A DNA stretch of 61,678 nucleotides, taken from contig CALVSP010000002.1 in NCBI GenBank assembly GCA_944359065.1, positions 1 through 61,678 of the forward strand, written 5' to 3'. Below are positions 1 to 61,678 of the stretch, one piece after another. Position numbers and translations under genes: made by a program. The notes beneath the pieces are model-generated. The model was not told the origin of the DNA. It did no database searches and was given only the letters and a program-made list of their open reading frames with translations. This DNA is from an uncultured Bacilli bacterium (GTDB lineage: Bacteria > Bacillota_I > Bacilli_A > RF39 > UBA660). How positions within the stretch are numbered: the stretch's first letter is position 1; each line of letters begins with the position of its first letter.

Positions 1-87
1 CTAACAAAAAAATTAACTCAATTATTGAATTAATTTTTATTGAAATTTTTGTTTCACATCATTGACAATTATACACTTTTAACTTTT

Positions 88-516
88 TTATTTATTTTTA
101 TACTGTTCAATTATTTTTTTTATTCCCCACCAAGGAAGCAAAACACATTTTTTTCTACTTGGCTGTTTTGCTATGTCCTCATAAACAATTAAATCATTTA
201 ATACATCTTTTCTAAAATTTTTTTCATTAATCATATTTTCAAAATTTTTATATATTTCAGTTGCTTCGTTTGGTGACTTATTCAATAAATTTTTAATCAT
301 TAAAGAGGTACTACTTGTACATATTGCACAAGCTTCACCATCAAATTTGATATCTGTCATTTTATTATTCTCAATTTTTGCCATTAAGTTTATTTCATCA
401 ATACAACTTTCATTACTAGTATTTGATGTAAAATAAGTATTATCATTTACCATACCTTTATTTTTAGGATTTTGATAATTTTCTAATATAATATTTCTTT
501 TTTCTTCTTGCGTCAT
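88..516 (-). CDS. sufU: SUF-type Fe-S cluster scaffold (SufU/NifU-like)
   Basis: 142 aa. Three conserved Cys contexts (ESCIDE, GEACAICTSS, RKKCVLLPW) are typical of the SufU/IscU fold. Confidence 0.8.
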   Translation of the reverse strand: MTQEEKRNIILENYQNPKNKGMVNDNTYFTSNTSNESCIDEINLMAKIENNKMTDIKFDGEACAICTSSTSLMIKNLLNKSPNEATEIYKNFENMINEKNFRKDVLNDLIVYEDIAKQPSRKKCVLLPWWGIKKIIEQYKNK

Positions 517-574
517 TATTATTCACCATTTTAATTATATATTTTTATCAAAAAAAAATCAATATAATCTATAC

Positions 575-1522
575 TTATACTATTTCAAAATCTAGTAAAT
601 CTACTTTTGATGATATAAAATCACTAATATTTCTTACATTTTTTTCTATACTAACATATTTTTTTAAATCATCAGGAAATATTGTTACTACATTATCTAG
701 TCCACTTAAAACTGCTCCTAAAAAATTAGCTCCACTTGATATTCCAACACCTAAACCTAATTTTTTTGCTAATAATGTAGACATATTAATTGCATCATCA
801 TCATCTATTAATATAATATTATCTATTAAATTTTTATCCAATAATTGAGGAATAAATTCATCCCCAATTCCTTCTATTTTATGATTTTGTTTTAAATTAA
901 TATTTTTTTTACTTATGATTGGCAATTTTTCTGGTTCTATTGCTATTATTTTAATGTTTTTATAATTTTCTTTTAATTTTTGTCCTATTCCCATTAGTGT
1001 TCCACCAGTTCCAACACCACTTACAAATGCTTCAAATTTTATATTTTTATCAACAATTTCTTGAGCTGTTGATTTATAATTTATTTCTTTGTTTAATTTA
1101 TTACTAAATTGGTTAGGACGAAAACCATTTATCTGATTTGCTAATTCGTTTGCTCTTTTTATACATTCTAAAAATCCGCCTTCTGCTTTGGAAATTAAAA
1201 ATACTTTAGCCCCATACATTTCCATAATTTTTTTTCTTTCTTGACTTACCCAATCAGGCATAAATATATATACTGGGTTATCAAAATAAGCTCCTATTGC
1301 TGCTATCGATATACCAGTATTCCCACTTGTTGCTTCAATTATAGGTTGATGTTTTGTTATTAAATTACTTTTATATGCTTCTGTTATTATATAATATGCC
1401 ATTCTATCTTTTATACTGCCAGTTAAATTATAATATTCTAATTTTGTGTATACATTTTTTATTTTATTATCATATTTATATTTTATTTTAATTAATGGTG
1501 TGTTTCCTATTAATCCATTCAT
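575..1522 (-). CDS. cysK: Cysteine synthase / O-acetylserine sulfhydrylase (PLP-dependent)
   Basis: 315 aa with a PLP-lysine context GSIKDR, the SGNTGISIA loop and GVGTGGT. Confidence 0.8.
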   Translation of the reverse strand: MNGLIGNTPLIKIKYKYDNKIKNVYTKLEYYNLTGSIKDRMAYYIITEAYKSNLITKHQPIIEATSGNTGISIAAIGAYFDNPVYIFMPDWVSQERKKIMEMYGAKVFLISKAEGGFLECIKRANELANQINGFRPNQFSNKLNKEINYKSTAQEIVDKNIKFEAFVSGVGTGGTLMGIGQKLKENYKNIKIIAIEPEKLPIISKKNINLKQNHKIEGIGDEFIPQLLDKNLIDNIILIDDDDAINMSTLLAKKLGLGVGISSGANFLGAVLSGLDNVVTIFPDDLKKYVSIEKNVRNISDFISSKVDLLDFEIV

Positions 1523-1555
1523 AATTGATCACCATTATATTATATGAAAAAAAGG

Positions 1556-1816
1556 CTATTTTGCCTCTACTATTAATTTAATTGCTGTTCTTTCTTCGCC
1601 ATCAATCATTATATCTGTAAATGCCGGTATACAAATTAAGTTTTTTCCTGATGGAGCTACAAAGCCTCTTGCAATTGCTATTGCTTTAATTGCTTGATTC
1701 AAGGCTCCTGCTCCTATTGCTTGAATTTCTAAACTTCCTTTTTCTCTAAATATATTGGCGAGTGCCCCAGCTACTGAATTAGGATTTGATTTTGATCCTA
1801 CTTTTAATGTTTCCAT
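1556..1816 (-). CDS. spoVS: Stage V sporulation protein S
   Basis: 86 aa. Near-canonical SpoVS sequence: METLKVGSKSNPNSVAGALA...QAIGAGALNQAIKAIAIARGF. Confidence 0.85.
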   Translation of the reverse strand: METLKVGSKSNPNSVAGALANIFREKGSLEIQAIGAGALNQAIKAIAIARGFVAPSGKNLICIPAFTDIMIDGEERTAIKLIVEAK

Positions 1817-1953
1817 ATATCTTATTCCTTTCTACACTTTAAATATATGAGCAAATATTTATATATATTACCATGGATGACATGAAAATTTTTATAAATT
1901 TTGTCATATATTTTGTCAAATAAAAAATATCTTCTTTTTTTTATAAAAATATG

Positions 1954-1982
1954 TTGACTTTTTTTTAAAAATAATGTAACAT
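1954..1982 (+). promoter_or_regulatory. Candidate sigma-A promoter for tRNA-Gly
   Basis: TTGACT (1954-1959), 17-nt spacer, TAACAT (1977-1982), about 20 nt upstream of the tRNA 5' end. Confidence 0.4.
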
Positions 1983-2002
1983 TAATATTGCCTACTTAAT
2001 TT

Positions 2003-2076
2003 GCAGGTGTAGTTCAATGGTAGAACTTTAGCCTTCCAAGCTAATAACGTGGGTCCGATTCCCATCACCTGCTCCA
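2003..2076 (+). tRNA. tRNA-Gly (anticodon UCC), CCA encoded
   Basis: Acceptor stem GCAGGTG/CACCTGC. Anticodon stem-loop is TTAGC-CTTCCAA-GCTAA. T arm is GGGTCCGATTCCC, followed by a 3' TCCA. Confidence 0.9.
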
Positions 2077-2114
2077 TAAGATAAAATCGTCGCACCAAGC
2101 GATGTTAATGATTA

Positions 2115-2137
2115 AATCAACGCAAGTTGATTTTTTT
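2115..2137 (+). terminator. Hairpin plus T-run after tRNA-Gly
   Basis: ATCAAC-GCAA-GTTGAT followed by TTTTTTT. Confidence 0.45.
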
Positions 2138-2169
2138 GTTGCTATTGCAAAGAAAGGGTGTGATGTGGT

Positions 2170-2442
2170 ATGATTAATATTGTAAAAAAGAAAATCAATA
2201 TGAGTGATGAACTCAAAGCCAAAATTAATTGGTCTTGCAAATTTAATAAGAAGTCCTATCAAATAATTGAGGGATACTTAAGGATTGTGGAACATACCAA
2301 TCTAGCGTATGTAGAGCCACATAAAGTAATTATTGAAGATAAGTTATACCTATTCTTCAATGAACAGAAACATTTTTATATAGGGAATTTAAAGAAAAAA
2401 ATCCCATTGTCTGAATTATCAGAGTACATAGCAAGGCATTAA
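2170..2442 (+). CDS. Hypothetical protein (first island ORF)
   Basis: 90-aa ORF with no recognisable motif, followed by the hairpin AAGGTGTC-N10-GACACCTT at about 2512-2537. Confidence 0.35.
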   Translation: MINIVKKKINMSDELKAKINWSCKFNKKSYQIIEGYLRIVEHTNLAYVEPHKVIIEDKLYLFFNEQKHFYIGNLKKKIPLSELSEYIARH

Positions 2443-2502
2443 TGAATTGGTGAGTTTATATACTCCCACAATATTGGTTGTTTTTGTCGTATAAATAACT
2501 AA

Positions 2503-4407
<1,905 letters not shown>

Positions 4408-4425
4408 AAGGGATTTGATTAAATT

Positions 4426-4779
4426 ATGAATATTGATTATAAAAAAGTTGGAGATTATTTACTACCTAATTTGGTGATAGAAAATCAAAATTATGGAGAA
4501 ATAAACAAGTATGGATTACTAAGATTAAATTATATTAAGGAACACAAAAAAGGATTATATCAGGCACTTTTAATGAAAAATGAACTAACAAATCATCTTC
4601 TTTCAGTCAGTAAAGAATGTGAAGAAAGATTAAAAACTTTAATGGATAATTATATTAAAAATGATGAAAAACTATCTGAAAAAAGTAAAGAAAATAATCA
4701 AATTGAATGGGCAAAATTGATGAATAATTATAAAAATACTGCTGAAGAAATTATCTTAAAGGAGTTAATTTATGTCTGA
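4426..4779 (+). CDS. TnpV-like transposon-associated protein
   Basis: 117 aa. The GDYLLPNL...YGLLRLNYIKEHKKGLY...AEEIILKELIY pattern matches my memory of the TnpV family of Tn4451-like elements. Confidence 0.6.
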   Translation: MNIDYKKVGDYLLPNLVIENQNYGEINKYGLLRLNYIKEHKKGLYQALLMKNELTNHLLSVSKECEERLKTLMDNYIKNDEKLSEKSKENNQIEWAKLMNNYKNTAEEIILKELIYV

Positions 4780-4842
4780 TGTTGTCATAAGCAAGCAAGG
4801 TAGTATTACTCCCACCACTCCAAAAGAAAGGATAAACCTATA

Positions 4843-6150
4843 ATGGCAACAACATCAATTTGGAGTATTAAGAATAATTTAAAGCAGTCTATAAATTATA
4901 TTATCAATCCAGAAAAAACTCTTAATAAAGATTATGGTAATAGAGAGTCATATAGTTATTTAGAAGAACCTATTAAAGATTGTAATTTTAAACAAGAAAA
5001 AGTTTGTTATGTCAGTTGCTTAAATTGTGATGAAGATAATCCTTGTGATGATATGGAGTTCACTAAAGAAATATTTAGAAAGAAAGACGGAGTTCTCGCT
5101 TATCATGGTTATCAGTCATTTAAAGAAGATGAAGTTACTCCTGATATTGCTCATGAGATTGGAGTTAAGTTTGCTAAAGAAATGTTTAAAGATTATGAAG
5201 TGGTTGTCGCAACGCATCAAAATACTAATCATATTCATAACCATTTCATAATAAACTCTGTATCTTTTAAAAGTGGTAAGAAATATAATAACAATCTAAC
5301 CAATATATCAAAGATAAGACACATTTCTGATTCACTATGTTCTGAATATGGTCTTTCGGTTTTAGATGAAGATAAGTTTTATAAAAAGACTTACACCAAA
5401 AGTATATCAAACGATGAATATTACAAAACTCTTAAAGAAGATTTAGATAATGTTATTAGTTATTCAGTTACTTTAAAACAATTATTTGAAAGAATGAGAT
5501 CATTAGGTTATAAAGTATATTCTCGTAATGGTGTTATAACTATTTATAGAGATGGTGAAGATAAAGTTAGAATAGAAAATGTATTTGGTGAAGAATATTC
5601 AAAAGAAAGACTAAACCAACGATTATATTTATCAAAACAAATAGTATTTAGACCTATGCCACAAAAATCTATCTTTGAAGAATATTCTAAAACTAATAAA
5701 CCCCATAAAGGAATATATGGATTGTATCTATACTATTGTTATCTACTAGGAGTATTTCTTAAAAAGCATCCTAAGCAATATCTTCCATACTCTATTAGAA
5801 AAGAAGTTTATAAATTAGAACAAACTTCACAACAAGTTAGATTTATGCATGAGAAAAATATCGTCACAAAAGAAGATTTAGATAACTTTGTTAAAAATAA
5901 CTCTGATGAATTAAGTGAATTAAAAGGAAAAAGAGAAAATCTCTGGAAAAGATATCATAGAGCAAAAACCGAAGATAAGAAAAATGAAATACTTGCTGAA
6001 ATAAATGATATACAGCCTAAAATTAAAGAACTTTATAAATATGATAAGTATTGTAAGGAAATAATTAAAAGAGCTGAAGGAATACAAAATAATCTTAATA
6101 ATTTTGATAAAGATATCCAAAAAGAAAAAGACAATTCTAGGTCTATGTGA
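4843..6150 (+). CDS. Relaxase/mobilization nuclease (MobA/VirD2-type)
   Basis: N-terminal ...INYIINPEKT, the histidine-triad motif ATHQNTNHIHNHFIIN, and a coiled-coil C-terminus. Confidence 0.75.
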   Translation: MATTSIWSIKNNLKQSINYIINPEKTLNKDYGNRESYSYLEEPIKDCNFKQEKVCYVSCLNCDEDNPCDDMEFTKEIFRKKDGVLAYHGYQSFKEDEVTPDIAHEIGVKFAKEMFKDYEVVVATHQNTNHIHNHFIINSVSFKSGKKYNNNLTNISKIRHISDSLCSEYGLSVLDEDKFYKKTYTKSISNDEYYKTLKEDLDNVISYSVTLKQLFERMRSLGYKVYSRNGVITIYRDGEDKVRIENVFGEEYSKERLNQRLYLSKQIVFRPMPQKSIFEEYSKTNKPHKGIYGLYLYYCYLLGVFLKKHPKQYLPYSIRKEVYKLEQTSQQVRFMHEKNIVTKEDLDNFVKNNSDELSELKGKRENLWKRYHRAKTEDKKNEILAEINDIQPKIKELYKYDKYCKEIIKRAEGIQNNLNNFDKDIQKEKDNSRSM

Positions 6151-6168
6151 CTTAGATTGTCTTTTTTA

Positions 6169-6819
6169 TTATATTCTTCTACCTTTACCTTCACCAATCT
6201 CGTTATTTATAGCATAATTTGAAACTGCTCTAAAATTATCATCATATGGATAGACTTGTTGGCCAAATTGTAACCACATAGTTGACCAAGAAGTTCCTGT
6301 TTTAAGTAATTCTTGAACTCTTGCATTTTTCATAGTAGCATTACCTTCTTGATTATTTAAATCTACACAGCCTTCCTCATCATATAATTTGCTTTGTAGA
6401 TCACATTCTAATTTATCACATTGATAAGCAAACATTGCTTCTTTAGTACTATGAGAATCAAATTCTAAAAATAATTCTTTTACTTGATTACCATCTAATA
6501 AACCACCTAATATTCTATGTACTGCTTCATGTTCTAATTTTTCCTTTTCGGCTTTTGATATTTCAAATTGCGTTAAATCACCGATAACTGTTTCTCCAAG
6601 TTCATGAACTGCTAACATAAATATTACTTTCATAATATCTACATCATATTGGTATTCTGATTTCATGGCAATTGCAAGCATTTGAACTCCAAATATGTGT
6701 TCAGCTACACTTTCAATTCTTTCTCTTTGAACATTCCAGTTTTTCCAACCTGTTCTAATAACATTTTTTAATCTATTACATATAACATAGTAATTTATTA
6801 CATTTTGTTCTTTTGACAT
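6169..6819 (-). CDS. HD-domain hydrolase, YfbR/HDDC2-like (5'-deoxynucleotidase family)
   Basis: RTGW...ESVAEHIFG...AVHELGETVIGD. The signature has HE in place of HD. Confidence 0.65.
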   Translation of the reverse strand: MSKEQNVINYYVICNRLKNVIRTGWKNWNVQRERIESVAEHIFGVQMLAIAMKSEYQYDVDIMKVIFMLAVHELGETVIGDLTQFEISKAEKEKLEHEAVHRILGGLLDGNQVKELFLEFDSHSTKEAMFAYQCDKLECDLQSKLYDEEGCVDLNNQEGNATMKNARVQELLKTGTSWSTMWLQFGQQVYPYDDNFRAVSNYAINNEIGEGKGRRI

Positions 6820-6843
6820 AAAACCACCTCGTTTCGATAGAAT

Positions 6844-6872
6844 ATTATAGTGTTTTATTATACATTAGTCAA
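6844..6872 (-). promoter_or_regulatory. Consensus sigma-A promoter for the YfbR-like HD gene
   Basis: On the minus strand: TTGACT (6872-6867), exactly 17 nt, TATAAT (6849-6844). Confidence 0.6.
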
Positions 6873-6878
6873 CAAAAC

Positions 6879-7979
6879 TCAGTCATTTTCTTTTAATAAT
6901 CTTTTTGCATATCCTTTTTCATAAGGAATAAAAACAAAATCAAAATATGTATAGTAACCACCCTTTGGTATATTTAGATATGCATTTATCTCATTATTTG
7001 CTTTTTTAGAAACTTTGTTTATCCTAATTGTACCACTTTCAGTTAAAACTAGTGGAACAACATATCTTGTCTTTGCTTTTATATTTACACAATATTTTTC
7101 ATCAACGAAATCACTACTTTGATAAACAGTATCTGCTTTTTGAAATTTTCTAAAACTTTCAGATAAGTAATCGTCGTCACAATTAAAAAACTTACTAATT
7201 ATTTCACTTTCTGATAAAGTATATAAATCATCAATAGTCAAATATCCAGCGTTATTCATAGACTTACACATATCCGCCAAAAATTGCATAACAGTTCTAT
7301 CTTTATCGCTTACCCATTCAGGCCATAATCTAGAAATAGTATGAATATATTCTTCACATATTTCTTTGTCTTTAAATGCTAATTCATCTATACCATCTTC
7401 GTTTTTGGCAATTACAACATTATTATACATCTTTCTAATTTTATCTAATTCCCAAACTCTAAAAAAAGTTAAACCACTAGAAAATGTATACTCAAATCTA
7501 TCTGCGGATAATTTTGGTGTGTCATTATCAGCAATAGGATATATCTTATAATCATTTACTTCTTCTAATTTTATTCCATCTCTTTCTAGTAATGACATTA
7601 TTTCTTTTGAATTTCTAATAATATCAGTTGTTCTTTCTTCAGTAGATTCTTGTGTTTCAGAATCACCATTCATAAAATCTATACAATGTTTAAATACAGG
7701 AGTTGCAATATCGTGAAACAAACCTGCTAATGTTTGCTTTTTATCGTGAGTAAAATGCCATATAATAAGTGCAACTCCAACACTATGATCTAAATTGGAA
7801 TACCAATATCTTACGTTAAAACATTTGGAATAATCAGTTCCACAACTCATACTAATTTTACTAATTCTTTCCATTTCTGGTGTATCAATATATTCTAATA
7901 ACCATTCTGGAAATTCTGGTGATAGAATACTAAAATATTCTTTTACTTCATCATTTAATTTATCATAATATTTATTCAT
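6879..7979 (-). CDS. HD-domain phosphohydrolase (H...HD...D), third gene of the NTase operon
   Basis: 366 aa with SNLDHSVGVALI and AGLFHDIATPVFKHCIDF. Its ATG overlaps the upstream gene's stop region by 8 nt. Confidence 0.6.
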   Translation of the reverse strand: MNKYYDKLNDEVKEYFSILSPEFPEWLLEYIDTPEMERISKISMSCGTDYSKCFNVRYWYSNLDHSVGVALIIWHFTHDKKQTLAGLFHDIATPVFKHCIDFMNGDSETQESTEERTTDIIRNSKEIMSLLERDGIKLEEVNDYKIYPIADNDTPKLSADRFEYTFSSGLTFFRVWELDKIRKMYNNVVIAKNEDGIDELAFKDKEICEEYIHTISRLWPEWVSDKDRTVMQFLADMCKSMNNAGYLTIDDLYTLSESEIISKFFNCDDDYLSESFRKFQKADTVYQSSDFVDEKYCVNIKAKTRYVVPLVLTESGTIRINKVSKKANNEINAYLNIPKGGYYTYFDFVFIPYEKGYAKRLLKEND

Positions 7980-8748
7980 TATTATCCTTCTCCTGTTTCT
8001 TTTTAATTTTATTTAACAATTTTTGCCATTCTTTTGACCATTTTTCATTGTTTTTTAAAAAAATCTTACTAGATGTTAAAATCTTACAATAACTTTTTAA
8101 GCATTCATAATCCATAGTAGCATCTAAAATTAATACATTTGCATCTTTATTTTTTAAACCAATTATCAAAAATATGTTTTGAAATTCTTTACAAACTTTA
8201 TCTAATTGAAATTTATAGTAACATAATTTTATAAAAGAAAATATAATTTCGGCAGAAAATAATGTTTGCGTAATTACTAATAATAAATCCATATTTTCTA
8301 ATTTTATCATTAAAATTATATATATTATAATGAGTATACTAACTTTAATAATATTTATCGGAAGCATTTTATCAACCACTTTTTTTGTAAAAAAGGCGCT
8401 TTCATAACAATTTAGTCCGAGTTTTTCAATAGAAGGTTGTGCTTCATTATTATAATACTTATTTGTTTCTCTCAAAGTAGTGTTAACATCAAACGATTCT
8501 TTTAAAAGAGACTTTCTTCTTTCGTTTTCTGCAAGATTACTAAAATACATTTCATTTATGTTTGCCAATATAACGTATGCAATAGTTAATAATAGACTTA
8601 TAATAACAAATGTATCCCTATATTTAAAATCTAATATTAATATGAACGAAACAGCAATATTAATTAAAAATAACCAATTAGCATACTTTGCAATTTTATT
8701 ACATCTATCATAAAGTTCTTGAACTTCATCTATTCTATCATCACTCAT
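7972..8748 (-). CDS. Four-helix membrane protein (candidate SMODS-associated 4TM/SLATT-like effector)
   Basis: 258 aa. Two hydrophobic helix pairs lie at about aa 24-70 and aa 130-180. The ATG is 1 nt after the NTase stop. Confidence 0.5.
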   Translation of the reverse strand: MSDDRIDEVQELYDRCNKIAKYANWLFLINIAVSFILILDFKYRDTFVIISLLLTIAYVILANINEMYFSNLAENERRKSLLKESFDVNTTLRETNKYYNNEAQPSIEKLGLNCYESAFFTKKVVDKMLPINIIKVSILIIIYIILMIKLENMDLLLVITQTLFSAEIIFSFIKLCYYKFQLDKVCKEFQNIFLIIGLKNKDANVLILDATMDYECLKSYCKILTSSKIFLKNNEKWSKEWQKLLNKIKKKQEKDNNE

Positions 8749-8749
8749 T

Positions 8750-9538
8750 TTATACCTCTGGGAAAACCTTTGTAATTTCTCCTAATGCTGAATAAGGCAT
8801 ATTATCTTTTTCATATTTTAGTGCTTTATCTATTCTTTCTAATGCGGTATCAATTCTATTTCTTATACTACTATCACAAGTAATGTTCTTTAATTGATTA
8901 AAAGCTTCTTTTGCATAATCTGTATAACTTGTACAGTAAATGTATGAATAAGCCATATTATACGCAATTCTCTCTTCTATTTTATAAGAAGTTAAATCAT
9001 GGTAATTTATTTTTACATTCCATTCTTTAATAAGCCTTACAAGTGGTTTTATTTTATATGAATTATTGTTATTTGCTTTTGTAAGTTGTGAATTGAAGTC
9101 ATTTGGATATGTTGACATCCAACCGCCCTTGCCATCGGAAATATAGTATGTTCCAGAATATGACTTATATGCAGGAACAAGTTCAAATTTAATGTGATTT
9201 AATTCTAATACCATTGTAGGAGATGATTGATAGATTTCTGATGTAGAATACTTTGCTTCTGCAAACTTTCTTAATCTATCTAAGAAAGCTTGGGGTTTAT
9301 AATTATTAGAATTATCAAATACAACCATATAATCTACATCAAAATCATCATCAACTTTTCTAGGTAATATAGTTACTCTAGGATAAGATCCAAATTCAAA
9401 CTGCTCCTCAATATCGCTACCAAAATATGAATTTAATCGATACTCTAATGTATCTATTGATGTTTTTATACTATCCTTTTCTGAACTTGATAGTATTAAT
9501 TTTCCCGCTAAATTTTCTAAATATGAATTTACTGACAT
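8750..9538 (-). CDS. SMODS/CD-NTase-like nucleotidyltransferase
   Basis: 262 aa with a Pol-beta NTase signature: FGSYPR (GS), DFDVDYMV (DxD), FELVPAY and LVRLIKEW. Confidence 0.6.
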   Translation of the reverse strand: MSVNSYLENLAGKLILSSSEKDSIKTSIDTLEYRLNSYFGSDIEEQFEFGSYPRVTILPRKVDDDFDVDYMVVFDNSNNYKPQAFLDRLRKFAEAKYSTSEIYQSSPTMVLELNHIKFELVPAYKSYSGTYYISDGKGGWMSTYPNDFNSQLTKANNNNSYKIKPLVRLIKEWNVKINYHDLTSYKIEERIAYNMAYSYIYCTSYTDYAKEAFNQLKNITCDSSIRNRIDTALERIDKALKYEKDNMPYSALGEITKVFPEV

Positions 9539-9559
9539 ATTATCCCTCCAAAGAAAAAA

Positions 9560-9578
9560 GTATCATAATTAATGATAC
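9560..9578. promoter_or_regulatory. Perfect 7-bp inverted repeat (operator-like) upstream of the NTase gene
   Basis: GTATCAT-AATTA-ATGATAC, located 22-40 nt upstream of the NTase ATG. Confidence 0.3.
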
Positions 9579-9648
9579 AAATCTATAATAATAATATCAT
9601 ATTTTGACATTTTTTTAAATACTAACAAATGATTTTTCCTTAAAAGTA

Positions 9649-9676
9649 TTGTAATATTTTTTAAAACTGTTATAAT
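9649..9676 (+). promoter_or_regulatory. Candidate plus-strand promoter with no downstream ORF
   Basis: TTGTAA (9649-9654), 16 nt, TATAAT (9671-9676). Confidence 0.3.
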
Positions 9677-9762
9677 TTATTTAGTTGATTTAATCAAACA
9701 ACTTTGGGAGTATAATTTTTCGAATATAAGTAAAGCTATCGCTCCATATTTTGTTAATTTAA

Positions 9763-9790
9763 ACTTGTGTTTATAATCACAAGTTTTTTT
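9763..9790 (+). terminator. Rho-independent terminator (plus strand)
   Basis: ACTTGTG, 8-nt loop, CACAAGT, followed by TTTTTTT. Confidence 0.55.
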
Positions 9791-9830
9791 GTCCCACGTT
9801 ATTAGCTAAGGGAAGGCAAAGTCTACCATT
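9791..9830 (-). pseudogene. Degenerate internal fragment of tRNA-Gly (D loop to start of T stem), inverted relative to the intact gene
   Basis: The reverse complement is AATGGTAGACTTTGCCTTCCCTTAGCTAATAACGTGGGAC. tRNA positions 2016-2055 read AATGGTAGAACTTTAGCCTTCCAAGCTAATAACGTGGGTC. Confidence 0.6.
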
Positions 9831-9833
9831 TTT

Positions 9834-10586
9834 TTATTTGCACAATGACTTCATTAAAACATTATTCTTATACTCAATAATATCATCAAAAAAATTATAC
9901 CATTTTATCTGAACACAAAATCTATTTTTTTCATATTTTGGATTATAATTTAAGCATCTAGTCATTGGTTGACAAGATAAAGGCCCAAAATGGACACCAG
10001 TTGAATAATAATCTATTTTACTATTAATAATATTTTTTATTTCATTTTTTGTTATAAAAACAAAATCATCATAAAAGCCATAAATTATCATATCTATTTG
10101 ATGAATATCATTGTTTCCTTTTAAAATGAATCTTTCAATTATTTTTTCAATAATTTTTTTATTATTTAATCTTGCATTTAACAAATCTATTTTCTTTTGA
10201 TTTGTTTTTTTATATTCGCTTACAGATATTCTATTTTTTCCACTTCCATTAGTTGTGCCATCAGCATAATGATATTTCAAATAACTAAATATGTACTCTT
10301 TTTCTATACCATTTTCAATTAAGAAATGAATAAATTCCGAAATTGGTTCGACATGAAATGAATTTTTTATTCCTGATTTAATGCTTATTCTTTTTGTTTC
10401 ATTTCCTATTTTTATAAAAACATCTGTTTTTTGTAAAAAAGGATTTTTCCAAGATTTTATTCTATCTTCAGAACTTATATTTTTAAACAAAGTTTCAATC
10501 ATTTCTAAATATAAAATATTTAAGTCTTTAACCTTTCTTCCATTTAAATAATTTACTATATATATTTCGTTTATATAACCTTTCAT
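9834..10586 (-). CDS. Hypothetical protein with a PD-(D/E)XK restriction-endonuclease-like signature; no adjacent methyltransferase
   Basis: 250 aa. TDVFIKIG-x6-ISIKSG (D...SxK) is followed by a C-terminal GPLSCQPMTR...FCVQIKW. This resembles small type II REases only from memory. Confidence 0.35.
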   Translation of the reverse strand: MKGYINEIYIVNYLNGRKVKDLNILYLEMIETLFKNISSEDRIKSWKNPFLQKTDVFIKIGNETKRISIKSGIKNSFHVEPISEFIHFLIENGIEKEYIFSYLKYHYADGTTNGSGKNRISVSEYKKTNQKKIDLLNARLNNKKIIEKIIERFILKGNNDIHQIDMIIYGFYDDFVFITKNEIKNIINSKIDYYSTGVHFGPLSCQPMTRCLNYNPKYEKNRFCVQIKWYNFFDDIIEYKNNVLMKSLCK

Positions 10587-10593
10587 ATATTAC

Positions 10594-10634
10594 CTCCTAT
10601 TAGTTATATTAGCCAAAACTATAGCAAATTCCTA
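10594..10634. repeat. Copy A of a 41-bp repeat shared with 19876-19916
   Basis: 25/25 identical core CTCCTATTAGTTATATTAGCCAAAA, then CAAATTCCT conserved. Confidence 0.8.
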
Positions 10635-10682
10635 CATAAATGTTAAAAAAAAATAAACTTTTTTTATTTTTTTGTTTATTTT

Positions 10683-11378
10683 TTATAATTTTAATAATAA
10701 TTCATCATATTGATTACCTAATTTTTCAGTAGAAAACACTATATATTCGCCGTCGATAGTCCATTCATTTTTATTTTCTATTAAAAAATCAATTATTTCA
10801 TCATACACATTTAGCATATCAATAATACTATCAATACTATCTTCCATTTCTTGTTTGTTTTTATTTATCTCCGCTTCACTTGAAAATGAAAGACTTTTGT
10901 AAAAATCTATATAATATGAATCTAAATTTTTGTTTTCAACATATGACAACACTGTTTCATTATTCATTTGATTCAATATTTTTGTTTTATTATTTTCTAA
11001 TTTTTCTTTCGTATTTTTTATATATAATTTTGAATTAATAAAATTAGGTCCATCATTTTTATAGTTTTCTGCTGTTAAAATATTGACTAATTTTTCGTCA
11101 TTTAATATGTTAACAATAGTTAAAGTTATATCGATAGTATCTTTTAAATATTTTTTAGCCGCTTTTTCAACAACTAAATAATCGCCACTGCTTATTGTTT
11201 TACCTAATCTTTCATTTACGGCATCATAATCGAAATCTTCAAAATTTATCATACTATCAATTTCATTTAACTCTTGTCTTAATTTTTCTTCTTGATTATA
11301 ATCTTTAACTATTAAAACTGCTATTACGGCAATGAATAAGGCTAAAATAACGCCTATTATAATTAATACTTTTTTCAT
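10683..11378 (-). CDS. N-terminally anchored hypothetical protein (paralog of 15394..16098)
   Basis: 231 aa with a single N-terminal TM. Shared blocks with the paralog include NILND, ENYKNDGP/ENFKNDGP and YKSLSF/YKSFDF. Confidence 0.6.
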   Translation of the reverse strand: MKKVLIIIGVILALFIAVIAVLIVKDYNQEEKLRQELNEIDSMINFEDFDYDAVNERLGKTISSGDYLVVEKAAKKYLKDTIDITLTIVNILNDEKLVNILTAENYKNDGPNFINSKLYIKNTKEKLENNKTKILNQMNNETVLSYVENKNLDSYYIDFYKSLSFSSEAEINKNKQEMEDSIDSIIDMLNVYDEIIDFLIENKNEWTIDGEYIVFSTEKLGNQYDELLLKL

Positions 11379-11388
11379 ATAATCTCCT

Positions 11389-12240
11389 TTAATCTATATC
11401 AATTAATTGATATTCTTTACTACCAATTCCTAATTCTTGAGCGTGATCTAATATAACTTTTCCTTGTCTTGATTCGACTCTTTCGATAAAATGATTTTTT
11501 CCTTCATCATCAGAATTATAAATTAAATCTAAACACGCTTGGTCTAATGCTACAGGATCTAATGATGCAAGGATTCCAATATCTTTCATACAAGGTGCTT
11601 CAGGATTTGCCACACAATCACAATCAACTGATAAATTATTAATGACATTAATATAAACGATATTTTTAAAATAATCTACTACGGATTTATCTGCTTCGGC
11701 CATTGATTCGATAAATTCAACTTGGGGTGTTGACCAAATATCATCACGTTTTACACCACCACTATGTATCCACGCCTTACCTCGTGAAGATGCTAGTCCG
11801 ATTGACATATTTTTTAATGCGCCACCAAATCCTCCCATTGGATGTCCTTTAAAATGTGATAACATCAACATTGAATCATAGTTATCAATATTTTTACCGA
11901 CATAATTTTCTTTTAAATGTCTACCACCATTAACAGGTAAAGTGATATCACCATCTCTATCCATTAAATCAACATTTGAAAATCCGTGTTCTTTGATAGT
12001 TTCTAAATGATCTTTAGTGGTATTTCTTTTTCCTTCATAGGCTGTATTACATTCAACGATCGTTCCATTTAATTTTTTTACTAAATTATTAATTAATTCT
12101 GGTTTTAAATAATGATTATTACCGGCTTCGCCAGTTGAGATTTTAACGGCAACTTTACCACTTAATTTTCTTTCTAATTTTTCATAAATTTTAATTAAAC
12201 TTTCACTACTTATTTCTTTTGTAAAATAAACTTTTTCCAT
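11389..12240 (-). CDS. DUF362-like protein
   Basis: 283 aa. The overall pattern, with a CDC Cys cluster (SVDCDCV), resembles the DUF362 family as I remember it. Confidence 0.5.
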   Translation of the reverse strand: MEKVYFTKEISSESLIKIYEKLERKLSGKVAVKISTGEAGNNHYLKPELINNLVKKLNGTIVECNTAYEGKRNTTKDHLETIKEHGFSNVDLMDRDGDITLPVNGGRHLKENYVGKNIDNYDSMLMLSHFKGHPMGGFGGALKNMSIGLASSRGKAWIHSGGVKRDDIWSTPQVEFIESMAEADKSVVDYFKNIVYINVINNLSVDCDCVANPEAPCMKDIGILASLDPVALDQACLDLIYNSDDEGKNHFIERVESRQGKVILDHAQELGIGSKEYQLIDID

Positions 12241-13063
12241 ATTTTTTCCTTTCTATTTCAATAGTTGAATGATTAATATTGTTTTCTTTTAAATAGTCTT
12301 TTATTATATTTTCCATCTTTTCTACTTCATCATTTTTAATTATTACATGTAAGGTTGCATAATTATCATACCCATCCATACTCCAAATATGAATATGATT
12401 TATATTTGCAATATTTTTATTTTTTAATAGTTCTTTTTTAATTTTTCTTATGTTAATATTACTTGGTGTTTTTTCTAAAAATAAATCTAATACGATTTTT
12501 AGATGTTTTAATGCGTGAATGATAATGTAAACTGATATAATAAAACTCATTATTGAATCTATATAATCAATTTTTGTAAATTTAATTAATATCGACCCGA
12601 TTAAAACTATTATCCAATTTAAAACATCCTGAAGTAAATGTAAGTTAACCGCTTCTTGGTTTAAAGAGTGTCCTCCCTTTGTTTTATACACTGCAATTAT
12701 GTTAAACAATATACCAATTAATGCTATTATAATCATACCATTATAATTGAGTCCTACGGGATTAAAAAGTCTATTTATTGCATTATAAATTACCATAAAT
12801 GAGCCACCTAGTAGAATTACTGTTGTTATAAAAGCGGCTAATATCGAATATCTAACATAACCATAAGTGTATTTATAGTTTGGTCTATGTTTACTCTTTT
12901 TTTCTAAAAAATAAGAAATTCCAATACTTGATGCATCAGCAATATCGTGAACTGAACCTGATAATATTGAAACACTATTTGTTATAACACCACCGATTAG
13001 TTCTAATATTGCAAAAGCGATATTTAAAATAAAAGCTATTAAAATGTTTTTATCTGTTTTCAT
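12206..13063 (-). CDS. Cation diffusion facilitator family transporter
   Basis: 285 aa with six TM segments, the SVHDIADA motif in TM2 and a C-terminal cytoplasmic domain. Confidence 0.8.
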   Translation of the reverse strand: MKTDKNILIAFILNIAFAILELIGGVITNSVSILSGSVHDIADASSIGISYFLEKKSKHRPNYKYTYGYVRYSILAAFITTVILLGGSFMVIYNAINRLFNPVGLNYNGMIIIALIGILFNIIAVYKTKGGHSLNQEAVNLHLLQDVLNWIIVLIGSILIKFTKIDYIDSIMSFIISVYIIIHALKHLKIVLDLFLEKTPSNINIRKIKKELLKNKNIANINHIHIWSMDGYDNYATLHVIIKNDEVEKMENIIKDYLKENNINHSTIEIERKKYGKSLFYKRNK

Positions 13064-13129
13064 ACTCCACCTATTTAAATTATATCATTTATTTTAAAAA
13101 AAATATAGATTTTTCTATATCTTTACATA

Positions 13130-13921
13130 TCATTTTTTATTGTTATAGTTATTATATATATCTAGTTTTGTACATAATACTTGTTCTAATAAAATTACAT
13201 TTTTAATTGTTTGATTAACTGAATCATTTATTTTTATTAAGTCACAAATATTATTTGATAAATATATGGCTTTTTTTATTTTATTGGCTTCTTCATTTAA
13301 AATGTTTGCTAAGGCTTTTTCGATACAAGCAATAGAACTTGGAATATTATCTTCTTTACATAAGCATTTTAATAATTTTGTTATTTTAGCGTAACAATCA
13401 ATATTATATATATAGATAGAATCAGATAATAAAATTAAACATTTATTATAACAACAATCTTTAATATCAAAATCAAATGATTGAATTTTTTTATTGTCGT
13501 ATAAATCATTCTTTTTAATAAAATAATTTTTATTATCAATGTTAAAAATATTTGAACATTTAATATTTAAGTATTTTTTTAATTCTTTATCGTAAGAATA
13601 TATTTTATCTTCGGTTATGATTATCAATATATCATTAATGTTATTTATGTTTACAATATTTAAATCTATATCTATATCTAATTTAATTAAATTATTAAAA
13701 TCAAATTTATAAATTTCTTTGTCATTTGCTAAAAAAATAGTATCTTTTATTGCGGTTATAAATTTGAAGTCTTTTGATAATGTTATCTCTTTTACTTTAT
13801 TAAAATCTATATCATAAAATGCTATTATGTCATCTTTTAATAGTAAATATTCATTATTAAAAAAGCATATTCCATCATAATTTAAAGGTATTTTTTTTAT
13901 TAATTTAAACATTTTACCCAC
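13130..13921 (-). CDS. Hypothetical protein
   Basis: 263-aa ORF, Asn/Ile-rich, with a Cys-containing helical C-terminus. No assignable family. Confidence 0.45.
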   Translation of the reverse strand: MGKMFKLIKKIPLNYDGICFFNNEYLLLKDDIIAFYDIDFNKVKEITLSKDFKFITAIKDTIFLANDKEIYKFDFNNLIKLDIDIDLNIVNINNINDILIIITEDKIYSYDKELKKYLNIKCSNIFNIDNKNYFIKKNDLYDNKKIQSFDFDIKDCCYNKCLILLSDSIYIYNIDCYAKITKLLKCLCKEDNIPSSIACIEKALANILNEEANKIKKAIYLSNNICDLIKINDSVNQTIKNVILLEQVLCTKLDIYNNYNNKK

Positions 13922-14036
13922 CTATTAATATTATATGCAAATAAAGAAAAATTGCTATAAATACCCTTACAAAAATAAAATTTATTCATATCATAAAGTG
14001 AAGTTACAATTAATACTGTCGTTATTTAAAAGAAAT

Positions 14037-14618
14037 TTATTTCTCTTTTATTTTTGGATAAATAAAATCAATAAAGAATAAAAGATAACTAAAAGAAATT
14101 ATATAACCGGCTAATACATCCGATGTATAATGAACTCCTAAATAAATTCGGCTTATACCAATTAAAATAATTAAAGCAATTAAGCCAATTGTTCCAATTT
14201 TTTTATGTTTATAATTACTATTCCATAATAAATATGCTAAAAGTCCGTAAACTGCTAAACTTATCATAGCGTGACCACTTGGAAAACTATAACCAGTTTC
14301 ATTAATTATATTTATATCTAATGGTCGAGTTCGCATAAATATTATTTTTAATAAATAGTTTAATAAAAAAACGATAACTAAATTTAAAATAAATTCTTTT
14401 CTTGTATTTTTCCATAATACAATAACTAAAACGCTAAATAAAACACACCAAATTGGACTAGCAAAAAAAGTAATGAATTTCATAATAGCAGTTACACTAT
14501 CAGATATAAATAACGATATTATGGAATATCCTAAATCGTCGATCCAAATTAAATAATCTTTAAAATAAATTCCTAATATGAAAATAAAAAATAATGCTAG
14601 ACTTATTATTTTTTTCAT
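14037..14618 (-). CDS. PAP2-family phosphatase (undecaprenyl/lipid phosphate phosphatase-like)
   Basis: KIIFMRTRP, PSGHA and SRIYLGVHYTSDV motifs. Confidence 0.75.
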   Translation of the reverse strand: MKKIISLALFFIFILGIYFKDYLIWIDDLGYSIISLFISDSVTAIMKFITFFASPIWCVLFSVLVIVLWKNTRKEFILNLVIVFLLNYLLKIIFMRTRPLDINIINETGYSFPSGHAMISLAVYGLLAYLLWNSNYKHKKIGTIGLIALIILIGISRIYLGVHYTSDVLAGYIISFSYLLFFIDFIYPKIKEK

Positions 14619-14779
14619 TTTATCACCATATCAATTATACCATATTGTTAAAAAAATTGCGTATTTTATTTGTAATTAATATAGGTAATAAAACGATTAT
14701 AAATAAAAAGTTTAACACTATTCCTAATATAAAATATAAAATATTTTTCATATTAAATAATATGAAGTTAAATGTATCT

Positions 14780-15397
14780 TTAAAACTTTATTTGAATATC
14801 TAAAAGCGTTGAAAAGTCAATTGCTTGATCTTTATTTACAAAGATTTTTTTAATACTTTTTAAATCAGTTGTTATATTAGTTAATGTCGAAGTTGAAAAA
14901 TCAACTTTCTTAAAATCATTATTATAAAATTGACTATTTAAAAAACTACATTCACTGACTTCTAAATGATTTGTTAATACTTCTAAAAAATTGGAATCAT
15001 CGAAATTATTGTTTTGAAATTGACTATTTTTTATTTTTACATTTGAAAAGTTAATATAACGGCATAAACAGTTTTCTAATTTACAATCAAATAGTGATAC
15101 TTCTATCAAATTAGTTCCCACTAATTTACAATTTATAAACTCACATCTTGTAAAAGATACTTGTGTAAATTCTAAATTTGATAAATCACAATTAGTTAAT
15201 TTGCAATCGATAAATTCTAATTTTTTTATTTTGTGTTTTGTAAAATCAACTTTTTCAATTTCACAACTATCAAATATCACTTCATTGTTTGCAACATTAC
15301 CATCACAATAACTTATTTTAACATTATTTGTAATATTTTTAGTTAATGCTTCGATTATATTAACTTCATCGATTATTTTAATTATTGGCTTCTTCAT
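14780..15397 (-). CDS. Pentapeptide-repeat protein
   Basis: 205 aa with tandem A(D/N)LxF-like pentapeptides (CDLSNLEFTQVSFTRCEFINCKL...). Confidence 0.75.
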   Translation of the reverse strand: MKKPIIKIIDEVNIIEALTKNITNNVKISYCDGNVANNEVIFDSCEIEKVDFTKHKIKKLEFIDCKLTNCDLSNLEFTQVSFTRCEFINCKLVGTNLIEVSLFDCKLENCLCRYINFSNVKIKNSQFQNNNFDDSNFLEVLTNHLEVSECSFLNSQFYNNDFKKVDFSTSTLTNITTDLKSIKKIFVNKDQAIDFSTLLDIQIKF

Positions 15398-16098
15398 TGA
15401 TTTAATTCCGCAATCATTTCATTATATTTTGCCGATAAATCTTCATTTTTAAAATTGATTGTATCGTTATTAATATACCAATTATTTTTATTTTCCGTTA
15501 AAAATGCTAATACTTCTTGTTCTTTTTCAATTAATGCAACGAAATTATCGACACTTTCACCAATAGTTTCTTTTTTCTTGTTTATTTCTTTTTCTTTAGC
15601 AAAATCAAAACTTTTATATAAATTAACATATGAATCTTCTAAATTTTCATTTACTATATAAGCCATAATAGTTTCTTCTTTTAAATATGATGAAATTTCT
15701 GCTTCTAAATTTAAAATATTTTGTTTTGTTTTCGTTAAATATTCATTACTTTCTTTAAAACTAGGTCCATCATTTTTGAAATTTTCGACCGTAAGTATAG
15801 AATAAGTTTCATCATCGTTTAAAATATTAGTAAAATCAAGTATTTTATCAAACAAATCTCGCAAATAATCTTTAGCGCAGCCTTCGACAATGGCATAACC
15901 ATCATCGGTTTCAATTTTATTTAATTTAGTATATATAGCATCAAAATCATATTGTTCAGCATAAATTAATGAATAAACCTCGTTAATTTCATTTCTTAAT
16001 TGGTGTTCTTTTAAAAATTGGCTGATAATTAAAAATGCTATAATCCCTACTAAAATTACTAAAAATATATTTATTCCTATCTTTACTTTTTTATTCAT
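15394..16098 (-). CDS. N-terminally anchored hypothetical protein (paralog of 10683..11378)
   Basis: 234 aa, colinear with the 231-aa paralog. It overlaps both neighbouring genes, indicating an operon. Confidence 0.6.
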   Translation of the reverse strand: MNKKVKIGINIFLVILVGIIAFLIISQFLKEHQLRNEINEVYSLIYAEQYDFDAIYTKLNKIETDDGYAIVEGCAKDYLRDLFDKILDFTNILNDDETYSILTVENFKNDGPSFKESNEYLTKTKQNILNLEAEISSYLKEETIMAYIVNENLEDSYVNLYKSFDFAKEKEINKKKETIGESVDNFVALIEKEQEVLAFLTENKNNWYINNDTINFKNEDLSAKYNEMIAELNQ

Positions 16099-18265
16099 TT
16101 TTATCTCCTTCTAAAAATTTTTTTAATTCGTTAATCGATAATGGTTTTGAAAAGTAATATCCTTGAATGATGTCACAATTTAGTTTTTTCAAATAATCTA
16201 ATTGTTCTTTAGTTTCAACACCTTCTGCTGTCAATTGTAAATTTAAGGATTTACCTAACTTAGTAACATACTTTAAAATTTCTTTTCCTTTTTCTGTTTC
16301 ATCAATTATGAAACTACGGTCAATTTTAATTCCATCAATATCCATTGACTTTAACATTGAAATCGAAGAATAGCCTGTTCCAAAATCATCGACTAAAATT
16401 CTAAATTTGGCTTTTTTAATTTTTTTCATTACTTGTTTTATTACAGTATTATCAGATAATATAGTTCCTTCTGTAACTTCTAATTCTATTTCATCTTTTT
16501 TTATTTTATATTTATCCATTATTTCTTCATATTCTGATACTATGTTATATTGTTCGATTTTTTTTCTTGAAACATTGATTGACACTGGTCCTAAAAAAAT
16601 ATTTTCTTTTTTTAAATTACTGATTATTTTACAAACATTTTCAAAAACATACGAATCGATTGTCGTAATAAAACCAGTTTCTTCCGCAATAGGAATAAAT
16701 ACTGATGGACTAATAAAATGATTATTTTCTTTTAATCTTAATAACGCTTCCGCTCCTACCATTTTACTAGTTTTACAATCGAATTTTGGTTGCAAATATA
16801 TTTCTAACAAATTATTGTCAACTGCATTCATCAATTTATCTAATATATTTTTGCTTTCGACCATATCATAAACCATTTTATCTTCATAAATAGCATAAAA
16901 TATATTACGATCATTTTTTGCTATTTTCCAAGCAACGATTGCTTTATTTTCAGCAACTTCAAACTCTTCAGCGTAAAATGCTTCATATATACCAAATGTT
17001 GAAGTTAAGACAAAATCACTATTTTCTATTTTTATTTGTCTTATACTATTGTATATTTTGTTAATGTAAGAAAGAATCGTTTTTTCGCCGTGGTGTTTTA
17101 TGCAAATTAAATAATGATCAGCTGTTTTACGACAACTAAATCCATCTTTATTTACTTCAAATAAAATATTATATATTTTATTAAGTACTTCATTACTTGC
17201 ATCATAACCATATATTGTATTTAATAATTTAAAATTGTTAATGTCAAAAATTACTAAAGTTTTATTGCCATCTAATTTATTATATTCTTCTTTGAAACGT
17301 TCGTAAGAATAGCCACCGGTTAATTTATCCTTGTATATAGCATTATATAATTTTTTATTTTTAAAATGTAATATTAAAGATGTAGTTAAAAATATGATTA
17401 AAAATATGATTAATAAATATATTGATACTAATAAAGTTGAAGTCATTATTTCATTATAGATATTATCAATAGTTGTTACTGGAACAACAGTTAAAATATA
17501 CCAATCATTTATACCTAATGGTGTATAATACATCTGTTTATAAGAATCATTATAAAATAAAATTGTATCACTTTTAAGATTTTTAAAATCTTGTTCTAGC
17601 GTTAAAACTTGATTAATATTTTCTTTATCGGCATCTATCATCGCATCAAAAATATTATCAAATTCATAAAAACTAGTTGGATTATCAGATTTTAATATTT
17701 TGTTACCCTTACTATCAACTATGTAAGTATAACCATTACCATTAAATGAAGGTACTGATAATTTATTAACTAAATTATATAAATCATATGAATAAAAAAC
17801 TAACGCTTCTTTATTTTGAATACTTTCACCAATAAATATACTCATTTGATTATTGATAGGATCTTTATCTAATACTATGACACTATCTTTGTTTTCTAAT
17901 TCATCATAATAATTTTCATTTTTTATTTCGACTTTATCTTTTGTAATATAAATCGTTTTATCTCTTGCTACAATACCGACATTTTTGTAATTGTTAGTAT
18001 CATAAATATTCTGTAATAACGGAATTATTTCCTCATCTAAATTTTTAGATGACAAAGTTAGAGCAAGTTGTTTTACTAAATCTTGCTGTTTATTTATTTC
18101 ACTTGCAACTACTAATTTATTTTGATTACCAACTTCAGATAACATAATTTTTATCTGTTCATTTAATTTATTATTTAAATTGTTTGAATAAATACTAAAA
18201 CCAGTTAATATCAAAATAATAAGTAAACAAGAAATAATGATATATTTGATAAAGTTATTTTTCAT
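16091..18265 (-). CDS. Membrane sensor protein: extracytoplasmic (Cache-like) domain, degenerate GGDEF, EAL phosphodiesterase
   Basis: EAL motifs EALLR, DDFGTGYSS, KIDRSF and QGYYFSKP are present. The GGDEF position reads TADHY. The start is taken at MKNNF (18265). Confidence 0.8.
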   Translation of the reverse strand: MKNNFIKYIIISCLLIILILTGFSIYSNNLNNKLNEQIKIMLSEVGNQNKLVVASEINKQQDLVKQLALTLSSKNLDEEIIPLLQNIYDTNNYKNVGIVARDKTIYITKDKVEIKNENYYDELENKDSVIVLDKDPINNQMSIFIGESIQNKEALVFYSYDLYNLVNKLSVPSFNGNGYTYIVDSKGNKILKSDNPTSFYEFDNIFDAMIDADKENINQVLTLEQDFKNLKSDTILFYNDSYKQMYYTPLGINDWYILTVVPVTTIDNIYNEIMTSTLLVSIYLLIIFLIIFLTTSLILHFKNKKLYNAIYKDKLTGGYSYERFKEEYNKLDGNKTLVIFDINNFKLLNTIYGYDASNEVLNKIYNILFEVNKDGFSCRKTADHYLICIKHHGEKTILSYINKIYNSIRQIKIENSDFVLTSTFGIYEAFYAEEFEVAENKAIVAWKIAKNDRNIFYAIYEDKMVYDMVESKNILDKLMNAVDNNLLEIYLQPKFDCKTSKMVGAEALLRLKENNHFISPSVFIPIAEETGFITTIDSYVFENVCKIISNLKKENIFLGPVSINVSRKKIEQYNIVSEYEEIMDKYKIKKDEIELEVTEGTILSDNTVIKQVMKKIKKAKFRILVDDFGTGYSSISMLKSMDIDGIKIDRSFIIDETEKGKEILKYVTKLGKSLNLQLTAEGVETKEQLDYLKKLNCDIIQGYYFSKPLSINELKKFLEGDKNE

Positions 18266-18328
18266 TAGTACCACCATTATTATTATATCATAGTTTAAAA
18301 AAAAGAAGTATGCATTTTTACTCCTTTT

Positions 18329-18889
18329 TTAACAATGACCGCCAAGACTTTCAAAATAAGAATTTATATACTGCATCGATATATTTATGTCATTATAGTT
18401 GATAATATCATTTATTTCTTTTATATATTCATATTTACAATTTGGACATTCAAAAATTCCTGTTGAAATTTGATTATCAGTTATATATTTAGTTATTGTT
18501 ATTTCATATTCTTCATTACCAACATAACAATATCTTCCTAATGAAGTACTAATAACTTTAATACTACAATAATTGTATATTAAATAAAATATTGAAAATA
18601 TTAATAATGATAATAAAATTATTCCTATAATTTTTAATATTTTAATTTTTGTTCTGGCTAATTTTTCTGTGTTACTTGTTTTAACAAATTCTTTATCATT
18701 TTCTACTAGTTCATCTAGACTAATTTTTAATATGTTAGATATAATTTTTGCCATATATAAATCAGGGGTTGTTTCATCTAACTCCCATTTAGAAATCGTC
18801 TGTCTTGTAACATTTAATTTACTTGCTAAATCCTCTTGTGATAGATTATTTATTTTTCTTAATTTAGAAATATTTTTTCCAATACACAT
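18329..18889 (-). CDS. XRE-family HTH regulator with C-terminal TM segment
   Basis: The HTH is NLSQEDLASKLNVTRQTISKWE. The start at ATG 18889 is preceded by AGGAGA. Confidence 0.7.
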   Translation of the reverse strand: MCIGKNISKLRKINNLSQEDLASKLNVTRQTISKWELDETTPDLYMAKIISNILKISLDELVENDKEFVKTSNTEKLARTKIKILKIIGIILLSLLIFSIFYLIYNYCSIKVISTSLGRYCYVGNEEYEITITKYITDNQISTGIFECPNCKYEYIKEINDIINYNDINISMQYINSYFESLGGHC

Positions 18890-18990
18890 TTTATCTCCTA
18901 CTTTCTTCTTTAAGTATATCATTTTTAATAATTATATCTACCAATTTTCATTAACACATTGTCTAAAATAGTTAACATAACAAAAAAAGT

Positions 18991-19875
18991 TTAATTTCTT
19001 AAACTTTCGATTCTTTCTTTAGATAAGCCAGTTACTTTACTTATCGTTTCTAAATCCATTTTTAATTCTAACATTTTTTTTGCATTTTCTATTTTTGTTT
19101 GTTCGATACCTTGAGTAATTCCTTCAGATAAGCCTTGTTGTTTTCCTTTTGCAATTCCTTCCAATAAACCTTGTTGTTTGCCTTGATTAAGCCCTTTTTC
19201 ATACATTACTTCTTCATATTGTTTTTGTTCTTCTTCGCGACTTATCCATTCTACTACAAACTTATCATTATTTGCTTTTATTACTTCTTCTTTAAAATCA
19301 CTCACTATATCACTCTTTTCCGATAACTCTTCTAATTCTTGTTTATCCATATCTAACATTATCAACGCTTCTTCACCTTGGGTAAACTTCTTACCATTAT
19401 TATAATAGTTTTTTATGTATTTGTCTATACCTACATTATATATTTTTATGTAATCTGTTAACTCTATTTTATTTATCTTATCATATAATGTGTAGATACT
19501 TCTTGTATATTTACTATTATAAAAATTTAAGTTTACTTGAACTATCGAATAACCTATTTTATATTTATTTCCTCTTTCCGTATTTTCACTAGCTAATTTA
19601 AAGATATAATGTAAATTCCTTATCATTACTTCTTCACTATAATTAGTGTTTAATTCGACATTGATTATTTCATCTTTTGTCTTAACTAATAAATCTAATC
19701 TCTGACCACGTATTTTATAATGATCTTGAATTAAATTAGGATTTAGAATTTCTAATTCTACTATTTTTTTATCTAAAATGGGTTCTAAAATAGCTATTAG
19801 GAATTCTTTTTTTACTGCTGCATACATAAACACTGGTTCATGTTTAGCAGTATAAAATTTTGTTATTTTTATCAT
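18991..19875 (-). CDS. Rpn-family recombination-promoting nuclease / putative transposase (PD-(D/E)XK)
   Basis: 294 aa. The N-terminal nuclease core includes RLDLLVKT...INVELN. The C-terminal QQGLLEGIAKGKQQGLSEGITQGIEQ repeats are typical of this family. Confidence 0.7.
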   Translation of the reverse strand: MIKITKFYTAKHEPVFMYAAVKKEFLIAILEPILDKKIVELEILNPNLIQDHYKIRGQRLDLLVKTKDEIINVELNTNYSEEVMIRNLHYIFKLASENTERGNKYKIGYSIVQVNLNFYNSKYTRSIYTLYDKINKIELTDYIKIYNVGIDKYIKNYYNNGKKFTQGEEALIMLDMDKQELEELSEKSDIVSDFKEEVIKANNDKFVVEWISREEEQKQYEEVMYEKGLNQGKQQGLLEGIAKGKQQGLSEGITQGIEQTKIENAKKMLELKMDLETISKVTGLSKERIESLRN

Positions 19876-19916
19876 CTCCTATTAGTTATATTAGCCAAAA
19901 GGAGGTCAAATTCCTG
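19876..19916. repeat. Copy B of the 41-bp repeat shared with 10594-10634
   Basis: Same 25-bp core. Here the core ends directly at the Rpn ATG. Confidence 0.8.
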
Positions 19917-19953
19917 CTTAAATTTTTAAAAAATTGTAATTTCTTACAATTTT

Positions 19954-21690
19954 TCATTTATCTATTTTTATTCCTAATTCTTTTAACTGTTTTTCATCAA
20001 CGATATTTGGACATTCACTCATTAAATCATTAGCACTAGCTGTCTTAGGAAATGCAATAACATCTCTTATGTTTTCTGTATTAGTTAATAACATTACTAA
20101 TCTATCTAATCCTAAAGCTAAACCACCATGAGGAGGAGTACCATATTTTAATGCTTCAACAAAGAATCCGAATTTTTCTTTAATTTGTTCCTCGGTTAAT
20201 TCTAATGCTTCAAACATTTTCTTTTGAACATCTTGATTATGAATTCTAATACTTCCTCCACCAGCTTCATATCCATTGATAACAATATCATAAGCTTTAG
20301 AATAACAATTAGCTTTATCAGTTAATAATTTATCAATATCACTATCTTTTGGAGCTGTAAAAGGATGATGACAAGCTACATATCTATTTTCTTCTTCACT
20401 ATATTCAAAAGATGGAAAATCAACAACCCATAATAATTCATAATTATCACTTATTAGATTTAATTTTTTGCCTAAATTTAATCTTAAAGCACCTAATGCT
20501 TGTTTAACGATTGATTTTTTATCAGATATTATTAAAACTAAATCATTATTTTCTAAATTTAATTTAGATTTTAATTCATTTAATTCTTGGTCCGTTATAA
20601 CTTTAGCAATACTACCACTAATTTCATTATCAATTTTTAAATATGCTAAACCTTTTGCTTTATAAGTTTTAATAAAATCAGTTAATTTATCAATATCTTT
20701 TCTAGAAAATTTATCAGCGCTATCTTTAACAACTAAACAATTAATAATACCATTATTATTAATTACATCTTTAAATATACTAAACTCAGTATTTTTAAAA
20801 ATATCAGTTATATCATTAATCTTCATATCAAATCTTAAATCAGGTTTATCAGATCCATAATAATTTATAGCATCATCATATTTCATTCTTCTTAATGGTA
20901 ATTTAATATCGATATCTTTTATTTGCTTAAATACATAAGCAATTAATCCTTCAACAGTAGTCATAACATCATCTTCAGTTACAAAACTCATTTCTAAATC
21001 CACTTGCGTAAATTCTGGTTGTCGATCAGCTCTTAAATCTTCATCTCTAAAACACTTAGCAATTTGAAAATATCTTTCCATACCCCCGACCATTAATAAT
21101 TGTTTAAATATTTGTGGTGATTGTGGTAAAGCATAAAACTTACCATTAAATATACGAGATGGCACTAAATAATCTCTCGCACCTTCAGGTGTACTTTTAC
21201 ATAAAATTGGTGTTTCTATTTCTAAAAAATTTAATTTATTTAAGTACTCTCTAATAGCAAAAGTAATTTTATGTCTTGCTTCTAACTTTTCTTTTAATTC
21301 TTTTCTTCTTAAGTCTAAGTATCTATATTTTAATCTTGTATCTTCTAAAGCTGTTGTATCATTTAAATTAAAAGGTAAATCGATACTAGTATTTAATACT
21401 TCTAATTCATTAATAATAACTTCAATATCCCCCGTTAATAAGTTTTTATTTTTACTTTCTCTTTCCGTTATAGTTCCTTCTACTTTAATAACATACTCAT
21501 TTTTTAAAGATTCTGCCAAATCATAAAATTTATTATCTGGTTTAACTACTAATTGAATAATTCCGCTTCTATCTCTTAAATCAATAAATATTAAACCACC
21601 TAAATTTCTTTTTTTCGCAACCCAACCATATAAAGTTACTACTTCACCTATATTTTTAATATTAAAATCTGTACTATTATTTACTTTCAT
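19954..21690 (-). CDS. aspS: Aspartate--tRNA ligase
   Basis: 578 aa with an N-terminal OB fold and class II motifs ([31 protein letters not shown]). Confidence 0.95.
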
Positions 21691-21691
21691 A

Positions 21692-21880
21692 ATTCCTCCT
21701 TAATTAAAAAAATTCTATAAATATAAGGGCGAAATATCGCGGTGCCACCTTATTTCATAGAATTCTATGCTCTTAAAATCTTTAACGGGATTAACCGATT
21801 ATTTTTTAGTTTGCTGTCTTTCTATATATTTCATAACTGATTTCCACCCGCCATCAGCTCTCTAAATAATTAATATATAT
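21692..21880 (-). promoter_or_regulatory. T-box riboswitch leader (Asp specifier) upstream of aspS
   Basis: On the minus strand, AGAGAG stem I starts at about 21863. A GAC-A triplet lies at 21818-21815. The T-box sequence GGTGGCACCGCG is at 21749-21738, followed by a hairpin and T-run. Confidence 0.75.
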
Positions 21881-21926
21881 ACTCTTTCAAACAAATATTA
21901 AATATATTGTATCACATTTATAAATC

Positions 21927-21955
21927 TTGTCAATACTATTATTATATGATATAAT
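21927..21955 (+). promoter_or_regulatory. Strong sigma-A promoter with extended -10
   Basis: TTGTCA (21927-21932), 17 nt, TGATATAAT (-10 hexamer at 21950-21955). Confidence 0.55.
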
Positions 21956-21979
21956 TCTTAATAGAAATGAGGCGATAAT

Positions 21980-22108
21980 ATTAAAAACTTAAGTATTGTT
22001 GGTATTGGATTAACCATTTCAACTATTTTATTTATTATTTTATCACCTATTATTATTTTATTAGTATTGTTAAGACTATGTACTAAAAAATTAATGGATA
22101 CAAACTAA
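21980..22108 (+). CDS. Possible 42-aa hydrophobic peptide (needs a non-canonical ATT start)
   Basis: GAGG lies 7 nt upstream of ATT. The product would be (M)KNLSIVGIGLTISTILFIILSPIIILLVLLRLCTKKLMDTN. The frame has no ATG/GTG/TTG near its 5' end. Confidence 0.25.
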   Translation: MKNLSIVGIGLTISTILFIILSPIIILLVLLRLCTKKLMDTN

Positions 22109-22127
22109 AGATTACTTTAGTTTTTTT
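22102..22127 (+). terminator. Rho-independent terminator of the small plus-strand unit
   Basis: AAACTAAAG-ATTA-CTTTAGTTT followed by TTTT. It overlaps the stop of the convergent 74-aa ORF. Confidence 0.6.
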
Positions 22128-22336
22128 AATTGTTTATTAGCATCATAAGTCATTTTGCCGGATATTAAAGCATTACCAACCATTAAAGCTCCTGCAAAAT
22201 ATCTTATAGTAGGTTCTTGAGAAGTTAAAACACCACTTGCAATACCTGCACTCATTAAAGCAAAAGAAGAGGTAGCTAAAACACCTAAATTTCTACTTAA
22301 TCTTAATAAACCTTTTTCAGTTTGAATTTCATTCAT
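22112..22336 (-). CDS. Small hypothetical membrane protein
   Basis: 74 aa with two Gly/Ala-rich hydrophobic segments. Confidence 0.45.
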   Translation of the reverse strand: MNEIQTEKGLLRLSRNLGVLATSSFALMSAGIASGVLTSQEPTIRYFAGALMVGNALISGKMTYDANKQLKKLK

Positions 22337-22384
22337 TTTTAATCACCTCGAGTAATAATATTATATAATATTTTTAGTTAATAA

Positions 22385-24940
22385 TCAAATATTTTCTTCT
22401 CTTATCGCTTCTAAAATATTTTCTTTTTTAATTCTTATTGTAGCATACCACATACTTATTAAAACTATAATAAATACACCAAATATAGCTATTAATATAC
22501 TTCCATATGGTATTAACATACTATCAAATGTTACTATACCATTAAATGATAAATGGAATAAATAAATAATTATAAATGATACTGGTAAACCATATAATAA
22601 TGATTTTAATCCAAAGAATAAGCATTCAAACAACATCATTTTATTAAATCCTTTAGGAGTCAAACCTATACTTCTTAATACTGCAAATTCTTTTTTTCTT
22701 AAAGCTATACTTGTATTAATAGTATTTATTACACTTGTTACTCCTATTAAAGTTACTAAACTAATAAAACCATATAATAATAATTTAATAACAATAACTA
22801 TATTAGATAATAATTGCAATTCTTTTTTAATATTAACAGTATATACATTAACATCATCAGTTAAGATATTTTCTTTACTTTCACTATCTAATAATTTATC
22901 AAATTCATCATAATTATCAGCTAATAAATACATTGATGCAAAATTAATATCATCACCTTTTAGTTTATTATATGTATTACTATCTATTATAATTGTAAAT
23001 GAAAACATATTAGTATTTTCTATACCAAATGGTAATATATCTGTCATATAAATGTTTTCTAATTTATATTTATCTTTTTCAGAAATATTAAATTCTAATG
23101 CTTTTATTTCATTAAATATAGTCATTTTTACTTGTTTCCTTGAATTAGAACTATAATCTATACTATTATAAACATTTAATAAAATAGGACGATTTGAATT
23201 TAAACCTATTTGTTTTTTATATTCTTCATAAGATTTATCATCTAAACATAAAAGATTAATACTAATTTCTACTTGATGTTCAAATGAATAATTTTCTAAA
23301 ATCTCTTTAGTAAAATATTTTTCATTCATTTCTACAGCAAAATTAAGTTCTTTTATTATACTATATTTTTTAATACCGTCTACTTTTAAAACTTGATTAA
23401 TAATAGAATCTATACTTTCTTTATTATTACCAGAAAAACTAGCAGCATATTCATATTGTGGTAGTTCAGTAAAATCATAAGCACTTGTTACTCCATATTT
23501 TAATAAACTACTAAATGATACAAATAATACAATACTTATAAATAATGAAATAATAGTTATACGATATTTTTTCTTGTTTCTCTTCATATTTTTATAAGCT
23601 ATTTCGCCTTCAACACCAAATAATTTAACAATTTTAGGTGTTTTTAATTTTTTAGATTTTATTTTAATATCATCATTTAATCTAATAGCTTCAATAGGAC
23701 TTACTTTACTAGCTCTTTTAGCAGGTAAAAATGCTGATACTAATATTGTTATTATCATAAATATTATTGGTATAATAACAAATAAAGGATAAGTTGCTAA
23801 AGCAAGTGGAAAATCAAATATATTAGGTAATAATTTATTAACAATCATTAAGACTATTCCAATACCTAAATAAGCTGAAGCAACACCTAATGGTATACCA
23901 ATTATACCAACTATGAATGCTTCAAAAAATACAGTATGTCTTAATTGTTTTCTAGTTGCGCCAATACTTGAAAATAAACCAAATTGTTTTTTTCTTTCCA
24001 TTACTGAAATAGCAAAGGAATTATAAATAACAATTATACAAGCAATGGATACCAAAGATAAAATTATAATTATTATATAAGCCATTGAATCCAACATATT
24101 AGTGTAATTAGATACTCCTGAAAGTGCTAATAAATTATCATTGTAATTTACTTGTTCATAATAAGCATAATCTTCTGAAACTGATTTATAACCTAAATTT
24201 TGAGCAATAATTTCACTATTTTTATATGTATCTTTAACATTTTTATAATTAATATAAACTGTTAGTATTTCACTTGGCTCAGTAACAGTAAATGCACTAT
24301 AACCAGGATCTTCATATTTTTCTAATATATCTCTTTTTATAATACCAACAATAGTATATTCTTTCTCTTTAGTATCAACTAAATGTTCCTCTTTAATAAA
24401 TTCTTCTTTTTCTTCATCATAGTATAATGCTATTGGTGTATCTTCTAATAAAGTATTATTATCATCTACTCTTTTACCAATATTTAATTTTATTTTATCT
24501 CCAACATTTAATTTTACTTCTCCATTAGTTTCTAAATGTTCAGATATAATAATTTCATTTTCATTATTAGGTAATCTCCCTTCAATTAATTTTAAGTCTT
24601 CTAAATATTCTTTAGATGCAGTTAAAACATTAATATAAGGTTTATATTCATTTGTAATACCATCATATAATGAATATCCTAAACTAGATTTATATTTATA
24701 TTTTGATACATTATCATTTTTGGATATGAAATCTAATTTAGATTTTTCTAATTCAATAGCTACATGATGATCACCACTATTTTCAATGATCATTTTAACA
24801 GAATTATCTCTTACTGTTGAAAATAATAAGCCGATACCTACCATCAAAGCCGTTGATAGAATAATTCCTATTATTGTTACAATAGTTCTTTTTTTATTTG
24901 ATTTTAAGTGTTTAATTGTTAAATTATTTAATATTTTCAT
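22385..24940 (-). CDS. ABC transporter permease, double FtsX/MacB-type (paralog 1)
   Basis: About 851 aa with two FtsX modules, each with a large extracytoplasmic domain. The ATG at 24940 is preceded by GGAGGG. Confidence 0.8.
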   Translation of the reverse strand: MKILNNLTIKHLKSNKKRTIVTIIGIILSTALMVGIGLLFSTVRDNSVKMIIENSGDHHVAIELEKSKLDFISKNDNVSKYKYKSSLGYSLYDGITNEYKPYINVLTASKEYLEDLKLIEGRLPNNENEIIISEHLETNGEVKLNVGDKIKLNIGKRVDDNNTLLEDTPIALYYDEEKEEFIKEEHLVDTKEKEYTIVGIIKRDILEKYEDPGYSAFTVTEPSEILTVYINYKNVKDTYKNSEIIAQNLGYKSVSEDYAYYEQVNYNDNLLALSGVSNYTNMLDSMAYIIIIILSLVSIACIIVIYNSFAISVMERKKQFGLFSSIGATRKQLRHTVFFEAFIVGIIGIPLGVASAYLGIGIVLMIVNKLLPNIFDFPLALATYPLFVIIPIIFMIITILVSAFLPAKRASKVSPIEAIRLNDDIKIKSKKLKTPKIVKLFGVEGEIAYKNMKRNKKKYRITIISLFISIVLFVSFSSLLKYGVTSAYDFTELPQYEYAASFSGNNKESIDSIINQVLKVDGIKKYSIIKELNFAVEMNEKYFTKEILENYSFEHQVEISINLLCLDDKSYEEYKKQIGLNSNRPILLNVYNSIDYSSNSRKQVKMTIFNEIKALEFNISEKDKYKLENIYMTDILPFGIENTNMFSFTIIIDSNTYNKLKGDDINFASMYLLADNYDEFDKLLDSESKENILTDDVNVYTVNIKKELQLLSNIVIVIKLLLYGFISLVTLIGVTSVINTINTSIALRKKEFAVLRSIGLTPKGFNKMMLFECLFFGLKSLLYGLPVSFIIIYLFHLSFNGIVTFDSMLIPYGSILIAIFGVFIIVLISMWYATIRIKKENILEAIREENI

Positions 24941-24999
24941 ATTTTGTTCCCTCCACAATAATTGTATTAAATTATTATTACAATTAAATGACTAAAGTC

Positions 25000-25015
25000 G
25001 TGACAATTTTGTCAT
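25000..25015. promoter_or_regulatory. BceR-like response-regulator box 1 (TGACA-N4-TGTCA)
   Basis: GTGACAATTTTGTCAT lies between permease 1 and the first small-ORF promoter. Confidence 0.45.
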
Positions 25016-25031
25016 ATATGTTAATTTATAA

Positions 25032-25060
25032 TTGATTTTTGTATAAAACTAATTTATAAT
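25032..25060 (+). promoter_or_regulatory. Promoter of small ORF copy 1
   Basis: TTGATT, 17 nt, TATAAT. Confidence 0.55.
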
Positions 25061-25137
25061 TAATGTTGAGATATATTTAATTTAAGTTAGGTGTTTTACT
25101 CTATTTTTAATTTATTTTAAGAATGGAGGTGATTTCT

Positions 25138-25224
25138 ATGAATATAAAATTTATAGAAAGGAATTTAAATGCAATTAATTGTAGCATTTGCTATGATTGT
25201 TCTTTACACAATCCTAGTCCTTAA
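25138..25224 (+). CDS. Unannotated 28-aa Cys-containing peptide, copy 1 (MNIKFIERNLNAINCSICYDCSLHNPSP)
   Basis: The RBS GGAGGTGA lies 5 nt upstream of the ATG. The ORF has its own promoter and is followed by two hairpins. Copy 2 is identical. Confidence 0.5.
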   Translation: MNIKFIERNLNAINCSICYDCSLHNPSP

Positions 25225-25246
25225 AAATAAGGACTAATCTTAAATG

Positions 25247-25277
25247 AAAACACCGATTCTTCTTTGAACGGTGTTTT
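25247..25277. terminator. Bidirectional hairpin terminator (copy 1)
   Basis: AAAACACCG, loop, CGGTGTTTT. The stem is conserved and the loop varies among the 3 copies. Confidence 0.55.
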
Positions 25278-25409
25278 CTCAAACAAACAATCTAGAGAAA
25301 ACATTTAACATCGCAAAATTAAATGTATCTCTTTTTTAATATATGAAATAATTCATATCTATATACATTTTACTATAGATTAATTAGTTTGTCAACAATT
25401 AATTTATAG

Positions 25410-25438
25410 TTGATTTTTGTATAAAATTAATTTATAAT
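25410..25438 (+). promoter_or_regulatory. Promoter of small ORF copy 2
   Basis: TTGATT, 17 nt, TATAAT. Confidence 0.55.
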
Positions 25439-25514
25439 TAATATTGAGATATATTTAATTAAGTTAGGTGTTTTACTCTATTTTTAATTTATTTTAAGAA
25501 TGGAGGTGATTTCT

Positions 25515-25601
25515 ATGAATATAAAATTTATAGAAAGGAATTTAAATGCAATTAATTGTAGCATTTGCTATGATTGTTCTTTACACAATCCTAGTCCTTA
25601 A
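25515..25601 (+). CDS. Unannotated 28-aa Cys-containing peptide, copy 2 (identical)
   Basis: 87/87 nt identical to copy 1, with the same RBS and terminators. Confidence 0.5.
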   Translation: MNIKFIERNLNAINCSICYDCSLHNPSP

Positions 25602-25623
25602 AAATAAGGACTAATCTTAAATG

Positions 25624-25655
25624 AAAACACCGATTCAACTTAAGAACGGTGTTTT
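25624..25655. terminator. Bidirectional hairpin terminator (copy 2)
   Basis: AAAACACCG, loop, CGGTGTTTT. Confidence 0.55.
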
Positions 25656-25769
25656 CTTTACCCAAACAAATAGAGAAAACACTTAACATCGGAAATTAAA
25701 TGTATCTCTTTTTTTAATATATGAAACAATTCATATCTATATACATTTTACTATAGATTAATTATTTTG

Positions 25770-28256
25770 TCAAATACTTTCTTTTCTAATTATATCTAAA
25801 ATGTTTTCTTTTTTTATTTTCTTAGTAGCATACCACATTGTCATTAATACTATTATAAATATACCTAATATTGCAATTATTATACTTGTATATGGTATTA
25901 TTAAACTAGTTTTTACCATTTTATTAAAAGATAAATGAAATAAATAAGTTATAATTAACGATACCGATATACCATATATTAATGATTTTAATCCAAATAA
26001 TAAACATTCAAATATAATCATTTTATTAAATCCAAAAGGAGTTAATCCAATACTTCTTAACATAGCAAATTCTTGTTTTCTTAAAGTAACACTCATATTA
26101 ATTGTATTAATAACACTAGTAACACCGATTAAGGTTATTAAAATAACAAAACCATATAATATTATTTTATATGCTAGTAAAGTATTGTATTGTTCCTGCA
26201 TCGTTTGTTTAATATTATCAGTTCTAATACTAACATCTAAAATATCTTCATGTAATAATTCATCAACTTTAGTAAAATTATCACCATTTAAAGTTAATAT
26301 TATATTATATTCATCAGTATTTATTTTATTAAATGTATCTTCATCAACAATTAAAGTATATGTATAAATCCAAGGTTCAACATTTTCTATTTTAATATCA
26401 GACATATAAATATTATCTAAAACAAAATTATTATTATTATCATCATATATATTTAAACGACTAATATCTTTATATAAATTAAATCCTTTAATATCTTTAT
26501 TTATTCTTCCTTCTTCAACCAAATAATTTAATAAAATAGGTCTGTCATCAATATTAAGTTGTTTTTTAATTTGTTCGTATGTTTTATCATCTAATATATA
26601 TAAATGAACATATTGTTTAAGACTACTACTTATTCCAAATTCATTTATTACTTCATCAGTATAATAATCTAGATTAAAATCAGATTCTAATGTTTTTAAT
26701 TCAATTAAACTATTTTGCTTTACTCCCTCAACATTTAAAACTTGATTAATAATTTCATCTATTTTATTTTTATCTTTACCTGATAATCTAACAAAATAAT
26801 CATAACTTGGAATATCCATAGCATCTTTACTAGATTTAATTGTATAGTTTAAAAACGAACTAAATGAAACATATAAAACAATACTTAAAAATAAAGATAA
26901 AATAGTTATATTATATTTTTTCTTATTTCTCTTCATATTTTTGTAAGCAATCTCTGCTTCAATACCTAATTTTTGAATTAATTTAGGTGTTCTAAACTTT
27001 TTAATTTTAATTTCATTATTTAATCTAATTGCTTCAATAGGACTTACTCTACTTGCTTTTTTAGAAGGATAATAAGCTGCTAATGCAATAGTTAAAATAA
27101 TAAAAATAAGGGAAATCAACATATATAAAGGATATATTGATAATTCTAACGGAATAGATAAACTATTAACTAATAATTTATTAACAACTGATAAAATAAT
27201 ATTAATACCAATAAAAGATAAAATTAATCCTAATACAATACCAATAATACCTACTACAAAAACTTCAAAAAATATTGTATATCTTAATTGTTTTTTAGTA
27301 GCACCAATACTTGAGAATAACCCAAATTGTTTTATTCTTTCGGTAACTGATATAGCAAAAGCATTATAAATTACAATAACACTTGCAACTGTAATTAATA
27401 TTAAAATAATTAATAATATTGCAATTGATCCTTTAATAAAATTATTATCTTCACCAATTCCATAATAATAAAGTAAACTATCATTATATTTTAAATTACT
27501 TTCATAATTTAAATTTTTTATAATTAATTCACTATTTTCATATGTTTTAAAAACATTTTTATATCTTACATAGACACTTAATAAGTCGATAGGTTCAGAA
27601 ATAGTAAATACGCTATACCCTGGATTAAAGTAGTCTTCATATATATCTTTTTCAACTATTCCAACTATTTTATATTCTTTATATTCTACATTTATTAATT
27701 GCTCTTCTTTTGTAACTTCATAATTACCATCACTTAAATATTTATATTCGACTATATAAGCACTTTCACCTAATAATTTTCCATCACATTCTCTTTGTCC
27801 AACATTTAATTTAATAGTATCGCCAATGTTTAAATTAATATTTCCTTCAGTTTTAATATTGTTAGAAATAATAACTTCATTTTCATTGTTAGGTAATCTT
27901 CCTTCAATTAATTTTAAATCATCTAAATAACTTTTTGATGATGTTAAAACTTGTAGATATTTTTTATTTTGCAATCCATCATATAATGAATACCCTAAAC
28001 TAGATTTATATTTATATTCTAAAACACTGTCATTTTTAGATATAAAATCTAAATCCTCTTTTTTTATATTTATTTTTGCATTGTAATCTCCATTGTACTT
28101 TATTGCTGATTGAATGCCATTATCTCTAAGACTAGAAAATAATAAACCCAATTCGGTCATCAAAAAAGTAGCTAACATAATTCCGATGATTGTTAAAATA
28201 GTTCTTTTTTTATTCGCTTTTAAATGTTTAAAAGTCAAAATATTTAATATTTTCAT
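25770..28256 (-). CDS. ABC transporter permease, double FtsX/MacB-type (paralog 2)
   Basis: 828 aa, colinear with paralog 1 but substantially diverged. Confidence 0.8.
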   Translation of the reverse strand: MKILNILTFKHLKANKKRTILTIIGIMLATFLMTELGLLFSSLRDNGIQSAIKYNGDYNAKINIKKEDLDFISKNDSVLEYKYKSSLGYSLYDGLQNKKYLQVLTSSKSYLDDLKLIEGRLPNNENEVIISNNIKTEGNINLNIGDTIKLNVGQRECDGKLLGESAYIVEYKYLSDGNYEVTKEEQLINVEYKEYKIVGIVEKDIYEDYFNPGYSVFTISEPIDLLSVYVRYKNVFKTYENSELIIKNLNYESNLKYNDSLLYYYGIGEDNNFIKGSIAILLIILILITVASVIVIYNAFAISVTERIKQFGLFSSIGATKKQLRYTIFFEVFVVGIIGIVLGLILSFIGINIILSVVNKLLVNSLSIPLELSIYPLYMLISLIFIILTIALAAYYPSKKASRVSPIEAIRLNNEIKIKKFRTPKLIQKLGIEAEIAYKNMKRNKKKYNITILSLFLSIVLYVSFSSFLNYTIKSSKDAMDIPSYDYFVRLSGKDKNKIDEIINQVLNVEGVKQNSLIELKTLESDFNLDYYTDEVINEFGISSSLKQYVHLYILDDKTYEQIKKQLNIDDRPILLNYLVEEGRINKDIKGFNLYKDISRLNIYDDNNNNFVLDNIYMSDIKIENVEPWIYTYTLIVDEDTFNKINTDEYNIILTLNGDNFTKVDELLHEDILDVSIRTDNIKQTMQEQYNTLLAYKIILYGFVILITLIGVTSVINTINMSVTLRKQEFAMLRSIGLTPFGFNKMIIFECLLFGLKSLIYGISVSLIITYLFHLSFNKMVKTSLIIPYTSIIIAILGIFIIVLMTMWYATKKIKKENILDIIRKESI

Positions 28257-28314
28257 AATATTACTCCTTTAAAATATTATAGCAAAATATTATTATTTTA
28301 AAGTGACTTATTTA

Positions 28315-28330
28315 GTGACATTTTTGTCAT
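28315..28330. promoter_or_regulatory. BceR-like box 2
   Basis: GTGACATTTTTGTCAT upstream of permease 2. Confidence 0.45.
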
Positions 28331-28331
28331 A

Positions 28332-28483
28332 TTAAATAACAAAACACCGATCAACTTAAGAACGGTGTTTTCTCAAAGTTTAAACAAAGGAAACACTTAA
28401 TCTTCCGAATTAAATGTATCTCTTTTTTTAATATATGAAATAATTCATATCTATGTACATTTTACTATAAATTAATTAGTTTG
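28332..28483 (+). repeat. Third, partial copy of the tandem unit (terminator hairpin + tail only)
   Basis: It aligns with 25241-25396 and 25618-25769. It lacks the promoter and small ORF. Confidence 0.85.
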
Positions 28484-29167
28484 TCAAATATTATTTTTCT
28501 CATCACTAATTATTTTACCATCTTCTAAAGTAATTATTCTATCAGCGCATAACGCTAAATTATGGTCATGAGTAATCATAATAATAGTTTGCTTATATTT
28601 TTGATTAGATAGTTTTAATAATTCGATAATTTCTCTACCTGCTTTACTATCCAAATTACCAGTTGGTTCATCGGCTAATAATAACGCTGGTCTATTCATA
28701 AGGGCTCTTCCAATACTAACTCTTTGTTGTTGACCACCAGATAATTCATTAGGTAAATGATTTACTCTATTACTTAAACCTAAAGTATCTATTAATTCAT
28801 TTAAATATTTTTCATCAGGTTTTTTATTATCTAATAAAATAGGTAAAGTTATGTTTTCTTTAATATTTAAAATAGGAATCAAATTGTAAAATTGATAAAT
28901 TAACCCTACTTGACGACGACGGAAAATAGCTAAATTAGTTTCATTTAATTCATAAACGTCAACACCATCAACAAACACTTTACCACTAGTAGGATGATCG
29001 ACGCCACCTAAAATATGTAATAAAGTTGATTTTCCACTACCACTACTTCCAACAACAGCAATAAATTCACCTTTTTCAACTTTAAAACTTACATTATCTA
29101 ATGCTTTTACTAAAGTTTCACCTTTACCATAATTTTTACACAAATTTTCTACTCTTAATATTTCCAT
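28484..29167 (-). CDS. ABC transporter ATP-binding protein (MacB/BceA-like)
   Basis: Walker A GSSGSGKST, signature LSGGQQQR, Walker B LLLADEPT. Confidence 0.9.
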   Translation of the reverse strand: MEILRVENLCKNYGKGETLVKALDNVSFKVEKGEFIAVVGSSGSGKSTLLHILGGVDHPTSGKVFVDGVDVYELNETNLAIFRRRQVGLIYQFYNLIPILNIKENITLPILLDNKKPDEKYLNELIDTLGLSNRVNHLPNELSGGQQQRVSIGRALMNRPALLLADEPTGNLDSKAGREIIELLKLSNQKYKQTIIMITHDHNLALCADRIITLEDGKIISDEKNNI

Positions 29168-29227
29168 ATTATTTCTCCTTCCAACATAATTATATTAAAT
29201 ATTTATTACAATTAAATGACTAAATCA

Positions 29228-29243
29228 ATTACAAATTTGTCAT
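29228..29243. promoter_or_regulatory. BceR-like box 3 (TGACA-N4-TGTAA on minus strand)
   Basis: ATTACAAATTTGTCAT upstream of the ATPase gene, overlapping the HK stop. The flanking 45 bp are shared with box 1. Confidence 0.45.
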
Positions 29244-30397
29244 ATATTATTTTTATAAAATTTTATTGTAAATGTACTACCAACATCTTCTTTAGAAGAC
29301 ACTTCAATAATACCATTTTGTAAATTAATTATTTTTTTACTCATATTAAGACCAATACCGATACTTTCTTTATTATGACTTCCTTTATAAAAGCGTTCAA
29401 AAATATGTTTTATATCTTTTTTATTTATCCCAACACCATTATCAATTATTTTTATTTCTGTATAAAGAGGATTAGTACTTCCAATTATTTCTATTTTATC
29501 TTTAGTGTGTTCACAAGCATTTTTAATTATGTTGAGTAATGCTTCAACAGTCCAATTAATATCGACATTTAAATCAACATCTTCAATTTTTTTAACTAGT
29601 TTTATATTTTTTAATTCTAATAAAACATTAATAGGCTCGATTGATTTAGTAATTAATTCTTTTAATTTAATCTTTTCTTTTTTCAACTTAACTGTACCAC
29701 TTTCTAGTCGTGATAATTTAAGTAAACTAGTAACCAACCATTCTATTCTTTCGATTTGGTTTTTATTTTTAATTAAAAATTCTTTTTTAATATTTTCATT
29801 TGATTCATTACTTAAAATATCATTTATCATATACATACTAGTTAAAGGTGTTTTTATTTGATGTGATATATCTTGTAAAGTTTCTTCTAAATACTTCTTT
29901 TCTTTAGTCAATAATTCACTTTGTTCTTTTAATTTAATAGTCATTTTATATATGTCATTTTTTAAATTACTAATGTCACCTTCACAATATTCTTTAATAT
30001 CGATTGAATAGTCATCATTTAAAATATTATTCATATATTTATCAATCTTACTTATTTTTTTATAAATATTTCTTATATATATAAAATTAACTAAAAATAA
30101 TATTACAAAACTAATTAATCCATATAATAAAATAATTGTATTATTGTTTTTAACTTCAATTAAATTATATTCTTTAATAAAATTATTACCTAATTCATAA
30201 TTATCTTTAATTAAATAACTAGTTATAATATCTTCTTTTAATTCTGGATGTTTTTCTAATAAAGTTCCTATTAAATAACTATCATTAGTTATCATTTGTT
30301 GTTTATAATTATTATTAATAATATTACTTATAATAAAATAAAACAAAATCAAAATTATTATTAAAATAAAATTAATAATGAAATAATTTTTATTCAT
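29240..30397 (-). CDS. Sensor histidine kinase (two TM segments, short extracytoplasmic loop)
   Basis: H-box DISHQIKTPLTSM and ATPase G-box GIGLNMSKKI. The start at 30397 overlaps the RR stop. Confidence 0.85.
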   Translation of the reverse strand: MNKNYFIINFILIIILILFYFIISNIINNNYKQQMITNDSYLIGTLLEKHPELKEDIITSYLIKDNYELGNNFIKEYNLIEVKNNNTIILLYGLISFVILFLVNFIYIRNIYKKISKIDKYMNNILNDDYSIDIKEYCEGDISNLKNDIYKMTIKLKEQSELLTKEKKYLEETLQDISHQIKTPLTSMYMINDILSNESNENIKKEFLIKNKNQIERIEWLVTSLLKLSRLESGTVKLKKEKIKLKELITKSIEPINVLLELKNIKLVKKIEDVDLNVDINWTVEALLNIIKNACEHTKDKIEIIGSTNPLYTEIKIIDNGVGINKKDIKHIFERFYKGSHNKESIGIGLNMSKKIINLQNGIIEVSSKEDVGSTFTIKFYKNNI

Positions 30398-31055
30398 TGT
30401 TATCACCAATTTTATAGCCTATTCCCCTTACTGTTAAAATAATTTTAGGATTAGTTACATCATCTTCTATTTTTTCTCTTATTCTTTTTATATAAACAGT
30501 TAAAGTATTATCATAAACATATTCTTCATTAACATCCCAAATATCGGCTAAAATTCTTTCTCTTGTAAATACTTGATTAGGATTTAAGGCTAAAGTTAAT
30601 AATATTTTATATTCTAAAGCAGTTAAATTAACATCTTTGCCATTTTTAAATACTTTAGCTTGTTTTAAATCGATTACTATATTTTTAATCTTTATAACAT
30701 CAAAATTATTATTTCTTCTTAAAACATTTTTTATTCTTGATATTAATTCTCTTGTTTTAAACGGTTTAGTTACATAATCATCCGCTCCCATATCTAGTCC
30801 CATAACAATTGAAGGCTCTAAATCATTAGCAGTTAAGAATATAATGGGAATATTTTTTATTTCTTTTATTTTCTTAAATAAATCAAAACCATTTATATCT
30901 GGTAAATTAACATCTAATAAGATTAAGGAAACATTATCTAATTTATTTAAGCTATCTAAACCAATTGCTTCAACTACTTCAAAGTTTTCATATTCTAAAC
31001 AATATTTTAACCCACTTCTTATAGTTGCGTCATCTTCTATAATTAATATTTTCAT
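30390..31055 (-). CDS. OmpR-family response regulator
   Basis: The receiver domain has LLDVNLPDING. The winged-helix C-terminus has LTVRGIGYK. Confidence 0.9.
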   Translation of the reverse strand: MKILIIEDDATIRSGLKYCLEYENFEVVEAIGLDSLNKLDNVSLILLDVNLPDINGFDLFKKIKEIKNIPIIFLTANDLEPSIVMGLDMGADDYVTKPFKTRELISRIKNVLRRNNNFDVIKIKNIVIDLKQAKVFKNGKDVNLTALEYKILLTLALNPNQVFTRERILADIWDVNEEYVYDNTLTVYIKRIREKIEDDVTNPKIILTVRGIGYKIGDNNE

Positions 31056-31098
31056 AATTCCACCTAATTAAATTATACACTAAATATATAAAAATTGA

Positions 31099-31114
31099 TA
31101 TGACAATTTTGTAA
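31099..31114. promoter_or_regulatory. BceR-like box 4 upstream of the response-regulator gene
   Basis: ATGACAATTTTGTAAT. Confidence 0.4.
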
Positions 31115-31118
31115 TTTT

Positions 31119-31140
31119 AAAACATCGAATAAATCGATGT
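31119..31140 (-). terminator. Hairpin terminator after 31141..31650
   Basis: ACATCGA-TTTAT-TCGATGT followed by a short T-run on the minus strand. Confidence 0.4.
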
Positions 31141-31650
31141 CTAAAACACATTTTTTAATATTCCAAAAGATAATATCATCATAATAATTCCCGCCATTAA
31201 AACACCGGCCATAGCAGCAATTGCGGATTTCTTTTTATTCATACCTAATAGTGATGCTAAAAAGCAACCTGTCCAAGCACCAGTACCCGGCAAAGGAATT
31301 CCAACAAATAACAATAATCCTAAATAACCATATTTATCCAATTGTTCTCTTTTACTTAGACATTTCTTTTCAATTTTATTAATTAATTTATCAAAAAAAT
31401 TAATTTTTCTTAATATTTTAAATATTAATTCTAAAAAATATAATGCAATCGGAATAACGATAATATTACCTAACAAACAAATAATAAAACTATTTTTCGG
31501 ATCCATATTTAATAAAGCAGCGGCTAAAATGCCACCTCTTAGTTCTAAAATTGGCATCATCGATATTAAAAATATCAATATCTCTTTTCCATAAGCAAGA
31601 TTAGTTATTCCCCCAAATAAACTTAAAAATATTTCAACAATTTTCTCCAT
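31141..31650 (-). CDS. Small multidrug-export-like membrane protein (COG2426-like)
   Basis: 169 aa with MPILELRGGILAA and the GIPLPGTGAWTG motif. Confidence 0.6.
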   Translation of the reverse strand: MEKIVEIFLSLFGGITNLAYGKEILIFLISMMPILELRGGILAAALLNMDPKNSFIICLLGNIIVIPIALYFLELIFKILRKINFFDKLINKIEKKCLSKREQLDKYGYLGLLLFVGIPLPGTGAWTGCFLASLLGMNKKKSAIAAMAGVLMAGIIMMILSFGILKNVF

Positions 31651-31653
31651 TAA

Positions 31654-32187
31654 TTAACTCCTTATCAATTTAGCTAAATTATTATAATCTTTATATAATT
31701 GCTCTTTTTCATCATCAGTTAATGCTTCACCATTATAAGAAATAATACTTCCAAATTTATTCCCCATAACTTTACCATCTTTTATAAAATAAACATCAGG
31801 AACTGACAATACTTTTTCTTCTTCTTCATTTGATTGTAAATAACTATCTAAAATACCTAATATTTTAGCAAAATCTTCATCATTATCTTTATCAGGAACA
31901 GTATTAGGATCAAAATAATAAATAGTTAATTCATTATCTTTACCAACTTGCAATAATGTTTCAACAACACTTCTTGTTACATTATCACTAGCAATTCCAA
32001 AAAATAAAATACCTGTTTTGTTTTTTAAAACATCAACTGTTTCTTTCGCATTAATATATTTTATTTTATTATCTTTACTAATATTAACTTCTATTCCTTC
32101 TTCTTTTTCATATTCATTTTTAAATTTATTAATATCATTGCCACAACCAACTAAAAATATTAATAAAACTAACAATAACTTTTTCAT
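31654..32187 (-). CDS. Lipoprotein, hypothetical (degenerate thioredoxin-like?)
   Basis: Lipobox LVGCG. There is no CxxC motif. Confidence 0.5.
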   Translation of the reverse strand: MKKLLLVLLIFLVGCGNDINKFKNEYEKEEGIEVNISKDNKIKYINAKETVDVLKNKTGILFFGIASDNVTRSVVETLLQVGKDNELTIYYFDPNTVPDKDNDEDFAKILGILDSYLQSNEEEEKVLSVPDVYFIKDGKVMGNKFGSIISYNGEALTDDEKEQLYKDYNNLAKLIRS

Positions 32188-32194
32188 ATCTCAC

Positions 32195-32602
32195 CTACTC
32201 GCAAGTATAACCTTGTTCTTTTAAAGACCTAACTAAATCTGTTCTACTTTTTTTAATATTAAACTTATCTAATATATCTTCACTACTATCCATTGGTACA
32301 TCATATTCTACTTTATATTGGTTTTCATTATCAACTAAAACATTATATTTTACAAAAGAATAATTATTTTGTGTTTCAAGTGATAATTTAATTGAAGATA
32401 TTGTATTTTTATCAGTATCAGTATTATCGTAACTTATTTTTATATCTTCAATTATATCATTTTTAAATCCAAAGGTATAGGTAGTTGTAGTAGTTAAAGT
32501 ATTAGCCACTTCTTTTTTATAACAACTTTTAACTAAATAACCACTATTTTCAAAACAACCAGTTAATATAAAACAACTAAATATTATAATTAATTTTTTC
32601 AT
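32195..32602 (-). CDS. Lipoprotein, hypothetical
   Basis: Lipobox LTGCF; 135 aa. Confidence 0.5.
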   Translation of the reverse strand: MKKLIIIFSCFILTGCFENSGYLVKSCYKKEVANTLTTTTTYTFGFKNDIIEDIKISYDNTDTDKNTISSIKLSLETQNNYSFVKYNVLVDNENQYKVEYDVPMDSSEDILDKFNIKKSRTDLVRSLKEQGYTCE

Positions 32603-32605
32603 ATT

Positions 32606-34720
32606 TTACCTTTCTAATAATGATAAAGAAACTTTATTTTTTTCTAAATTAATATCATCGACATAACAATCTACTATATCTCCTACGTTAACAACTTCCA
32701 TTGGATGTTTAATATATTTATTTGTTAGTTTAGAGATATGGGCTAAGCCATCATTTTTTAAACCAATATCAATAAATACGCCAAAATCAACAACATTTCT
32801 AACTGTTCCTTGTAATTTCATTCCAACTTGTAAATCTTCAATATGTAATATATCACTTCTTAAAATTGGCTTAGGCATATCATCACGAGGATCACGATTT
32901 GGTTTTTGTAATGATTCAACTATATCTTGTAAAGTATAAATATCCGTATTTAATTTTTTACTATATTCATCAATATCGATATCGATTTTTAATTTACCTA
33001 AATCATTAATATTTAAATGTAACATATCTAATAATTTTAAAGTTATATCATAACTTTCTGGATGGATACTTGTTACATCTAAAGGATTAGTTCCCTCAGT
33101 AACTCTTAAAAAACCGATTGCTTGTTCATATGTTTTATCAGATAATATTTTTTTTAATTCATTTCTATTTTTTATTCTATTTTTATTACGATATTCTAAT
33201 ATCTTTTCAATATTTTTTTTAGTTATACCTGATACATATTTGAATAAAGAAGGACTTGCCGTATTAACATTAACACCAACTTTATTAACGGCACTACTAA
33301 CAACAAAATCTAAACTTTCTGTTAATCTTTTGTTAGAAACATCGTGTTGGTATAAACCTACACCAATACTTTCAGGTTCTATTTTAACTAATTCCGCTAA
33401 AGGATCTTGTAATCTTCTTCCGATACTAATTGCACTTCTTTTTTCAACAGTTAAATCTGGAAATTCTTCAATCGCTATTTTACTAGCAGAATAAACACTA
33501 GCTCCTGCTTCACTTACAATTATATATTCAACTTTTTTGTCACAATCTTTAATTACATCAGCAATAAACGCTTCACTTTCTCTTGATGCTGTACCATTAC
33601 CAATAGCAATAATATCAATATTATATTTTTTAATCAAATCTAAGACAATTTTTTTTGCTTCATCATATTTTTTTACTGGTTCGTGAGGATAAATTACAGC
33701 TATTTCTAAGGCTTGACCGACTGGTGATAAAACAGCTAATTTACAACCGGTACGATAAGCCGGATCTAAACCTAATACCATCTTATCTTTCATCGGTGGT
33801 TGCAATAATAATTTTTCTAAATTTTTACCAAAATTGTCGATTGCTACTTCATCCGCTTTTTCCGTTAAATCACTTCTTATTTCTCTTTCAATCGAAGGAG
33901 CAATTAATCTTTTATAAGCATCAGTTATAGCATCTATTACTATATCAACTACCAAAGATTTATCATTTTTAATTATCTTTGATTTTAAATTATTAATTAT
34001 ATCATCTTTGTTAATATCGATATTAACTATAATTACTTTTTCTTTTTCTGCTCGATTGATAGCTAAAATACGATGTGGTTTAATTTCTCTTACTTTTTCT
34101 TGATAATCATAATACATTTCATATACTTTATTTTCATCAACAGCATCTTTTTTTAATTTAGTAACAATTACACCATTTCTAAATGTATAATTTCTAATTG
34201 ATTTACGATAACTAGCATTATCACTTATCCATTCAGCAATAATATATTTTGCCCCCATTATCGCTTCATCAACAGTTTTTACTTTATCATTAATAAATTT
34301 AGAATAATCAATTTCTTTTAAAGGAAATGACATAATTATTTTAGCCAATGGTTCTAGTCCATTATTAATAGCATCAGTTGCTTTAGTTTTTTTCTTTTCT
34401 TTAAATGGACGATATAAATCTTCCACTTCCACTAATTTACTAGCATTTAAAATACTATTTTTTAATTCATCTGTTAGTAATCCTTTTTCATCGATTAATC
34501 TAATAACATCTTCTTTTCTTTTTAATAAATTAACTTGATATTCATATATTTCATTAATTTTTCTTATTTGTTCCTCATCTAAAGCACCAGTTGCTTCTTT
34601 TCTGTATCTTGCTATAAATGGTATTGTATTACCACTACTTAATAAGTCCAAAACTGTTTCAACTTGTTTTGGTTTTATATTTAGTTCTATACTTGTATTT
34701 TTAATTATATCTTGATTCAT
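32606..34720 (-). CDS. tex: Tex-like transcription accessory protein (YqgF/HhH/S1 domains)
   Basis: 704 aa. It starts with an N-terminal IPFIARYRKE and ends with a C-terminal S1 domain (GTVRNVVDFGVFIDIG). Confidence 0.9.
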   Translation of the reverse strand: MNQDIIKNTSIELNIKPKQVETVLDLLSSGNTIPFIARYRKEATGALDEEQIRKINEIYEYQVNLLKRKEDVIRLIDEKGLLTDELKNSILNASKLVEVEDLYRPFKEKKKTKATDAINNGLEPLAKIIMSFPLKEIDYSKFINDKVKTVDEAIMGAKYIIAEWISDNASYRKSIRNYTFRNGVIVTKLKKDAVDENKVYEMYYDYQEKVREIKPHRILAINRAEKEKVIIVNIDINKDDIINNLKSKIIKNDKSLVVDIVIDAITDAYKRLIAPSIEREIRSDLTEKADEVAIDNFGKNLEKLLLQPPMKDKMVLGLDPAYRTGCKLAVLSPVGQALEIAVIYPHEPVKKYDEAKKIVLDLIKKYNIDIIAIGNGTASRESEAFIADVIKDCDKKVEYIIVSEAGASVYSASKIAIEEFPDLTVEKRSAISIGRRLQDPLAELVKIEPESIGVGLYQHDVSNKRLTESLDFVVSSAVNKVGVNVNTASPSLFKYVSGITKKNIEKILEYRNKNRIKNRNELKKILSDKTYEQAIGFLRVTEGTNPLDVTSIHPESYDITLKLLDMLHLNINDLGKLKIDIDIDEYSKKLNTDIYTLQDIVESLQKPNRDPRDDMPKPILRSDILHIEDLQVGMKLQGTVRNVVDFGVFIDIGLKNDGLAHISKLTNKYIKHPMEVVNVGDIVDCYVDDINLEKNKVSLSLLER

Positions 34721-34777
34721 AATTACCTTCCTAACTATTAAATTATATCATACGGCAGACTGCGTCCGCAACCTAAC

Positions 34778-34806
34778 TTGCAAACTTTCTAAAACTAATA
34801 TATAAT
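34778..34806 (+). promoter_or_regulatory. Consensus-like plus-strand promoter without an ORF
   Basis: TTGCAA (34778-34783), 17 nt, TATAAT (34801-34806). Confidence 0.45.
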
Positions 34807-34959
34807 AACATTTACAAATTTCAACTGTCAGAAAAAAGGCCGACCTATATAAGTCCTTTTCTTAATAAAAATTAAGTTTTTCACGTTAGAATTATAAGAT
34901 TCAATATTATACAGTTGAACATAATAAACAAGTTTATTCTCATGTATCTTCATATGGGG

Positions 34960-34980
34960 AAAAGGGCATTTTGCCTTTTT
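34960..34980 (+). terminator. Hairpin + T-run terminator
   Basis: AAAGGGCA-TTT-TGCCTTT (one bulged G) followed by TT. Confidence 0.5.
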
Positions 34981-35041
34981 ATCAAAAACTTGTTTTTTAT
35001 TTATGTTTTTTTAAAGCAATAGCATAAAAAAAGTATTGAAA

Positions 35042-35998
35042 TCAATATTTGTAAACTTCAATAATTGGTCTAATTCCTAATGTTTCAATACTTACATCAG
35101 TTATTTTTATATCATTTTTAACAACACTCCAAGCATAAAATGATTTGTTAGTAGCAGTACTTAACCAATAACCAGAACTACTAGTTAAATTATCATATAA
35201 ATACTTTTTATCTTTAAACTTATAAACATCATTATAACTAGGTAACGTAGCTCTTAATTTTTCATAAACATCATCATATGCTTTATCTTTATTTTCATCA
35301 CTTATCTTAACATTTCTTTCTTCTAAATTAGTCCAATCATCTGTTTCCTTTTTTAAATAAGTTAATGCTTCCGTTGGTCCATCTGAATTGTCTGATGGTG
35401 CATACATAATATTATTAACTAAATTTCTATCCATAATTAATTTAACTTTTTCGCCATCATCTTCTAAAACATAAAACTTATATGTATCAACATCATTTAC
35501 TTGAATTAATAAAGTAGTTCCTGATTCACATATTCCTTCATTTACACAATCATCTACTTCCGTTATGTTTAAATTTAAATCGATTGTCGCTAAATCTTTT
35601 AATAATAAACCTTTTTCAACTTCTATTTTTTGATTTTTTATTGTTTCATATAAATTATTATATTCATCGGTATTTTGTTCATATATTTTATCGTAAAAAT
35701 AATAACTGCCAATATCATTAATCGAACATTTATGTAATAATATTTTATCTTCATTAGAATAATATATTTCTTGACAAGATACTAATGATTCTAATTTTGA
35801 ATTAAGCCAATCAGTATCAATTTTAGTTGTTTCTAATAAATAATTATTATTTTTAATTGTCGATAAAACTTGATTACTATAATCTCTTAAAGTATTTTCA
35901 TAAGGATTAGTTTCTACTTTTTTAAAATATTCATTATAAACAAAATAACCAACAAAAACTATCAATATTAAAGTCAAAATCACACTTAATTTTTTCAT
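35042..35998 (-). CDS. N-terminally anchored hypothetical protein
   Basis: 318 aa. The C-terminal module is GYWLSTA...WSV...GIRPIIEV. Confidence 0.5.
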   Translation of the reverse strand: MKKLSVILTLILIVFVGYFVYNEYFKKVETNPYENTLRDYSNQVLSTIKNNNYLLETTKIDTDWLNSKLESLVSCQEIYYSNEDKILLHKCSINDIGSYYFYDKIYEQNTDEYNNLYETIKNQKIEVEKGLLLKDLATIDLNLNITEVDDCVNEGICESGTTLLIQVNDVDTYKFYVLEDDGEKVKLIMDRNLVNNIMYAPSDNSDGPTEALTYLKKETDDWTNLEERNVKISDENKDKAYDDVYEKLRATLPSYNDVYKFKDKKYLYDNLTSSSGYWLSTATNKSFYAWSVVKNDIKITDVSIETLGIRPIIEVYKY

Positions 35999-36070
35999 AC
36001 TATCACCAATATAATGATATCATATTTTATTTTTTTATTCAACAAAAAAATTCTATATAAATAGAACTTT

Positions 36071-36349
36071 TTAATTGTTATTATAATATTCTTCAATAAC
36101 TGAATCAACCATTTCATTATCGTTTACTTGCGTATTATTTTTACGATTATTATTAATATCAACAAAATTCATAATTATTACAACAAAACCTATAATAACG
36201 ATTATAAATATAAAAATAATTACTGCTAAATAACCGATGCCAACACCTTTTAAAATCTTTGCATCTTTTTTAGAATCTCCTTCAACATAACGTTCCTCTT
36301 CAGGAACATATTTTTCATCTACTCCAACATATTGCCCATTTTTTTTCAT
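36071..36349 (-). CDS. Small hypothetical membrane protein
   Basis: 92 aa with a single central TM. Confidence 0.45.
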   Translation of the reverse strand: MKKNGQYVGVDEKYVPEEERYVEGDSKKDAKILKGVGIGYLAVIIFIFIIVIIGFVVIIMNFVDINNNRKNNTQVNDNEMVDSVIEEYYNNN

Positions 36350-36351
36350 AA

Positions 36352-36681
36352 CTAATCCTCCACAACTACGGCGGTACCAGTAGCAACAACTAATAACATA
36401 ACGCCGTTTTCATTTACACTAATAGTTTCAACATCAATTTTTATTCCTATTAAACCATTAGCCCCAATTTTTTTAGCCCTATCCATCATTTCTTTAACAG
36501 CATCAGCTCTGGCATTAACAATTTCTTCTTCATATTCTTTAGATCTACCACCAACAAAATTAGTGATACTAGCTAAAAAATCTTTAGTAAAATTAACACC
36601 ATTTACTACTTCGCCGAAGACAATTCCTCGATATTCTTTAATCTTTTTTCCTTCTAATGTAGAAGTTGTCGACATCAACAT
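36352..36681 (-). CDS. YbjQ/UPF0145-family protein
   Basis: 109 aa with EYRGIVFGEVV...GANGLIGIKID. Confidence 0.7.
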   Translation of the reverse strand: MLMSTTSTLEGKKIKEYRGIVFGEVVNGVNFTKDFLASITNFVGGRSKEYEEEIVNARADAVKEMMDRAKKIGANGLIGIKIDVETISVNENGVMLLVVATGTAVVVED

Positions 36682-36685
36682 AAAA

Positions 36686-37171
36686 TCACCTTCCTAAAAA
36701 TCTTTTTTTACTTTCTTCTATTAAATTTAAAGCCTTATCAGTATCATAATAATCATAAACTTTTACTTCGATATTTTGTAATGTTTTATAATTTTGAAAA
36801 AAGTTTTTAATTTCTTCTAAAGTAAAATTAGATAAATCATTTAAACATTTAACATCATTATATCGTGGATCAACATCAACTACCGATATTACTTTATAGT
36901 CTTCATGACCATTATCAATAACTGATAAATAACCGATTACACGCGCTGGAACGACACAGCCAGGAAAAGTCGGTTCTGATGAAATAACCAATATATCTAA
37001 AGGATCACCATCATTTGCTAAAGTATTTTCAATATATCCATACTCTGCTGGATAAGTCATTGCTGAATATAATACCCGATCTAATTTTATCCGATTAGAT
37101 TTCTTATCAATCTCAAATTTATTTTTAGTTTTTAAAGGAATCTCAATTATAGCATCGACAACATTATTCAT
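36686..37171 (-). CDS. ppa: Inorganic pyrophosphatase, family I
   Basis: IEIP...K(F/Y)E, YPAEYGYI and DGDPLDILV. Confidence 0.9.
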   Translation of the reverse strand: MNNVVDAIIEIPLKTKNKFEIDKKSNRIKLDRVLYSAMTYPAEYGYIENTLANDGDPLDILVISSEPTFPGCVVPARVIGYLSVIDNGHEDYKVISVVDVDPRYNDVKCLNDLSNFTLEEIKNFFQNYKTLQNIEVKVYDYYDTDKALNLIEESKKRFLGR

Positions 37172-37784
37172 TTACTTCCTCCTTAAAATTTTTAATAAAT
37201 TCATTATATGCTTTAGTTTCTAATTTTAAATCATATTTTAGTTTTTTATTAGTTACATCATTTAAAAATTGTTTAACTAAATGAGGATTTCTAACTAAAA
37301 TTGGGCCTAAAATATAAGTACCATAAAAATTGTTGTATCTAATTATATCTCTATCACTATATTCACTATTATAACTATTGTTATTAATAAAACCTAATAT
37401 TTTATTAGAATAAACTTCCTCCATTTTTCTACTACCTTTAATAACTTCATAATCAAATATATTTAAAGCTTTACTATCTTCTATTTTCTTACCAAACATA
37501 TCGACACTATTACCAGTTACCAACATAAACTTATTATCTTCAAGATACTTTTTTATATCATTTTTATATTTAGATAAATGTTTTAAGGCTATTAATAAAT
37601 TATCTTCAGTACCTGATCCAATATAAACTAAATCATATTTATTAAATTCTAATTCATCATTAATAGATAAATACAATATTTCGTGTTTAATTTTATTATA
37701 TTTTAAAATATTACTAATTATTTTAATGTTTCCTGATTCCCCATATAAATTAAGAAAGTCATAATATAAATACGCTATTTTCAT
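37164..37784 (-). CDS. gatD: GatD-like (CobQ-type amidotransferase fold) partner of MurT, lacking any cysteine
   Basis: 206 aa, 4-nt overlap with murT. It is colinear with GatD (NLYGESGNI, GFxN, GTYxxGPIL). VTGNS replaces the nucleophile-Cys motif. Confidence 0.6.
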   Translation of the reverse strand: MKIAYLYYDFLNLYGESGNIKIISNILKYNKIKHEILYLSINDELEFNKYDLVYIGSGTEDNLLIALKHLSKYKNDIKKYLEDNKFMLVTGNSVDMFGKKIEDSKALNIFDYEVIKGSRKMEEVYSNKILGFINNNSYNSEYSDRDIIRYNNFYGTYILGPILVRNPHLVKQFLNDVTNKKLKYDLKLETKAYNEFIKNFKEEVNE

Positions 37785-39100
37785 AATAAACCTCTTTCTT
37801 TTAATTGATCGATATATAAATAATTTAAATCAAAATATAATAAACAATATAAATCTCCTTTAGCATTTTTCATACAAAAATCTAATGAATTGTTATAATC
37901 TAAACAATATAAAAATTTTTTAGAATCAATATTAGCAGTTTTTAATCTAACAGCCAAATCGTAAGCAAATGGTCCAATTAAAATAATCTTTTCAATACTT
38001 TTGTCATTTAATAATTCAAAATTAATATCATATATCCAAGATATATCTTTTAAATCATATCTACCACTTATTCTTGTAAAGCCAATAGCAACTGTTTTAC
38101 TTCCCTTTTCTTTAGATACATATTCTAATGATTGATTATAAGATAAAGGTGTTTCATTTTTACTTAATAATAAAGTTCCTTTATTATTTTTAACTTTAAA
38201 CTCATTTAATCTTTTTACTTTAGTCGATAAATTATTTAAAGTTTCAACTATTTTTTCTTTATCGACATTGTCAACTCGTGCTGTTGCATAACTTACTAAA
38301 ATATTATAAGCATTATATAATGCTGTATTATTTAATTTAATTATTTCACCTTCTACTTTTAATGTTTTAGTTAGTGTTCCTTCAAAATCACAATTTGGTC
38401 TGTTATAATCATTATTTGGACAATGATAATAACCCAAATTACCATAATTAAAATAATCGAATATTAATTTTTTATGACACTTTGGACAATAAGCCAAATC
38501 TAAAGTATCGATTCTATTTTTTTTAGTTGAATATTTATTTTCCTTTAAACCATAATAAGTTATTTTATTTTTTTTATTTAGTCCAAATTTAGTAACTAAT
38601 GGATCATCAGCATTTAAAATTAAATGTGTTTTTTCATCGATGCTTTTATCTATCTCTTTAAATACTAATTCAAAATGACCATTTCTAGCTAATTGGTCCC
38701 TAGATAAATTGTTGATTATAAAATATTTTGGTGTAATATACTTAAATACATTTTTAACATATCTTTCATCTACTTCAATAATTAAAGCATCTACTTTTGT
38801 TTTACCATTTATTTTACTTGCTTCGATAATAGCACTAGTAACACCATCAATTAAATTAGAGCCTTTTAAATTAGCTACTACTTTGTAACCACTATGTTTA
38901 TATATTTCATATAAAGTTCCTGCGACACTAGTTTTACCGGTTGTTCCTGTTACAAAGATAGTTGTTTTAGGCATTTCAAAATAAGTTAGAATATTTTTAT
39001 TTAATTTTAAAGCTAACTTACCAGGAAAAGATGTACCTCTTCCTAATTTATGTAATATAAAATAAGATAATTTAGATAACATAATTATAATACTATTCAT
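37781..39100 (-). CDS. murT: Lipid II isoglutaminyl synthase, Mur-ligase subunit MurT
   Basis: P-loop GTTGKTS, Cys4 ribbon CPKCHKKL...YHCPN...C, and a DUF1727-like C-terminus. Confidence 0.8.
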   Translation of the reverse strand: MNSIIIMLSKLSYFILHKLGRGTSFPGKLALKLNKNILTYFEMPKTTIFVTGTTGKTSVAGTLYEIYKHSGYKVVANLKGSNLIDGVTSAIIEASKINGKTKVDALIIEVDERYVKNVFKYITPKYFIINNLSRDQLARNGHFELVFKEIDKSIDEKTHLILNADDPLVTKFGLNKKNKITYYGLKENKYSTKKNRIDTLDLAYCPKCHKKLIFDYFNYGNLGYYHCPNNDYNRPNCDFEGTLTKTLKVEGEIIKLNNTALYNAYNILVSYATARVDNVDKEKIVETLNNLSTKVKRLNEFKVKNNKGTLLLSKNETPLSYNQSLEYVSKEKGSKTVAIGFTRISGRYDLKDISWIYDINFELLNDKSIEKIILIGPFAYDLAVRLKTANIDSKKFLYCLDYNNSLDFCMKNAKGDLYCLLYFDLNYLYIDQLKERGLL

Positions 39101-39189
39101 TATTAATCACCTAAATATATTATACCATTATTTATAATAAATACTTTAATTATTTACATTTTTTGACAAGAAAAAATCTCTTAATTATC

Positions 39190-41811
39190 TTAAGAGATTT
39201 TAATTTCATCATATGGTGTGAATTCATTAGTATTTTCATCATATTTGAAATATACTGTATATTTACCATAACCTGTACGATTATAAGTTATTTCAATTGT
39301 ATCAATAGTATATTCATCAGTCATAATATCATCCGTAACAACTACATCACGATATTTAGTTTCACATACTCTATTAAACCATTCCCAATGACATGATTCA
39401 TATTCTTCAGTTATAGTTTTTGTTCTACTTGTTGTAGCTATATATACTGGATTATATTTAGATCCTCCTGATTTATGAGTCCATCTAATTGAATCAGAAA
39501 CAATTAAATCTTCAATACTTCCATTAGTATATTTTACTCTAACATTGGAAATACTTATATTTTCATCATAATGTTCTACTATTTCTAAGAATGTATAATC
39601 TGTTTCTACTTTGTTAGTATTTCTTTGGCTATCACAATCACTACTACAATATTCTGATTTTGTTTCATAATAGTAATTTAAGCCAGTGAAATCTACCTCA
39701 AATTTACTTTGATATGCTACTTCATTAATTACTGAGTATTCAATATCAGTATTAGTAAATCCATTTTGTTTAATTGTTAAAACTTTGTTATCAACAACTT
39801 TACTAGTGTCAACATCAGTTGTATAATTAGTTGTTTCTACTTTACTTCCATCTGCATAAACTTCATATACTGTAATTAATTTAGTAAAATCAGGAGTTGT
39901 TCCTTTTTGGAATTGGAATTGAACATTTGGTTTTTCAACTACTTCAATTCCTGTTTGATTTGCTTTATATTGAGCAGTAATTACTAAATTTTCTTGAACA
40001 TTAGTAAAATCTTTATCCCAACCTGTAAATGTCCAATTATTTCTACTTGGTGAATTAGGTGCAACAGCACTTTCACCTTTTTTAACTGTTTGTGTTTTTA
40101 AAGTTTGACCATCCCAATTTACGAAAGTAACAGTATATTGTACTGGTTTTACAGTAATAATTACTTCAATTCCTTTAACTTCTTCATAATTTTTAGTATC
40201 TTCTGGAGTATATGTAACAGGTTTTTTATATTCTCCTTCTTCTAATACTGTATCTAAGTCTTCTTCAAAAGTAAATCCTTCTGGTAATTCAATATCACCT
40301 AAAGTTTGACCTTCTTCTGCTTCTAAATCTGTAGGAACAGTATAACTTGGTGTAGCCTTAGTTATTTCATAATTGTATTCTGTATTTGCTAATTTGTAGT
40401 TTTTATCTGTTGTACTTGCTACTGCTGTATAAGAACCTGCATCTATTGAGTTTCCTTCTTTTACATTAACTGTTATTTCAACTCCTTCTGCTGTTGCAGT
40501 TGGTAATTGTTTTGTACCATTATATGTAAATGTTGAACCTTCCCATACAACGCTTACTTCTTTTGCAGTTATTGTCATTGTTGCTTTTAATTCTACTGTT
40601 CCTGTATAATTTTCATTTCCAGTTACAGTTGCTACTACTTCATAAACATCAACATTTACTTTATCATTGTTTGTATAACTTACATCAAATTCTTCTGGTA
40701 AATTAGTTACTGAAATAGAATGTGATTCTCCATCATATACAAATGAATCATTTTCAAATGTAATTCCTAATTCTTTAATATCTTCTTCTGTTAATGCTTT
40801 TGCTGTAATTGAATATACACCATCAACAAATGTAACGTTATAGTTTTCATTTGTCCAAGTTCCTGTAATTGCATATTCACCAACTGGTGTAGTATTAGTT
40901 ACTTCTGTACTTAAAACAACACCAATATCATTTTCGTTATAAGCCATTTCTAACGCATTTGAAGTTAATGGTTTTACTTCATCTTTGTAGTTAGCTTCAA
41001 CATTATCAATAGTAACTGTTACATCTCTTTTTAAAACTTCGAATTCAAAAGTTTCAGTAGTTTCGTTACCTAAAATATCTTTAGCCACTATAGTTACGGT
41101 ATAATTACCAAATTGATTTGGATTAATATCACTAGTTATTTCACTAGTAACTCCTTCAGTTCCGTAAAATTCATCTGTTACTTTAACACATTCTTCAAAA
41201 TTAATTAATTCATCATAAACGGTCATTGAAGTTGCACATGAACTAAAATCAATTGAAGGATTTTTACTATATTCTGGATATTCTTCTCCATCATCAGGAT
41301 TAGTTCCATTTTCAATTTCTTCTTCATTTGTATAACCATCATTATCGTTATCACCAACTGGATCTAAAACAATAATAGTTCTTGTAGCAGTAGTTGTATG
41401 TCCTGCTCTATCGCTAGTTGTATAAGTAATAGTATGTGTTCCAACTTCTAATTTTGTAGTATCAGTAATAGATGCTGTAACACTAACTACATCATTATCA
41501 TCGGTTGCTCTAACGCCTGTCATTACATTATAATTTTGACCTAACAAAATTGTAACGCTTCTTGGATTGATTTCGATTATTGGAGCTTCATCTACTTCAA
41601 CCACTGGACGATCTGTTTCATCATCTTCTGTTTCTTCATCATCATTTTCATCTAAATCTAATTGTTCATCATCAGATTCATCATCATCAACTTCGCCTTG
41701 TCCTGGAACTTCAACAGGATCTAATTCTGAAGGACCTGGATTAGCGAATGTAAAGATAAATAAACCTAATAAAATGAATAATATAATTGCAATAATTTTC
41801 TTTTTATCCAT
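39190..41811 (-). CDS. Large N-terminally anchored surface protein with Ig-like and repeat domains
   Basis: 873 aa with an N-terminal TM and an acidic linker (DDDESDDEQLDLDENDDEE). Ig-like modules are present. One repeat reads YTVTFVNWDG...WTFTGWDKDF (Listeria-Bacteroides type). Confidence 0.65.
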   Translation of the reverse strand: MDKKKIIAIILFILLGLFIFTFANPGPSELDPVEVPGQGEVDDDESDDEQLDLDENDDEETEDDETDRPVVEVDEAPIIEINPRSVTILLGQNYNVMTGVRATDDNDVVSVTASITDTTKLEVGTHTITYTTSDRAGHTTTATRTIIVLDPVGDNDNDGYTNEEEIENGTNPDDGEEYPEYSKNPSIDFSSCATSMTVYDELINFEECVKVTDEFYGTEGVTSEITSDINPNQFGNYTVTIVAKDILGNETTETFEFEVLKRDVTVTIDNVEANYKDEVKPLTSNALEMAYNENDIGVVLSTEVTNTTPVGEYAITGTWTNENYNVTFVDGVYSITAKALTEEDIKELGITFENDSFVYDGESHSISVTNLPEEFDVSYTNNDKVNVDVYEVVATVTGNENYTGTVELKATMTITAKEVSVVWEGSTFTYNGTKQLPTATAEGVEITVNVKEGNSIDAGSYTAVASTTDKNYKLANTEYNYEITKATPSYTVPTDLEAEEGQTLGDIELPEGFTFEEDLDTVLEEGEYKKPVTYTPEDTKNYEEVKGIEVIITVKPVQYTVTFVNWDGQTLKTQTVKKGESAVAPNSPSRNNWTFTGWDKDFTNVQENLVITAQYKANQTGIEVVEKPNVQFQFQKGTTPDFTKLITVYEVYADGSKVETTNYTTDVDTSKVVDNKVLTIKQNGFTNTDIEYSVINEVAYQSKFEVDFTGLNYYYETKSEYCSSDCDSQRNTNKVETDYTFLEIVEHYDENISISNVRVKYTNGSIEDLIVSDSIRWTHKSGGSKYNPVYIATTSRTKTITEEYESCHWEWFNRVCETKYRDVVVTDDIMTDEYTIDTIEITYNRTGYGKYTVYFKYDENTNEFTPYDEIKIS

Positions 41812-41826
41812 TTTTCCTTACCTCCC

Positions 41827-42144
41827 TTAGTTTTCTTTCATTCCTATAAAGAATGGACCAAATTGACGACCATAGCTTAATGAAGTACGGTTATAATCAT
41901 ATACCTTATAACCTAACCCAACACATTCCTCTACAGTACCATCATCAAATGTATGTGTTTTTTGACTTATACAGAATATTGGATCTTTATCATTTTGGAC
42001 ATTAATAAAATCGGTTACCCAAATAATAGCAAGCCCAATAATAACTACCCAAAAAACTACGTCAAAGATCTTCTTAGCAATGCTCTTTTTTTCAGTGTTT
42101 TTCTTTTCAATTACCTTTTCAGTTTTTTCCACAAAACTCACCAC
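41827..42144 (-). CDS. Small hypothetical membrane protein
   Basis: 105 aa with one TM. Confidence 0.45.
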   Translation of the reverse strand: MVSFVEKTEKVIEKKNTEKKSIAKKIFDVVFWVVIIGLAIIWVTDFINVQNDKDPIFCISQKTHTFDDGTVEECVGLGYKVYDYNRTSLSYGRQFGPFFIGMKEN

Positions 42145-42341
42145 CTCTCAAAACGCATATCTCCAACACCTAATATTCTACATATTTTTTGATTTTTGTC
42201 AAGTTTATGTGTCTAATTTCATAAATTAGAATAATTATTTTGCCTATTTTATAATATTTCAAACCGCAAATAATGTTACATTATAAATATATTTTATTAA
42301 AACATCAAATATGTGTTATAATATTAACGGAGGATAGAAAT

Positions 42342-43130
42342 ATGAATTTAAATAATAAAATTGCAGTTATTACAGGCGGAGCAATGGGAAATGGCTATGG
42401 GATAGCAGAAGTATTTTTAAAATTAGGAGCAACTGTTGTAATACTTGATTATTCAGATAAAATAACAGAATCTTTAAATAACCTTAGCATTATATCTAAA
42501 AATGTAATTGGATACAAAGTTGATATTACAAATAAAGATTTAGTTAATAAAATAATTGATGATGTTTATAAAAGATTTAATAAAATTGATATTTTAGTAA
42601 ATAATGCTGGTGTTGCTAAATTAGTAAGGTTTGAAGATATGACTGATGAAATAAGAGATTTTCATATTGATATAAATATTAAAGGAACTTGGAATGTCAC
42701 TAAAGCTACTTATCCTTATATGGTTAAAAATAATTATGGAAAAATAGTTAATTTATCTAGTGTTACAGGTCCTAAAGTGGCTGATCCAGGTGAAGTTGCT
42801 TATGCAACTACCAAAGCAGCATTAATTGGCTTTACCAAAAGTTTAGCAATGGAAGGAGCTGAACACAATATAACTGTTAACGCTATTATGCCTGGTTACA
42901 TTATGACACCAATGGTTGAAGGAATTGCTAAAGATAGTGATGCTAACAATCCAGATAGTGTAATTAAAGGAATTGCTGATGGTATTCCTATGAAAAGATT
43001 GGGGACAATCGAAGAATTAGGAAATTTAGCTGCTTTCTTAGCTAGTGATTTATCAAATTATATAACAGGTGCTGAGTTTGTTATTGATGGTGCTTCAACC
43101 TTACCAGAAACAAGAAGTGTTGGAGTATAA
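42342..43130 (+). CDS. SDR-family oxidoreductase
   Basis: TGGAMGNGYG, NNAG and the YxxxK element YATTK. The start at ATG 42342 follows GGAGGA; the track's 42273 start is unlikely. Confidence 0.8.
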   Translation: MNLNNKIAVITGGAMGNGYGIAEVFLKLGATVVILDYSDKITESLNNLSIISKNVIGYKVDITNKDLVNKIIDDVYKRFNKIDILVNNAGVAKLVRFEDMTDEIRDFHIDINIKGTWNVTKATYPYMVKNNYGKIVNLSSVTGPKVADPGEVAYATTKAALIGFTKSLAMEGAEHNITVNAIMPGYIMTPMVEGIAKDSDANNPDSVIKGIADGIPMKRLGTIEELGNLAAFLASDLSNYITGAEFVIDGASTLPETRSVGV

Positions 43131-43141
43131 AAAAAAGAGTT

Positions 43142-45412
43142 TTAAACTCTTAAACAATCAAGTGTTTTAATATGAACACTTTTTTTATTATCGATAATCT
43201 TATCAATTACAATATTTTCTAATTTATCTTTAATAATTTTCTCAATTTTTCTAGCTCCAAATTCATTATAATTACTTAATTTAATTATCTCATCAATAAC
43301 GCTTTCATCAATTTTAATTTTAATATTTTTATATTTTTTCATTAAATTATTTATTTTAATATTAACTATATTTTTAATATTTTCTTCATTTAATCTATTA
43401 AAAGAAACAATATTATCGATTCTATTTATAAAAGGAATACTAAAATATTCTTTTAATTTTGTTAAATCATCATTATTTTTATTAAATCCAACATTAACTT
43501 CATCAAATCCGATATTAGATGTCATAATTATAATAACATTATTAAAATAAACATCTACACCTTTTGAATCTTTTATTTTACCATTATCTAATATTTGAAA
43601 TAATAAATTAATAATTGTTTGATTTGCTCTTTCTATTTCATCTAATATCAAAACAGAAAACGGCTTATTTCTTATTTCTTCTAATATAGTTTTATTATCA
43701 CTATATCCAACATATCCCGGAGGCGCCCCAACAAATTTACTGACACTATGGGCTTCACTAAATTCGCTCATATCTAATCTTATTACATTATCACCGACTA
43801 ATGATTTACCAAATAATTTAGCTAACTCCGTTTTACCTACTCCTGAAGGTCCAGCAAATAATAAAGAATAACATTTATCATCTTTATAACCTAATTTTAT
43901 TTTTTTAGCAATGTTACTAACTTCTTTAATCGCTTTATCTTGACCGATTATAACTTTTAAGTCATCGTATATTTTATTAATATCATTTTGACTTAATATT
44001 TCATAGACTGGAATTTTAGTCTTAGAATTAATAACATTAGCTACTTCTTCTATTGTTACTTCATTTTTATTTTTATTACATAAAGTAAGTTCTAAATTAT
44101 TTATTTTATCCATTAAAATAAATTCTTTTTCTTTGTATGAAGTTGCTTTTTTAAAATCATTATTACTTACTGCTTCATTTTTATTTTTAATTAAATTTTG
44201 TAATTGTTTATTTAATTTATTATATTCTATTAATTCTTTACTTTCTTTTAAACTACTTTTCGCACAAACTTCATCCAAAATATCAATTGATTTATCAGGT
44301 TGATTTCGATCAAACACATATTTATCAGATAATTCAATTATTTTATCAATTATTGAATCGTCTATAATTACATGATGATAGTTCTCATAAATTGGTTTTA
44401 ACTTTAATAATATTTGTTTAACAACTTCTTTATTAGGTATTTCAATATTTATTTTTTGAAATCTTCTTTCTAAGGCTTTATCACTTTCAATAAATTTTTT
44501 ATATTCACTAATAGTCGTGGCCCCGATACATCGCAATTTATTTCTCGAAAGTGCTGGCTTAAATATATTAGAAGCATCAATTGCTCCTTCTGCTCCCCCT
44601 GCTCCAACTAAAGTGTGTATTTCATCAATAAATAAAATTATATCATCATTTTCTTCAACTTCTTTTAATATTTTTCTTACTCTTTCTTCAAATTCACCAC
44701 GATACTTAGTACCAGCTACTAAAGTAGCCATATCTAAACTAATAATTCTTTTAGTTTTTAAATTATTAGGTACATCACCACAAGCAATCATTCTACTTAA
44801 TTCTTCGACAATAGCTGTTTTGCCAACACCTGCTTCCCCAATTAATAAAGGATTGTTTTTAGTTCTTCGTGATAATATTTCAATTACCCTTTTAATTTCA
44901 TTATCTCTTCCAATAACAGGATCCAATTCATTTGCTTTACTAGTTAAATCTGTTCCTAACTCTTCTAATAATAATTTTTTCTTTTTCGGTTTATATATTT
45001 TATAACTAAACTCATTATATAATTTATCTAAATCTATATTTAAACTTAATAGTATTCTAATTGCTACTCCTTCGCCTTCTTCTAAAATATTAGAAAACAA
45101 AGATTCAATTGTAACTTCACTATTTTTTTCTTTACAATCTAACATTGCATTTTCCATAATTCTTTTTAACATTGGAGTATATAAAAACCATTCACTTTGT
45201 TTACTTCCAATACCTAAAACTTCAATTATTTTATTTTTAAATTTATCATAATCTAAATTATATTGTTTTAATTTTTTAGAAACATTATTTTTAGATTTTA
45301 AAATAGCTAATAATAAGTGTTCACTTCCAACATAAGGATGCCTTAATTCCATCATTTCCTCTTTAGCGTTAATTAATATTTTTCTTGCTTCTTCAGTAAA
45401 TTGTCCAAACAT
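43142..45412 (-). CDS. clpC: AAA+ Clp ATPase (ClpC-like)
   Basis: Clp_N repeats and two Walker A motifs, GEAGVGKTA and GPSGVGKTE. Confidence 0.8.
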   Translation of the reverse strand: MFGQFTEEARKILINAKEEMMELRHPYVGSEHLLLAILKSKNNVSKKLKQYNLDYDKFKNKIIEVLGIGSKQSEWFLYTPMLKRIMENAMLDCKEKNSEVTIESLFSNILEEGEGVAIRILLSLNIDLDKLYNEFSYKIYKPKKKKLLLEELGTDLTSKANELDPVIGRDNEIKRVIEILSRRTKNNPLLIGEAGVGKTAIVEELSRMIACGDVPNNLKTKRIISLDMATLVAGTKYRGEFEERVRKILKEVEENDDIILFIDEIHTLVGAGGAEGAIDASNIFKPALSRNKLRCIGATTISEYKKFIESDKALERRFQKINIEIPNKEVVKQILLKLKPIYENYHHVIIDDSIIDKIIELSDKYVFDRNQPDKSIDILDEVCAKSSLKESKELIEYNKLNKQLQNLIKNKNEAVSNNDFKKATSYKEKEFILMDKINNLELTLCNKNKNEVTIEEVANVINSKTKIPVYEILSQNDINKIYDDLKVIIGQDKAIKEVSNIAKKIKLGYKDDKCYSLLFAGPSGVGKTELAKLFGKSLVGDNVIRLDMSEFSEAHSVSKFVGAPPGYVGYSDNKTILEEIRNKPFSVLILDEIERANQTIINLLFQILDNGKIKDSKGVDVYFNNVIIIMTSNIGFDEVNVGFNKNNDDLTKLKEYFSIPFINRIDNIVSFNRLNEENIKNIVNIKINNLMKKYKNIKIKIDESVIDEIIKLSNYNEFGARKIEKIIKDKLENIVIDKIIDNKKSVHIKTLDCLRV

Positions 45413-45485
45413 ATTTTCCCTCCTAATATTATTCTATGTTAATATTGAGGAAGTTTAATTAATTTTATACAACAAAAAACAAGAA

Positions 45486-45872
45486 TTATTTTATTCTTGT
45501 AATTTCTGTATATAATAACCTTAAATCTTTTTTATCTTCAGGAGACATTCTTGAAAAATCTAATCTTAATTGATAGCCACTATCAAAAGAAATCAACAAT
45601 TTAGCGTGACTACCACCAAACATAATCGCACTAGTCGATATATTTTTATAAGGTAAAATATGTATTTTTTTATTTCGTGTATAAGGAGTCACATCAAATA
45701 AAATCATTCTTTTATTAGTAAATACTGCTCTATCACGAGATGTTCGATAAGCAGCAATTATATCTTCATTATCTAAAACATAATCTAATACATATTTAGG
45801 TAATTCTCCTATTTCTATTTTCTTATTAAAATTAAAATACTTGGTTAATTCTTTAAACTTAATATATGCCAT
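45486..45872 (-). CDS. Bacterial PH-domain protein (YokE-like)
   Basis: 128 aa with FTNKRMILFD. Confidence 0.5.
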   Translation of the reverse strand: MAYIKFKELTKYFNFNKKIEIGELPKYVLDYVLDNEDIIAAYRTSRDRAVFTNKRMILFDVTPYTRNKKIHILPYKNISTSAIMFGGSHAKLLISFDSGYQLRLDFSRMSPEDKKDLRLLYTEITRIK

Positions 45873-45880
45873 TTAATCAC

Positions 45881-46414
45881 CTACTTCACTAATTTAAAAC
45901 CACTTAATGGCCAAATTCTTATAAAAACTTTACCGATAATATCTTCTTTTTTAATTAAACCAACTTCTTTACTTCGACTATCTAAAGAATTGCCACGATT
46001 ATCACCTAAAACTAAATACATATCTTCAGGAATGACATCATAGCCAATATCTTTTAAATCAAAATCTTCAGTAACTAAACCATCGACAATATTCTCTTTA
46101 TAAGGATTACCATTAATGTATAATATATTATCTTTATAATATATTGATTCCCCTGGTAAACCAATAACTCTTTTAATTAAATATTTACTGCCATCATATT
46201 TGAGCGCTATAACGTCATTTCGTTTAACATCAAATATATGATACTGAAACTTATTTAATATTAAAACATCCCCTTCATTTAATGTCGGTTGCATTGAAGG
46301 TCCAACTACTTGTTGCAGTGTAACGACATATAATACAATTACTAAAACAACTACTATTACTATAATATATTTTAATGTATCTTTAAAAAATTCTGTTATC
46401 TCTCTAAAATCCAT
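45881..46414 (-). CDS. lepB: Signal peptidase I
   Basis: GPSMQPTL, IKRVIGLPGE and GDNRGNSLDSR. Confidence 0.9.
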   Translation of the reverse strand: MDFREITEFFKDTLKYIIVIVVVLVIVLYVVTLQQVVGPSMQPTLNEGDVLILNKFQYHIFDVKRNDVIALKYDGSKYLIKRVIGLPGESIYYKDNILYINGNPYKENIVDGLVTEDFDLKDIGYDVIPEDMYLVLGDNRGNSLDSRSKEVGLIKKEDIIGKVFIRIWPLSGFKLVK

Positions 46415-46466
46415 AATATCGCTTCCTATATAATATTATTACTAAATATGGCTAAAAAGTCAATAA

Positions 46467-48623
46467 TTATTCCTTAATATTCTGCTCTAATTTTAATTTT
46501 ATTTTATCAGATATAATTTCACCGACTTTAATACTTTGTTCAGTTACAAAACCATATCCTTCAATTTCATAATCAGCACCTATTAAGTTTAATAAAGATG
46601 TCGCTTCTAATCTTGAATATCCAATCAATGAAGGCATTTTAATATTACCATTAGTTAATAAAAATATTTTATCATTTGTAACTAAAGTAGTGTTTTTAGG
46701 ATACTGATCGATTATTTTATTACCATCACCTAAAGTAATTACTTTTAATCCTTTATTTTCTAAATCTTTAACTACATCTAAAGTATTCAAATTAATATAA
46801 TTTGCAACTTCAATTTTTTTATTATTTTCACTATTTTCTTTGCTACTTAATAATCCTTTATACTTAGCAATCGATTCCATAATTGAATGAGTCATTGTTT
46901 TTAATCCAATATTAGATCCATTATTAGGTCTTTTAATAGAAGCAAAAATAATTATTTCGGGATCATCTTTAGGAAACATTCCTGAAAAAGAATATAATTG
47001 ATCTAACCAACCTGTTAAATATCCCCCATTTTCTTCATCATATATTTCAGCAGTCCCAGTTTTACCGATAACATCTAATCCTTCAATCATATAAGCAGTA
47101 CCAATAGCGCCACCTTCGACATCATTAACCGCATTATACATTAATTGTTTTATTTGTTCAATTGTATCGTGACTTACTATACGATCACTTTTTTCAACTG
47201 TTCTTTCATATGTTACTTCACCATTACTTACAATTTTACTAACAATATTAGGTTTAACCATATAACCATCATTAGCAATAATACTTAGTGCTTGTAATTG
47301 TTGTATCGGAGTAATTGTTATACCTTGACCATAAGAAGCAGCAGCAACTTCAACTGGATAATTAAATACTAAACTACCTGATAATTCTCTAGGTAATTCA
47401 ATACCAGTAGTACTACCAAAACCATAATTAGTTAGACATTCTTTTAAATCATCTTTAGTTAAAAAATTCTGCATAATATTAACCGTACCAACATTACTAG
47501 ACATTTCAAAACCGTGGTCATAAGTTATTTCTCCCCAACCTGTTTTATTCCAATCATATATTTTAGTTCCTTCAATATCGATACTACCAGATTTATAAGT
47601 ATCATCGCCTTTATATGTTCCCTTTTCCATCGCACACATATAAGTAAATATCTTCATAACACTACCTGGTTCATAAACAAAGGAAGTTAAAGGATTTTCA
47701 TAATTAGTTAAATTTAATTTATTAGGATCGAATGATGGCTCTGATACTGACCCTAAAATATCTCCCGTTTTCGCATCCATTACACTAATCGTTAACCATT
47801 CAGGTTCATATTCATCGACAACTTTATTAACTTCAGCTTCAATAACCCTTTGAATATTAGCGTCGATTGTTAAATAAATATCACTACCATCAACAGCAGG
47901 AACATTTTCTTCTGGAGTATCTGGTATTTTATAACCATAACGATCTTGTTGATAACTAACATAACCATTGATTCCTTTTAATATTTCATCATATTCAACT
48001 TCAATACCTAACTCACCTTGAATAACAACTTCAGTTTTTGTAACATCATCAATTATAACTTCAACTTCATTTTTTTTCGCATAACCAATAATATAAGAAG
48101 CAAAGTCACCATTAGGATAATATCTTTTATAACTTTCGATAAAATCGATACCTGGTAAATTTAAATCTTCAATTTGTTTTTTTAATATTTCAGTAATTCC
48201 TCTACCACCAGGGCCTAATTCAACTTGATAAGCCTTTTTATTTAATAATTCTAAAATAGTTTCTTCCTTCATATTTAATAAAGGCGCTAAAGCTTTAGCA
48301 GTTCCTTCTTTATCTTTAACGTGGTATAAAGTAGTAGAAGAACCTGTTCTACTTTCATCTAAATAAGCGATTACAGTATAACTAGACACATCAGTAGCCA
48401 ACACATCACCTTGTGAATCATAAATAGTTCCTCTTTTAGCGTGTAAAGTAGAAGAATAAGTATTACGATTAGAAGCAAACTCTTGCATATTTATGCCATA
48501 AACATTTGGTGATAAAGATAAATATAGATACTGTAAAAATAAAATGCAAATAAAAACAAGAAATATACAAAACACTATCATTGGAGTTTTCCATTTTATA
48601 CTTCTTGTTTTCATATTGTTCAC
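46467..48623 (-). CDS. Class B penicillin-binding protein (PBP2B/FtsI-like) with PASTA domains
   Basis: SVMK, SSN and KTGTA motifs, two C-terminal PASTA-like repeats, and a position in the dcw cluster. Confidence 0.85.
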   Translation of the reverse strand: MNNMKTRSIKWKTPMIVFCIFLVFICILFLQYLYLSLSPNVYGINMQEFASNRNTYSSTLHAKRGTIYDSQGDVLATDVSSYTVIAYLDESRTGSSTTLYHVKDKEGTAKALAPLLNMKEETILELLNKKAYQVELGPGGRGITEILKKQIEDLNLPGIDFIESYKRYYPNGDFASYIIGYAKKNEVEVIIDDVTKTEVVIQGELGIEVEYDEILKGINGYVSYQQDRYGYKIPDTPEENVPAVDGSDIYLTIDANIQRVIEAEVNKVVDEYEPEWLTISVMDAKTGDILGSVSEPSFDPNKLNLTNYENPLTSFVYEPGSVMKIFTYMCAMEKGTYKGDDTYKSGSIDIEGTKIYDWNKTGWGEITYDHGFEMSSNVGTVNIMQNFLTKDDLKECLTNYGFGSTTGIELPRELSGSLVFNYPVEVAAASYGQGITITPIQQLQALSIIANDGYMVKPNIVSKIVSNGEVTYERTVEKSDRIVSHDTIEQIKQLMYNAVNDVEGGAIGTAYMIEGLDVIGKTGTAEIYDEENGGYLTGWLDQLYSFSGMFPKDDPEIIIFASIKRPNNGSNIGLKTMTHSIMESIAKYKGLLSSKENSENNKKIEVANYINLNTLDVVKDLENKGLKVITLGDGNKIIDQYPKNTTLVTNDKIFLLTNGNIKMPSLIGYSRLEATSLLNLIGADYEIEGYGFVTEQSIKVGEIISDKIKLKLEQNIKE

Positions 48624-48626
48624 CTC

Positions 48627-48914
48627 TTAATCACCTATAACAACTATATTATCATTATTATACGCTAAACCTAGTTCTTTGACAATTTTGGATACATTAT
48701 CAAATGAAGTTAATTCATTAACTTGCATCGTTAAACTTTCAACTGTTTTTTCTTCCGTTGATATTTCATATCTAATTTTTTCGTTACTCATTTTATAATT
48801 TCCGATACTGGCGCCAAAAAATATTTTTATTACTATGGCTAATGCAAAGCACAATACACCACAGAAATATAATAATTTTTCACCCTTAGTCAATCCCTTT
48901 TTCTTTCTTGCCAT
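48627..48914 (-). CDS. ftsL: Cell division protein FtsL
   Basis: 95 aa with a single TM plus a coiled coil, located between rsmH and the PBP gene. Confidence 0.7.
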   Translation of the reverse strand: MARKKKGLTKGEKLLYFCGVLCFALAIVIKIFFGASIGNYKMSNEKIRYEISTEEKTVESLTMQVNELTSFDNVSKIVKELGLAYNNDNIVVIGD

Positions 48915-48917
48915 AAA

Positions 48918-49826
48918 CTACCTTACCCTTTCAATTATTCTTAGTTTAGCGCTTCTTGCTCTATTATTATTAATTAATTCATCTTTAGAAGGATCAATAT
49001 TTCCTACTATTTTATATTTAGGTTGATATTCAATTGGAATAATTGGTAAATTTTTTAAATTTTTATCAACCTTACTTACTTCATCAAAAATTTTCTTACA
49101 TATTTTATCTTCTAATGAATGAAAAGTAATTACTTCAATTCTGCCACCTATTTTAATCAAATCTAATGCTTGTCTTAAACTCTTTTCAAATACATTTAAT
49201 TCGTCATTTACTTCAATTCTAATGGCTTGAAATACCTTTCTTGCCGGATGCTTTTCTTTTTTATAACTAAATGGTACATTATCTTTAATTATATTAGCTA
49301 ATTCTAAAGTAGTCGTAATCGGTCTATTTTTAATAATACCTTTTGCTATCGATAAAGCATACTTTTCTTCCCCATATCTTTTAAAAATATCAACTAATTT
49401 ATTTAGCTCATAATTATTAACTACATAATAGGCATCTAATTCTTGATCTTGATTCATTCGCATATCTAATCTTGCATCTTGATGAAAACTAAATCCTCTT
49501 TCCCTTTCATCTAATTGCGGACTAGATACCCCTAAATCATATAAAATACAATCAACTTCATCAATATTTAACTTATTTAATTCCTCTTTTAAATTAACAA
49601 AATTACTATTAATTATTTTATAGTTGTTACCTATTTCTTTTAATTTTGAATTAGCATTATTAATTGCTTCTTTGTCTTGATCAAATGCATATAAATATCC
49701 CTTTTTTATTCTTTTTAATATTTCACTACTATGTCCCGCATAACCTAAAGTACAATCAACTACAACACTATCTTCCTTTAAGTTTAAATTATTGATACAT
49801 TCTTCTAATAAAACACTTATATGCAT
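48918..49826 (-). CDS. rsmH: 16S rRNA (cytosine1402-N4)-methyltransferase
   Basis: HISVLLEE, DCTLGYAGHS, DLGVSSPQLD, and a position after mraZ. Confidence 0.9.
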   Translation of the reverse strand: MHISVLLEECINNLNLKEDSVVVDCTLGYAGHSSEILKRIKKGYLYAFDQDKEAINNANSKLKEIGNNYKIINSNFVNLKEELNKLNIDEVDCILYDLGVSSPQLDERERGFSFHQDARLDMRMNQDQELDAYYVVNNYELNKLVDIFKRYGEEKYALSIAKGIIKNRPITTTLELANIIKDNVPFSYKKEKHPARKVFQAIRIEVNDELNVFEKSLRQALDLIKIGGRIEVITFHSLEDKICKKIFDEVSKVDKNLKNLPIIPIEYQPKYKIVGNIDPSKDELINNNRARSAKLRIIERVR

Positions 49827-49834
49827 AAATCACC

Positions 49835-50263
49835 TTAAATATTTGGAGCAAATAACTTATCCGCTATATCAGATATTATATCTTCATTAGCATCTAAGAA
49901 TTGTTCAAACCTTTCTTTACTCCATATTTCTAATCTTTCATTCACACCAATTATGACACATTCTTTTTTTAAATCAGCGTATTTTATAAGTGGACTAGGT
50001 ATATTTAATCTTCCTTGCTTATCAAATTCTCCTACTATCGCACCTGATAAGAAAAATCTTAAATAATTTCTAGCATCTTTCGTGTTTGGTAATTCTTTAT
50101 ATTTATTAGCAATATTATTCCATTCCTCTTTCGGATAGATAAACAAACACCCATCTAAACCTTTAGTTACAATAAATTGTTCGCCTAATTCATACCTTAA
50201 TTTTGATGGAATAGTTATTCTTCCTTTATCATCGATTGTATGATGATATTCTCCCATAAACAT
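49835..50263 (-). CDS. mraZ: Transcriptional regulator MraZ
   Basis: MFMGEYHHTIDDKGRITIPSK plus a second SpoVT/AbrB-like repeat DKQGRLNIPS. The start is moved to ATG 50263. Confidence 0.9.
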   Translation of the reverse strand: MFMGEYHHTIDDKGRITIPSKLRYELGEQFIVTKGLDGCLFIYPKEEWNNIANKYKELPNTKDARNYLRFFLSGAIVGEFDKQGRLNIPSPLIKYADLKKECVIIGVNERLEIWSKERFEQFLDANEDIISDIADKLFAPNI

Positions 50264-50271
50264 AATTATCA

Positions 50272-50298
50272 CCCACTTTTTGACACCTATTTCCACTT
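50272..50298 (-). promoter_or_regulatory. Three direct repeats at 10-bp spacing (MraZ-operator-like)
   Basis: Minus-strand AAGTGG (50298-50293), AGGTGT (50288-50283) and AAGTGG(G) (50278-50272). Confidence 0.45.
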
Positions 50299-50361
50299 CT
50301 AACCAATATTTTACTCTTTTTATTAATTTTTGTAAAGAGAAATATGTAAATTTGACAAAAT

Positions 50362-50388
50362 AAAAAGTGATTTTATAAACCACTTTTT
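50362..50388. terminator. Symmetric hairpin terminator between the pilin-like gene and mraZ
   Basis: AAAAAGTG-ATTTTATAAAC-CACTTTTT. Confidence 0.55.
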
Positions 50389-50488
50389 CTAATTATATAT
50401 TCTTGCATATATGCCCCACCTTGCCACTTTATCGGCAAGATGTGTCTTTACTTCGTTTGTACATTATTGTTATTTATACTATGTTTTC

Positions 50489-52144
50489 TTATTGCAATTC
50501 ATATGGTGAATTTGGAGTACCTTCACCTCCTGTGAAGGTTATGGCTGAAGTCCCTGACTTCAGATATATAACTGCACGGACGCCATACGTAGTCGACACC
50601 GAATTTCTACCAATGTAACCATTGTCGCGCACGTATCGAACGTCAGACGAACTAGATCTATTCATTGTCCAATAATAATATGATGCTGTTGGATTTTCGA
50701 TTGTATTTACATCAACAAATGTTTTGCTACTTGATTTACTTAAATCTATGTCATTTCCACTGAACATCTCGCCTATTGTTGGTAATCCAACACTTGCTTC
50801 CAATGTTTCATCTTGGACATCTTCATAATTTTGACCTGTTCCTGATACATATGGATAATCTCCTATATAGAATGTTTTATTTCCGGTATATCGATATGTG
50901 TTACTTATTCCATCAGCAAATGTATTAAGTGGGGTATATATTGTATGGCTTGTACTTATTGTTACTGTACTTCCATATTGACTTGTCGTTGGAAGTAAAC
51001 CATTTAGTACTACTTTGATACTATCTTCATCTTTACTTACTACTCTAAATGTACACATATTATCACTTCCACAAGCATTATCGCTTCCACTATATGGTAC
51101 ATTTATATATTCTCCCACTTGAACGTTATCTGTATTTGTTGCTTTAGTTGCTACTCGATAATTATTCATAAGGGTACCATCCCCTCCGGTGATGGTTATA
51201 TCAGAAATTTTTATAACTGCACGGACGCCATTCGCACCCGACACCAAATGACTACCAATGCTACCATTGCTGAAGACGCTCCGAACGTCAGACGAACTAT
51301 ATCTATTTCTTAACCAAAAATAATCTTTTATATCTAAGAATGAATCAGCACTTCCTGCTCTTTCATATTGGTTTTTATCTAATAATCCTACTTTTTTAGT
51401 TGTTGTTATTTCGCTAACATTATTGTAAATACCAACATTAAATGTTGAATCTTGAATAGTTGCTTGAATACTACTATCCAAACTATTCCAAAAATAATCA
51501 TTTAACCAATTATTTATATAACTTGATTCATATTCTTCTTGCGATTCCCATACTGCACTTGCTGGTGAAATTGTTGTTAATGGTTGTTGCGTTATGAGTG
51601 TTAATGTTTTAGCAGATGTATCAAACTCTAATACTCGCCATTGGTGGCCTCCATACCACAAATAATTGTTTGCCACTTCTTCATTTGTTCCTTTGTAATA
51701 ATATAAATTAGGATTTGTACTATCTTTTACTAAGCCTGTTGTATTATCAGGATTATATTGTTTTAATAATGTTTCTATAAAATTAGTTGGTATTTTACAT
51801 TCTTCATTATATTCAAATATATATTGACTAATAGTACTATCCCAACGATATAACACACAACCTTTAAGTTCTTCATTTGTCACTGGATTAATTAACTTAT
51901 TATTTAAAAATCCATTTGATATCAAAGTAGTTAAAGATAACACCTTATATTCAGTTGGATAACCAATATCATTTTCAACACTATAATTATAAGCTGCTTC
52001 TTCAATACCATCTATTGTTCGTTCTAAAGCTTTTTCTTTGCTACTTTTAATAGATTTATCTATTAGTGGAAATGTTATTAATGCTATTACACCTAATATT
52101 ATAATAACTCCTAATAATTCAACTAACGTAAAACCTTTTTTCAT
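50489..52144 (-). CDS. Prepilin-type N-terminal cleavage/methylation-domain protein, unusually large
   Basis: MKKG|FTLVELLGVIIILGVIALI is followed by a 520-aa body with two copies of a Y(F/Y)W...SSSDVR...GVRAVI module. Confidence 0.7.
   Translation of the reverse strand: MKKGFTLVELLGVIIILGVIALITFPLIDKSIKSSKEKALERTIDGIEEAAYNYSVENDIGYPTEYKVLSLTTLISNGFLNNKLINPVTNEELKGCVLYRWDSTISQYIFEYNEECKIPTNFIETLLKQYNPDNTTGLVKDSTNPNLYYYKGTNEEVANNYLWYGGHQWRVLEFDTSAKTLTLITQQPLTTISPASAVWESQEEYESSYINNWLNDYFWNSLDSSIQATIQDSTFNVGIYNNVSEITTTKKVGLLDKNQYERAGSADSFLDIKDYFWLRNRYSSSDVRSVFSNGSIGSHLVSGANGVRAVIKISDITITGGDGTLMNNYRVATKATNTDNVQVGEYINVPYSGSDNACGSDNMCTFRVVSKDEDSIKVVLNGLLPTTSQYGSTVTISTSHTIYTPLNTFADGISNTYRYTGNKTFYIGDYPYVSGTGQNYEDVQDETLEASVGLPTIGEMFSGNDIDLSKSSSKTFVDVNTIENPTASYYYWTMNRSSSSDVRYVRDNGYIGRNSVSTTYGVRAVIYLKSGTSAITFTGGEGTPNSPYELQ
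50568..50654. repeat. GC-rich intragenic repeat, copy B
   Basis: It shares two exact 18-mers with copy A, ATAACTGCACGGACGCCA and CGAACGTCAGACGAACTA, at the same 69-nt spacing. Confidence 0.85.
51213..51299. repeat. GC-rich intragenic repeat, copy A
   Basis: See copy B. The two copies are offset by 645 nt, which is in frame. Confidence 0.85.
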
Positions 52145-52189
52145 ACCATCACCTATTATTAATTATATAATATAAATTATTTTAAGTCA

Positions 52190-52211
52190 ATTAAAAAGAG
52201 GAATTTTCCTC
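52190..52211 (-). terminator. Hairpin terminator after the tiny-gene pair
   Basis: AAGAGGAA-AA-TTCCTCTT followed by TTT on the minus strand. Confidence 0.55.
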
Positions 52212-52313
52212 TTAATAAAGACATGCACCTAAAATAATAGCTAACAAAATATATAATACAATTATAATAACATAGTTATTATTTTTGCACGCACAAGTAT
52301 TTTTTTCACACAT
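52212..52313 (-). CDS. Unannotated 33-aa tiny TM protein (MCEKNTCACKNNNYVIIIVLYILLAIILGACLY)
   Basis: The RBS AAAGGAG lies 8 nt upstream of the ATG. The hydrophobic tail resembles the neighbouring tiny gene. Confidence 0.45.
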   Translation of the reverse strand: MCEKNTCACKNNNYVIIIVLYILLAIILGACLY

Positions 52314-52331
52314 AAATATTACTCCTTTATA

Positions 52332-52418
52332 CTAAATGTATGCTCCAAGTATAATTATTAAAAGAATAAAAAGTACTAAAACGATAGCAGCACCAGAAAT
52401 TCCGTTATTACAACACAT
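52332..52418 (-). CDS. Unannotated 28-aa YjcZ-like tiny TM (sporulation-type) protein (MCCNNGISGAAIVLVLFILLIIILGAYI)
   Basis: The RBS AAAGGAGGA is upstream. The VLFILLIII-G core matches the YjcZ/tiny-TM family as I remember it. Confidence 0.55.
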   Translation of the reverse strand: MCCNNGISGAAIVLVLFILLIIILGAYI

Positions 52419-52559
52419 TATAAATCATCCTCCTTTTTGTCTTTTCACATTATTGTATGGATTTTTGAAAGTTTTGTGATAGATATTGAAAAAATATTGT
52501 TTTTTTTATTTTAATTTGTTATAATTATTTTGCAAGTAATAAAAGAAAGGATTTAGGAT

Positions 52560-53534
52560 ATGAAAAAGAAATATTTATTACTATTATTGTGTTTACCACT
52601 TTTAGTTACTGGATGTAAATACGAACCAAAACTAGTTGATGGTAAAGAAGTTGTTGTAGAATTAGATGGTAAACAATTTACCGCAGAAGAATTTTATGAA
52701 GAAATGAAAGAAATTAATGGAACAGGAGTATTAATCAATTTAGTTAATAATTATATTACTGAAAAAGAATTAACTGAAGAAATGGAAAAAGACGCTTTAG
52801 AAGAAGCACAAGCACAATATGATTCATACTATGCTAGTGCAGGAAGTGAATGGAATAGTTTCCTATCATATTATAACTATAGTAGTTCTGAAGCCTTCTT
52901 AAAAGATTTACAAGATAGCTACAAACAAAGTGCTGTATTAGAAAATTACTTAAAAACTGATGTCATCAAAGAAGAAGATATTAATGAATATTATGAAAAT
53001 GATATTTATGGTGAAGTAACAGTAAGACACATATTAATTAAACCTGATGTTGATGATGATATGACTGATACGGAAAAAGAAGAAGCTAAAAGAAAAGCTT
53101 TAGAAGAAGCGAATGATATAATTAAAAAATTAGGTAACACTGATAATGTAGAAGAAAAGTTTATCGAACTTGCTAAAGATGAATCAGATGATACAACTGC
53201 TAGTGAAGGTGGCTTAATTGAAAACTTTACTAACGAAAGTGGTTTAGTTGAAGAATTTTGGGAAGCATCTTTAAAACTTGAAAATGGTAAATACACTACT
53301 GAACCAGTTGAAACAGAATATGGATATCATATAATCTATAAAGTTAGTCAAAAAGAAAAACCTGCTTTAGAAGATGTTAAAGAAAAAATATTAGATAATC
53401 TAGTTGATGAATTATTAAGTGAAGATAATGCTAATTTAATTTATTGGGCTGGATTAAGAGAAAAATACAATATGAATATTCTTGATGAAGTAATTAAAGA
53501 TACATATGATTCTACAATGAAATTATACAAATAA
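52560..53534 (+). CDS. prsA: Foldase lipoprotein PrsA (parvulin-type PPIase)
   Basis: Lipobox LVTGCK. PPIC domain VRHILIK...GGLI...YGYHIIYK. Confidence 0.85.
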   Translation: MKKKYLLLLLCLPLLVTGCKYEPKLVDGKEVVVELDGKQFTAEEFYEEMKEINGTGVLINLVNNYITEKELTEEMEKDALEEAQAQYDSYYASAGSEWNSFLSYYNYSSSEAFLKDLQDSYKQSAVLENYLKTDVIKEEDINEYYENDIYGEVTVRHILIKPDVDDDMTDTEKEEAKRKALEEANDIIKKLGNTDNVEEKFIELAKDESDDTTASEGGLIENFTNESGLVEEFWEASLKLENGKYTTEPVETEYGYHIIYKVSQKEKPALEDVKEKILDNLVDELLSEDNANLIYWAGLREKYNMNILDEVIKDTYDSTMKLYK

Positions 53535-53560
53535 AAAGATATCAAAGCGATATCTTTTTT
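53535..53560. terminator. Bidirectional terminator between prsA and the M23 peptidase gene
   Basis: AAAGATATC-AAAGC-GATATCTTT plus a T-run. Confidence 0.65.
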
Positions 53561-54788
53561 AGTATTTTGTAACTCTATCATACCAATAAGAATTAACTCT
53601 AGATGGAAAATTAATGCTTATAGATGGATCATATCTTTTACTATAATATGTTACATTATTTAAATTTTCAAAACTACCAGTAGATATTTCTAGATGCAAA
53701 TGTCCACCTGTGGAGCAATTATCATATGATTCAAATCCACCTACTATACCTATTACTGTATCTTTTGTAACAACTTGACCCTCTTTTACATTTATACTAT
53801 GCATATGTAAATATCCTGTAGTATATAATTTACCATTAACATTATGTTGAATATAAACTTTAATACCACCACATTGTTTACCATTTACTAAATTAAGTGG
53901 TACAACTGATATAACCATACCATTAGCAACAGCATAAACAGGTGTTGTTCCAGCATTAGCATTATAAGTAGTTAAATCCATTCCATAGTGATAACAACTT
54001 ACACCATTACCACAAGGTCTTCGAGGTCCATATAAACCTAAAGTACCTGAAATCATTCCTTCTTTTAATGGACGCCAGAAACTAGTATCTGGAGGTAAGA
54101 AGTTTTTACCACATACTTCAATATCTTCATCATCTTTACAACCGTGATCCTCATATAATTTAATTTGTGATTCGTGAACTTTAATTAATTCTTCAATTGA
54201 TAAAGCCTCTTCATCTATTTCTTGTAAATTAGCCTTTATTTTATTTAATTCAACTGTTAATTCTTCTTGTTTTTCCGCAAGTTCAACCTTTTTAGTTGCT
54301 AATTCTTCAGTCTTCTTTTTATTATCTTCAATATTTTTCTTATTTTTTTCAATTAACTCTTCATTATAACTTGTCAATTGTTCTGAAACAGCAATACGAT
54401 AAATAAAATCGGTAAATGTTTTAGCTCCGAAAGCATATTCTAAATACGCTGATTCACCATTTTGAATTTGCGTAAATGATAGAATATTTTTTATTTCTTC
54501 TTCATCTTCAGCAATTTCTTGAGTTAAAACTTCTATTTCGTTATTTAATCTTTTGATGTCCTCACCTGCTTGATAAATACTATTGTTGATAGAATTTATA
54601 TTGGCTTCAATTTCTTGTTTTTCTTTTTCACTTAATTCTTTTTCTAATTTATTTTGTTCGTATTGTTCTTTAAATTCTTCTAATTCCTTCTTCATATCGC
54701 CTAAAGTTTTAGCCTCGGCAACTGGTACATATAAATTAGAAATTATCAAACAAAACATAAAAATTATATATAAAACTTTTTTTACCAT
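53559..54788 (-). CDS. M23-family peptidase with N-terminal coiled coil
   Basis: HYGMDL, GYLHMH and GGHLHLE, with a long coiled coil at aa 30-210. Confidence 0.85.
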   Translation of the reverse strand: MVKKVLYIIFMFCLIISNLYVPVAEAKTLGDMKKELEEFKEQYEQNKLEKELSEKEKQEIEANINSINNSIYQAGEDIKRLNNEIEVLTQEIAEDEEEIKNILSFTQIQNGESAYLEYAFGAKTFTDFIYRIAVSEQLTSYNEELIEKNKKNIEDNKKKTEELATKKVELAEKQEELTVELNKIKANLQEIDEEALSIEELIKVHESQIKLYEDHGCKDDEDIEVCGKNFLPPDTSFWRPLKEGMISGTLGLYGPRRPCGNGVSCYHYGMDLTTYNANAGTTPVYAVANGMVISVVPLNLVNGKQCGGIKVYIQHNVNGKLYTTGYLHMHSINVKEGQVVTKDTVIGIVGGFESYDNCSTGGHLHLEISTGSFENLNNVTYYSKRYDPSISINFPSRVNSYWYDRVTKY

Positions 54789-54895
54789 ACTAAATACATC
54801 ATCTCCTATTAAACATTATATCATATTTTTGCAATTTTTTTAAATTTTTTTTATCCATTTACATTCACATATGTTATAATGAATTTGGTGATTAT

Positions 54896-55906
54896 ATGAA
54901 CAAGGTAAAATATTTAACAAGAGTAGTAAGTGGAATGCACTACGATCAATTTTTTAAAACAGTTAATGAAATCCACGACATTAACAAGAAAAACAAATTT
55001 CTAATTTTTAGTGATATGGTATGGTGTGGTATCAGATATGGTGCGGGATATCACGACTACAAAATATTTGAATTTTATAATATGAAACATAAAAATAGAG
55101 ATACTTATGTTACAAGAGTAAGAAACAAAAAAATTATTATGGCTTTAAATAATCAAGAATTTTCCGACATAATCGATAAAAAAAATCTATTCGATAAAAG
55201 ATTTAAAAAATATTTAAAAAGAGAAGTTATCGATATTGACGAAACTGATTTAAAAGAATTTAAAAAATTTATGAAAAATAAAGATGTTGTCTTTGCTAAG
55301 CCATTTAATTTAGATAGTGGTCGAGGAATTGAAAAATTAAATAAAAAAGATTTTAAAGATTTAGAAGAAATGTATGATTACATAAAATCTAAAAATTTAA
55401 GAATGATAGAAGAAGTTATTAAACAACATAAAGATATGAATAAATTATATCCAAATGCAGTAAATTGTATGAGAATAGTTACATTAGTTGATAATGGTAA
55501 ACCAGAAATAGTATATGCTGTATCAAAAAGTGGTTCTGGAGGTCATTATTTAGATAATATGGGATTTGAAGGAATATGTGCTCCTATCGATTTAAAAACT
55601 GGTAAAATTAGAGGTATTGGTCATTCTGAAAGTGGACATACTTATGTTAAACATCCTGATACTAATGTTAAATTTGAAGGTTTTCAAATTCCTATGTTTA
55701 AGGAAGCTATTGAATTAGTTAAAAAAGCCGCTTTAGAAGTTCCTGAAATAAAATATGTTGGTTGGGATGTATTTATCGGTGAAGATGGTCCTGGTATAAT
55801 CGAAGGAAATGATTACCCTGATTATACATTCTGGCAATTACCTGAACATACACCAGATAGAATTGGTTTAATGCCTTATTATAAAACAAAAATACCTAAA
55901 TTATAG
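54896..55906 (+). CDS. ATP-grasp protein (sugar-transfer-associated ATP-grasp-like)
   Basis: 336 aa. The AKPFNLDSGRGIEK, CMRIVTL and IEGNDYPD pattern resembles that family. Confidence 0.5.
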   Translation: MNKVKYLTRVVSGMHYDQFFKTVNEIHDINKKNKFLIFSDMVWCGIRYGAGYHDYKIFEFYNMKHKNRDTYVTRVRNKKIIMALNNQEFSDIIDKKNLFDKRFKKYLKREVIDIDETDLKEFKKFMKNKDVVFAKPFNLDSGRGIEKLNKKDFKDLEEMYDYIKSKNLRMIEEVIKQHKDMNKLYPNAVNCMRIVTLVDNGKPEIVYAVSKSGSGGHYLDNMGFEGICAPIDLKTGKIRGIGHSESGHTYVKHPDTNVKFEGFQIPMFKEAIELVKKAALEVPEIKYVGWDVFIGEDGPGIIEGNDYPDYTFWQLPEHTPDRIGLMPYYKTKIPKL

Positions 55907-55911
55907 GTATT

Positions 55912-56319
55912 TTATTTTTCTAATTTTTCTAATATTTGTTTAGTAACTTCGATAGTTTTTAATCTTACTGAATCGGCAGCTTTTTCTAAAACAGGAGTTC
56001 CTTTTTCAATAGCATAATTAACTAATTCTTCAGCTTTAACTTGTAAATCATTAGCTTTCTTTTTAGCAACTTTTAAAACTTTTTCTTTATCTAAATCTTC
56101 TAATTCTGCTTTAATTTCTTCAATTTTAGTTTCAATTGTCTCTTTTACTTCGTCAACATCAACTTCTTTTGCTTTAGCTAATAATTCGTCAAATTTTAAT
56201 TTTAATTCTTTTCTTGTTTCAGATCCTTTTTTAGGAGCAAATAAAATTCCTAATCCTGCTCCAATACCAGCACCTAATAAAAACTTACCAAAACCTTTTT
56301 TCTTACTCATCTTTATCAC
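55912..56319 (-). CDS. YtxH-domain protein
   Basis: GAGIGAGLGILFAPKKGSETRKEL. Confidence 0.75.
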   Translation of the reverse strand: MIKMSKKKGFGKFLLGAGIGAGLGILFAPKKGSETRKELKLKFDELLAKAKEVDVDEVKETIETKIEEIKAELEDLDKEKVLKVAKKKANDLQVKAEELVNYAIEKGTPVLEKAADSVRLKTIEVTKQILEKLEK

Positions 56320-56590
56320 CTTTCTTCTTTCTGTTTAATAACCAAGTAATTCCATTGGAAATACCTGCTGCTATTTTATCACTAAAAGTATTAATTACAT
56401 CAGTTGTATTATCGATAATATCGAATAAACCATTTAATTTATTAACTTTATAATCAACATCATCGATTACTTTATTTACTTTCTTTAATGTTTTAATCAA
56501 ATTAACCATAGCAATAGTTGTCGTTATTATTAGTATAATCAAAGAAATAAATAATATTACAACAAATAATTCTTTTACATCAACTACCAT
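56303..56590 (-). CDS. DUF948-like membrane protein
   Basis: 95 aa with an N-terminal TM and a helical region. It sits directly upstream of, and overlaps, the YtxH gene, a common gene pair. Confidence 0.55.
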   Translation of the reverse strand: MVVDVKELFVVILFISLIILIITTTIAMVNLIKTLKKVNKVIDDVDYKVNKLNGLFDIIDNTTDVINTFSDKIAAGISNGITWLLNRKKKGDKDE

Positions 56591-57216
56591 TATTGTTCTC
56601 CTTTCTCGTACATACTATCGATTAGATCAAACAATTCACTTTCCGTCATTGGTTTTTTATCCAATTCATCTTTTACTATATTGTTTTCGATTCCTTCATC
56701 GATAATATCAATATTTTCTTCTTTATCTATTAATTCATCAAATAAATCAGCTTCTTCTTTTTCGTCTTTAATTACTAAACTATTTAAAGTGTTTTCTAAT
56801 TCATCTTCTAAAGTTCCATAAGCTTTTTTTCTAACTTCATCGATTGTTATTGAAGTATTAGTGTAATAACTTACTTTTTCTTTTTTAGGTTTAATATCTT
56901 CTTTATTATAGTTTTTATCTAGTACACCATAGACTGGAGAAATAATTGGAGTTGGTTTAAAGACTCTTTTTTCTTCTTTTATTATTTTTGGTTGTTCTTT
57001 TAAATAACTAGATTTAACTTCTTTTTTAGGTTGTTCTAGTTCTTTAAAATAATCATCATCAAAAAATATTGGTGCTTTAGGCTCTTCTTTTACAATCTTT
57101 GGTTCTTCCTTTTTTTCTTCTTTTGCAGGAGCTGGTATTTCTACTTGAATAACTTCACTTTTAACAGGTTCATCTTCTTCTGTAAATAAATTTTTAACTT
57201 TATCAAATAACCCCAT
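56590..57216 (-). CDS. Hypothetical Lys/Glu-rich protein with N-terminal amphipathic helix
   Basis: It starts MGLFDKVKNLF and has low-complexity KE-rich linkers. Confidence 0.45.
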   Translation of the reverse strand: MGLFDKVKNLFTEEDEPVKSEVIQVEIPAPAKEEKKEEPKIVKEEPKAPIFFDDDYFKELEQPKKEVKSSYLKEQPKIIKEEKRVFKPTPIISPVYGVLDKNYNKEDIKPKKEKVSYYTNTSITIDEVRKKAYGTLEDELENTLNSLVIKDEKEEADLFDELIDKEENIDIIDEGIENNIVKDELDKKPMTESELFDLIDSMYEKGEQ

Positions 57217-57824
57217 TATTCCACCTCATCTTCTAGTTTTAAAAAGTCATTGCTTTCTTTTTTAGATGTGAATATATCATATTTTTCTTCACTAACTAAA
57301 AAGTCATCATCTAACATTATTTTAATTATATTGTCATTAAATTTAATCGTCGATAAAATATAAGTCATATTTAAAACGACATCATTAATATTTTCTAAAT
57401 CTGTTTCTACTTCCATTTTTGAATAATTATACATAAATTCAACAAAATATCGGCCATTTTTTTGTTCGTTAATTTCTAAATATCCAGTCTTACCATTAAT
57501 ATCTATTTTTTTTGAATAATAAGCTTCATTATTTTCTTGATAATCTTTTACTACATCATAATAATAACTTATAACATCAATATATAAATAATAATAATCT
57601 CCATTAGAATATAAAACATCGTTATAATCATTAGTATCCATATAAGATACACCTCTTGGAACATAATATTTATATCCTTTTCCGATTTGATTATATAAAT
57701 TATTATCTTTCGATAAAACAACTTCTACTATATTATCTATATTACTAGTATCAATTCTTACTATCGAACAACCACATAATAAAAGCAGTAAACTAAGTAG
57801 CAGTATTTTCTTCACTCGTCTCAC
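57216..57824 (-). CDS. Lipoprotein, hypothetical
   Basis: Lipobox LLCGCS. Confidence 0.5.
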   Translation of the reverse strand: MRRVKKILLLSLLLLLCGCSIVRIDTSNIDNIVEVVLSKDNNLYNQIGKGYKYYVPRGVSYMDTNDYNDVLYSNGDYYYLYIDVISYYYDVVKDYQENNEAYYSKKIDINGKTGYLEINEQKNGRYFVEFMYNYSKMEVETDLENINDVVLNMTYILSTIKFNDNIIKIMLDDDFLVSEEKYDIFTSKKESNDFLKLEDEVE

Positions 57825-57866
57825 CTACTTATATATATTATAGCAGAGTTTTCAATATTTTGGCAA

Positions 57867-58511
57867 TTATTTTTGTGAAATTTTATGGATAACTTTTAAT
57901 TTGTAAATAGGTAGTCCTAAACTAACAAATTTTTTTTCATATTCGGTTTGAATATTATCCTCATTTAAATTAGAATATAAATCTAATTTAACTTCTTCAA
58001 ACATATAATCTTGACCGCTAAATGTAATTAAAGAATATTCAAATAAGTTTTTATTATCTGTCTTCATTTCTAAAACATAGTCACCTTTAAATATTTTACT
58101 ATATTTCTCTAAAAATATTGGACTAGTTAATCTTCTATTAGCGTGTTTTTTCTTTGGCCAAGGATCGGAAAAATTTAAATAAATTTTACTAATTTCTTTA
58201 TCAAATACTTCATCAATTTCATTTGCATCCATACAGATAATTTTTAAATTATCCAATTTAAAATTATTTAATTTTTTAAAAGCACTTAATAAAACTGTGG
58301 GATACTTTTCAATACCTATATAATTTATATTAGGATTAGCTAAAGCTTTATTTATAATAAAATTACCTTTACCCATCCCTATTTCAATTTCGATATTATG
58401 TTTATTTTTAAATAATTTATTAAATTTACCTTTATGTTCAGTAGGATTATCTATATAGTATTCACTTTTACTTATTATATCTTGTGCTCCTTTTTTATTT
58501 CTTAATCGCAT
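57867..58511 (-). CDS. trmB: tRNA (guanine46-N7)-methyltransferase
   Basis: EIGMGKGNF and NFSDPWPKKKH. Confidence 0.9.
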   Translation of the reverse strand: MRLRNKKGAQDIISKSEYYIDNPTEHKGKFNKLFKNKHNIEIEIGMGKGNFIINKALANPNINYIGIEKYPTVLLSAFKKLNNFKLDNLKIICMDANEIDEVFDKEISKIYLNFSDPWPKKKHANRRLTSPIFLEKYSKIFKGDYVLEMKTDNKNLFEYSLITFSGQDYMFEEVKLDLYSNLNEDNIQTEYEKKFVSLGLPIYKLKVIHKISQK

Positions 58512-58585
58512 AACATCACCTTTTAATATTATACACCATTTTTTTAATAAAGCATATAATTAATTAGAAACAAAGGAGGAAACTT

Positions 58586-58837
58586 ATGAAAAAAAATCGT
58601 GATTGTGGTATGCAATATATGGGGGCTATGCCAATGATGCCAATGATGCCAATACCAAATCAAATGCCTTACCAAATGAATAATTATCCTATGAATTATT
58701 CTAATAACCAAATGAGTAATCAAAATGTTAATAATGATTTTATTACACAATTAAGCAACTTAGAAAAAAGAGTAAGTGCTTTAGAAGCAGTAGTTAATAA
58801 CAATCCTTATAACAATTCAAATTATCAAATGATGTAA
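58586..58837 (+). CDS. Met/Pro/Asn-rich low-complexity protein
   Basis: 83 aa. The RBS AAAGGAGGAAAC precedes the ATG. The overlapping minus-strand ORF 58544..58750 is a shadow. Confidence 0.5.
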   Translation: MKKNRDCGMQYMGAMPMMPMMPIPNQMPYQMNNYPMNYSNNQMSNQNVNNDFITQLSNLEKRVSALEAVVNNNPYNNSNYQMM

Positions 58838-58848
58838 AAAAACAAACG

Positions 58849-60708
58849 CTAAAGTTTGTTTTTGTTTATAGATGAATATTTTGAATGCATATTTTTTTTA
58901 GTTAAATATGCGGTATTAATAGTATAAATTATCGAATCATATAAATCATAAATATAATCATCTATTTTAACTACCCGGCTTAAATTATAATCACAATCTA
59001 AACTAATCGAATAAATTATATATTTATTCATATCTTTTGGTAAATCTTCAATATTAAAAGTATAAAACTTTTCCATATATCTTTTAAAACCATTCCATTT
59101 TGAATATTCCATACAACCTAAAGAAGTTCTTTTATAAAATTTAATATAATAAATAAATGAAATAATTGCAATAAACAATACGATTATTGAAGAATAATAT
59201 ATATCTTTACCAATTAAAAATAAACTTATTACTATTCCAATTAATGAATAAATAATGCCGATTAATTTAACTGAAAAAGTATCACTAAAAAATCCTTTAT
59301 CTTCAGCTTCATTAGTCGCTAAATTAAGCCAATTAGAATATAAATTTAAAAACTCTTCATAATTTTTAGCCTTATGTTCAAAATTAATTAAACTTATTTC
59401 CTTTTTATCATCGAATAACAGTTTTAATAACCATTCTTCGCTTGGTAATATTTCTTTATATTTACCTTTTTTTAATATATAATCGTTTTTATTTTTATCT
59501 AAAATTATTACTTTTTTATCTATTAAATATAATATTGAAGCAACTAAATCGTCATTAGTTATTTTTTTATGCATTAAATAACCAACAATAGTCGGGTTAT
59601 AATCGTTTGGTATTTCATCATAATATTTATATTTTATTGTTTTTCTATTATATTTTTTATAAATATTATATAAAATTATAACATTTCCTATTATCCAAAT
59701 CGTCAATATACTTGATAAAATTACTTTTATAATATCATTTTTTCGATCAATTTTTGGTTCGACATTCATAAGTCTTACTAACAATTGTGTTTTTAATTCA
59801 TCTTTATCATTTAAACTATTTACTATTTCATAAGCATTGTTATAATCATCGATATTTAAAGTGTTTTCAACTTTATTTACAGCTTCATATGCATTTTCTT
59901 TTAATTGTTCATATGTAGCACTAGTTTTATCATTAAAATCAATATTTAAATTATCCTCTAATTTAACTATTTTAGCAAATGCTTCCTGATTAGATACTTT
60001 ATTTGTTTCAATTTTATCAAACACTAATCTAAAATCAAAATATTCATTAGTGTTCATATCAGTCATATTTAGTTTTATTGTATTGTTACTTATTTTTGTT
60101 ACTTTATTATCATGGCCATGAGTCCATATTTCTAAGGTATCTTTATTATTAGGAATATTTATAATAAGTTCAAAATTATCGATTACTTCATCCATATCAT
60201 AAAAAATAGGAAACATTATTTCTGATATATCATTATGAGTAATAACGACATTTTTTAAAGTATAATCAAGATAAAAATCTTTATTCATTTTAGATGAATT
60301 ATATATTTTGATACTTTTACTATCTTCTTCATCAATTACTTTATAAACTCCATAATCGCCTTTAGTAGCATCCTTTGATTCTTTAAATAAATCTCCTGAT
60401 TCAATAATTTCAATATTTGAAATATTTGTTTTATAATCAATTGATCTTACTTCATTTAAATTAATTCCACTACCATTATAAAGTTGTTTATCAAATATTA
60501 TTAATGAATCTCCTTTATAGCCATCATAATTATTACGATATTTGATATTTCTTTCAAATCCATTATAATCGCCATTCATTTGAAACATTTCAATAACATT
60601 GATGTTACCATTTTCTAATATTGTCATCTCTATTTTATAGTTTGTAATACTATATGCTTCTACTTTAGGAATAAAAAAGAAAAATAATAATAATAGTATT
60701 TTTTTCAT
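58849..60708 (-). CDS. DUF2207-family membrane protein
   Basis: 619 aa with a signal peptide, an extracytoplasmic beta domain and C-terminal TMs. It is downstream of lemA, a typical pair. Confidence 0.7.
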   Translation of the reverse strand: MKKILLLLFFFFIPKVEAYSITNYKIEMTILENGNINVIEMFQMNGDYNGFERNIKYRNNYDGYKGDSLIIFDKQLYNGSGINLNEVRSIDYKTNISNIEIIESGDLFKESKDATKGDYGVYKVIDEEDSKSIKIYNSSKMNKDFYLDYTLKNVVITHNDISEIMFPIFYDMDEVIDNFELIINIPNNKDTLEIWTHGHDNKVTKISNNTIKLNMTDMNTNEYFDFRLVFDKIETNKVSNQEAFAKIVKLEDNLNIDFNDKTSATYEQLKENAYEAVNKVENTLNIDDYNNAYEIVNSLNDKDELKTQLLVRLMNVEPKIDRKNDIIKVILSSILTIWIIGNVIILYNIYKKYNRKTIKYKYYDEIPNDYNPTIVGYLMHKKITNDDLVASILYLIDKKVIILDKNKNDYILKKGKYKEILPSEEWLLKLLFDDKKEISLINFEHKAKNYEEFLNLYSNWLNLATNEAEDKGFFSDTFSVKLIGIIYSLIGIVISLFLIGKDIYYSSIIVLFIAIISFIYYIKFYKRTSLGCMEYSKWNGFKRYMEKFYTFNIEDLPKDMNKYIIYSISLDCDYNLSRVVKIDDYIYDLYDSIIYTINTAYLTKKNMHSKYSSINKNKL

Positions 60709-60746
60709 ACAATACCTCCTAAAAAAAACTTACAATAGTAAGCTTT

Positions 60747-61310
60747 TTAAAATTGTACTTTTGGTACTTCTTTATCAGCTTCACTAGCTTCAAAGAATGC
60801 TTCTGGTTTAAAACCAAAAATACCTGCAACGATGTTTGATGGGAACATTTCTAATTTGTTTTTATAAACAAGTACCGCATCATTATAGAATTGTCTAGCA
60901 TATTGAATCTTATCTTCAGTTTCTTTTAAATTAGCTTGTAAATCTAAGAAGTTTGTATTTGCCTTTAAATCAGGATAAGCTTCAGCAACAGCCATAAGTC
61001 TACCTAATGCTCTAGATAATTCGCCATCTGCTTTAATTTCTTCTTCAGTTGTTTTAGCTTCTACTACTCTATTTCTAGCAGCAATAACATTTTCTAATGT
61101 TTCGCTTTCGTGTTTGGCGTAACCTTTTACAGTTTCAACTAAATTAGGAATTAAATCAGTTCTTCTTTTAAGTAAAACATCGATTTGTGACCATTGATCT
61201 TTTACTTTATTTCGTAATGAAACTAAACTATTATAAGTTGTTCCAAGAAACAATAAAATTAATAATACGATAGCACCAATTACGATTAAAGCAATCATCC
61301 ATCCTTCCAT
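60747..61310 (-). CDS. lemA: LemA-family protein
   Basis: N-terminal TM, then YNSLVSLRNKV...AYPDLKAN...YARQFYN. Confidence 0.85.
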   Translation of the reverse strand: MEGWMIALIVIGAIVLLILLFLGTTYNSLVSLRNKVKDQWSQIDVLLKRRTDLIPNLVETVKGYAKHESETLENVIAARNRVVEAKTTEEEIKADGELSRALGRLMAVAEAYPDLKANTNFLDLQANLKETEDKIQYARQFYNDAVLVYKNKLEMFPSNIVAGIFGFKPEAFFEASEADKEVPKVQF

Positions 61311-61392
61311 ATTCTTTAACCTCCACTATCATTATATAATAATTTAAATAAAAAATAAATACATATTTTGTAAATTTTTAAACAAAATAAAA

Positions 61393-61617
61393 TTGAAAGG
61401 AATGATTATTTTGAATATCGATATAAGAAAACATATTATAAGTAATTTTAAAGATGCTGAAACTGATGAAATAAAAGCATCAATTGAATCATCTATTAAA
61501 GAAAAAGATGAAATTACATTACCTGGTTTAGGAGTATTTTTTGAACTATTATGGAGTAATAGTGATGAAAATAGTAAGGAATATATCTTAAATACATTAA
61601 AAAATTCATTAAATTAA
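61393..61617 (+). CDS. sspI: Small acid-soluble spore protein SspI-like
   Basis: LPGLGVFFELLW... matches the SspI core. The true start is probably ATG 61402 or TTG 61411, after GAAAGGA. Confidence 0.6.
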   Translation: MKGMIILNIDIRKHIISNFKDAETDEIKASIESSIKEKDEITLPGLGVFFELLWSNSDENSKEYILNTLKNSLN

Positions 61618-61678
61618 TAAAAAAAGGTTGACAAAATCAATCCTTTTGAGTTAGTATATATAGTACCAATTCGAGATA

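Follow-up and report, generated by a model that had tools for sequence, protein, structure and literature searches.

A two-gene type I CBASS in the exchangeable cargo slot of a Tn4451-like element, beside a SAMHD1-like HD gene that is probably separate from it

Background

Does an HD-domain gene that overlaps the end of a CBASS operon belong to its signalling circuit? The question is raised by a window of 61,678 nucleotides of DNA from an uncultured Bacilli bacterium (GCA_944359065.1, CALVSP010000002.1:1-61678), in which the genes of a nucleotidyltransferase (NTase), a four-helix membrane protein (4TM) and a 366-residue HD protein, here called HD366, follow one another almost without interval. 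A preliminary description of this DNA proposed the HD protein as an integral third component of the system, acting either as a built-in off-switch which degrades the signal or as a second effector directed at nucleotides or nucleic acids. HD-superfamily enzymes include hydrolases of nucleotide signals, a point in favour of such a role.

Type I CBASS is defined as one cyclase accompanied by one Cap gene (PMC10419184), and two-gene CD-NTase-4TM operons have been found by experiment to suffice for defence (10.1101/2023.05.21.541620). The comparison of the locus with its relatives indicates that the window probably holds a type I CBASS of this two-gene kind, placed in the cargo slot of a Tn4451-like mobilizable element, and that HD366 is a separate gene outside the CBASS circuit.

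Results

Gene layout and junctions

The ORF listing bore out the three minus-strand genes with the coordinates and lengths previously reported, namely the CD-NTase/SMODS cyclase at 8750..9538 (262 aa), the 4TM effector at 7972..8748 (258 aa) and HD366 at 6879..7979 (366 aa). The cyclase TAA is followed by a single base and then by the 4TM ATG, while the 4TM gene closes with a TAA whose end, at 7972, falls 8 nt within the HD366 gene, of which the ATG lies at 7979; both junctions thus agree with the 1-nt gap and the 8-nt overlap described. The motifs EFGSYPR, DDDFDVDYMV, FELVPAY and LVRLIKEW were all found in ORF 8750-9538, LDHSVGVA and LFHDIATPVFKH in the product of 6879-7979, and hydropathy analysis resolved the two hydrophobic pairs of the 258-aa protein into four transmembrane helices (residues 23-41, 46-64, 130-148 and 155-173). 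All three are genuine genes rather than chance ORFs, as indicated by a Pfam SMODS match of 1.2e-43 and a PADLOC match of 4.8e-92 for the cyclase, a PADLOC match of 1.9e-55 for the 4TM protein, and 6361 database relatives of HD366.

A fourth gene on the same strand follows HD366 and corrects the earlier three-gene picture. It encodes an HD_3/YfbR-like 5'-deoxynucleotidase-like protein (6169..6819, 216 aa; Pfam HD_3 8.1e-28, YfbR-like 1.4e-06), hereafter HD_3. The 59-nt gap ahead of it contains a strong minus-strand sigma-70-like promoter match (6844..6872; TTGACT-17-TATAAT, 11/12 in the promoter scan), which is a consensus match only. A hairpin with a T-tract at 6136..6156, called on the plus strand by the terminator scan, separates the cargo genes from a convergent relaxase gene; sister elements keep its relaxase-side half, and a comparison of the window with loci L086 and L003 places the downstream boundary of the variable cargo there.

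On the other side of the operon, an end-proximal leader (9539..9746, minus strand) is conserved across sister elements as a putative promoter region. With 93-94% identity it recurs ahead of the cyclase gene in L086 and, in L003 and L151, ahead of Abi_alpha, and the promoter scan gave weak consensus matches only within it. The Rfam scan of 1800-10800 returned nothing except a tRNA, leaving the leader without an Rfam family, and the operon leader therefore contains no riboswitch. The leader belongs to the element and would drive whichever cassette comes first, and the genes behind it would be co-transcribed.

A canonical pair of cyclase and membrane effector

By gene content, the cyclase and the 4TM protein make up a type I CBASS of the canonical two-gene form. 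The assignment of the NTase to the SMODS/CD-NTase group is upheld by both profile searches, Pfam SMODS and PADLOC Cyclase (PDLC00769, full length). Against NCBIfam CBASS_cyclase_b the protein scored 100.6 bits, below the equivalog cut-off of 200 bits. Its PDB matches are weak (E about 1e-3) and fall on CD-NTases including CdnD. The active site is intact, with GS and the [D/E]x[D/E]...[D/E] pattern present, and G50, S51, D67, D69 and E119 are invariant in an alignment of 52 clade sequences. Residues 4-248 of the 4TM protein cover positions 2-254 of the 256 in the PADLOC 4TM effector profile PDLC00719; with both proteins matched over their full length, the earlier view of the pair as a minimal CBASS stands. 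Moreover, a 4TM gene directly follows the cyclase in 29 other loci, and neither Cap2/Cap3 nor HORMA/TRIP13 nor type IV genes were detected by PADLOC and Pfam among the neighbouring ORFs.

If the pair works like its characterised type I CBASS homologues, the CD-NTase would be activated by phage infection through its GS...DxD...E active site, the enzyme would synthesise a cyclic oligonucleotide, and this signal would render the 4TM effector active, leading to membrane damage and aborted infection. The system resembles type I CBASS with a 4TM (S-4TM) effector, such as EcCdnD12-4TM, in the adjacency of a SMODS/CD-NTase gene and a gene for a four-helix membrane effector of ~250 aa, in the GS...DxD...acidic active site of the cyclase, and in the lack of Cap2/Cap3 or HORMA/TRIP13 genes. 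It differs in its short cyclase (262 aa), which resembles solved CD-NTases only distantly and belongs to a clade with Glu throughout as the third acidic residue, and in being carried by a Tn4451-like element in an uncultured low-GC gut Bacilli lineage. A further difference is the substitution S66F, which is private to the window cyclase: the position is Ser in 51/51 aligned clade members and in 5 other near-identical copies that were checked. This copy of the CBASS may therefore be impaired.

The mobilizable element and its exchangeable cargo

As the preliminary description held, a mobilizable element inserted at a tRNA gene carries the operon; this is borne out by the backbone genes and by precise ends at tRNA-Gly. 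The 7.7-kb element (2071..9746) has the direct repeat GCTCCA(T) at its two ends, starting at positions 2071 and 9741. Its left end supplies the last 6 nt (GCTCCA, 2071-2076) of the plus-strand tRNA-Gly(TCC) gene at 2003..2076, which was identified by ARAGORN, Rfam (tRNA, 70.8 bits) and junction alignment. The backbone, all on the plus strand, comprises a large serine recombinase (2527..4407; Pfam Resolvase 1.9e-33, Recombinase 5.7e-21), TnpV (4426..4779; Pfam TnpV 1.1e-31) and a MobA/VirD2-type relaxase (4843..6150; Pfam Relaxase 1.2e-36), the last being convergent with the cargo operon. Locus L153 matches 2071..9746 at 99%, the sequences to either side of the match being unrelated, similarity to the window ends at about 9747 in L001, L003, L086 and L151, and L046 represents the empty site, where tRNA-Gly adjoins a REase-like gene. 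This REase-like gene (9834-10586 in the window) had been named as part of a defence-island context; it lies beyond the end of the element, in the chromosomal flank, and is not island cargo.

We take the element to belong to the Tn4451 family on the basis of its gene content. Like Tn4451/Tn4453-family mobilizable transposons, it combines a large serine recombinase, TnpV and a Mob relaxase within about 7-8 kb, has precise ends and occurs as the same element at different sites. It differs in carrying defence cassettes and HD366/HD_3 instead of catP, and in sitting at the 3' end of tRNA-Gly with the GCTCCA(T) repeat.

Between the shared leader and the shared terminator, sister elements carry CBASS with a FAD-oxidoreductase and a methyltransferase, Abi_alpha with HD, a 417-aa protein with HD, or an ATPase and a reverse transcriptase with HD. 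The cassettes found in the cargo slot are CBASS, Abi_alpha, the 417-aa protein, PDC-S54, and the ATPase plus reverse transcriptase, which gives at least five first-slot modules and two second-slot alternatives across uncultured gut Bacilli. Variable cargo slots between conserved flanks are known from defence hotspots in other mobile elements. Here, recombination at conserved flanks would swap the cassettes; these flanks are the end-proximal leader and, opposite it, either the 5' end of HD366 or the terminator. Together with the YfbR-like HD_3, HD366 forms a conserved module of its own where the slot has its inner edge.

Fold and family of HD366

HD366 was modelled with AF2 (pLDDT 81.8, pTM 0.83), and the model was compared with known structures by Foldseek. 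The best matches were 2hek (2.5e-7, TMq 0.64), EF1143 (3irh, 3.2e-7), SAMHD1 (8tdv, 7.2e-6) and BT4208 (2q14, 2.9e-5); against SAMHD1, EF1143 and 2hek the alignments are full-length, with E from 2.5e-7 to 7e-5, TMq 0.55-0.65 and probability 1.0. PDE4 matches had E>0.5, and the Dgt-type SpdGTPase 9p8w matched only with E 0.045 and TMq 0.21. The tetrad H65, H89, D90 and D160, together with H98 and D101, is invariant among 38 family members. The model thus predicts HD366 to be a SAMHD1/EF1143-like metal-dependent phosphohydrolase, with (deoxy)nucleotides as its probable substrate.

The likeness to the COG1078-like dNTP triphosphohydrolases SAMHD1, EF1143 and A. aeolicus O67745 (2hek) lies in the full-length fold and in the H65/H89-D90/D160 metal tetrad. 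The HD366 register HDxxxxxxxH98xxD101 also resembles HDIGHGPFSHMFD of SAMHD1. HD366 differs in being only 12-17% identical to these proteins, in lacking a sequence-level match to any PDB chain, and in having Thr at the position equivalent to H210 of SAMHD1. Searches of PDB sequences with the single query and with a 38-sequence profile returned nothing meaningful, the best match being ATP-citrate synthase at E 1.5. Against Pfam HD the protein scores 17.5 bits, under the 22-bit gathering threshold, and no match to HD366 was obtained from NCBIfam, PADLOC or PHROGs; at E<=0.1, no PADLOC family, dGTPase models included, was found for either HD366 or HD_3. Furthermore, no cyclic-nucleotide sensor domain is recognisable in HD366, in which Pfam detects a weak HD domain only and the model aligns to dNTPases along its full length.

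The relatives of HD366 are spread across at least 316 species genomes, and some MAGs possess a second, chromosomal paralog (L002/L041 and L007/L017). In plasmid and phage collections the only matches were 'HD domain-containing protein' entries of ~25% identity in Bacillus, Priestia and Listeria; HD366 is therefore not a typical plasmid or phage cargo.

Origin of the 8-nt overlap

The preliminary description read the overlap as a sign of coupling between the 4TM and HD genes. It proves to be generic to the start context of HD366, since the same 8-nt overlap occurs at the HD366 start with four unrelated upstream genes. The final ~6 codons of the 4TM gene cross the Shine-Dalgarno and start codon belonging to HD366 itself, and the upstream ORF produces the overlap by running on through this ribosome-binding site to an out-of-frame TAA inside ATGAATAA, the start context of HD366, which contains out-of-frame stops. 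L028 likewise carries the shared leader ggagaaggataa, with no ORF upstream of it, and a 1-nt deletion abolishes the overlap in L154 and L155, whose HD protein is 99% identical to that of the window. Whether the C-terminal tail of the 4TM protein is abnormally extended was also considered and discarded as not clear-cut, homolog tails differing by 0-10 residues; the account given here draws on the shared leader.

HD366 and CBASS vary independently

Neighbouring genes in the compared loci were delimited with a crude ORF caller. CBASS precedes HD366 in 2 of the 80 relative loci examined, both being near-identical copies of the window's element, and at none of the 29 other cyclase+4TM loci is HD366 or any other HD-domain gene next; the 27 next genes there all differ from one another. 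The proposal of an obligatory HD component fails on this count, co-occurrence in other genomes being a test that the preliminary description had itself set. L086 preserves the cyclase (93%), the 4TM gene (95%), the leader and the backbone, but where the window has HD366 and HD_3 it carries genes for a FAD oxidoreductase and a methyltransferase. Conversely, L003 and L151 preserve leader, HD366 and backbone, with Abi_alpha where the window has CBASS, and relatives of HD366 at 90-96% identity sit behind Abi_alpha, the 417-aa protein, or the ATPase and reverse transcriptase. HD_3 travels with HD366 in the closest relatives, and the pair occurs without CBASS in L022, L147-L152 and L158, with no co-oriented upstream gene in L022. 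HD366 is an independent gene and not a CBASS component; as it stays constant while the upstream cassettes are swapped, it looks like a conserved anchor gene beside the defence-cargo slot.

A diverged lineage (L159-L161), with a different Mob_Pre backbone and without HD_3, retains the 4TM-HD366 junction and its 8-nt overlap; the HD and 4TM proteins are 87% and 83% identical to those of the window, the cyclase only 44%. The adjacency therefore predates a single clone. For relatives sharing >=87% identity with HD366, each of six look-ups put the gene immediately behind a cargo module, be it known, candidate or unassigned, a pattern which fails in L086 and at 85% identity (L162). The junction in L159-L161 and the cargo-adjacent position of close relatives would also fit a generic functional partnership. 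In the wider family, ~15/70 upstream and 10/71 downstream neighbours match defence or candidate models, methyltransferases and PDC candidates included; the eight Abi_alpha neighbours belong to one element lineage and are not independent observations. Most members have ordinary genes around them (MatE, NUDIX, cytidylate kinase-like, ABC transporters, LexA) and are often preceded by a promoter-like leader of their own.

Discussion

An integral HD component, whether off-switch or signal-activated second effector, appears very improbable. The gene shares its strand with the CBASS genes, overlaps the 4TM gene with no obvious promoter between them, and keeps this junction in two diverged lineages. 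Against these points, the trio does not co-occur outside this element lineage, the CBASS of L086 is intact without HD366, four other unrelated modules also precede the gene, L154 and L155 do without the overlap, and CdnD-4TM two-gene systems defend alone (10.1101/2023.05.21.541620). The protein itself has a SAMHD1/EF1143-like fold, no significant match to a cyclic-nucleotide phosphodiesterase and no recognisable sensor domain, and a role as cyclic-nucleotide phosphodiesterase or off-switch was rejected for reasons of fold and distribution. A different link between the two enzymes is offered by Clover, the nearest published precedent for the NTase-HD idea, a defence operon joining a Pol-beta NTase (CloB) and an HD dNTPase (CloA) in which the former can regulate the latter as an effector (PMC12265719). 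A signal from the window's NTase restraining or activating HD366 in the same manner is exceedingly improbable. CloA, which has a dedicated NTase, is a Dgt-type dGTPase about 33% identical to SpdGTPase (PMC12265719), whose structure 9p8w shares the overall HD fold of CloA and matches HD366 poorly. In the window, by contrast, a SAMHD1-type HD protein stands beside a full-length match to a CBASS cyclase, with the cyclase's own 4TM effector between them; NTase and HD genes neither co-vary nor co-occur elsewhere, and L159 has swapped its cyclase and kept its HD gene. A Clover-like pair was rejected.

HD366, alone or with HD_3, might instead be a defence or accessory module in its own right, depleting (deoxy)nucleotides in the manner of SAMHD1 independently of CBASS or in synergy with it, outside its signalling. 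This we regard as unlikely. In its favour are the fold, the intact H..HD..D tetrad with H98/D101, the pairing with a YfbR-like deoxynucleotidase, the position next to variable, mostly defence-type cargo, which six out of seven close-relative look-ups (85-99%) returned, the share of defence or candidate models among the family's neighbours, and the established use of dNTP depletion as a means of defence (PMC12265719, PMC13519002). On the other hand, the protein has no PADLOC match and resembles Dgt-type anti-phage dGTPases too poorly to be one of them, most of its family lies among ordinary genes, the Abi_alpha neighbours reduce to a single lineage, and second chromosomal paralogs in some MAGs fit a housekeeping dNTPase like EF1143. 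It is, if anything, slightly less likely that HD366 and HD_3 are an undescribed SAMHD1-type nucleotide-hydrolase module that stays the same while its partners, the abortive-infection cassettes, are interchanged within a family of Tn4451-like elements from gut Bacilli, where it could add a stacked dNTP-depletion defence or buffer or enhance Abi toxicity in a generic way. The reading preferred here, and the probable one, is a two-gene CBASS with HD366 as a separate neighbour.

Conclusions

The overlap and the analogy with writer/eraser pairs had suggested a new three-gene CBASS, and this false lead is now removed: in its comparative context, the locus is a standard type I CBASS beside an unrelated gene. 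As a by-product, an exchange of defence cassettes is cleanly resolved, with ends, leader, terminator and breakpoints defined to the base. The analysis also draws attention to an unannotated family of SAMHD1-like HD proteins, which is both large, with more than 6000 clusters, and highly conserved.

Gene layout and the CBASS pair

Four genes follow one another on the minus strand. The cyclase (8750-9538, 262 aa) stops one base before the ATG of the 4TM effector gene (7972-8748, 258 aa), whose TAA ends 8 nt within the gene of the 366-aa HD protein, HD366 (6879-7979). These three consecutive ORFs, their junctions and every motif quoted in the preliminary description were recovered. The fourth gene, HD_3/YfbR-like by Pfam (6169-6819), lies 59 nt beyond HD366 and is followed by a hairpin and T-tract in the terminator scan. 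In the promoter scan, the gap between the two contains an 11-of-12 match to the sigma-70 consensus (TTGACT-17-TATAAT, 6844-6872, minus strand), from which HD_3 may additionally be transcribed on its own; this gap is conserved along with the pair in L022, a locus with no co-oriented gene upstream of HD366.

The proposed SMODS-type nature of the nucleotidyltransferase was borne out by Pfam SMODS (1.2e-43) and by an end-to-end match to the PADLOC CBASS cyclase model PDLC00769 (4.8e-92), and its pairing with the 258-aa protein as a CBASS module by an equally full-length match of the latter to the PADLOC 4TM CBASS effector (1.9e-55), with four predicted transmembrane helices arranged as two pairs. 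Residues G50, S51, D67, D69 and E119 of the cyclase do not vary across 52 aligned clade members, and a related cyclase is directly followed by a 4TM gene in 29 other genomes. No Cap2/Cap3 or HORMA/TRIP13-type genes were found near the window pair, which fits the definition of type I CBASS (PMC10419184); a two-gene CdnD-4TM operon has been experimentally sufficient for defence (10.1101/2023.05.21.541620). On every point testable from sequence, the cyclase and 4TM gene are a type I CBASS with a 4TM effector.

Residue 66 of the cyclase (codon 9341-9343), directly before the catalytic D67xD69, is Phe in the window and Ser in all 51 aligned clade members, as it also is in the near-identical copies L082, L083 and L153-L155. 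Since S66F is restricted, among the copies compared, to the window and L081/L001, the window cyclase may be attenuated or inactivated.

Structure-based identity of HD366

HD366 scored 17.5 bits against Pfam HD, below the cut-off of 22 bits, and had no match in PADLOC, NCBIfam or PHROG and no PDB relative by sequence. An AlphaFold2 model built from 38 homologs (pLDDT 81.8, pTM 0.83) matched over its full length the Aquifex aeolicus HD protein 2hek, the Enterococcus faecalis dNTPase EF1143, BT4208, and human and C. elegans SAMHD1 (E 2.5e-7 to 7e-5, TMq 0.55-0.65). H65, H89, D90, D160, H98 and D101 are invariant within the family. Given these fold matches and invariant residues, HD366 is most likely a SAMHD1/EF1143-like metal-dependent (deoxy)nucleotide phosphohydrolase, grouped with such enzymes by predicted structure, as its sequence is too divergent for assignment. 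A role as cyclic-nucleotide phosphodiesterase was rejected, PDE4 giving no match to the model (E>0.5), nor did the Dgt-type anti-phage dGTPase 9p8w (E 0.045, TMq 0.21).

The mobilizable element and its insertion site

A 7.7-kb element carries the operon as cargo. Its limits come from comparison with L153, a contig which is 99% identical over 2071-9746 and diverges beyond both ends. A GCTCCA(T) direct repeat lies at the two ends, the left copy providing the final six bases of tRNA-Gly. By gene content the carrier is a Tn4451-like mobilizable element, and its host belongs to an uncultured gut Bacilli lineage of low GC, with MAGs labelled Bacilli, Erysipelotrichaceae or Tenericutes as the closest matches.

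In L046, an empty site, the REase-like gene (9834-10586 in the window; PADLOC REase_II 8.7e-11, no Pfam match) adjoins tRNA-Gly, and is therefore chromosomal flank. Of the suggested defence-island context, the mobilizable element at tRNA-Gly stands, and the REase-like neighbour drops out as cargo. Homologs of this gene (51-53% identity) occur in L003, L043 and L046, close to tRNA-Gly, to HD366 paralogs or to both. Just beyond the right end of the element, at about 9788-9828, part of tRNA-Gly (anticodon-arm region) is repeated as an inverted and degenerate copy, with a 15-nt exact match on the opposite strand (9793-9807) to tRNA positions 37-51, which is absent at the empty site. Further downstream on the chromosome, overlapping ORFs at 11389-13063 match DUF362 (4.8e-48) and the cation-efflux (CDF) transporters (2.1e-37); both genes look ordinary and unrelated to the locus.

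Cargo exchange among sister elements

The serine recombinase-TnpV-relaxase backbone, an end-proximal leader of about 210 nt (window 9539-9746) and the relaxase-side terminator are common to the sister elements at 93-95% nucleotide identity; the cargo is not. In the window, the leader-proximal slot holds cyclase-4TM and the relaxase-proximal slot HD366-HD_3; L086 combines cyclase-4TM (93-95%) with an FAD oxidoreductase and a methyltransferase, and L003 and L151 combine Abi_alpha (PDC-S47) with HD366, joined by HD_3 in L151. Further combinations, from metagenomic contigs that code for the nearest relatives of HD366, are a 417-440-aa protein with HD366 and HD_3 (HD identity 96% and 90%), an AAA_15 ATPase and reverse transcriptase (RVT_1) with HD366 and HD_3 (91%), and PDC-S54 with HD366 (81%). 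First-slot modules seen are CBASS, Abi_alpha, PDC-S54, the 417-440-aa protein and AAA_15-RVT_1, the second slot taking either HD366, with or without HD_3, or oxidoreductase-methyltransferase. As read from these sequences (L003, L004, L018, L086, L147-L152, L158), a cargo slot between the leader and HD366 or the terminator is exchangeable.

The 417-440-aa family (L004 4737-6008, L147 3755-5008, L149 1997-3319, L158 1473-2726), which overlaps HD366 by the same 8 nt, has a weak Pfam HEPN_Swt1 match (8.8e-4) and no PADLOC match, and may be an undescribed defence gene. In L004, peptide deformylase follows HD366.

The overlap itself is set by HD366. Its start, ATGAATAA, has a stop codon in each alternative reading frame (TGA and TAA), so any upstream ORF reading in must end with a 4-nt or 8-nt overlap, and four unrelated genes in the upstream position showed the identical 8-nt overlap. 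HD366 has its own ribosome-binding region in the leader ggagaaggataa, which is present also in L028, where no ORF reads into it. In L086 this leader and the first four HD366 codons (MNNY) are fused to the unrelated oxidoreductase gene, a fusion which, from its sequence, marks a recombination breakpoint. Two loci with an HD protein 99% identical to that of the window have lost 1 nt close to the 3' end of the 4TM gene, leaving a 244-aa protein ending in SKECQNC (L154 3406-4140, L155 3384-4118), a 33-nt gap and no overlap with HD366, which could be natural variation or the onset of decay.

Relation of HD366 to the CBASS pair

The HD366 family comprises 6361 clusters, with relatives in at least 316 species-level genomes. 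Among the best 80 loci, cyclase and 4TM lie beside an HD366 relative only in L001 and L002, which are 97-100% identical copies of the window element. An HMM of 79 family sequences (78 relatives and the window protein) found no relative in any other cyclase locus, and the 27 genes next after other cyclase-4TM pairs were all different, none with an HD domain. The genes directly beside HD366 in 70 loci are of many kinds (MatE, NUDIX, cytidylate kinase-like, ABC transporters, LexA and others); defence or candidate models were matched by about 15 of the 70 upstream genes and 10 of the 71 downstream ones. The three-gene CBASS with an integral HD component, as first proposed, was consequently rejected on co-occurrence, its defining test, and HD366 is an independent SAMHD1-like gene adjoining CBASS. 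The nearest published NTase-HD defence pair, Clover (CloA dGTPase and CloB NTase, PMC12265719), differs in that CloA is Dgt-type, which HD366 is not, and in that the window NTase has its own effector, 4TM.

Some MAGs encode a pair of paralogs (L002/L041 in CAMJTE01, L007/L017 in CAKOLN01). The CAMJTE01 pair consists of an element-borne copy, 98% identical to that of the window, and a second (79%) on another contig, adjoining a PDC-S01 gene, which suggests a chromosomal housekeeping copy and a mobile one.

A generic functional partnership of HD366, or an independent nucleotide-depletion defence role, would draw on its position: all relatives of at least 87% identity that were looked up lie immediately downstream of a cargo module, and in L159-L161 the HD gene (87%) directly follows 4TM (83%) with the same overlap, beside a cyclase of just 44% identity and a different backbone (Mob_Pre), and without HD_3. 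As these diverged loci retain the junction, the 4TM-HD366 adjacency is not an accident of one clone; in L159 the cyclase appears, on sequence comparison, to have been swapped and 4TM-HD retained. Either role is considered improbable, even with the two taken together. L159 (ena ERZ16268233 scaffold_395, 1-11107) carries two serine-recombinase elements in tandem at one tRNA-Gly, the first with a relaxase/TnpV/recombinase backbone 91% identical to that of the window, the second with Mob_Pre, a 617-aa recombinase and the cyclase-4TM-HD cargo. The arrangement is read as a cargo hotspot, with HD366, alone or together with HD_3, as its conserved inner flank.

What the first reader, a model, noticed from the sequence alone, without database searches (positions are those of the whole stretch)
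25021..25769. Tandem 377-bp duplication encoding two identical, fully equipped cassettes for an unannotated 28-aa Cys-containing peptide inside a Bce-like resistance locus
Each unit carries TTGATT-17-TATAAT, a leader of about 70 nt and a GGAGGTGA RBS. The ORF encodes MNIKFIERNLNAINCSICYDCSLHNPSP, and the two copies are identical (87/87 nt). A hairpin spans the stop codon (TAGTCCTT-N6-AAGGACTA) and is followed by a second terminator hairpin. The cassettes are on the plus strand, wedged between the two minus-strand FtsX permease paralogs of an RR-HK-ABC module. The peptide has no signal or double-glycine leader, and no maturase is nearby. Possible roles are a leaderless bacteriocin- or signal-like peptide, a regulator of the transporter/TCS, or a small cytosolic C-x2-C-x2-C metal-binding peptide. 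This is below the ORF-track size threshold and is probably unannotated.
Basis: partly seen in the sequence, partly recalled or inferred. Interest (0 to 1): 0.65.

Follow-up and report, generated by a model that had tools for sequence, protein, structure and literature searches.

The report
Tandem small-ORF / antisense-RNA repeat module
The 377-bp duplication is real, but it is two copies of a repeat found at several genome sites in a clade of uncultured gut bacteria: a tightly folded mini-mRNA (28 codons) facing a small RNA gene across a shared terminator, as in type I toxin-antitoxin pairs, and its 'cysteine motif' comes from an RNA hairpin, not a conserved peptide.

Summary
In detail: a 2.0-copy, 377-bp tandem repeat at 25021-25773 (94% identity) with identical 87-nt ORFs, and the promoter, SD, stop-codon hairpin and terminator as described.

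The interpretation changes in four ways.
1. The unit belongs to a repeat family in about 15-20 uncultured gut Bacilli/Mycoplasmatota MAGs. It has 3-6 copies per genome, often in tandem. It occurs in this TCS-ABC locus but also between PFOR and a P-type ATPase gene, before rpsD, and next to prmC.
2. Each unit is a convergent gene pair. A plus-strand sORF mRNA (fold z = -8.1, compensatory changes in four helices) faces a roughly 115-nt minus-strand sRNA with its own TTGACA-17-TAAAAT promoter. The two share one bidirectional terminator.
3. The ORF stays open (28-29 aa, perfect SD) in most copies, but pN/pS is about 1.1. The Cys residues are not conserved. Every 'conserved' residue lies in an RNA helix.
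4. No protein, Pfam, Rfam, plasmid or phage match was found.

Best reading: a par/Fst-like (type I TA-like) sORF-mRNA/antisense-sRNA module that is amplified by unequal crossing-over. It is not a locus-specific Cys peptide. The peptide is not hydrophobic and toxicity is untested, so family membership is not established. Transcription evidence is weak, resting on a few metatranscriptome contigs.

The parts
25000..25014 (.). Inverted-repeat response-regulator-type box GTGACAATTTTGTCA, serving the divergent permease-2 promoter. It is not part of the repeat unit.
   Evidence: Sequence. Similar boxes at 28315-28329, 29228-29242 and 31100-31115. Box-to-unit distance varies 17-68 nt in relatives.
25032..25060 (+). 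Promoter of sORF mRNA, unit 1 (TTGATT-17-TATAAT)
   Evidence: Promoter scan 10/12; hexamers conserved in 27 aligned copies.
25067..25282 (+). Structured sORF mRNA, unit 1 (predicted 5' end about 7 nt after the -10; 3' end at the terminator)
   Evidence: MFE -65.6 kcal/mol, z = -8.09. On 39 copies 89.4% of cells are paired vs 39-51% in slid controls, and 14 pairs have compensatory change. GU 450 vs AC 83.
25125..25132 (+). Shine-Dalgarno GGAGGTGA, paired in the fold with the upstream anti-SD ACUCU(A/G)U
   Evidence: Helix 3 (columns 34-39 with 79-84) has AU to GC and UG to CG changes.
25138..25224 (+). 28-codon ORF, unit 1 (MNIKFIERNLNAINCSICYDCSLHNPSP)
   Evidence: A homologous 28-29-aa ORF is kept in about 34 of 50 near-full copies. 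pN/pS 1.08.
25215..25236 (+). Hairpin enclosing the TAA stop codon
   Evidence: Sequence. Helix 8 is 90% paired with 2 compensatory pairs.
25246..25278 (.). Bidirectional intrinsic terminator shared by sORF mRNA 1 and sRNA 1. Its 5' arm AAAACACC can alternatively pair with the leader GGUGUUUU (25090-25097).
   Evidence: RNAalifold chooses the long-range pairing; all 8 pairs are invariant. A G-U in the group C copies fits only the minus strand.
25241..25360 (-). Predicted sRNA 1, about 115-120 nt: hairpin 1, single-stranded AAAAAGAGAUA, hairpin 2, terminator
   Evidence: z = -5.29. 92% of cells paired vs 42-57% slid. Core pairs of hairpin 2 alternate U-G/U-A with 0 unpaired, which would be C-A mismatches on the plus strand.
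25367..25395 (-). Promoter of sRNA 1 (TTGACA-17-TAAAAT)
   Evidence: 11/12 in the scan; nearly invariant in all copies.
25410..25438 (+). Promoter of sORF mRNA, unit 2
25445..25660 (+). Structured sORF mRNA, unit 2 (SD 25502-25509, ORF 25515-25601, stop hairpin 25592-25613)
25623..25656 (.). Bidirectional terminator, unit 2. The loop differs from unit 1.
25618..25738 (-). Predicted sRNA 2
25745..25773 (-). Promoter of sRNA 2. The -35 TTGACA contains the TGA stop codon of permease 1 (25770-25772).
28339..28495 (-). Cassette-less third copy: sRNA promoter (-35 28482-28487, -10 28459-28464; the -35 overlaps the ATPase stop codon), sRNA, and terminator 28341-28372. The sORF cassette is deleted.

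Best explanation
Each 377-bp unit is a compact convergent gene pair. A consensus-like plus-strand promoter makes a roughly 215-nt, heavily folded mRNA with a perfect SD and a 28-codon ORF. In the fold the SD is masked by an upstream anti-SD, and the AUG, the ORF centre and the stop codon each sit in a hairpin. A second, stronger promoter on the minus strand makes a roughly 115-nt sRNA. Both RNAs end at one bidirectional terminator, so their 3' ends (about 33 nt, with a copy-specific loop) are perfectly complementary. This is the layout of par/Fst-type type I toxin-antitoxin loci. I infer that the sRNA acts on the sORF mRNA through this overlap and holds it translationally silent or unstable, and that the intramolecular SD masking does the same in cis. 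The unit is one member of a repeat family that persists and multiplies in intergenic regions of a clade of uncultured gut Bacilli/Mycoplasmatota. Arrays grow, shrink and homogenise by unequal crossing-over or gene conversion, and the window's two near-identical copies are one such event. The position between the FtsX paralogs is a favoured site, not a functional coupling to the transporter. Shown: the repeat family and its contexts; strand-specific structure conservation of both RNAs; ORF retention without amino-acid constraint. Inferred: that both promoters fire, that the two RNAs interact, and that the module behaves as a TA-like or selfish element.
For: Family and dispersal: 65 distinct nhmmer hits in the fetched loci. 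Exact-pattern scans of 185,579 species genomes hit only 15 and 26 stretches, all in related MAGs. Contexts include TCS-ABC loci, PFOR|P-type ATPase, rpsD and prmC. Convergent promoters score 10/12 and 11/12. Plus-strand RNA: z = -8.1; 89% paired vs 39-51% in slid controls; compensatory changes in the SD:anti-SD, start-codon, intra-ORF and stop-codon helices; GU far exceeds AC. Minus-strand RNA: z = -5.3; 92% paired vs 42-57%; wobble pattern valid only on the minus strand. The ORF, SD and AUG are kept in most copies, with indels in multiples of 3. Array turnover: window vs L011 permease pS is 0.074, yet their sORFs differ at 8 of 28 residues, and the window's type recurs at other array positions in L001 and L012. 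sRNA-only derivatives exist (window 28339-28495; L005). RNA: contigs in three chicken-gut RNA libraries cover the unit but not the flanking permeases at 93% or higher. One adapter-flanked insert runs from 3 nt before the AUG to the terminator. The par architecture (convergent promoters, bidirectional terminator, intramolecular SD sequestration, 5' helix) is as described in PMC7472228.
Against: The peptide is not hydrophobic and has no TM segment, unlike Fst/Ldr and nearly all type I toxins. pN/pS of about 1.1 argues against a peptide whose sequence matters. A second region of sRNA-mRNA complementarity over the translation start (the DRa/DRb equivalent) is not convincingly present: duplex z ranges from -0.03 to -3.1, and the cognate TIR has median rank 6 of 44. 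No toxicity data exist. Transcription evidence consists of low-depth, direction-less contigs. There is no match to any Rfam toxin/antitoxin family. The element is absent from plasmids, phages and viral contigs, so there is no mobile-element link. Units are retained at orthologous sites across species, which also fits a host function.
Confidence: 0.45

Rival explanations
1. Host regulatory or insulating module. The sRNA lies in the same orientation as the flanking genes, with its promoter at the stop codon of the upstream gene. On this reading it is a 3'-end-derived trans-acting regulator, or simply part of the upstream gene's terminator region. The antisense sORF RNA acts as its sponge or partner. 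The ORF is tolerated or used only to tune RNA folding.
For: The sRNA half is the most conserved and most widespread part: 26 vs 15 pattern hits, and sRNA-only copies exist. Units sit at orthologous sites in species whose permeases are only 64-96% identical. The unit often lies beside response-regulator boxes at two different kinds of locus. The terminator serves the upstream gene.
Against: No target of the sRNA was identified. The box-to-unit distance is not fixed. Some units lie at sites without any box (L082, L085, L092, L101). The perfect 9-nt SD plus AUG plus kept frame are hard to explain if translation is irrelevant.
Confidence: 0.2
2. Selfish or neutral repeated DNA (MITE-like or recombination-generated intergenic repeat) whose promoters, ORF and hairpins are carried along without function.
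For: Multi-copy, tandem arrays, mosaic partial copies and decayed copies with lost SD, AUG or frame. A 13-nt inverted repeat AATTAATYTATAG lies near both ends. The upstream gene's stop codon is often supplied by the element.
Against: Compensatory base-pair changes on a defined strand in both halves show selection at the RNA level. There are no target-site duplications and no transposase. It is absent from plasmids, phages and viral contigs. About 75% nt identity is kept between species whose permeases share only about 65% amino-acid identity.
Confidence: 0.12
3. One reading: the 28-aa Cys-containing peptide is the functional product (leaderless bacteriocin or signal, transporter/TCS regulator, or C-x2-C-x2-C metal binder) tied to the Bce-like locus.
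For: A strong SD and a kept ORF. Enrichment of units in the TCS-ABC locus of the closest relatives. The first unit lies next to a regulator box.
Against: The Cys residues are not conserved; group B has 0-1 Cys. pN/pS is 1.08-1.37 vs 0.18-0.44 for the neighbouring gene. The conserved residues map to RNA helices. Units occur at unrelated loci. No maturase or dedicated exporter is present, and there is no signal peptide.
Confidence: 0.06
4. RNA-level toxin whose mini-ORF must be translated but whose peptide is irrelevant (CreT-like tRNA or ribosome sequestration), held in check by the antisense sRNA.
For: Perfect SD plus AUG. The AGG codon is invariant at position 8 in 27/27 ORFs although AGG is rare (1.4 per 1000; 23 of 420 Arg codons). 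A stable hairpin sits at the ORF end. Neutral amino-acid evolution with a kept frame. The defining features of CreT come from PMC8501985.
Against: There is only one rare Arg codon, not two in a row. GAAAGG also lies in conserved helices, which explains its invariance. There is no CRISPR or CreA context and no data on the tRNA-Arg(CCU) supply.
Confidence: 0.08

Closest known systems
par(pAD1) / Fst-RNA II family of type I toxin-antitoxin loci (Enterococcus, Staphylococcus, Streptococcus, Lactobacillus)
   Same: Convergent promoters; about 200-nt toxin-type mRNA with a roughly 30-codon ORF facing a short sRNA; one bidirectional intrinsic terminator giving complementary 3' stem-loops; SD sequestered by an intramolecular helix; a helix involving the extreme 5' end; chromosomal copies lying between paralogous transporter operons (PMC7472228).
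   Different: The peptide here has no hydrophobic TM helix, no PXXXG motif, and no Trp plus charged tail. It evolves neutrally. The DRa/DRb-type second complementarity is not demonstrable. The sRNA is longer (about 115 vs 65 nt). No Rfam hit.
E. coli LDR (long direct repeat) ldr/rdl loci and other tandem type I TA arrays
   Same: [quoted passage not shown] 2002, cited in PMC7472228; own knowledge for the tandem arrangement).
   Different: In ldr/rdl the antisense RNA overlaps the 5' leader divergently, not the 3' end. LdrA is a hydrophobic membrane toxin.
CreT RNA toxins (CreTA)
   Same: Small RNA with a strong SD, AUG, a short ORF whose peptide is irrelevant, rare Arg/Ile codons and a stable downstream stem-loop (PMC8501985).
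   Different: CreT has two consecutive rare codons, a 3-6-codon ORF, and is repressed by a CRISPR-like CreA guide with Cascade. Here there is one rare AGG in a 28-codon ORF, no CRISPR context, and an antisense sRNA partner.
BceRS-BceAB-type peptide-antibiotic sensing/resistance modules (context only)
   Same: OmpR-type RR, HK, ABC ATPase and FtsX-type permease(s) in one locus, with inverted-repeat boxes before each transcription unit.
   Different: The permeases are 828/857 aa with a MacB-like N-terminal domain and match no BceB model. The HK has an outer loop of about 65 aa rather than a minimal one. The repeat unit is not specific to this locus.

Membership tests
par/Fst-type type I toxin-antitoxin locus | Convergent promoters for a toxin mRNA and a small antisense RNA | tested here: met
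   TTGATT-17-TATAAT (+) and TTGACA-17-TAAAAT (-) in each unit, conserved in all aligned copies. These are consensus matches only; firing is not shown.
par/Fst-type type I toxin-antitoxin locus | Shared bidirectional intrinsic terminator giving complementary 3' stem-loops | tested here: met
   GAAAACACCG-loop-CGGTGTTTTC lies between the two promoters, with T-runs on both strands. The stem is conserved and the loop is variable.
par/Fst-type type I toxin-antitoxin locus | Intramolecular helix sequestering the SD of the toxin mRNA | tested here: met
   The anti-SD:SD helix is 93.6% paired with compensatory AU/GC and UG/CG changes.
par/Fst-type type I toxin-antitoxin locus | Direct repeats (DRa/DRb) giving a second sRNA-mRNA complementarity over the translation start | tested here: inconclusive
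   RNAduplex finds collinear pairing, but z ranges from -0.03 to -3.1. The cognate TIR has median rank 6 of 44 against other TIRs.
par/Fst-type type I toxin-antitoxin locus | Toxin of about 30 aa with a hydrophobic TM helix, PXXXG, conserved Trp and a charged C-terminal tail | tested here: not met
   Peptides such as MNIKFIERNLNAINCSICYDCSLHNPSP and MVKKTIERINSNGINSYFYNYRILYDHSP have none of these (features).
par/Fst-type type I toxin-antitoxin locus | Toxicity of the ORF product and neutralisation by the sRNA | not testable with these tools
   Needs expression experiments.
Functional small protein / RiPP or bacteriocin precursor | Purifying selection on the amino-acid sequence and conserved Cys pattern | tested here: not met
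   pN/pS is 1.08 (1.3 within groups); changes per codon position are 30/33/18; Cys positions are replaced by Y/S/R/F. The control gene gives 0.18-0.44.
Functional small protein / RiPP or bacteriocin precursor | Maturase, dedicated exporter or immunity genes nearby; leader or signal sequence | tested here: not met
   The neighbours are a TCS, an ABC transporter, aspS, Tex, a Clp ATPase, MurT and similar. At other loci the neighbours are PFOR, a P-type ATPase and rpsD.
CreT-type RNA toxin | Strong SD plus AUG, two consecutive rare codons directly downstream, stable stem-loop after the mini-ORF | tested here: not met
   The SD, AUG and stem-loop are present. Only one rare codon (AGG, codon 8) is invariant, and there is no consecutive pair.
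MITE / non-autonomous transposable element | Terminal inverted repeats at the very ends, target-site duplications, insertion polymorphism | tested here: inconclusive
   A 13-nt inverted repeat AATTAATYTATAG lies near both ends but inside the promoters. No target-site duplication was seen at the junctions. Cassette presence/absence looks like internal deletion.
Known RNA families (Rfam 15) | Covariance-model match at or near the gathering score | tested here: not met
   Only a T-box and a tRNA elsewhere in the window. The best hit in the region is rli28 at 24.4 bits vs gathering score 45, E = 1.
BceRS-BceAB module (the locus around the repeat) | BceB-type permease and an intramembrane-sensing HK with a minimal outer loop | tested here: inconclusive
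   The permeases hit only FtsX/MacB-like/ADOP models far below cut-off. The HK outer loop is about 65 aa. The locus organisation and the boxes are Bce-like.

The most novel reading that the evidence does not exclude
The module is a new kind of RNA-centred toxin-antitoxin or addiction element. The plus-strand RNA needs to be translated (perfect SD, AUG, kept frame, invariant rare AGG codon, stop codon buried in a hairpin), but the peptide sequence is irrelevant. It would harm the cell by trapping ribosomes or a scarce tRNA. The convergent sRNA neutralises it through the shared terminator, whose copy-specific loop gives each unit its own cognate partner.
Probability: 0.1. Interest if true: 0.75.

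Novelty: new variant of a known kind. Interest (0 to 1): 0.5.

Why it matters
If the reading is right, this is an undescribed family of sORF-mRNA/antisense-sRNA modules in an uncultured, genome-reduced gut lineage (Candidatus Faecisoma relatives). Almost nothing is known about RNA regulation or toxin-antitoxin content in that lineage.

It also shows a par-type architecture paired with a non-hydrophobic, neutrally evolving ORF. That would widen what a type I-like module can be. Alternatively, it would show that such architectures serve other purposes.

Practically, it warns against reading 'Cys motifs' in AT-rich short ORFs as peptide features when G/C-containing codons are held in place by RNA stems. 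It also removes a tempting but unsupported link between a 'new peptide' and a peptide-antibiotic resistance-like transporter locus.

Tried and rejected
1. Peptide homology. Exact look-up of 10 variants in the protein collection found none. Pfam at E <= 10 found nothing.
2. Rfam at gathering score and at E <= 10 gave nothing meaningful.
3. Plasmid, phage and viral-contig searches gave no match, so no mobile-element link was found.
4. A hydrophobic 26-aa ORF antisense to the sORF (MLQLIAFKFLSINFIFIEITSILKIN) was considered as the 'real' toxin. It has no SD, is variable, and is absent from groups B and C, so it was rejected.
5. Minus-strand ORFs running through the terminator (...RCFHLRLVLIFKD) were considered. 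Their frame is not kept between copies, so they were rejected.
6. Attenuator or leader-peptide control of a downstream gene was considered. No co-oriented gene follows the unit in the window or in most relatives. The leader:terminator alternative pairing (GGUGUUUU:AAAACACC) is real in sequence but invariant, so it is untestable by covariation.
7. Control of the unit's promoter by the response-regulator box was considered. The spacing varies 17-68 nt and later units in an array lack a full box, so it is not supported.
8. RNA-seq gave no raw-read runs, only Logan contigs. At 80% likeness the lay-out is swamped by unrelated ABC ATPases.
9. sRNA-to-TIR pairing statistics were inconclusive.
10. My first permease pN/pS control used a wrong frame. 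It was redone correctly.
11. The metagenome-contig scan was not used, because the genome scans already gave 65 distinct copies.
Full report
OBSERVATION. The tandem repeat is real. TRF gives 25021-25773, period 377, 2.0 copies, 94% matches, score 1360. In the pairwise alignment the copies are identical from the 5'UTR through the ORF, the stop-codon hairpin and the 5' arm of the terminator. They differ mainly in the terminator loop and the spacer behind it. Read from the sequence, the features are:
- ORFs at 25138-25224 and 25515-25601 (87/87 nt).
- SD GGAGGTGA at 25125-25132 and 25502-25509.
- Hairpin TAGTCCTT-N6-AAGGACTA at 25215-25236, enclosing the TAA stop.
- Terminator at 25246-25278 and 25623-25656.
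- Promoter-like TTGATT-17-TATAAT at 25032-25060 and 25410-25438 (10/12).
The neighbours are as stated: two FtsX permeases, an ABC ATPase, an HK and an OmpR-type RR, all on the minus strand.

- The 3' part of each unit carries a better promoter on the minus strand, TTGACA-17-TAAAAT (11/12), at 25395-25367 and 25773-25745. In unit 2 its -35 hexamer contains the TGA stop of permease 1.
- A third copy of 'terminator plus 3' part', without the ORF cassette, lies between the ATPase and permease 1 (28339-28495). Again its -35 overlaps the stop codon of the upstream gene.
- The two permease genes are an old segmental duplication, about 75% identical at the nucleotide level.
- Four inverted-repeat boxes of the type TGACA-N5-TGT(C/A)A precede the RR, ATPase, permease 1 and permease 2 genes.

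THE UNIT IS A REPEAT FAMILY, NOT A LOCUS-SPECIFIC FEATURE. A permease-based search brought in 79 related loci, all from uncultured gut 'Bacilli/Tenericutes' MAGs. Candidatus Faecisoma is filed under Mycoplasmatota. DNA runs holding the window sequence are mostly chicken-gut metagenomes. The closest relatives carry 1-4 copies of the unit in front of the permease genes.

Exact-pattern scans of one genome for each of 185,579 species found the cassette in 15 stretches and the 3' part in 26, all in this clade. Several hits lie on other contigs of the same MAGs, in unrelated contexts:
- Between pyruvate:ferredoxin oxidoreductase and a P-type ATPase gene (L098-L100, L103-L106).
- Upstream of rpsD (L085, L092).
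- Between prmC and a 1416-aa gene (L082).
- Beside a sigma/anti-sigma pair (L101).

A profile search gave 65 distinct copies, including mosaic fragments and sRNA-only copies. This corresponds to about 3-6 copies at 2-3 loci per genome. Nothing was found in viral contigs, plasmids or phages. The usual arrangement is the same everywhere: the unit's 3' end abuts or overlaps the stop codon of a convergent gene, and its 5' end is divergent from the next gene.

The P-type ATPase genes next to units carry the same 16-mer box (ATGACAATTTTGTAAT) as the RR gene of the window. However, the box-to-unit distance varies from 17 to 68 nt, and other sites have no box. The box therefore belongs to the divergent gene, not to the unit.

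THE ORF IS KEPT OPEN BUT THE PEPTIDE IS NOT CONSTRAINED. Of about 50 near-full copies, about 34 keep a 28-29-codon ORF with the SD at the same spacing. A subgroup has 30-50-codon variants, and some copies have lost the SD, the AUG or the frame. The clear indels are multiples of three.

Yet pN/pS is 1.08 overall and 1.3-1.4 within the two main groups. The third codon position is the least variable, with minimum changes of 30/33/18. As a control, the adjacent permease gives pN/pS of 0.18-0.44 with third-position changes dominating.

The Cys residues are not conserved. The distant group reads MVKKTIERINSNGINSYFYNYRILYDHSP, with 0-1 Cys. The ORF uses rare codons (AGG 1.4, TGC 1.1, AGC 2.4, CAC 2.3 per 1000). 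None of ten variants is in the 15-billion-protein collection, and Pfam finds nothing. No maturase or dedicated export gene is nearby.

BOTH HALVES ARE CONSERVED AS RNA, ON OPPOSITE STRANDS. The plus-strand transcript 25067-25285 folds at -65.6 kcal/mol, against -34.1 +/- 3.9 for shuffles (z = -8.09). The window's fold was laid on 39 distinct copies, and the following was found:
- 89.4% of cells are paired, against 39-51% when partners are slid.
- 14 pairs have changes on both sides.
- 103 cells carry a change on both sides, against 42.9 +/- 7.0 in shuffles.

Compensatory changes fall in four helices:
- The anti-SD:SD helix (ACUCU(A/G)U with (A/G)(U/C)GGAG).
- The hairpin holding the AUG, which pairs codon 2 with codons 4-5 and so explains the 'hypervariable' N-terminus.
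- The hairpin in the middle of the ORF, GUAGC/GCUAU changing to GUUAU/AUAAC. These are the very codons that spell C-x2-C.
- The hairpin over the stop codon.

G-U cells outnumber A-C cells 450 to 83. So E7-R8 (GAAAGG), the Cys codons and the C-terminal S-P-stop are all stem nucleotides.

The leader GGUGUUUU (25090-25097) can also pair with the 5' arm of the terminator. RNAalifold prefers this pairing, but all eight pairs are invariant, so it cannot be tested by covariation.

For the 3' part, the minus-strand RNA (about 115 nt) has z = -5.3. Its structure is 92% paired on 34 copies, against 42-57% slid. In its central hairpin three pairs alternate between U-G and U-A with no unpaired cell. On the plus strand these would be C-A mismatches in most copies. 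The same holds for a G-U in the terminator of the group C copies. The 3' part is therefore conserved as a minus-strand RNA, placed exactly downstream of the TTGACA-17-TAAAAT promoter.

ANATOMY AND LIKELY MECHANISM. Each unit is bounded by its two promoters and holds two convergent transcription units that share one bidirectional terminator. The 3' ends of the two RNAs are therefore perfectly complementary over about 33 nt. The loop of that terminator is the most variable segment between copies.

This is the architecture of par(pAD1)/Fst-RNA II type I toxin-antitoxin loci: convergent promoters, a bidirectional terminator where the RNAs first meet, an intramolecular helix masking the SD, and a helix tying up the 5' end (PMC7472228). 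Tandem arrays of such cassettes are known from the E. coli LDR repeats (reference; own knowledge).

I therefore think the most likely working is an sORF mRNA kept silent by its own fold and by the convergent sRNA. I think it behaves as a persistent, self-amplifying intergenic module.

Three defining points of the family fail or remain open:
- The peptide is not hydrophobic (not met).
- A second complementarity over the translation start is statistically unconvincing.
- Toxicity is untested.
So it works like a par locus in layout, but I do not file it as a member.

EVOLUTION OF THE WINDOW'S ARRAY. The window and L011 are very close: permease pS is 0.074 and amino-acid identity is 96%. Yet the window has two MNIKF-type units where L011 has two MGSNT-type units. 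The MNIKF type is the third unit in L001 and the second in L012. Within a genome, neighbouring units tend to be identical. This is what unequal crossing-over and gene conversion in a repeat array produce. The '377-bp tandem duplication' is one recent event of that kind. sRNA-only remnants (window 28339-28495; L005) arise by internal deletion of the cassette.

TRANSCRIPTION. Only assembled contigs of RNA libraries were available. Three chicken-gut RNA-type runs hold pieces of the unit. On the closest relative L011:
- A 164-nt contig of X25, flanked by adapter sequence on both sides, matches 5297-5435 with one mismatch. It runs from 3 nt before the AUG to the 3' arm of the terminator.
- A 213-nt contig of X24 covers 5632-5842, which is the mRNA plus 34 nt beyond the terminator.
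- In X24, X25 and X32 the flanking permease genes have no cover at 93% or higher.
This fits abundant small transcripts. However, the contigs have low depth and no direction, and they could be favoured by the unit's multi-copy, conserved nature. I rate the evidence as weak.

RIVALS. Four alternatives remain.
- A host regulatory or insulating module, with the sRNA as a 3'-end-derived regulator and the terminator serving the upstream gene. It remains plausible (0.2) because the sRNA half is the more widespread part and units persist at orthologous sites.
- Neutral or selfish repeat DNA (0.12). It is contradicted by strand-specific compensatory evolution.
It is contradicted by the loss of Cys, pN/pS of about 1 and the unrelated loci.
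- A CreT-like RNA toxin that must be translated but whose peptide is irrelevant (0.08). It is suggested by the perfect SD, the invariant rare AGG codon (27/27) and the terminal stem-loop. It lacks the two consecutive rare codons that define CreT (PMC8501985), and GAAAGG is also explained by pairing.

VERDICT. The feature is a previously undescribed sORF-mRNA/antisense-sRNA repeat module with a par-like layout, in an uncultured gut lineage. I classify it as a new variant of a known kind, of moderate interest.

Noticed in passing
window 21722-21898 (-): T-box leader (Rfam RF00230, 108.7 bits) directly upstream of the aspartyl-tRNA synthetase gene 19954-21690.
   Followed up: no
window 25000-25014, 28315-28329, 29228-29242, 31100-31115: Four inverted-repeat boxes of the type TGACA-N5-TGT(C/A)A. 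There is one before each of the RR, ATPase, permease 1 and permease 2 genes, so every gene of the module seems to have its own regulator-dependent promoter. The promoter regions are about 65-83% alike (repeat family D9).
   Followed up: partly
L098, L099, L103, L104, L105, L106 (upstream of the 758-aa P-type ATPase gene): The exact 16-mer ATGACAATTTTGTAAT found before the RR gene of the window also precedes P-type cation ATPase genes in related species. This suggests the ATPase belongs to the same regulon.
   Followed up: partly
window 22385-24958 and 25770-28256: The two FtsX permease genes are diverged paralogs: about 75% nt identity in blocks and about 52% amino-acid identity across orthologs. 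More distant relatives (L005, L006, L008, L096) have a single permease, with the repeat unit between the HK and the ATPase instead.
   Followed up: partly
window 25770-25772 and 28484-28486; L100 7566-7573: The TGA stop codon of the upstream gene (permease 1, ABC ATPase, PFOR in L100) lies inside the -35 hexamer TTGACA of the sRNA promoter. Unrelated genes thus end inside the element, which points to extreme intergenic compaction or to insertion at gene ends.
   Followed up: partly
window 25380-25422 (junction of units 1 and 2): At each unit junction the two back-to-back promoters are flanked by an inverted repeat CTATAGATTAATT ... AATTAATTTATAG, about 12 nt apart. This could be an operator for an unknown DNA-binding protein or a recombination hot spot.
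   Followed up: no
window 25067-25082 vs 25320-25335: The 5' end of the sORF mRNA (GAGATATATTTAATTT) is the inverted complement of AAATTAAATGTATCTC in the 3' part, and nearly identical to the 5' arm of sRNA hairpin 2. All four variants seen at the mRNA 5' end are A-to-G changes, which keep pairing with U. The meaning is open: read-through fold-back, or sRNA strand invasion.
   Followed up: partly
window 18991-19875 and 18329-18922 (-): A PD-(D/E)XK 'transposase'-family ORF and an HTH_3 regulator lie just downstream of aspS. An EAL/GGDEF protein is at 16091-18277.
   Followed up: no
window 22112-22336 (-): A 74-aa ORF with a good SD directly downstream of permease 2, with no Pfam or NCBIfam match. 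It is rich in small and hydrophobic residues and may be a small membrane protein of the module.
   Followed up: no
window 50567-50679 and 51212-51324: An internal 113-nt direct repeat (80% identity) inside the 551-aa ORF 50489-52144.
   Followed up: no
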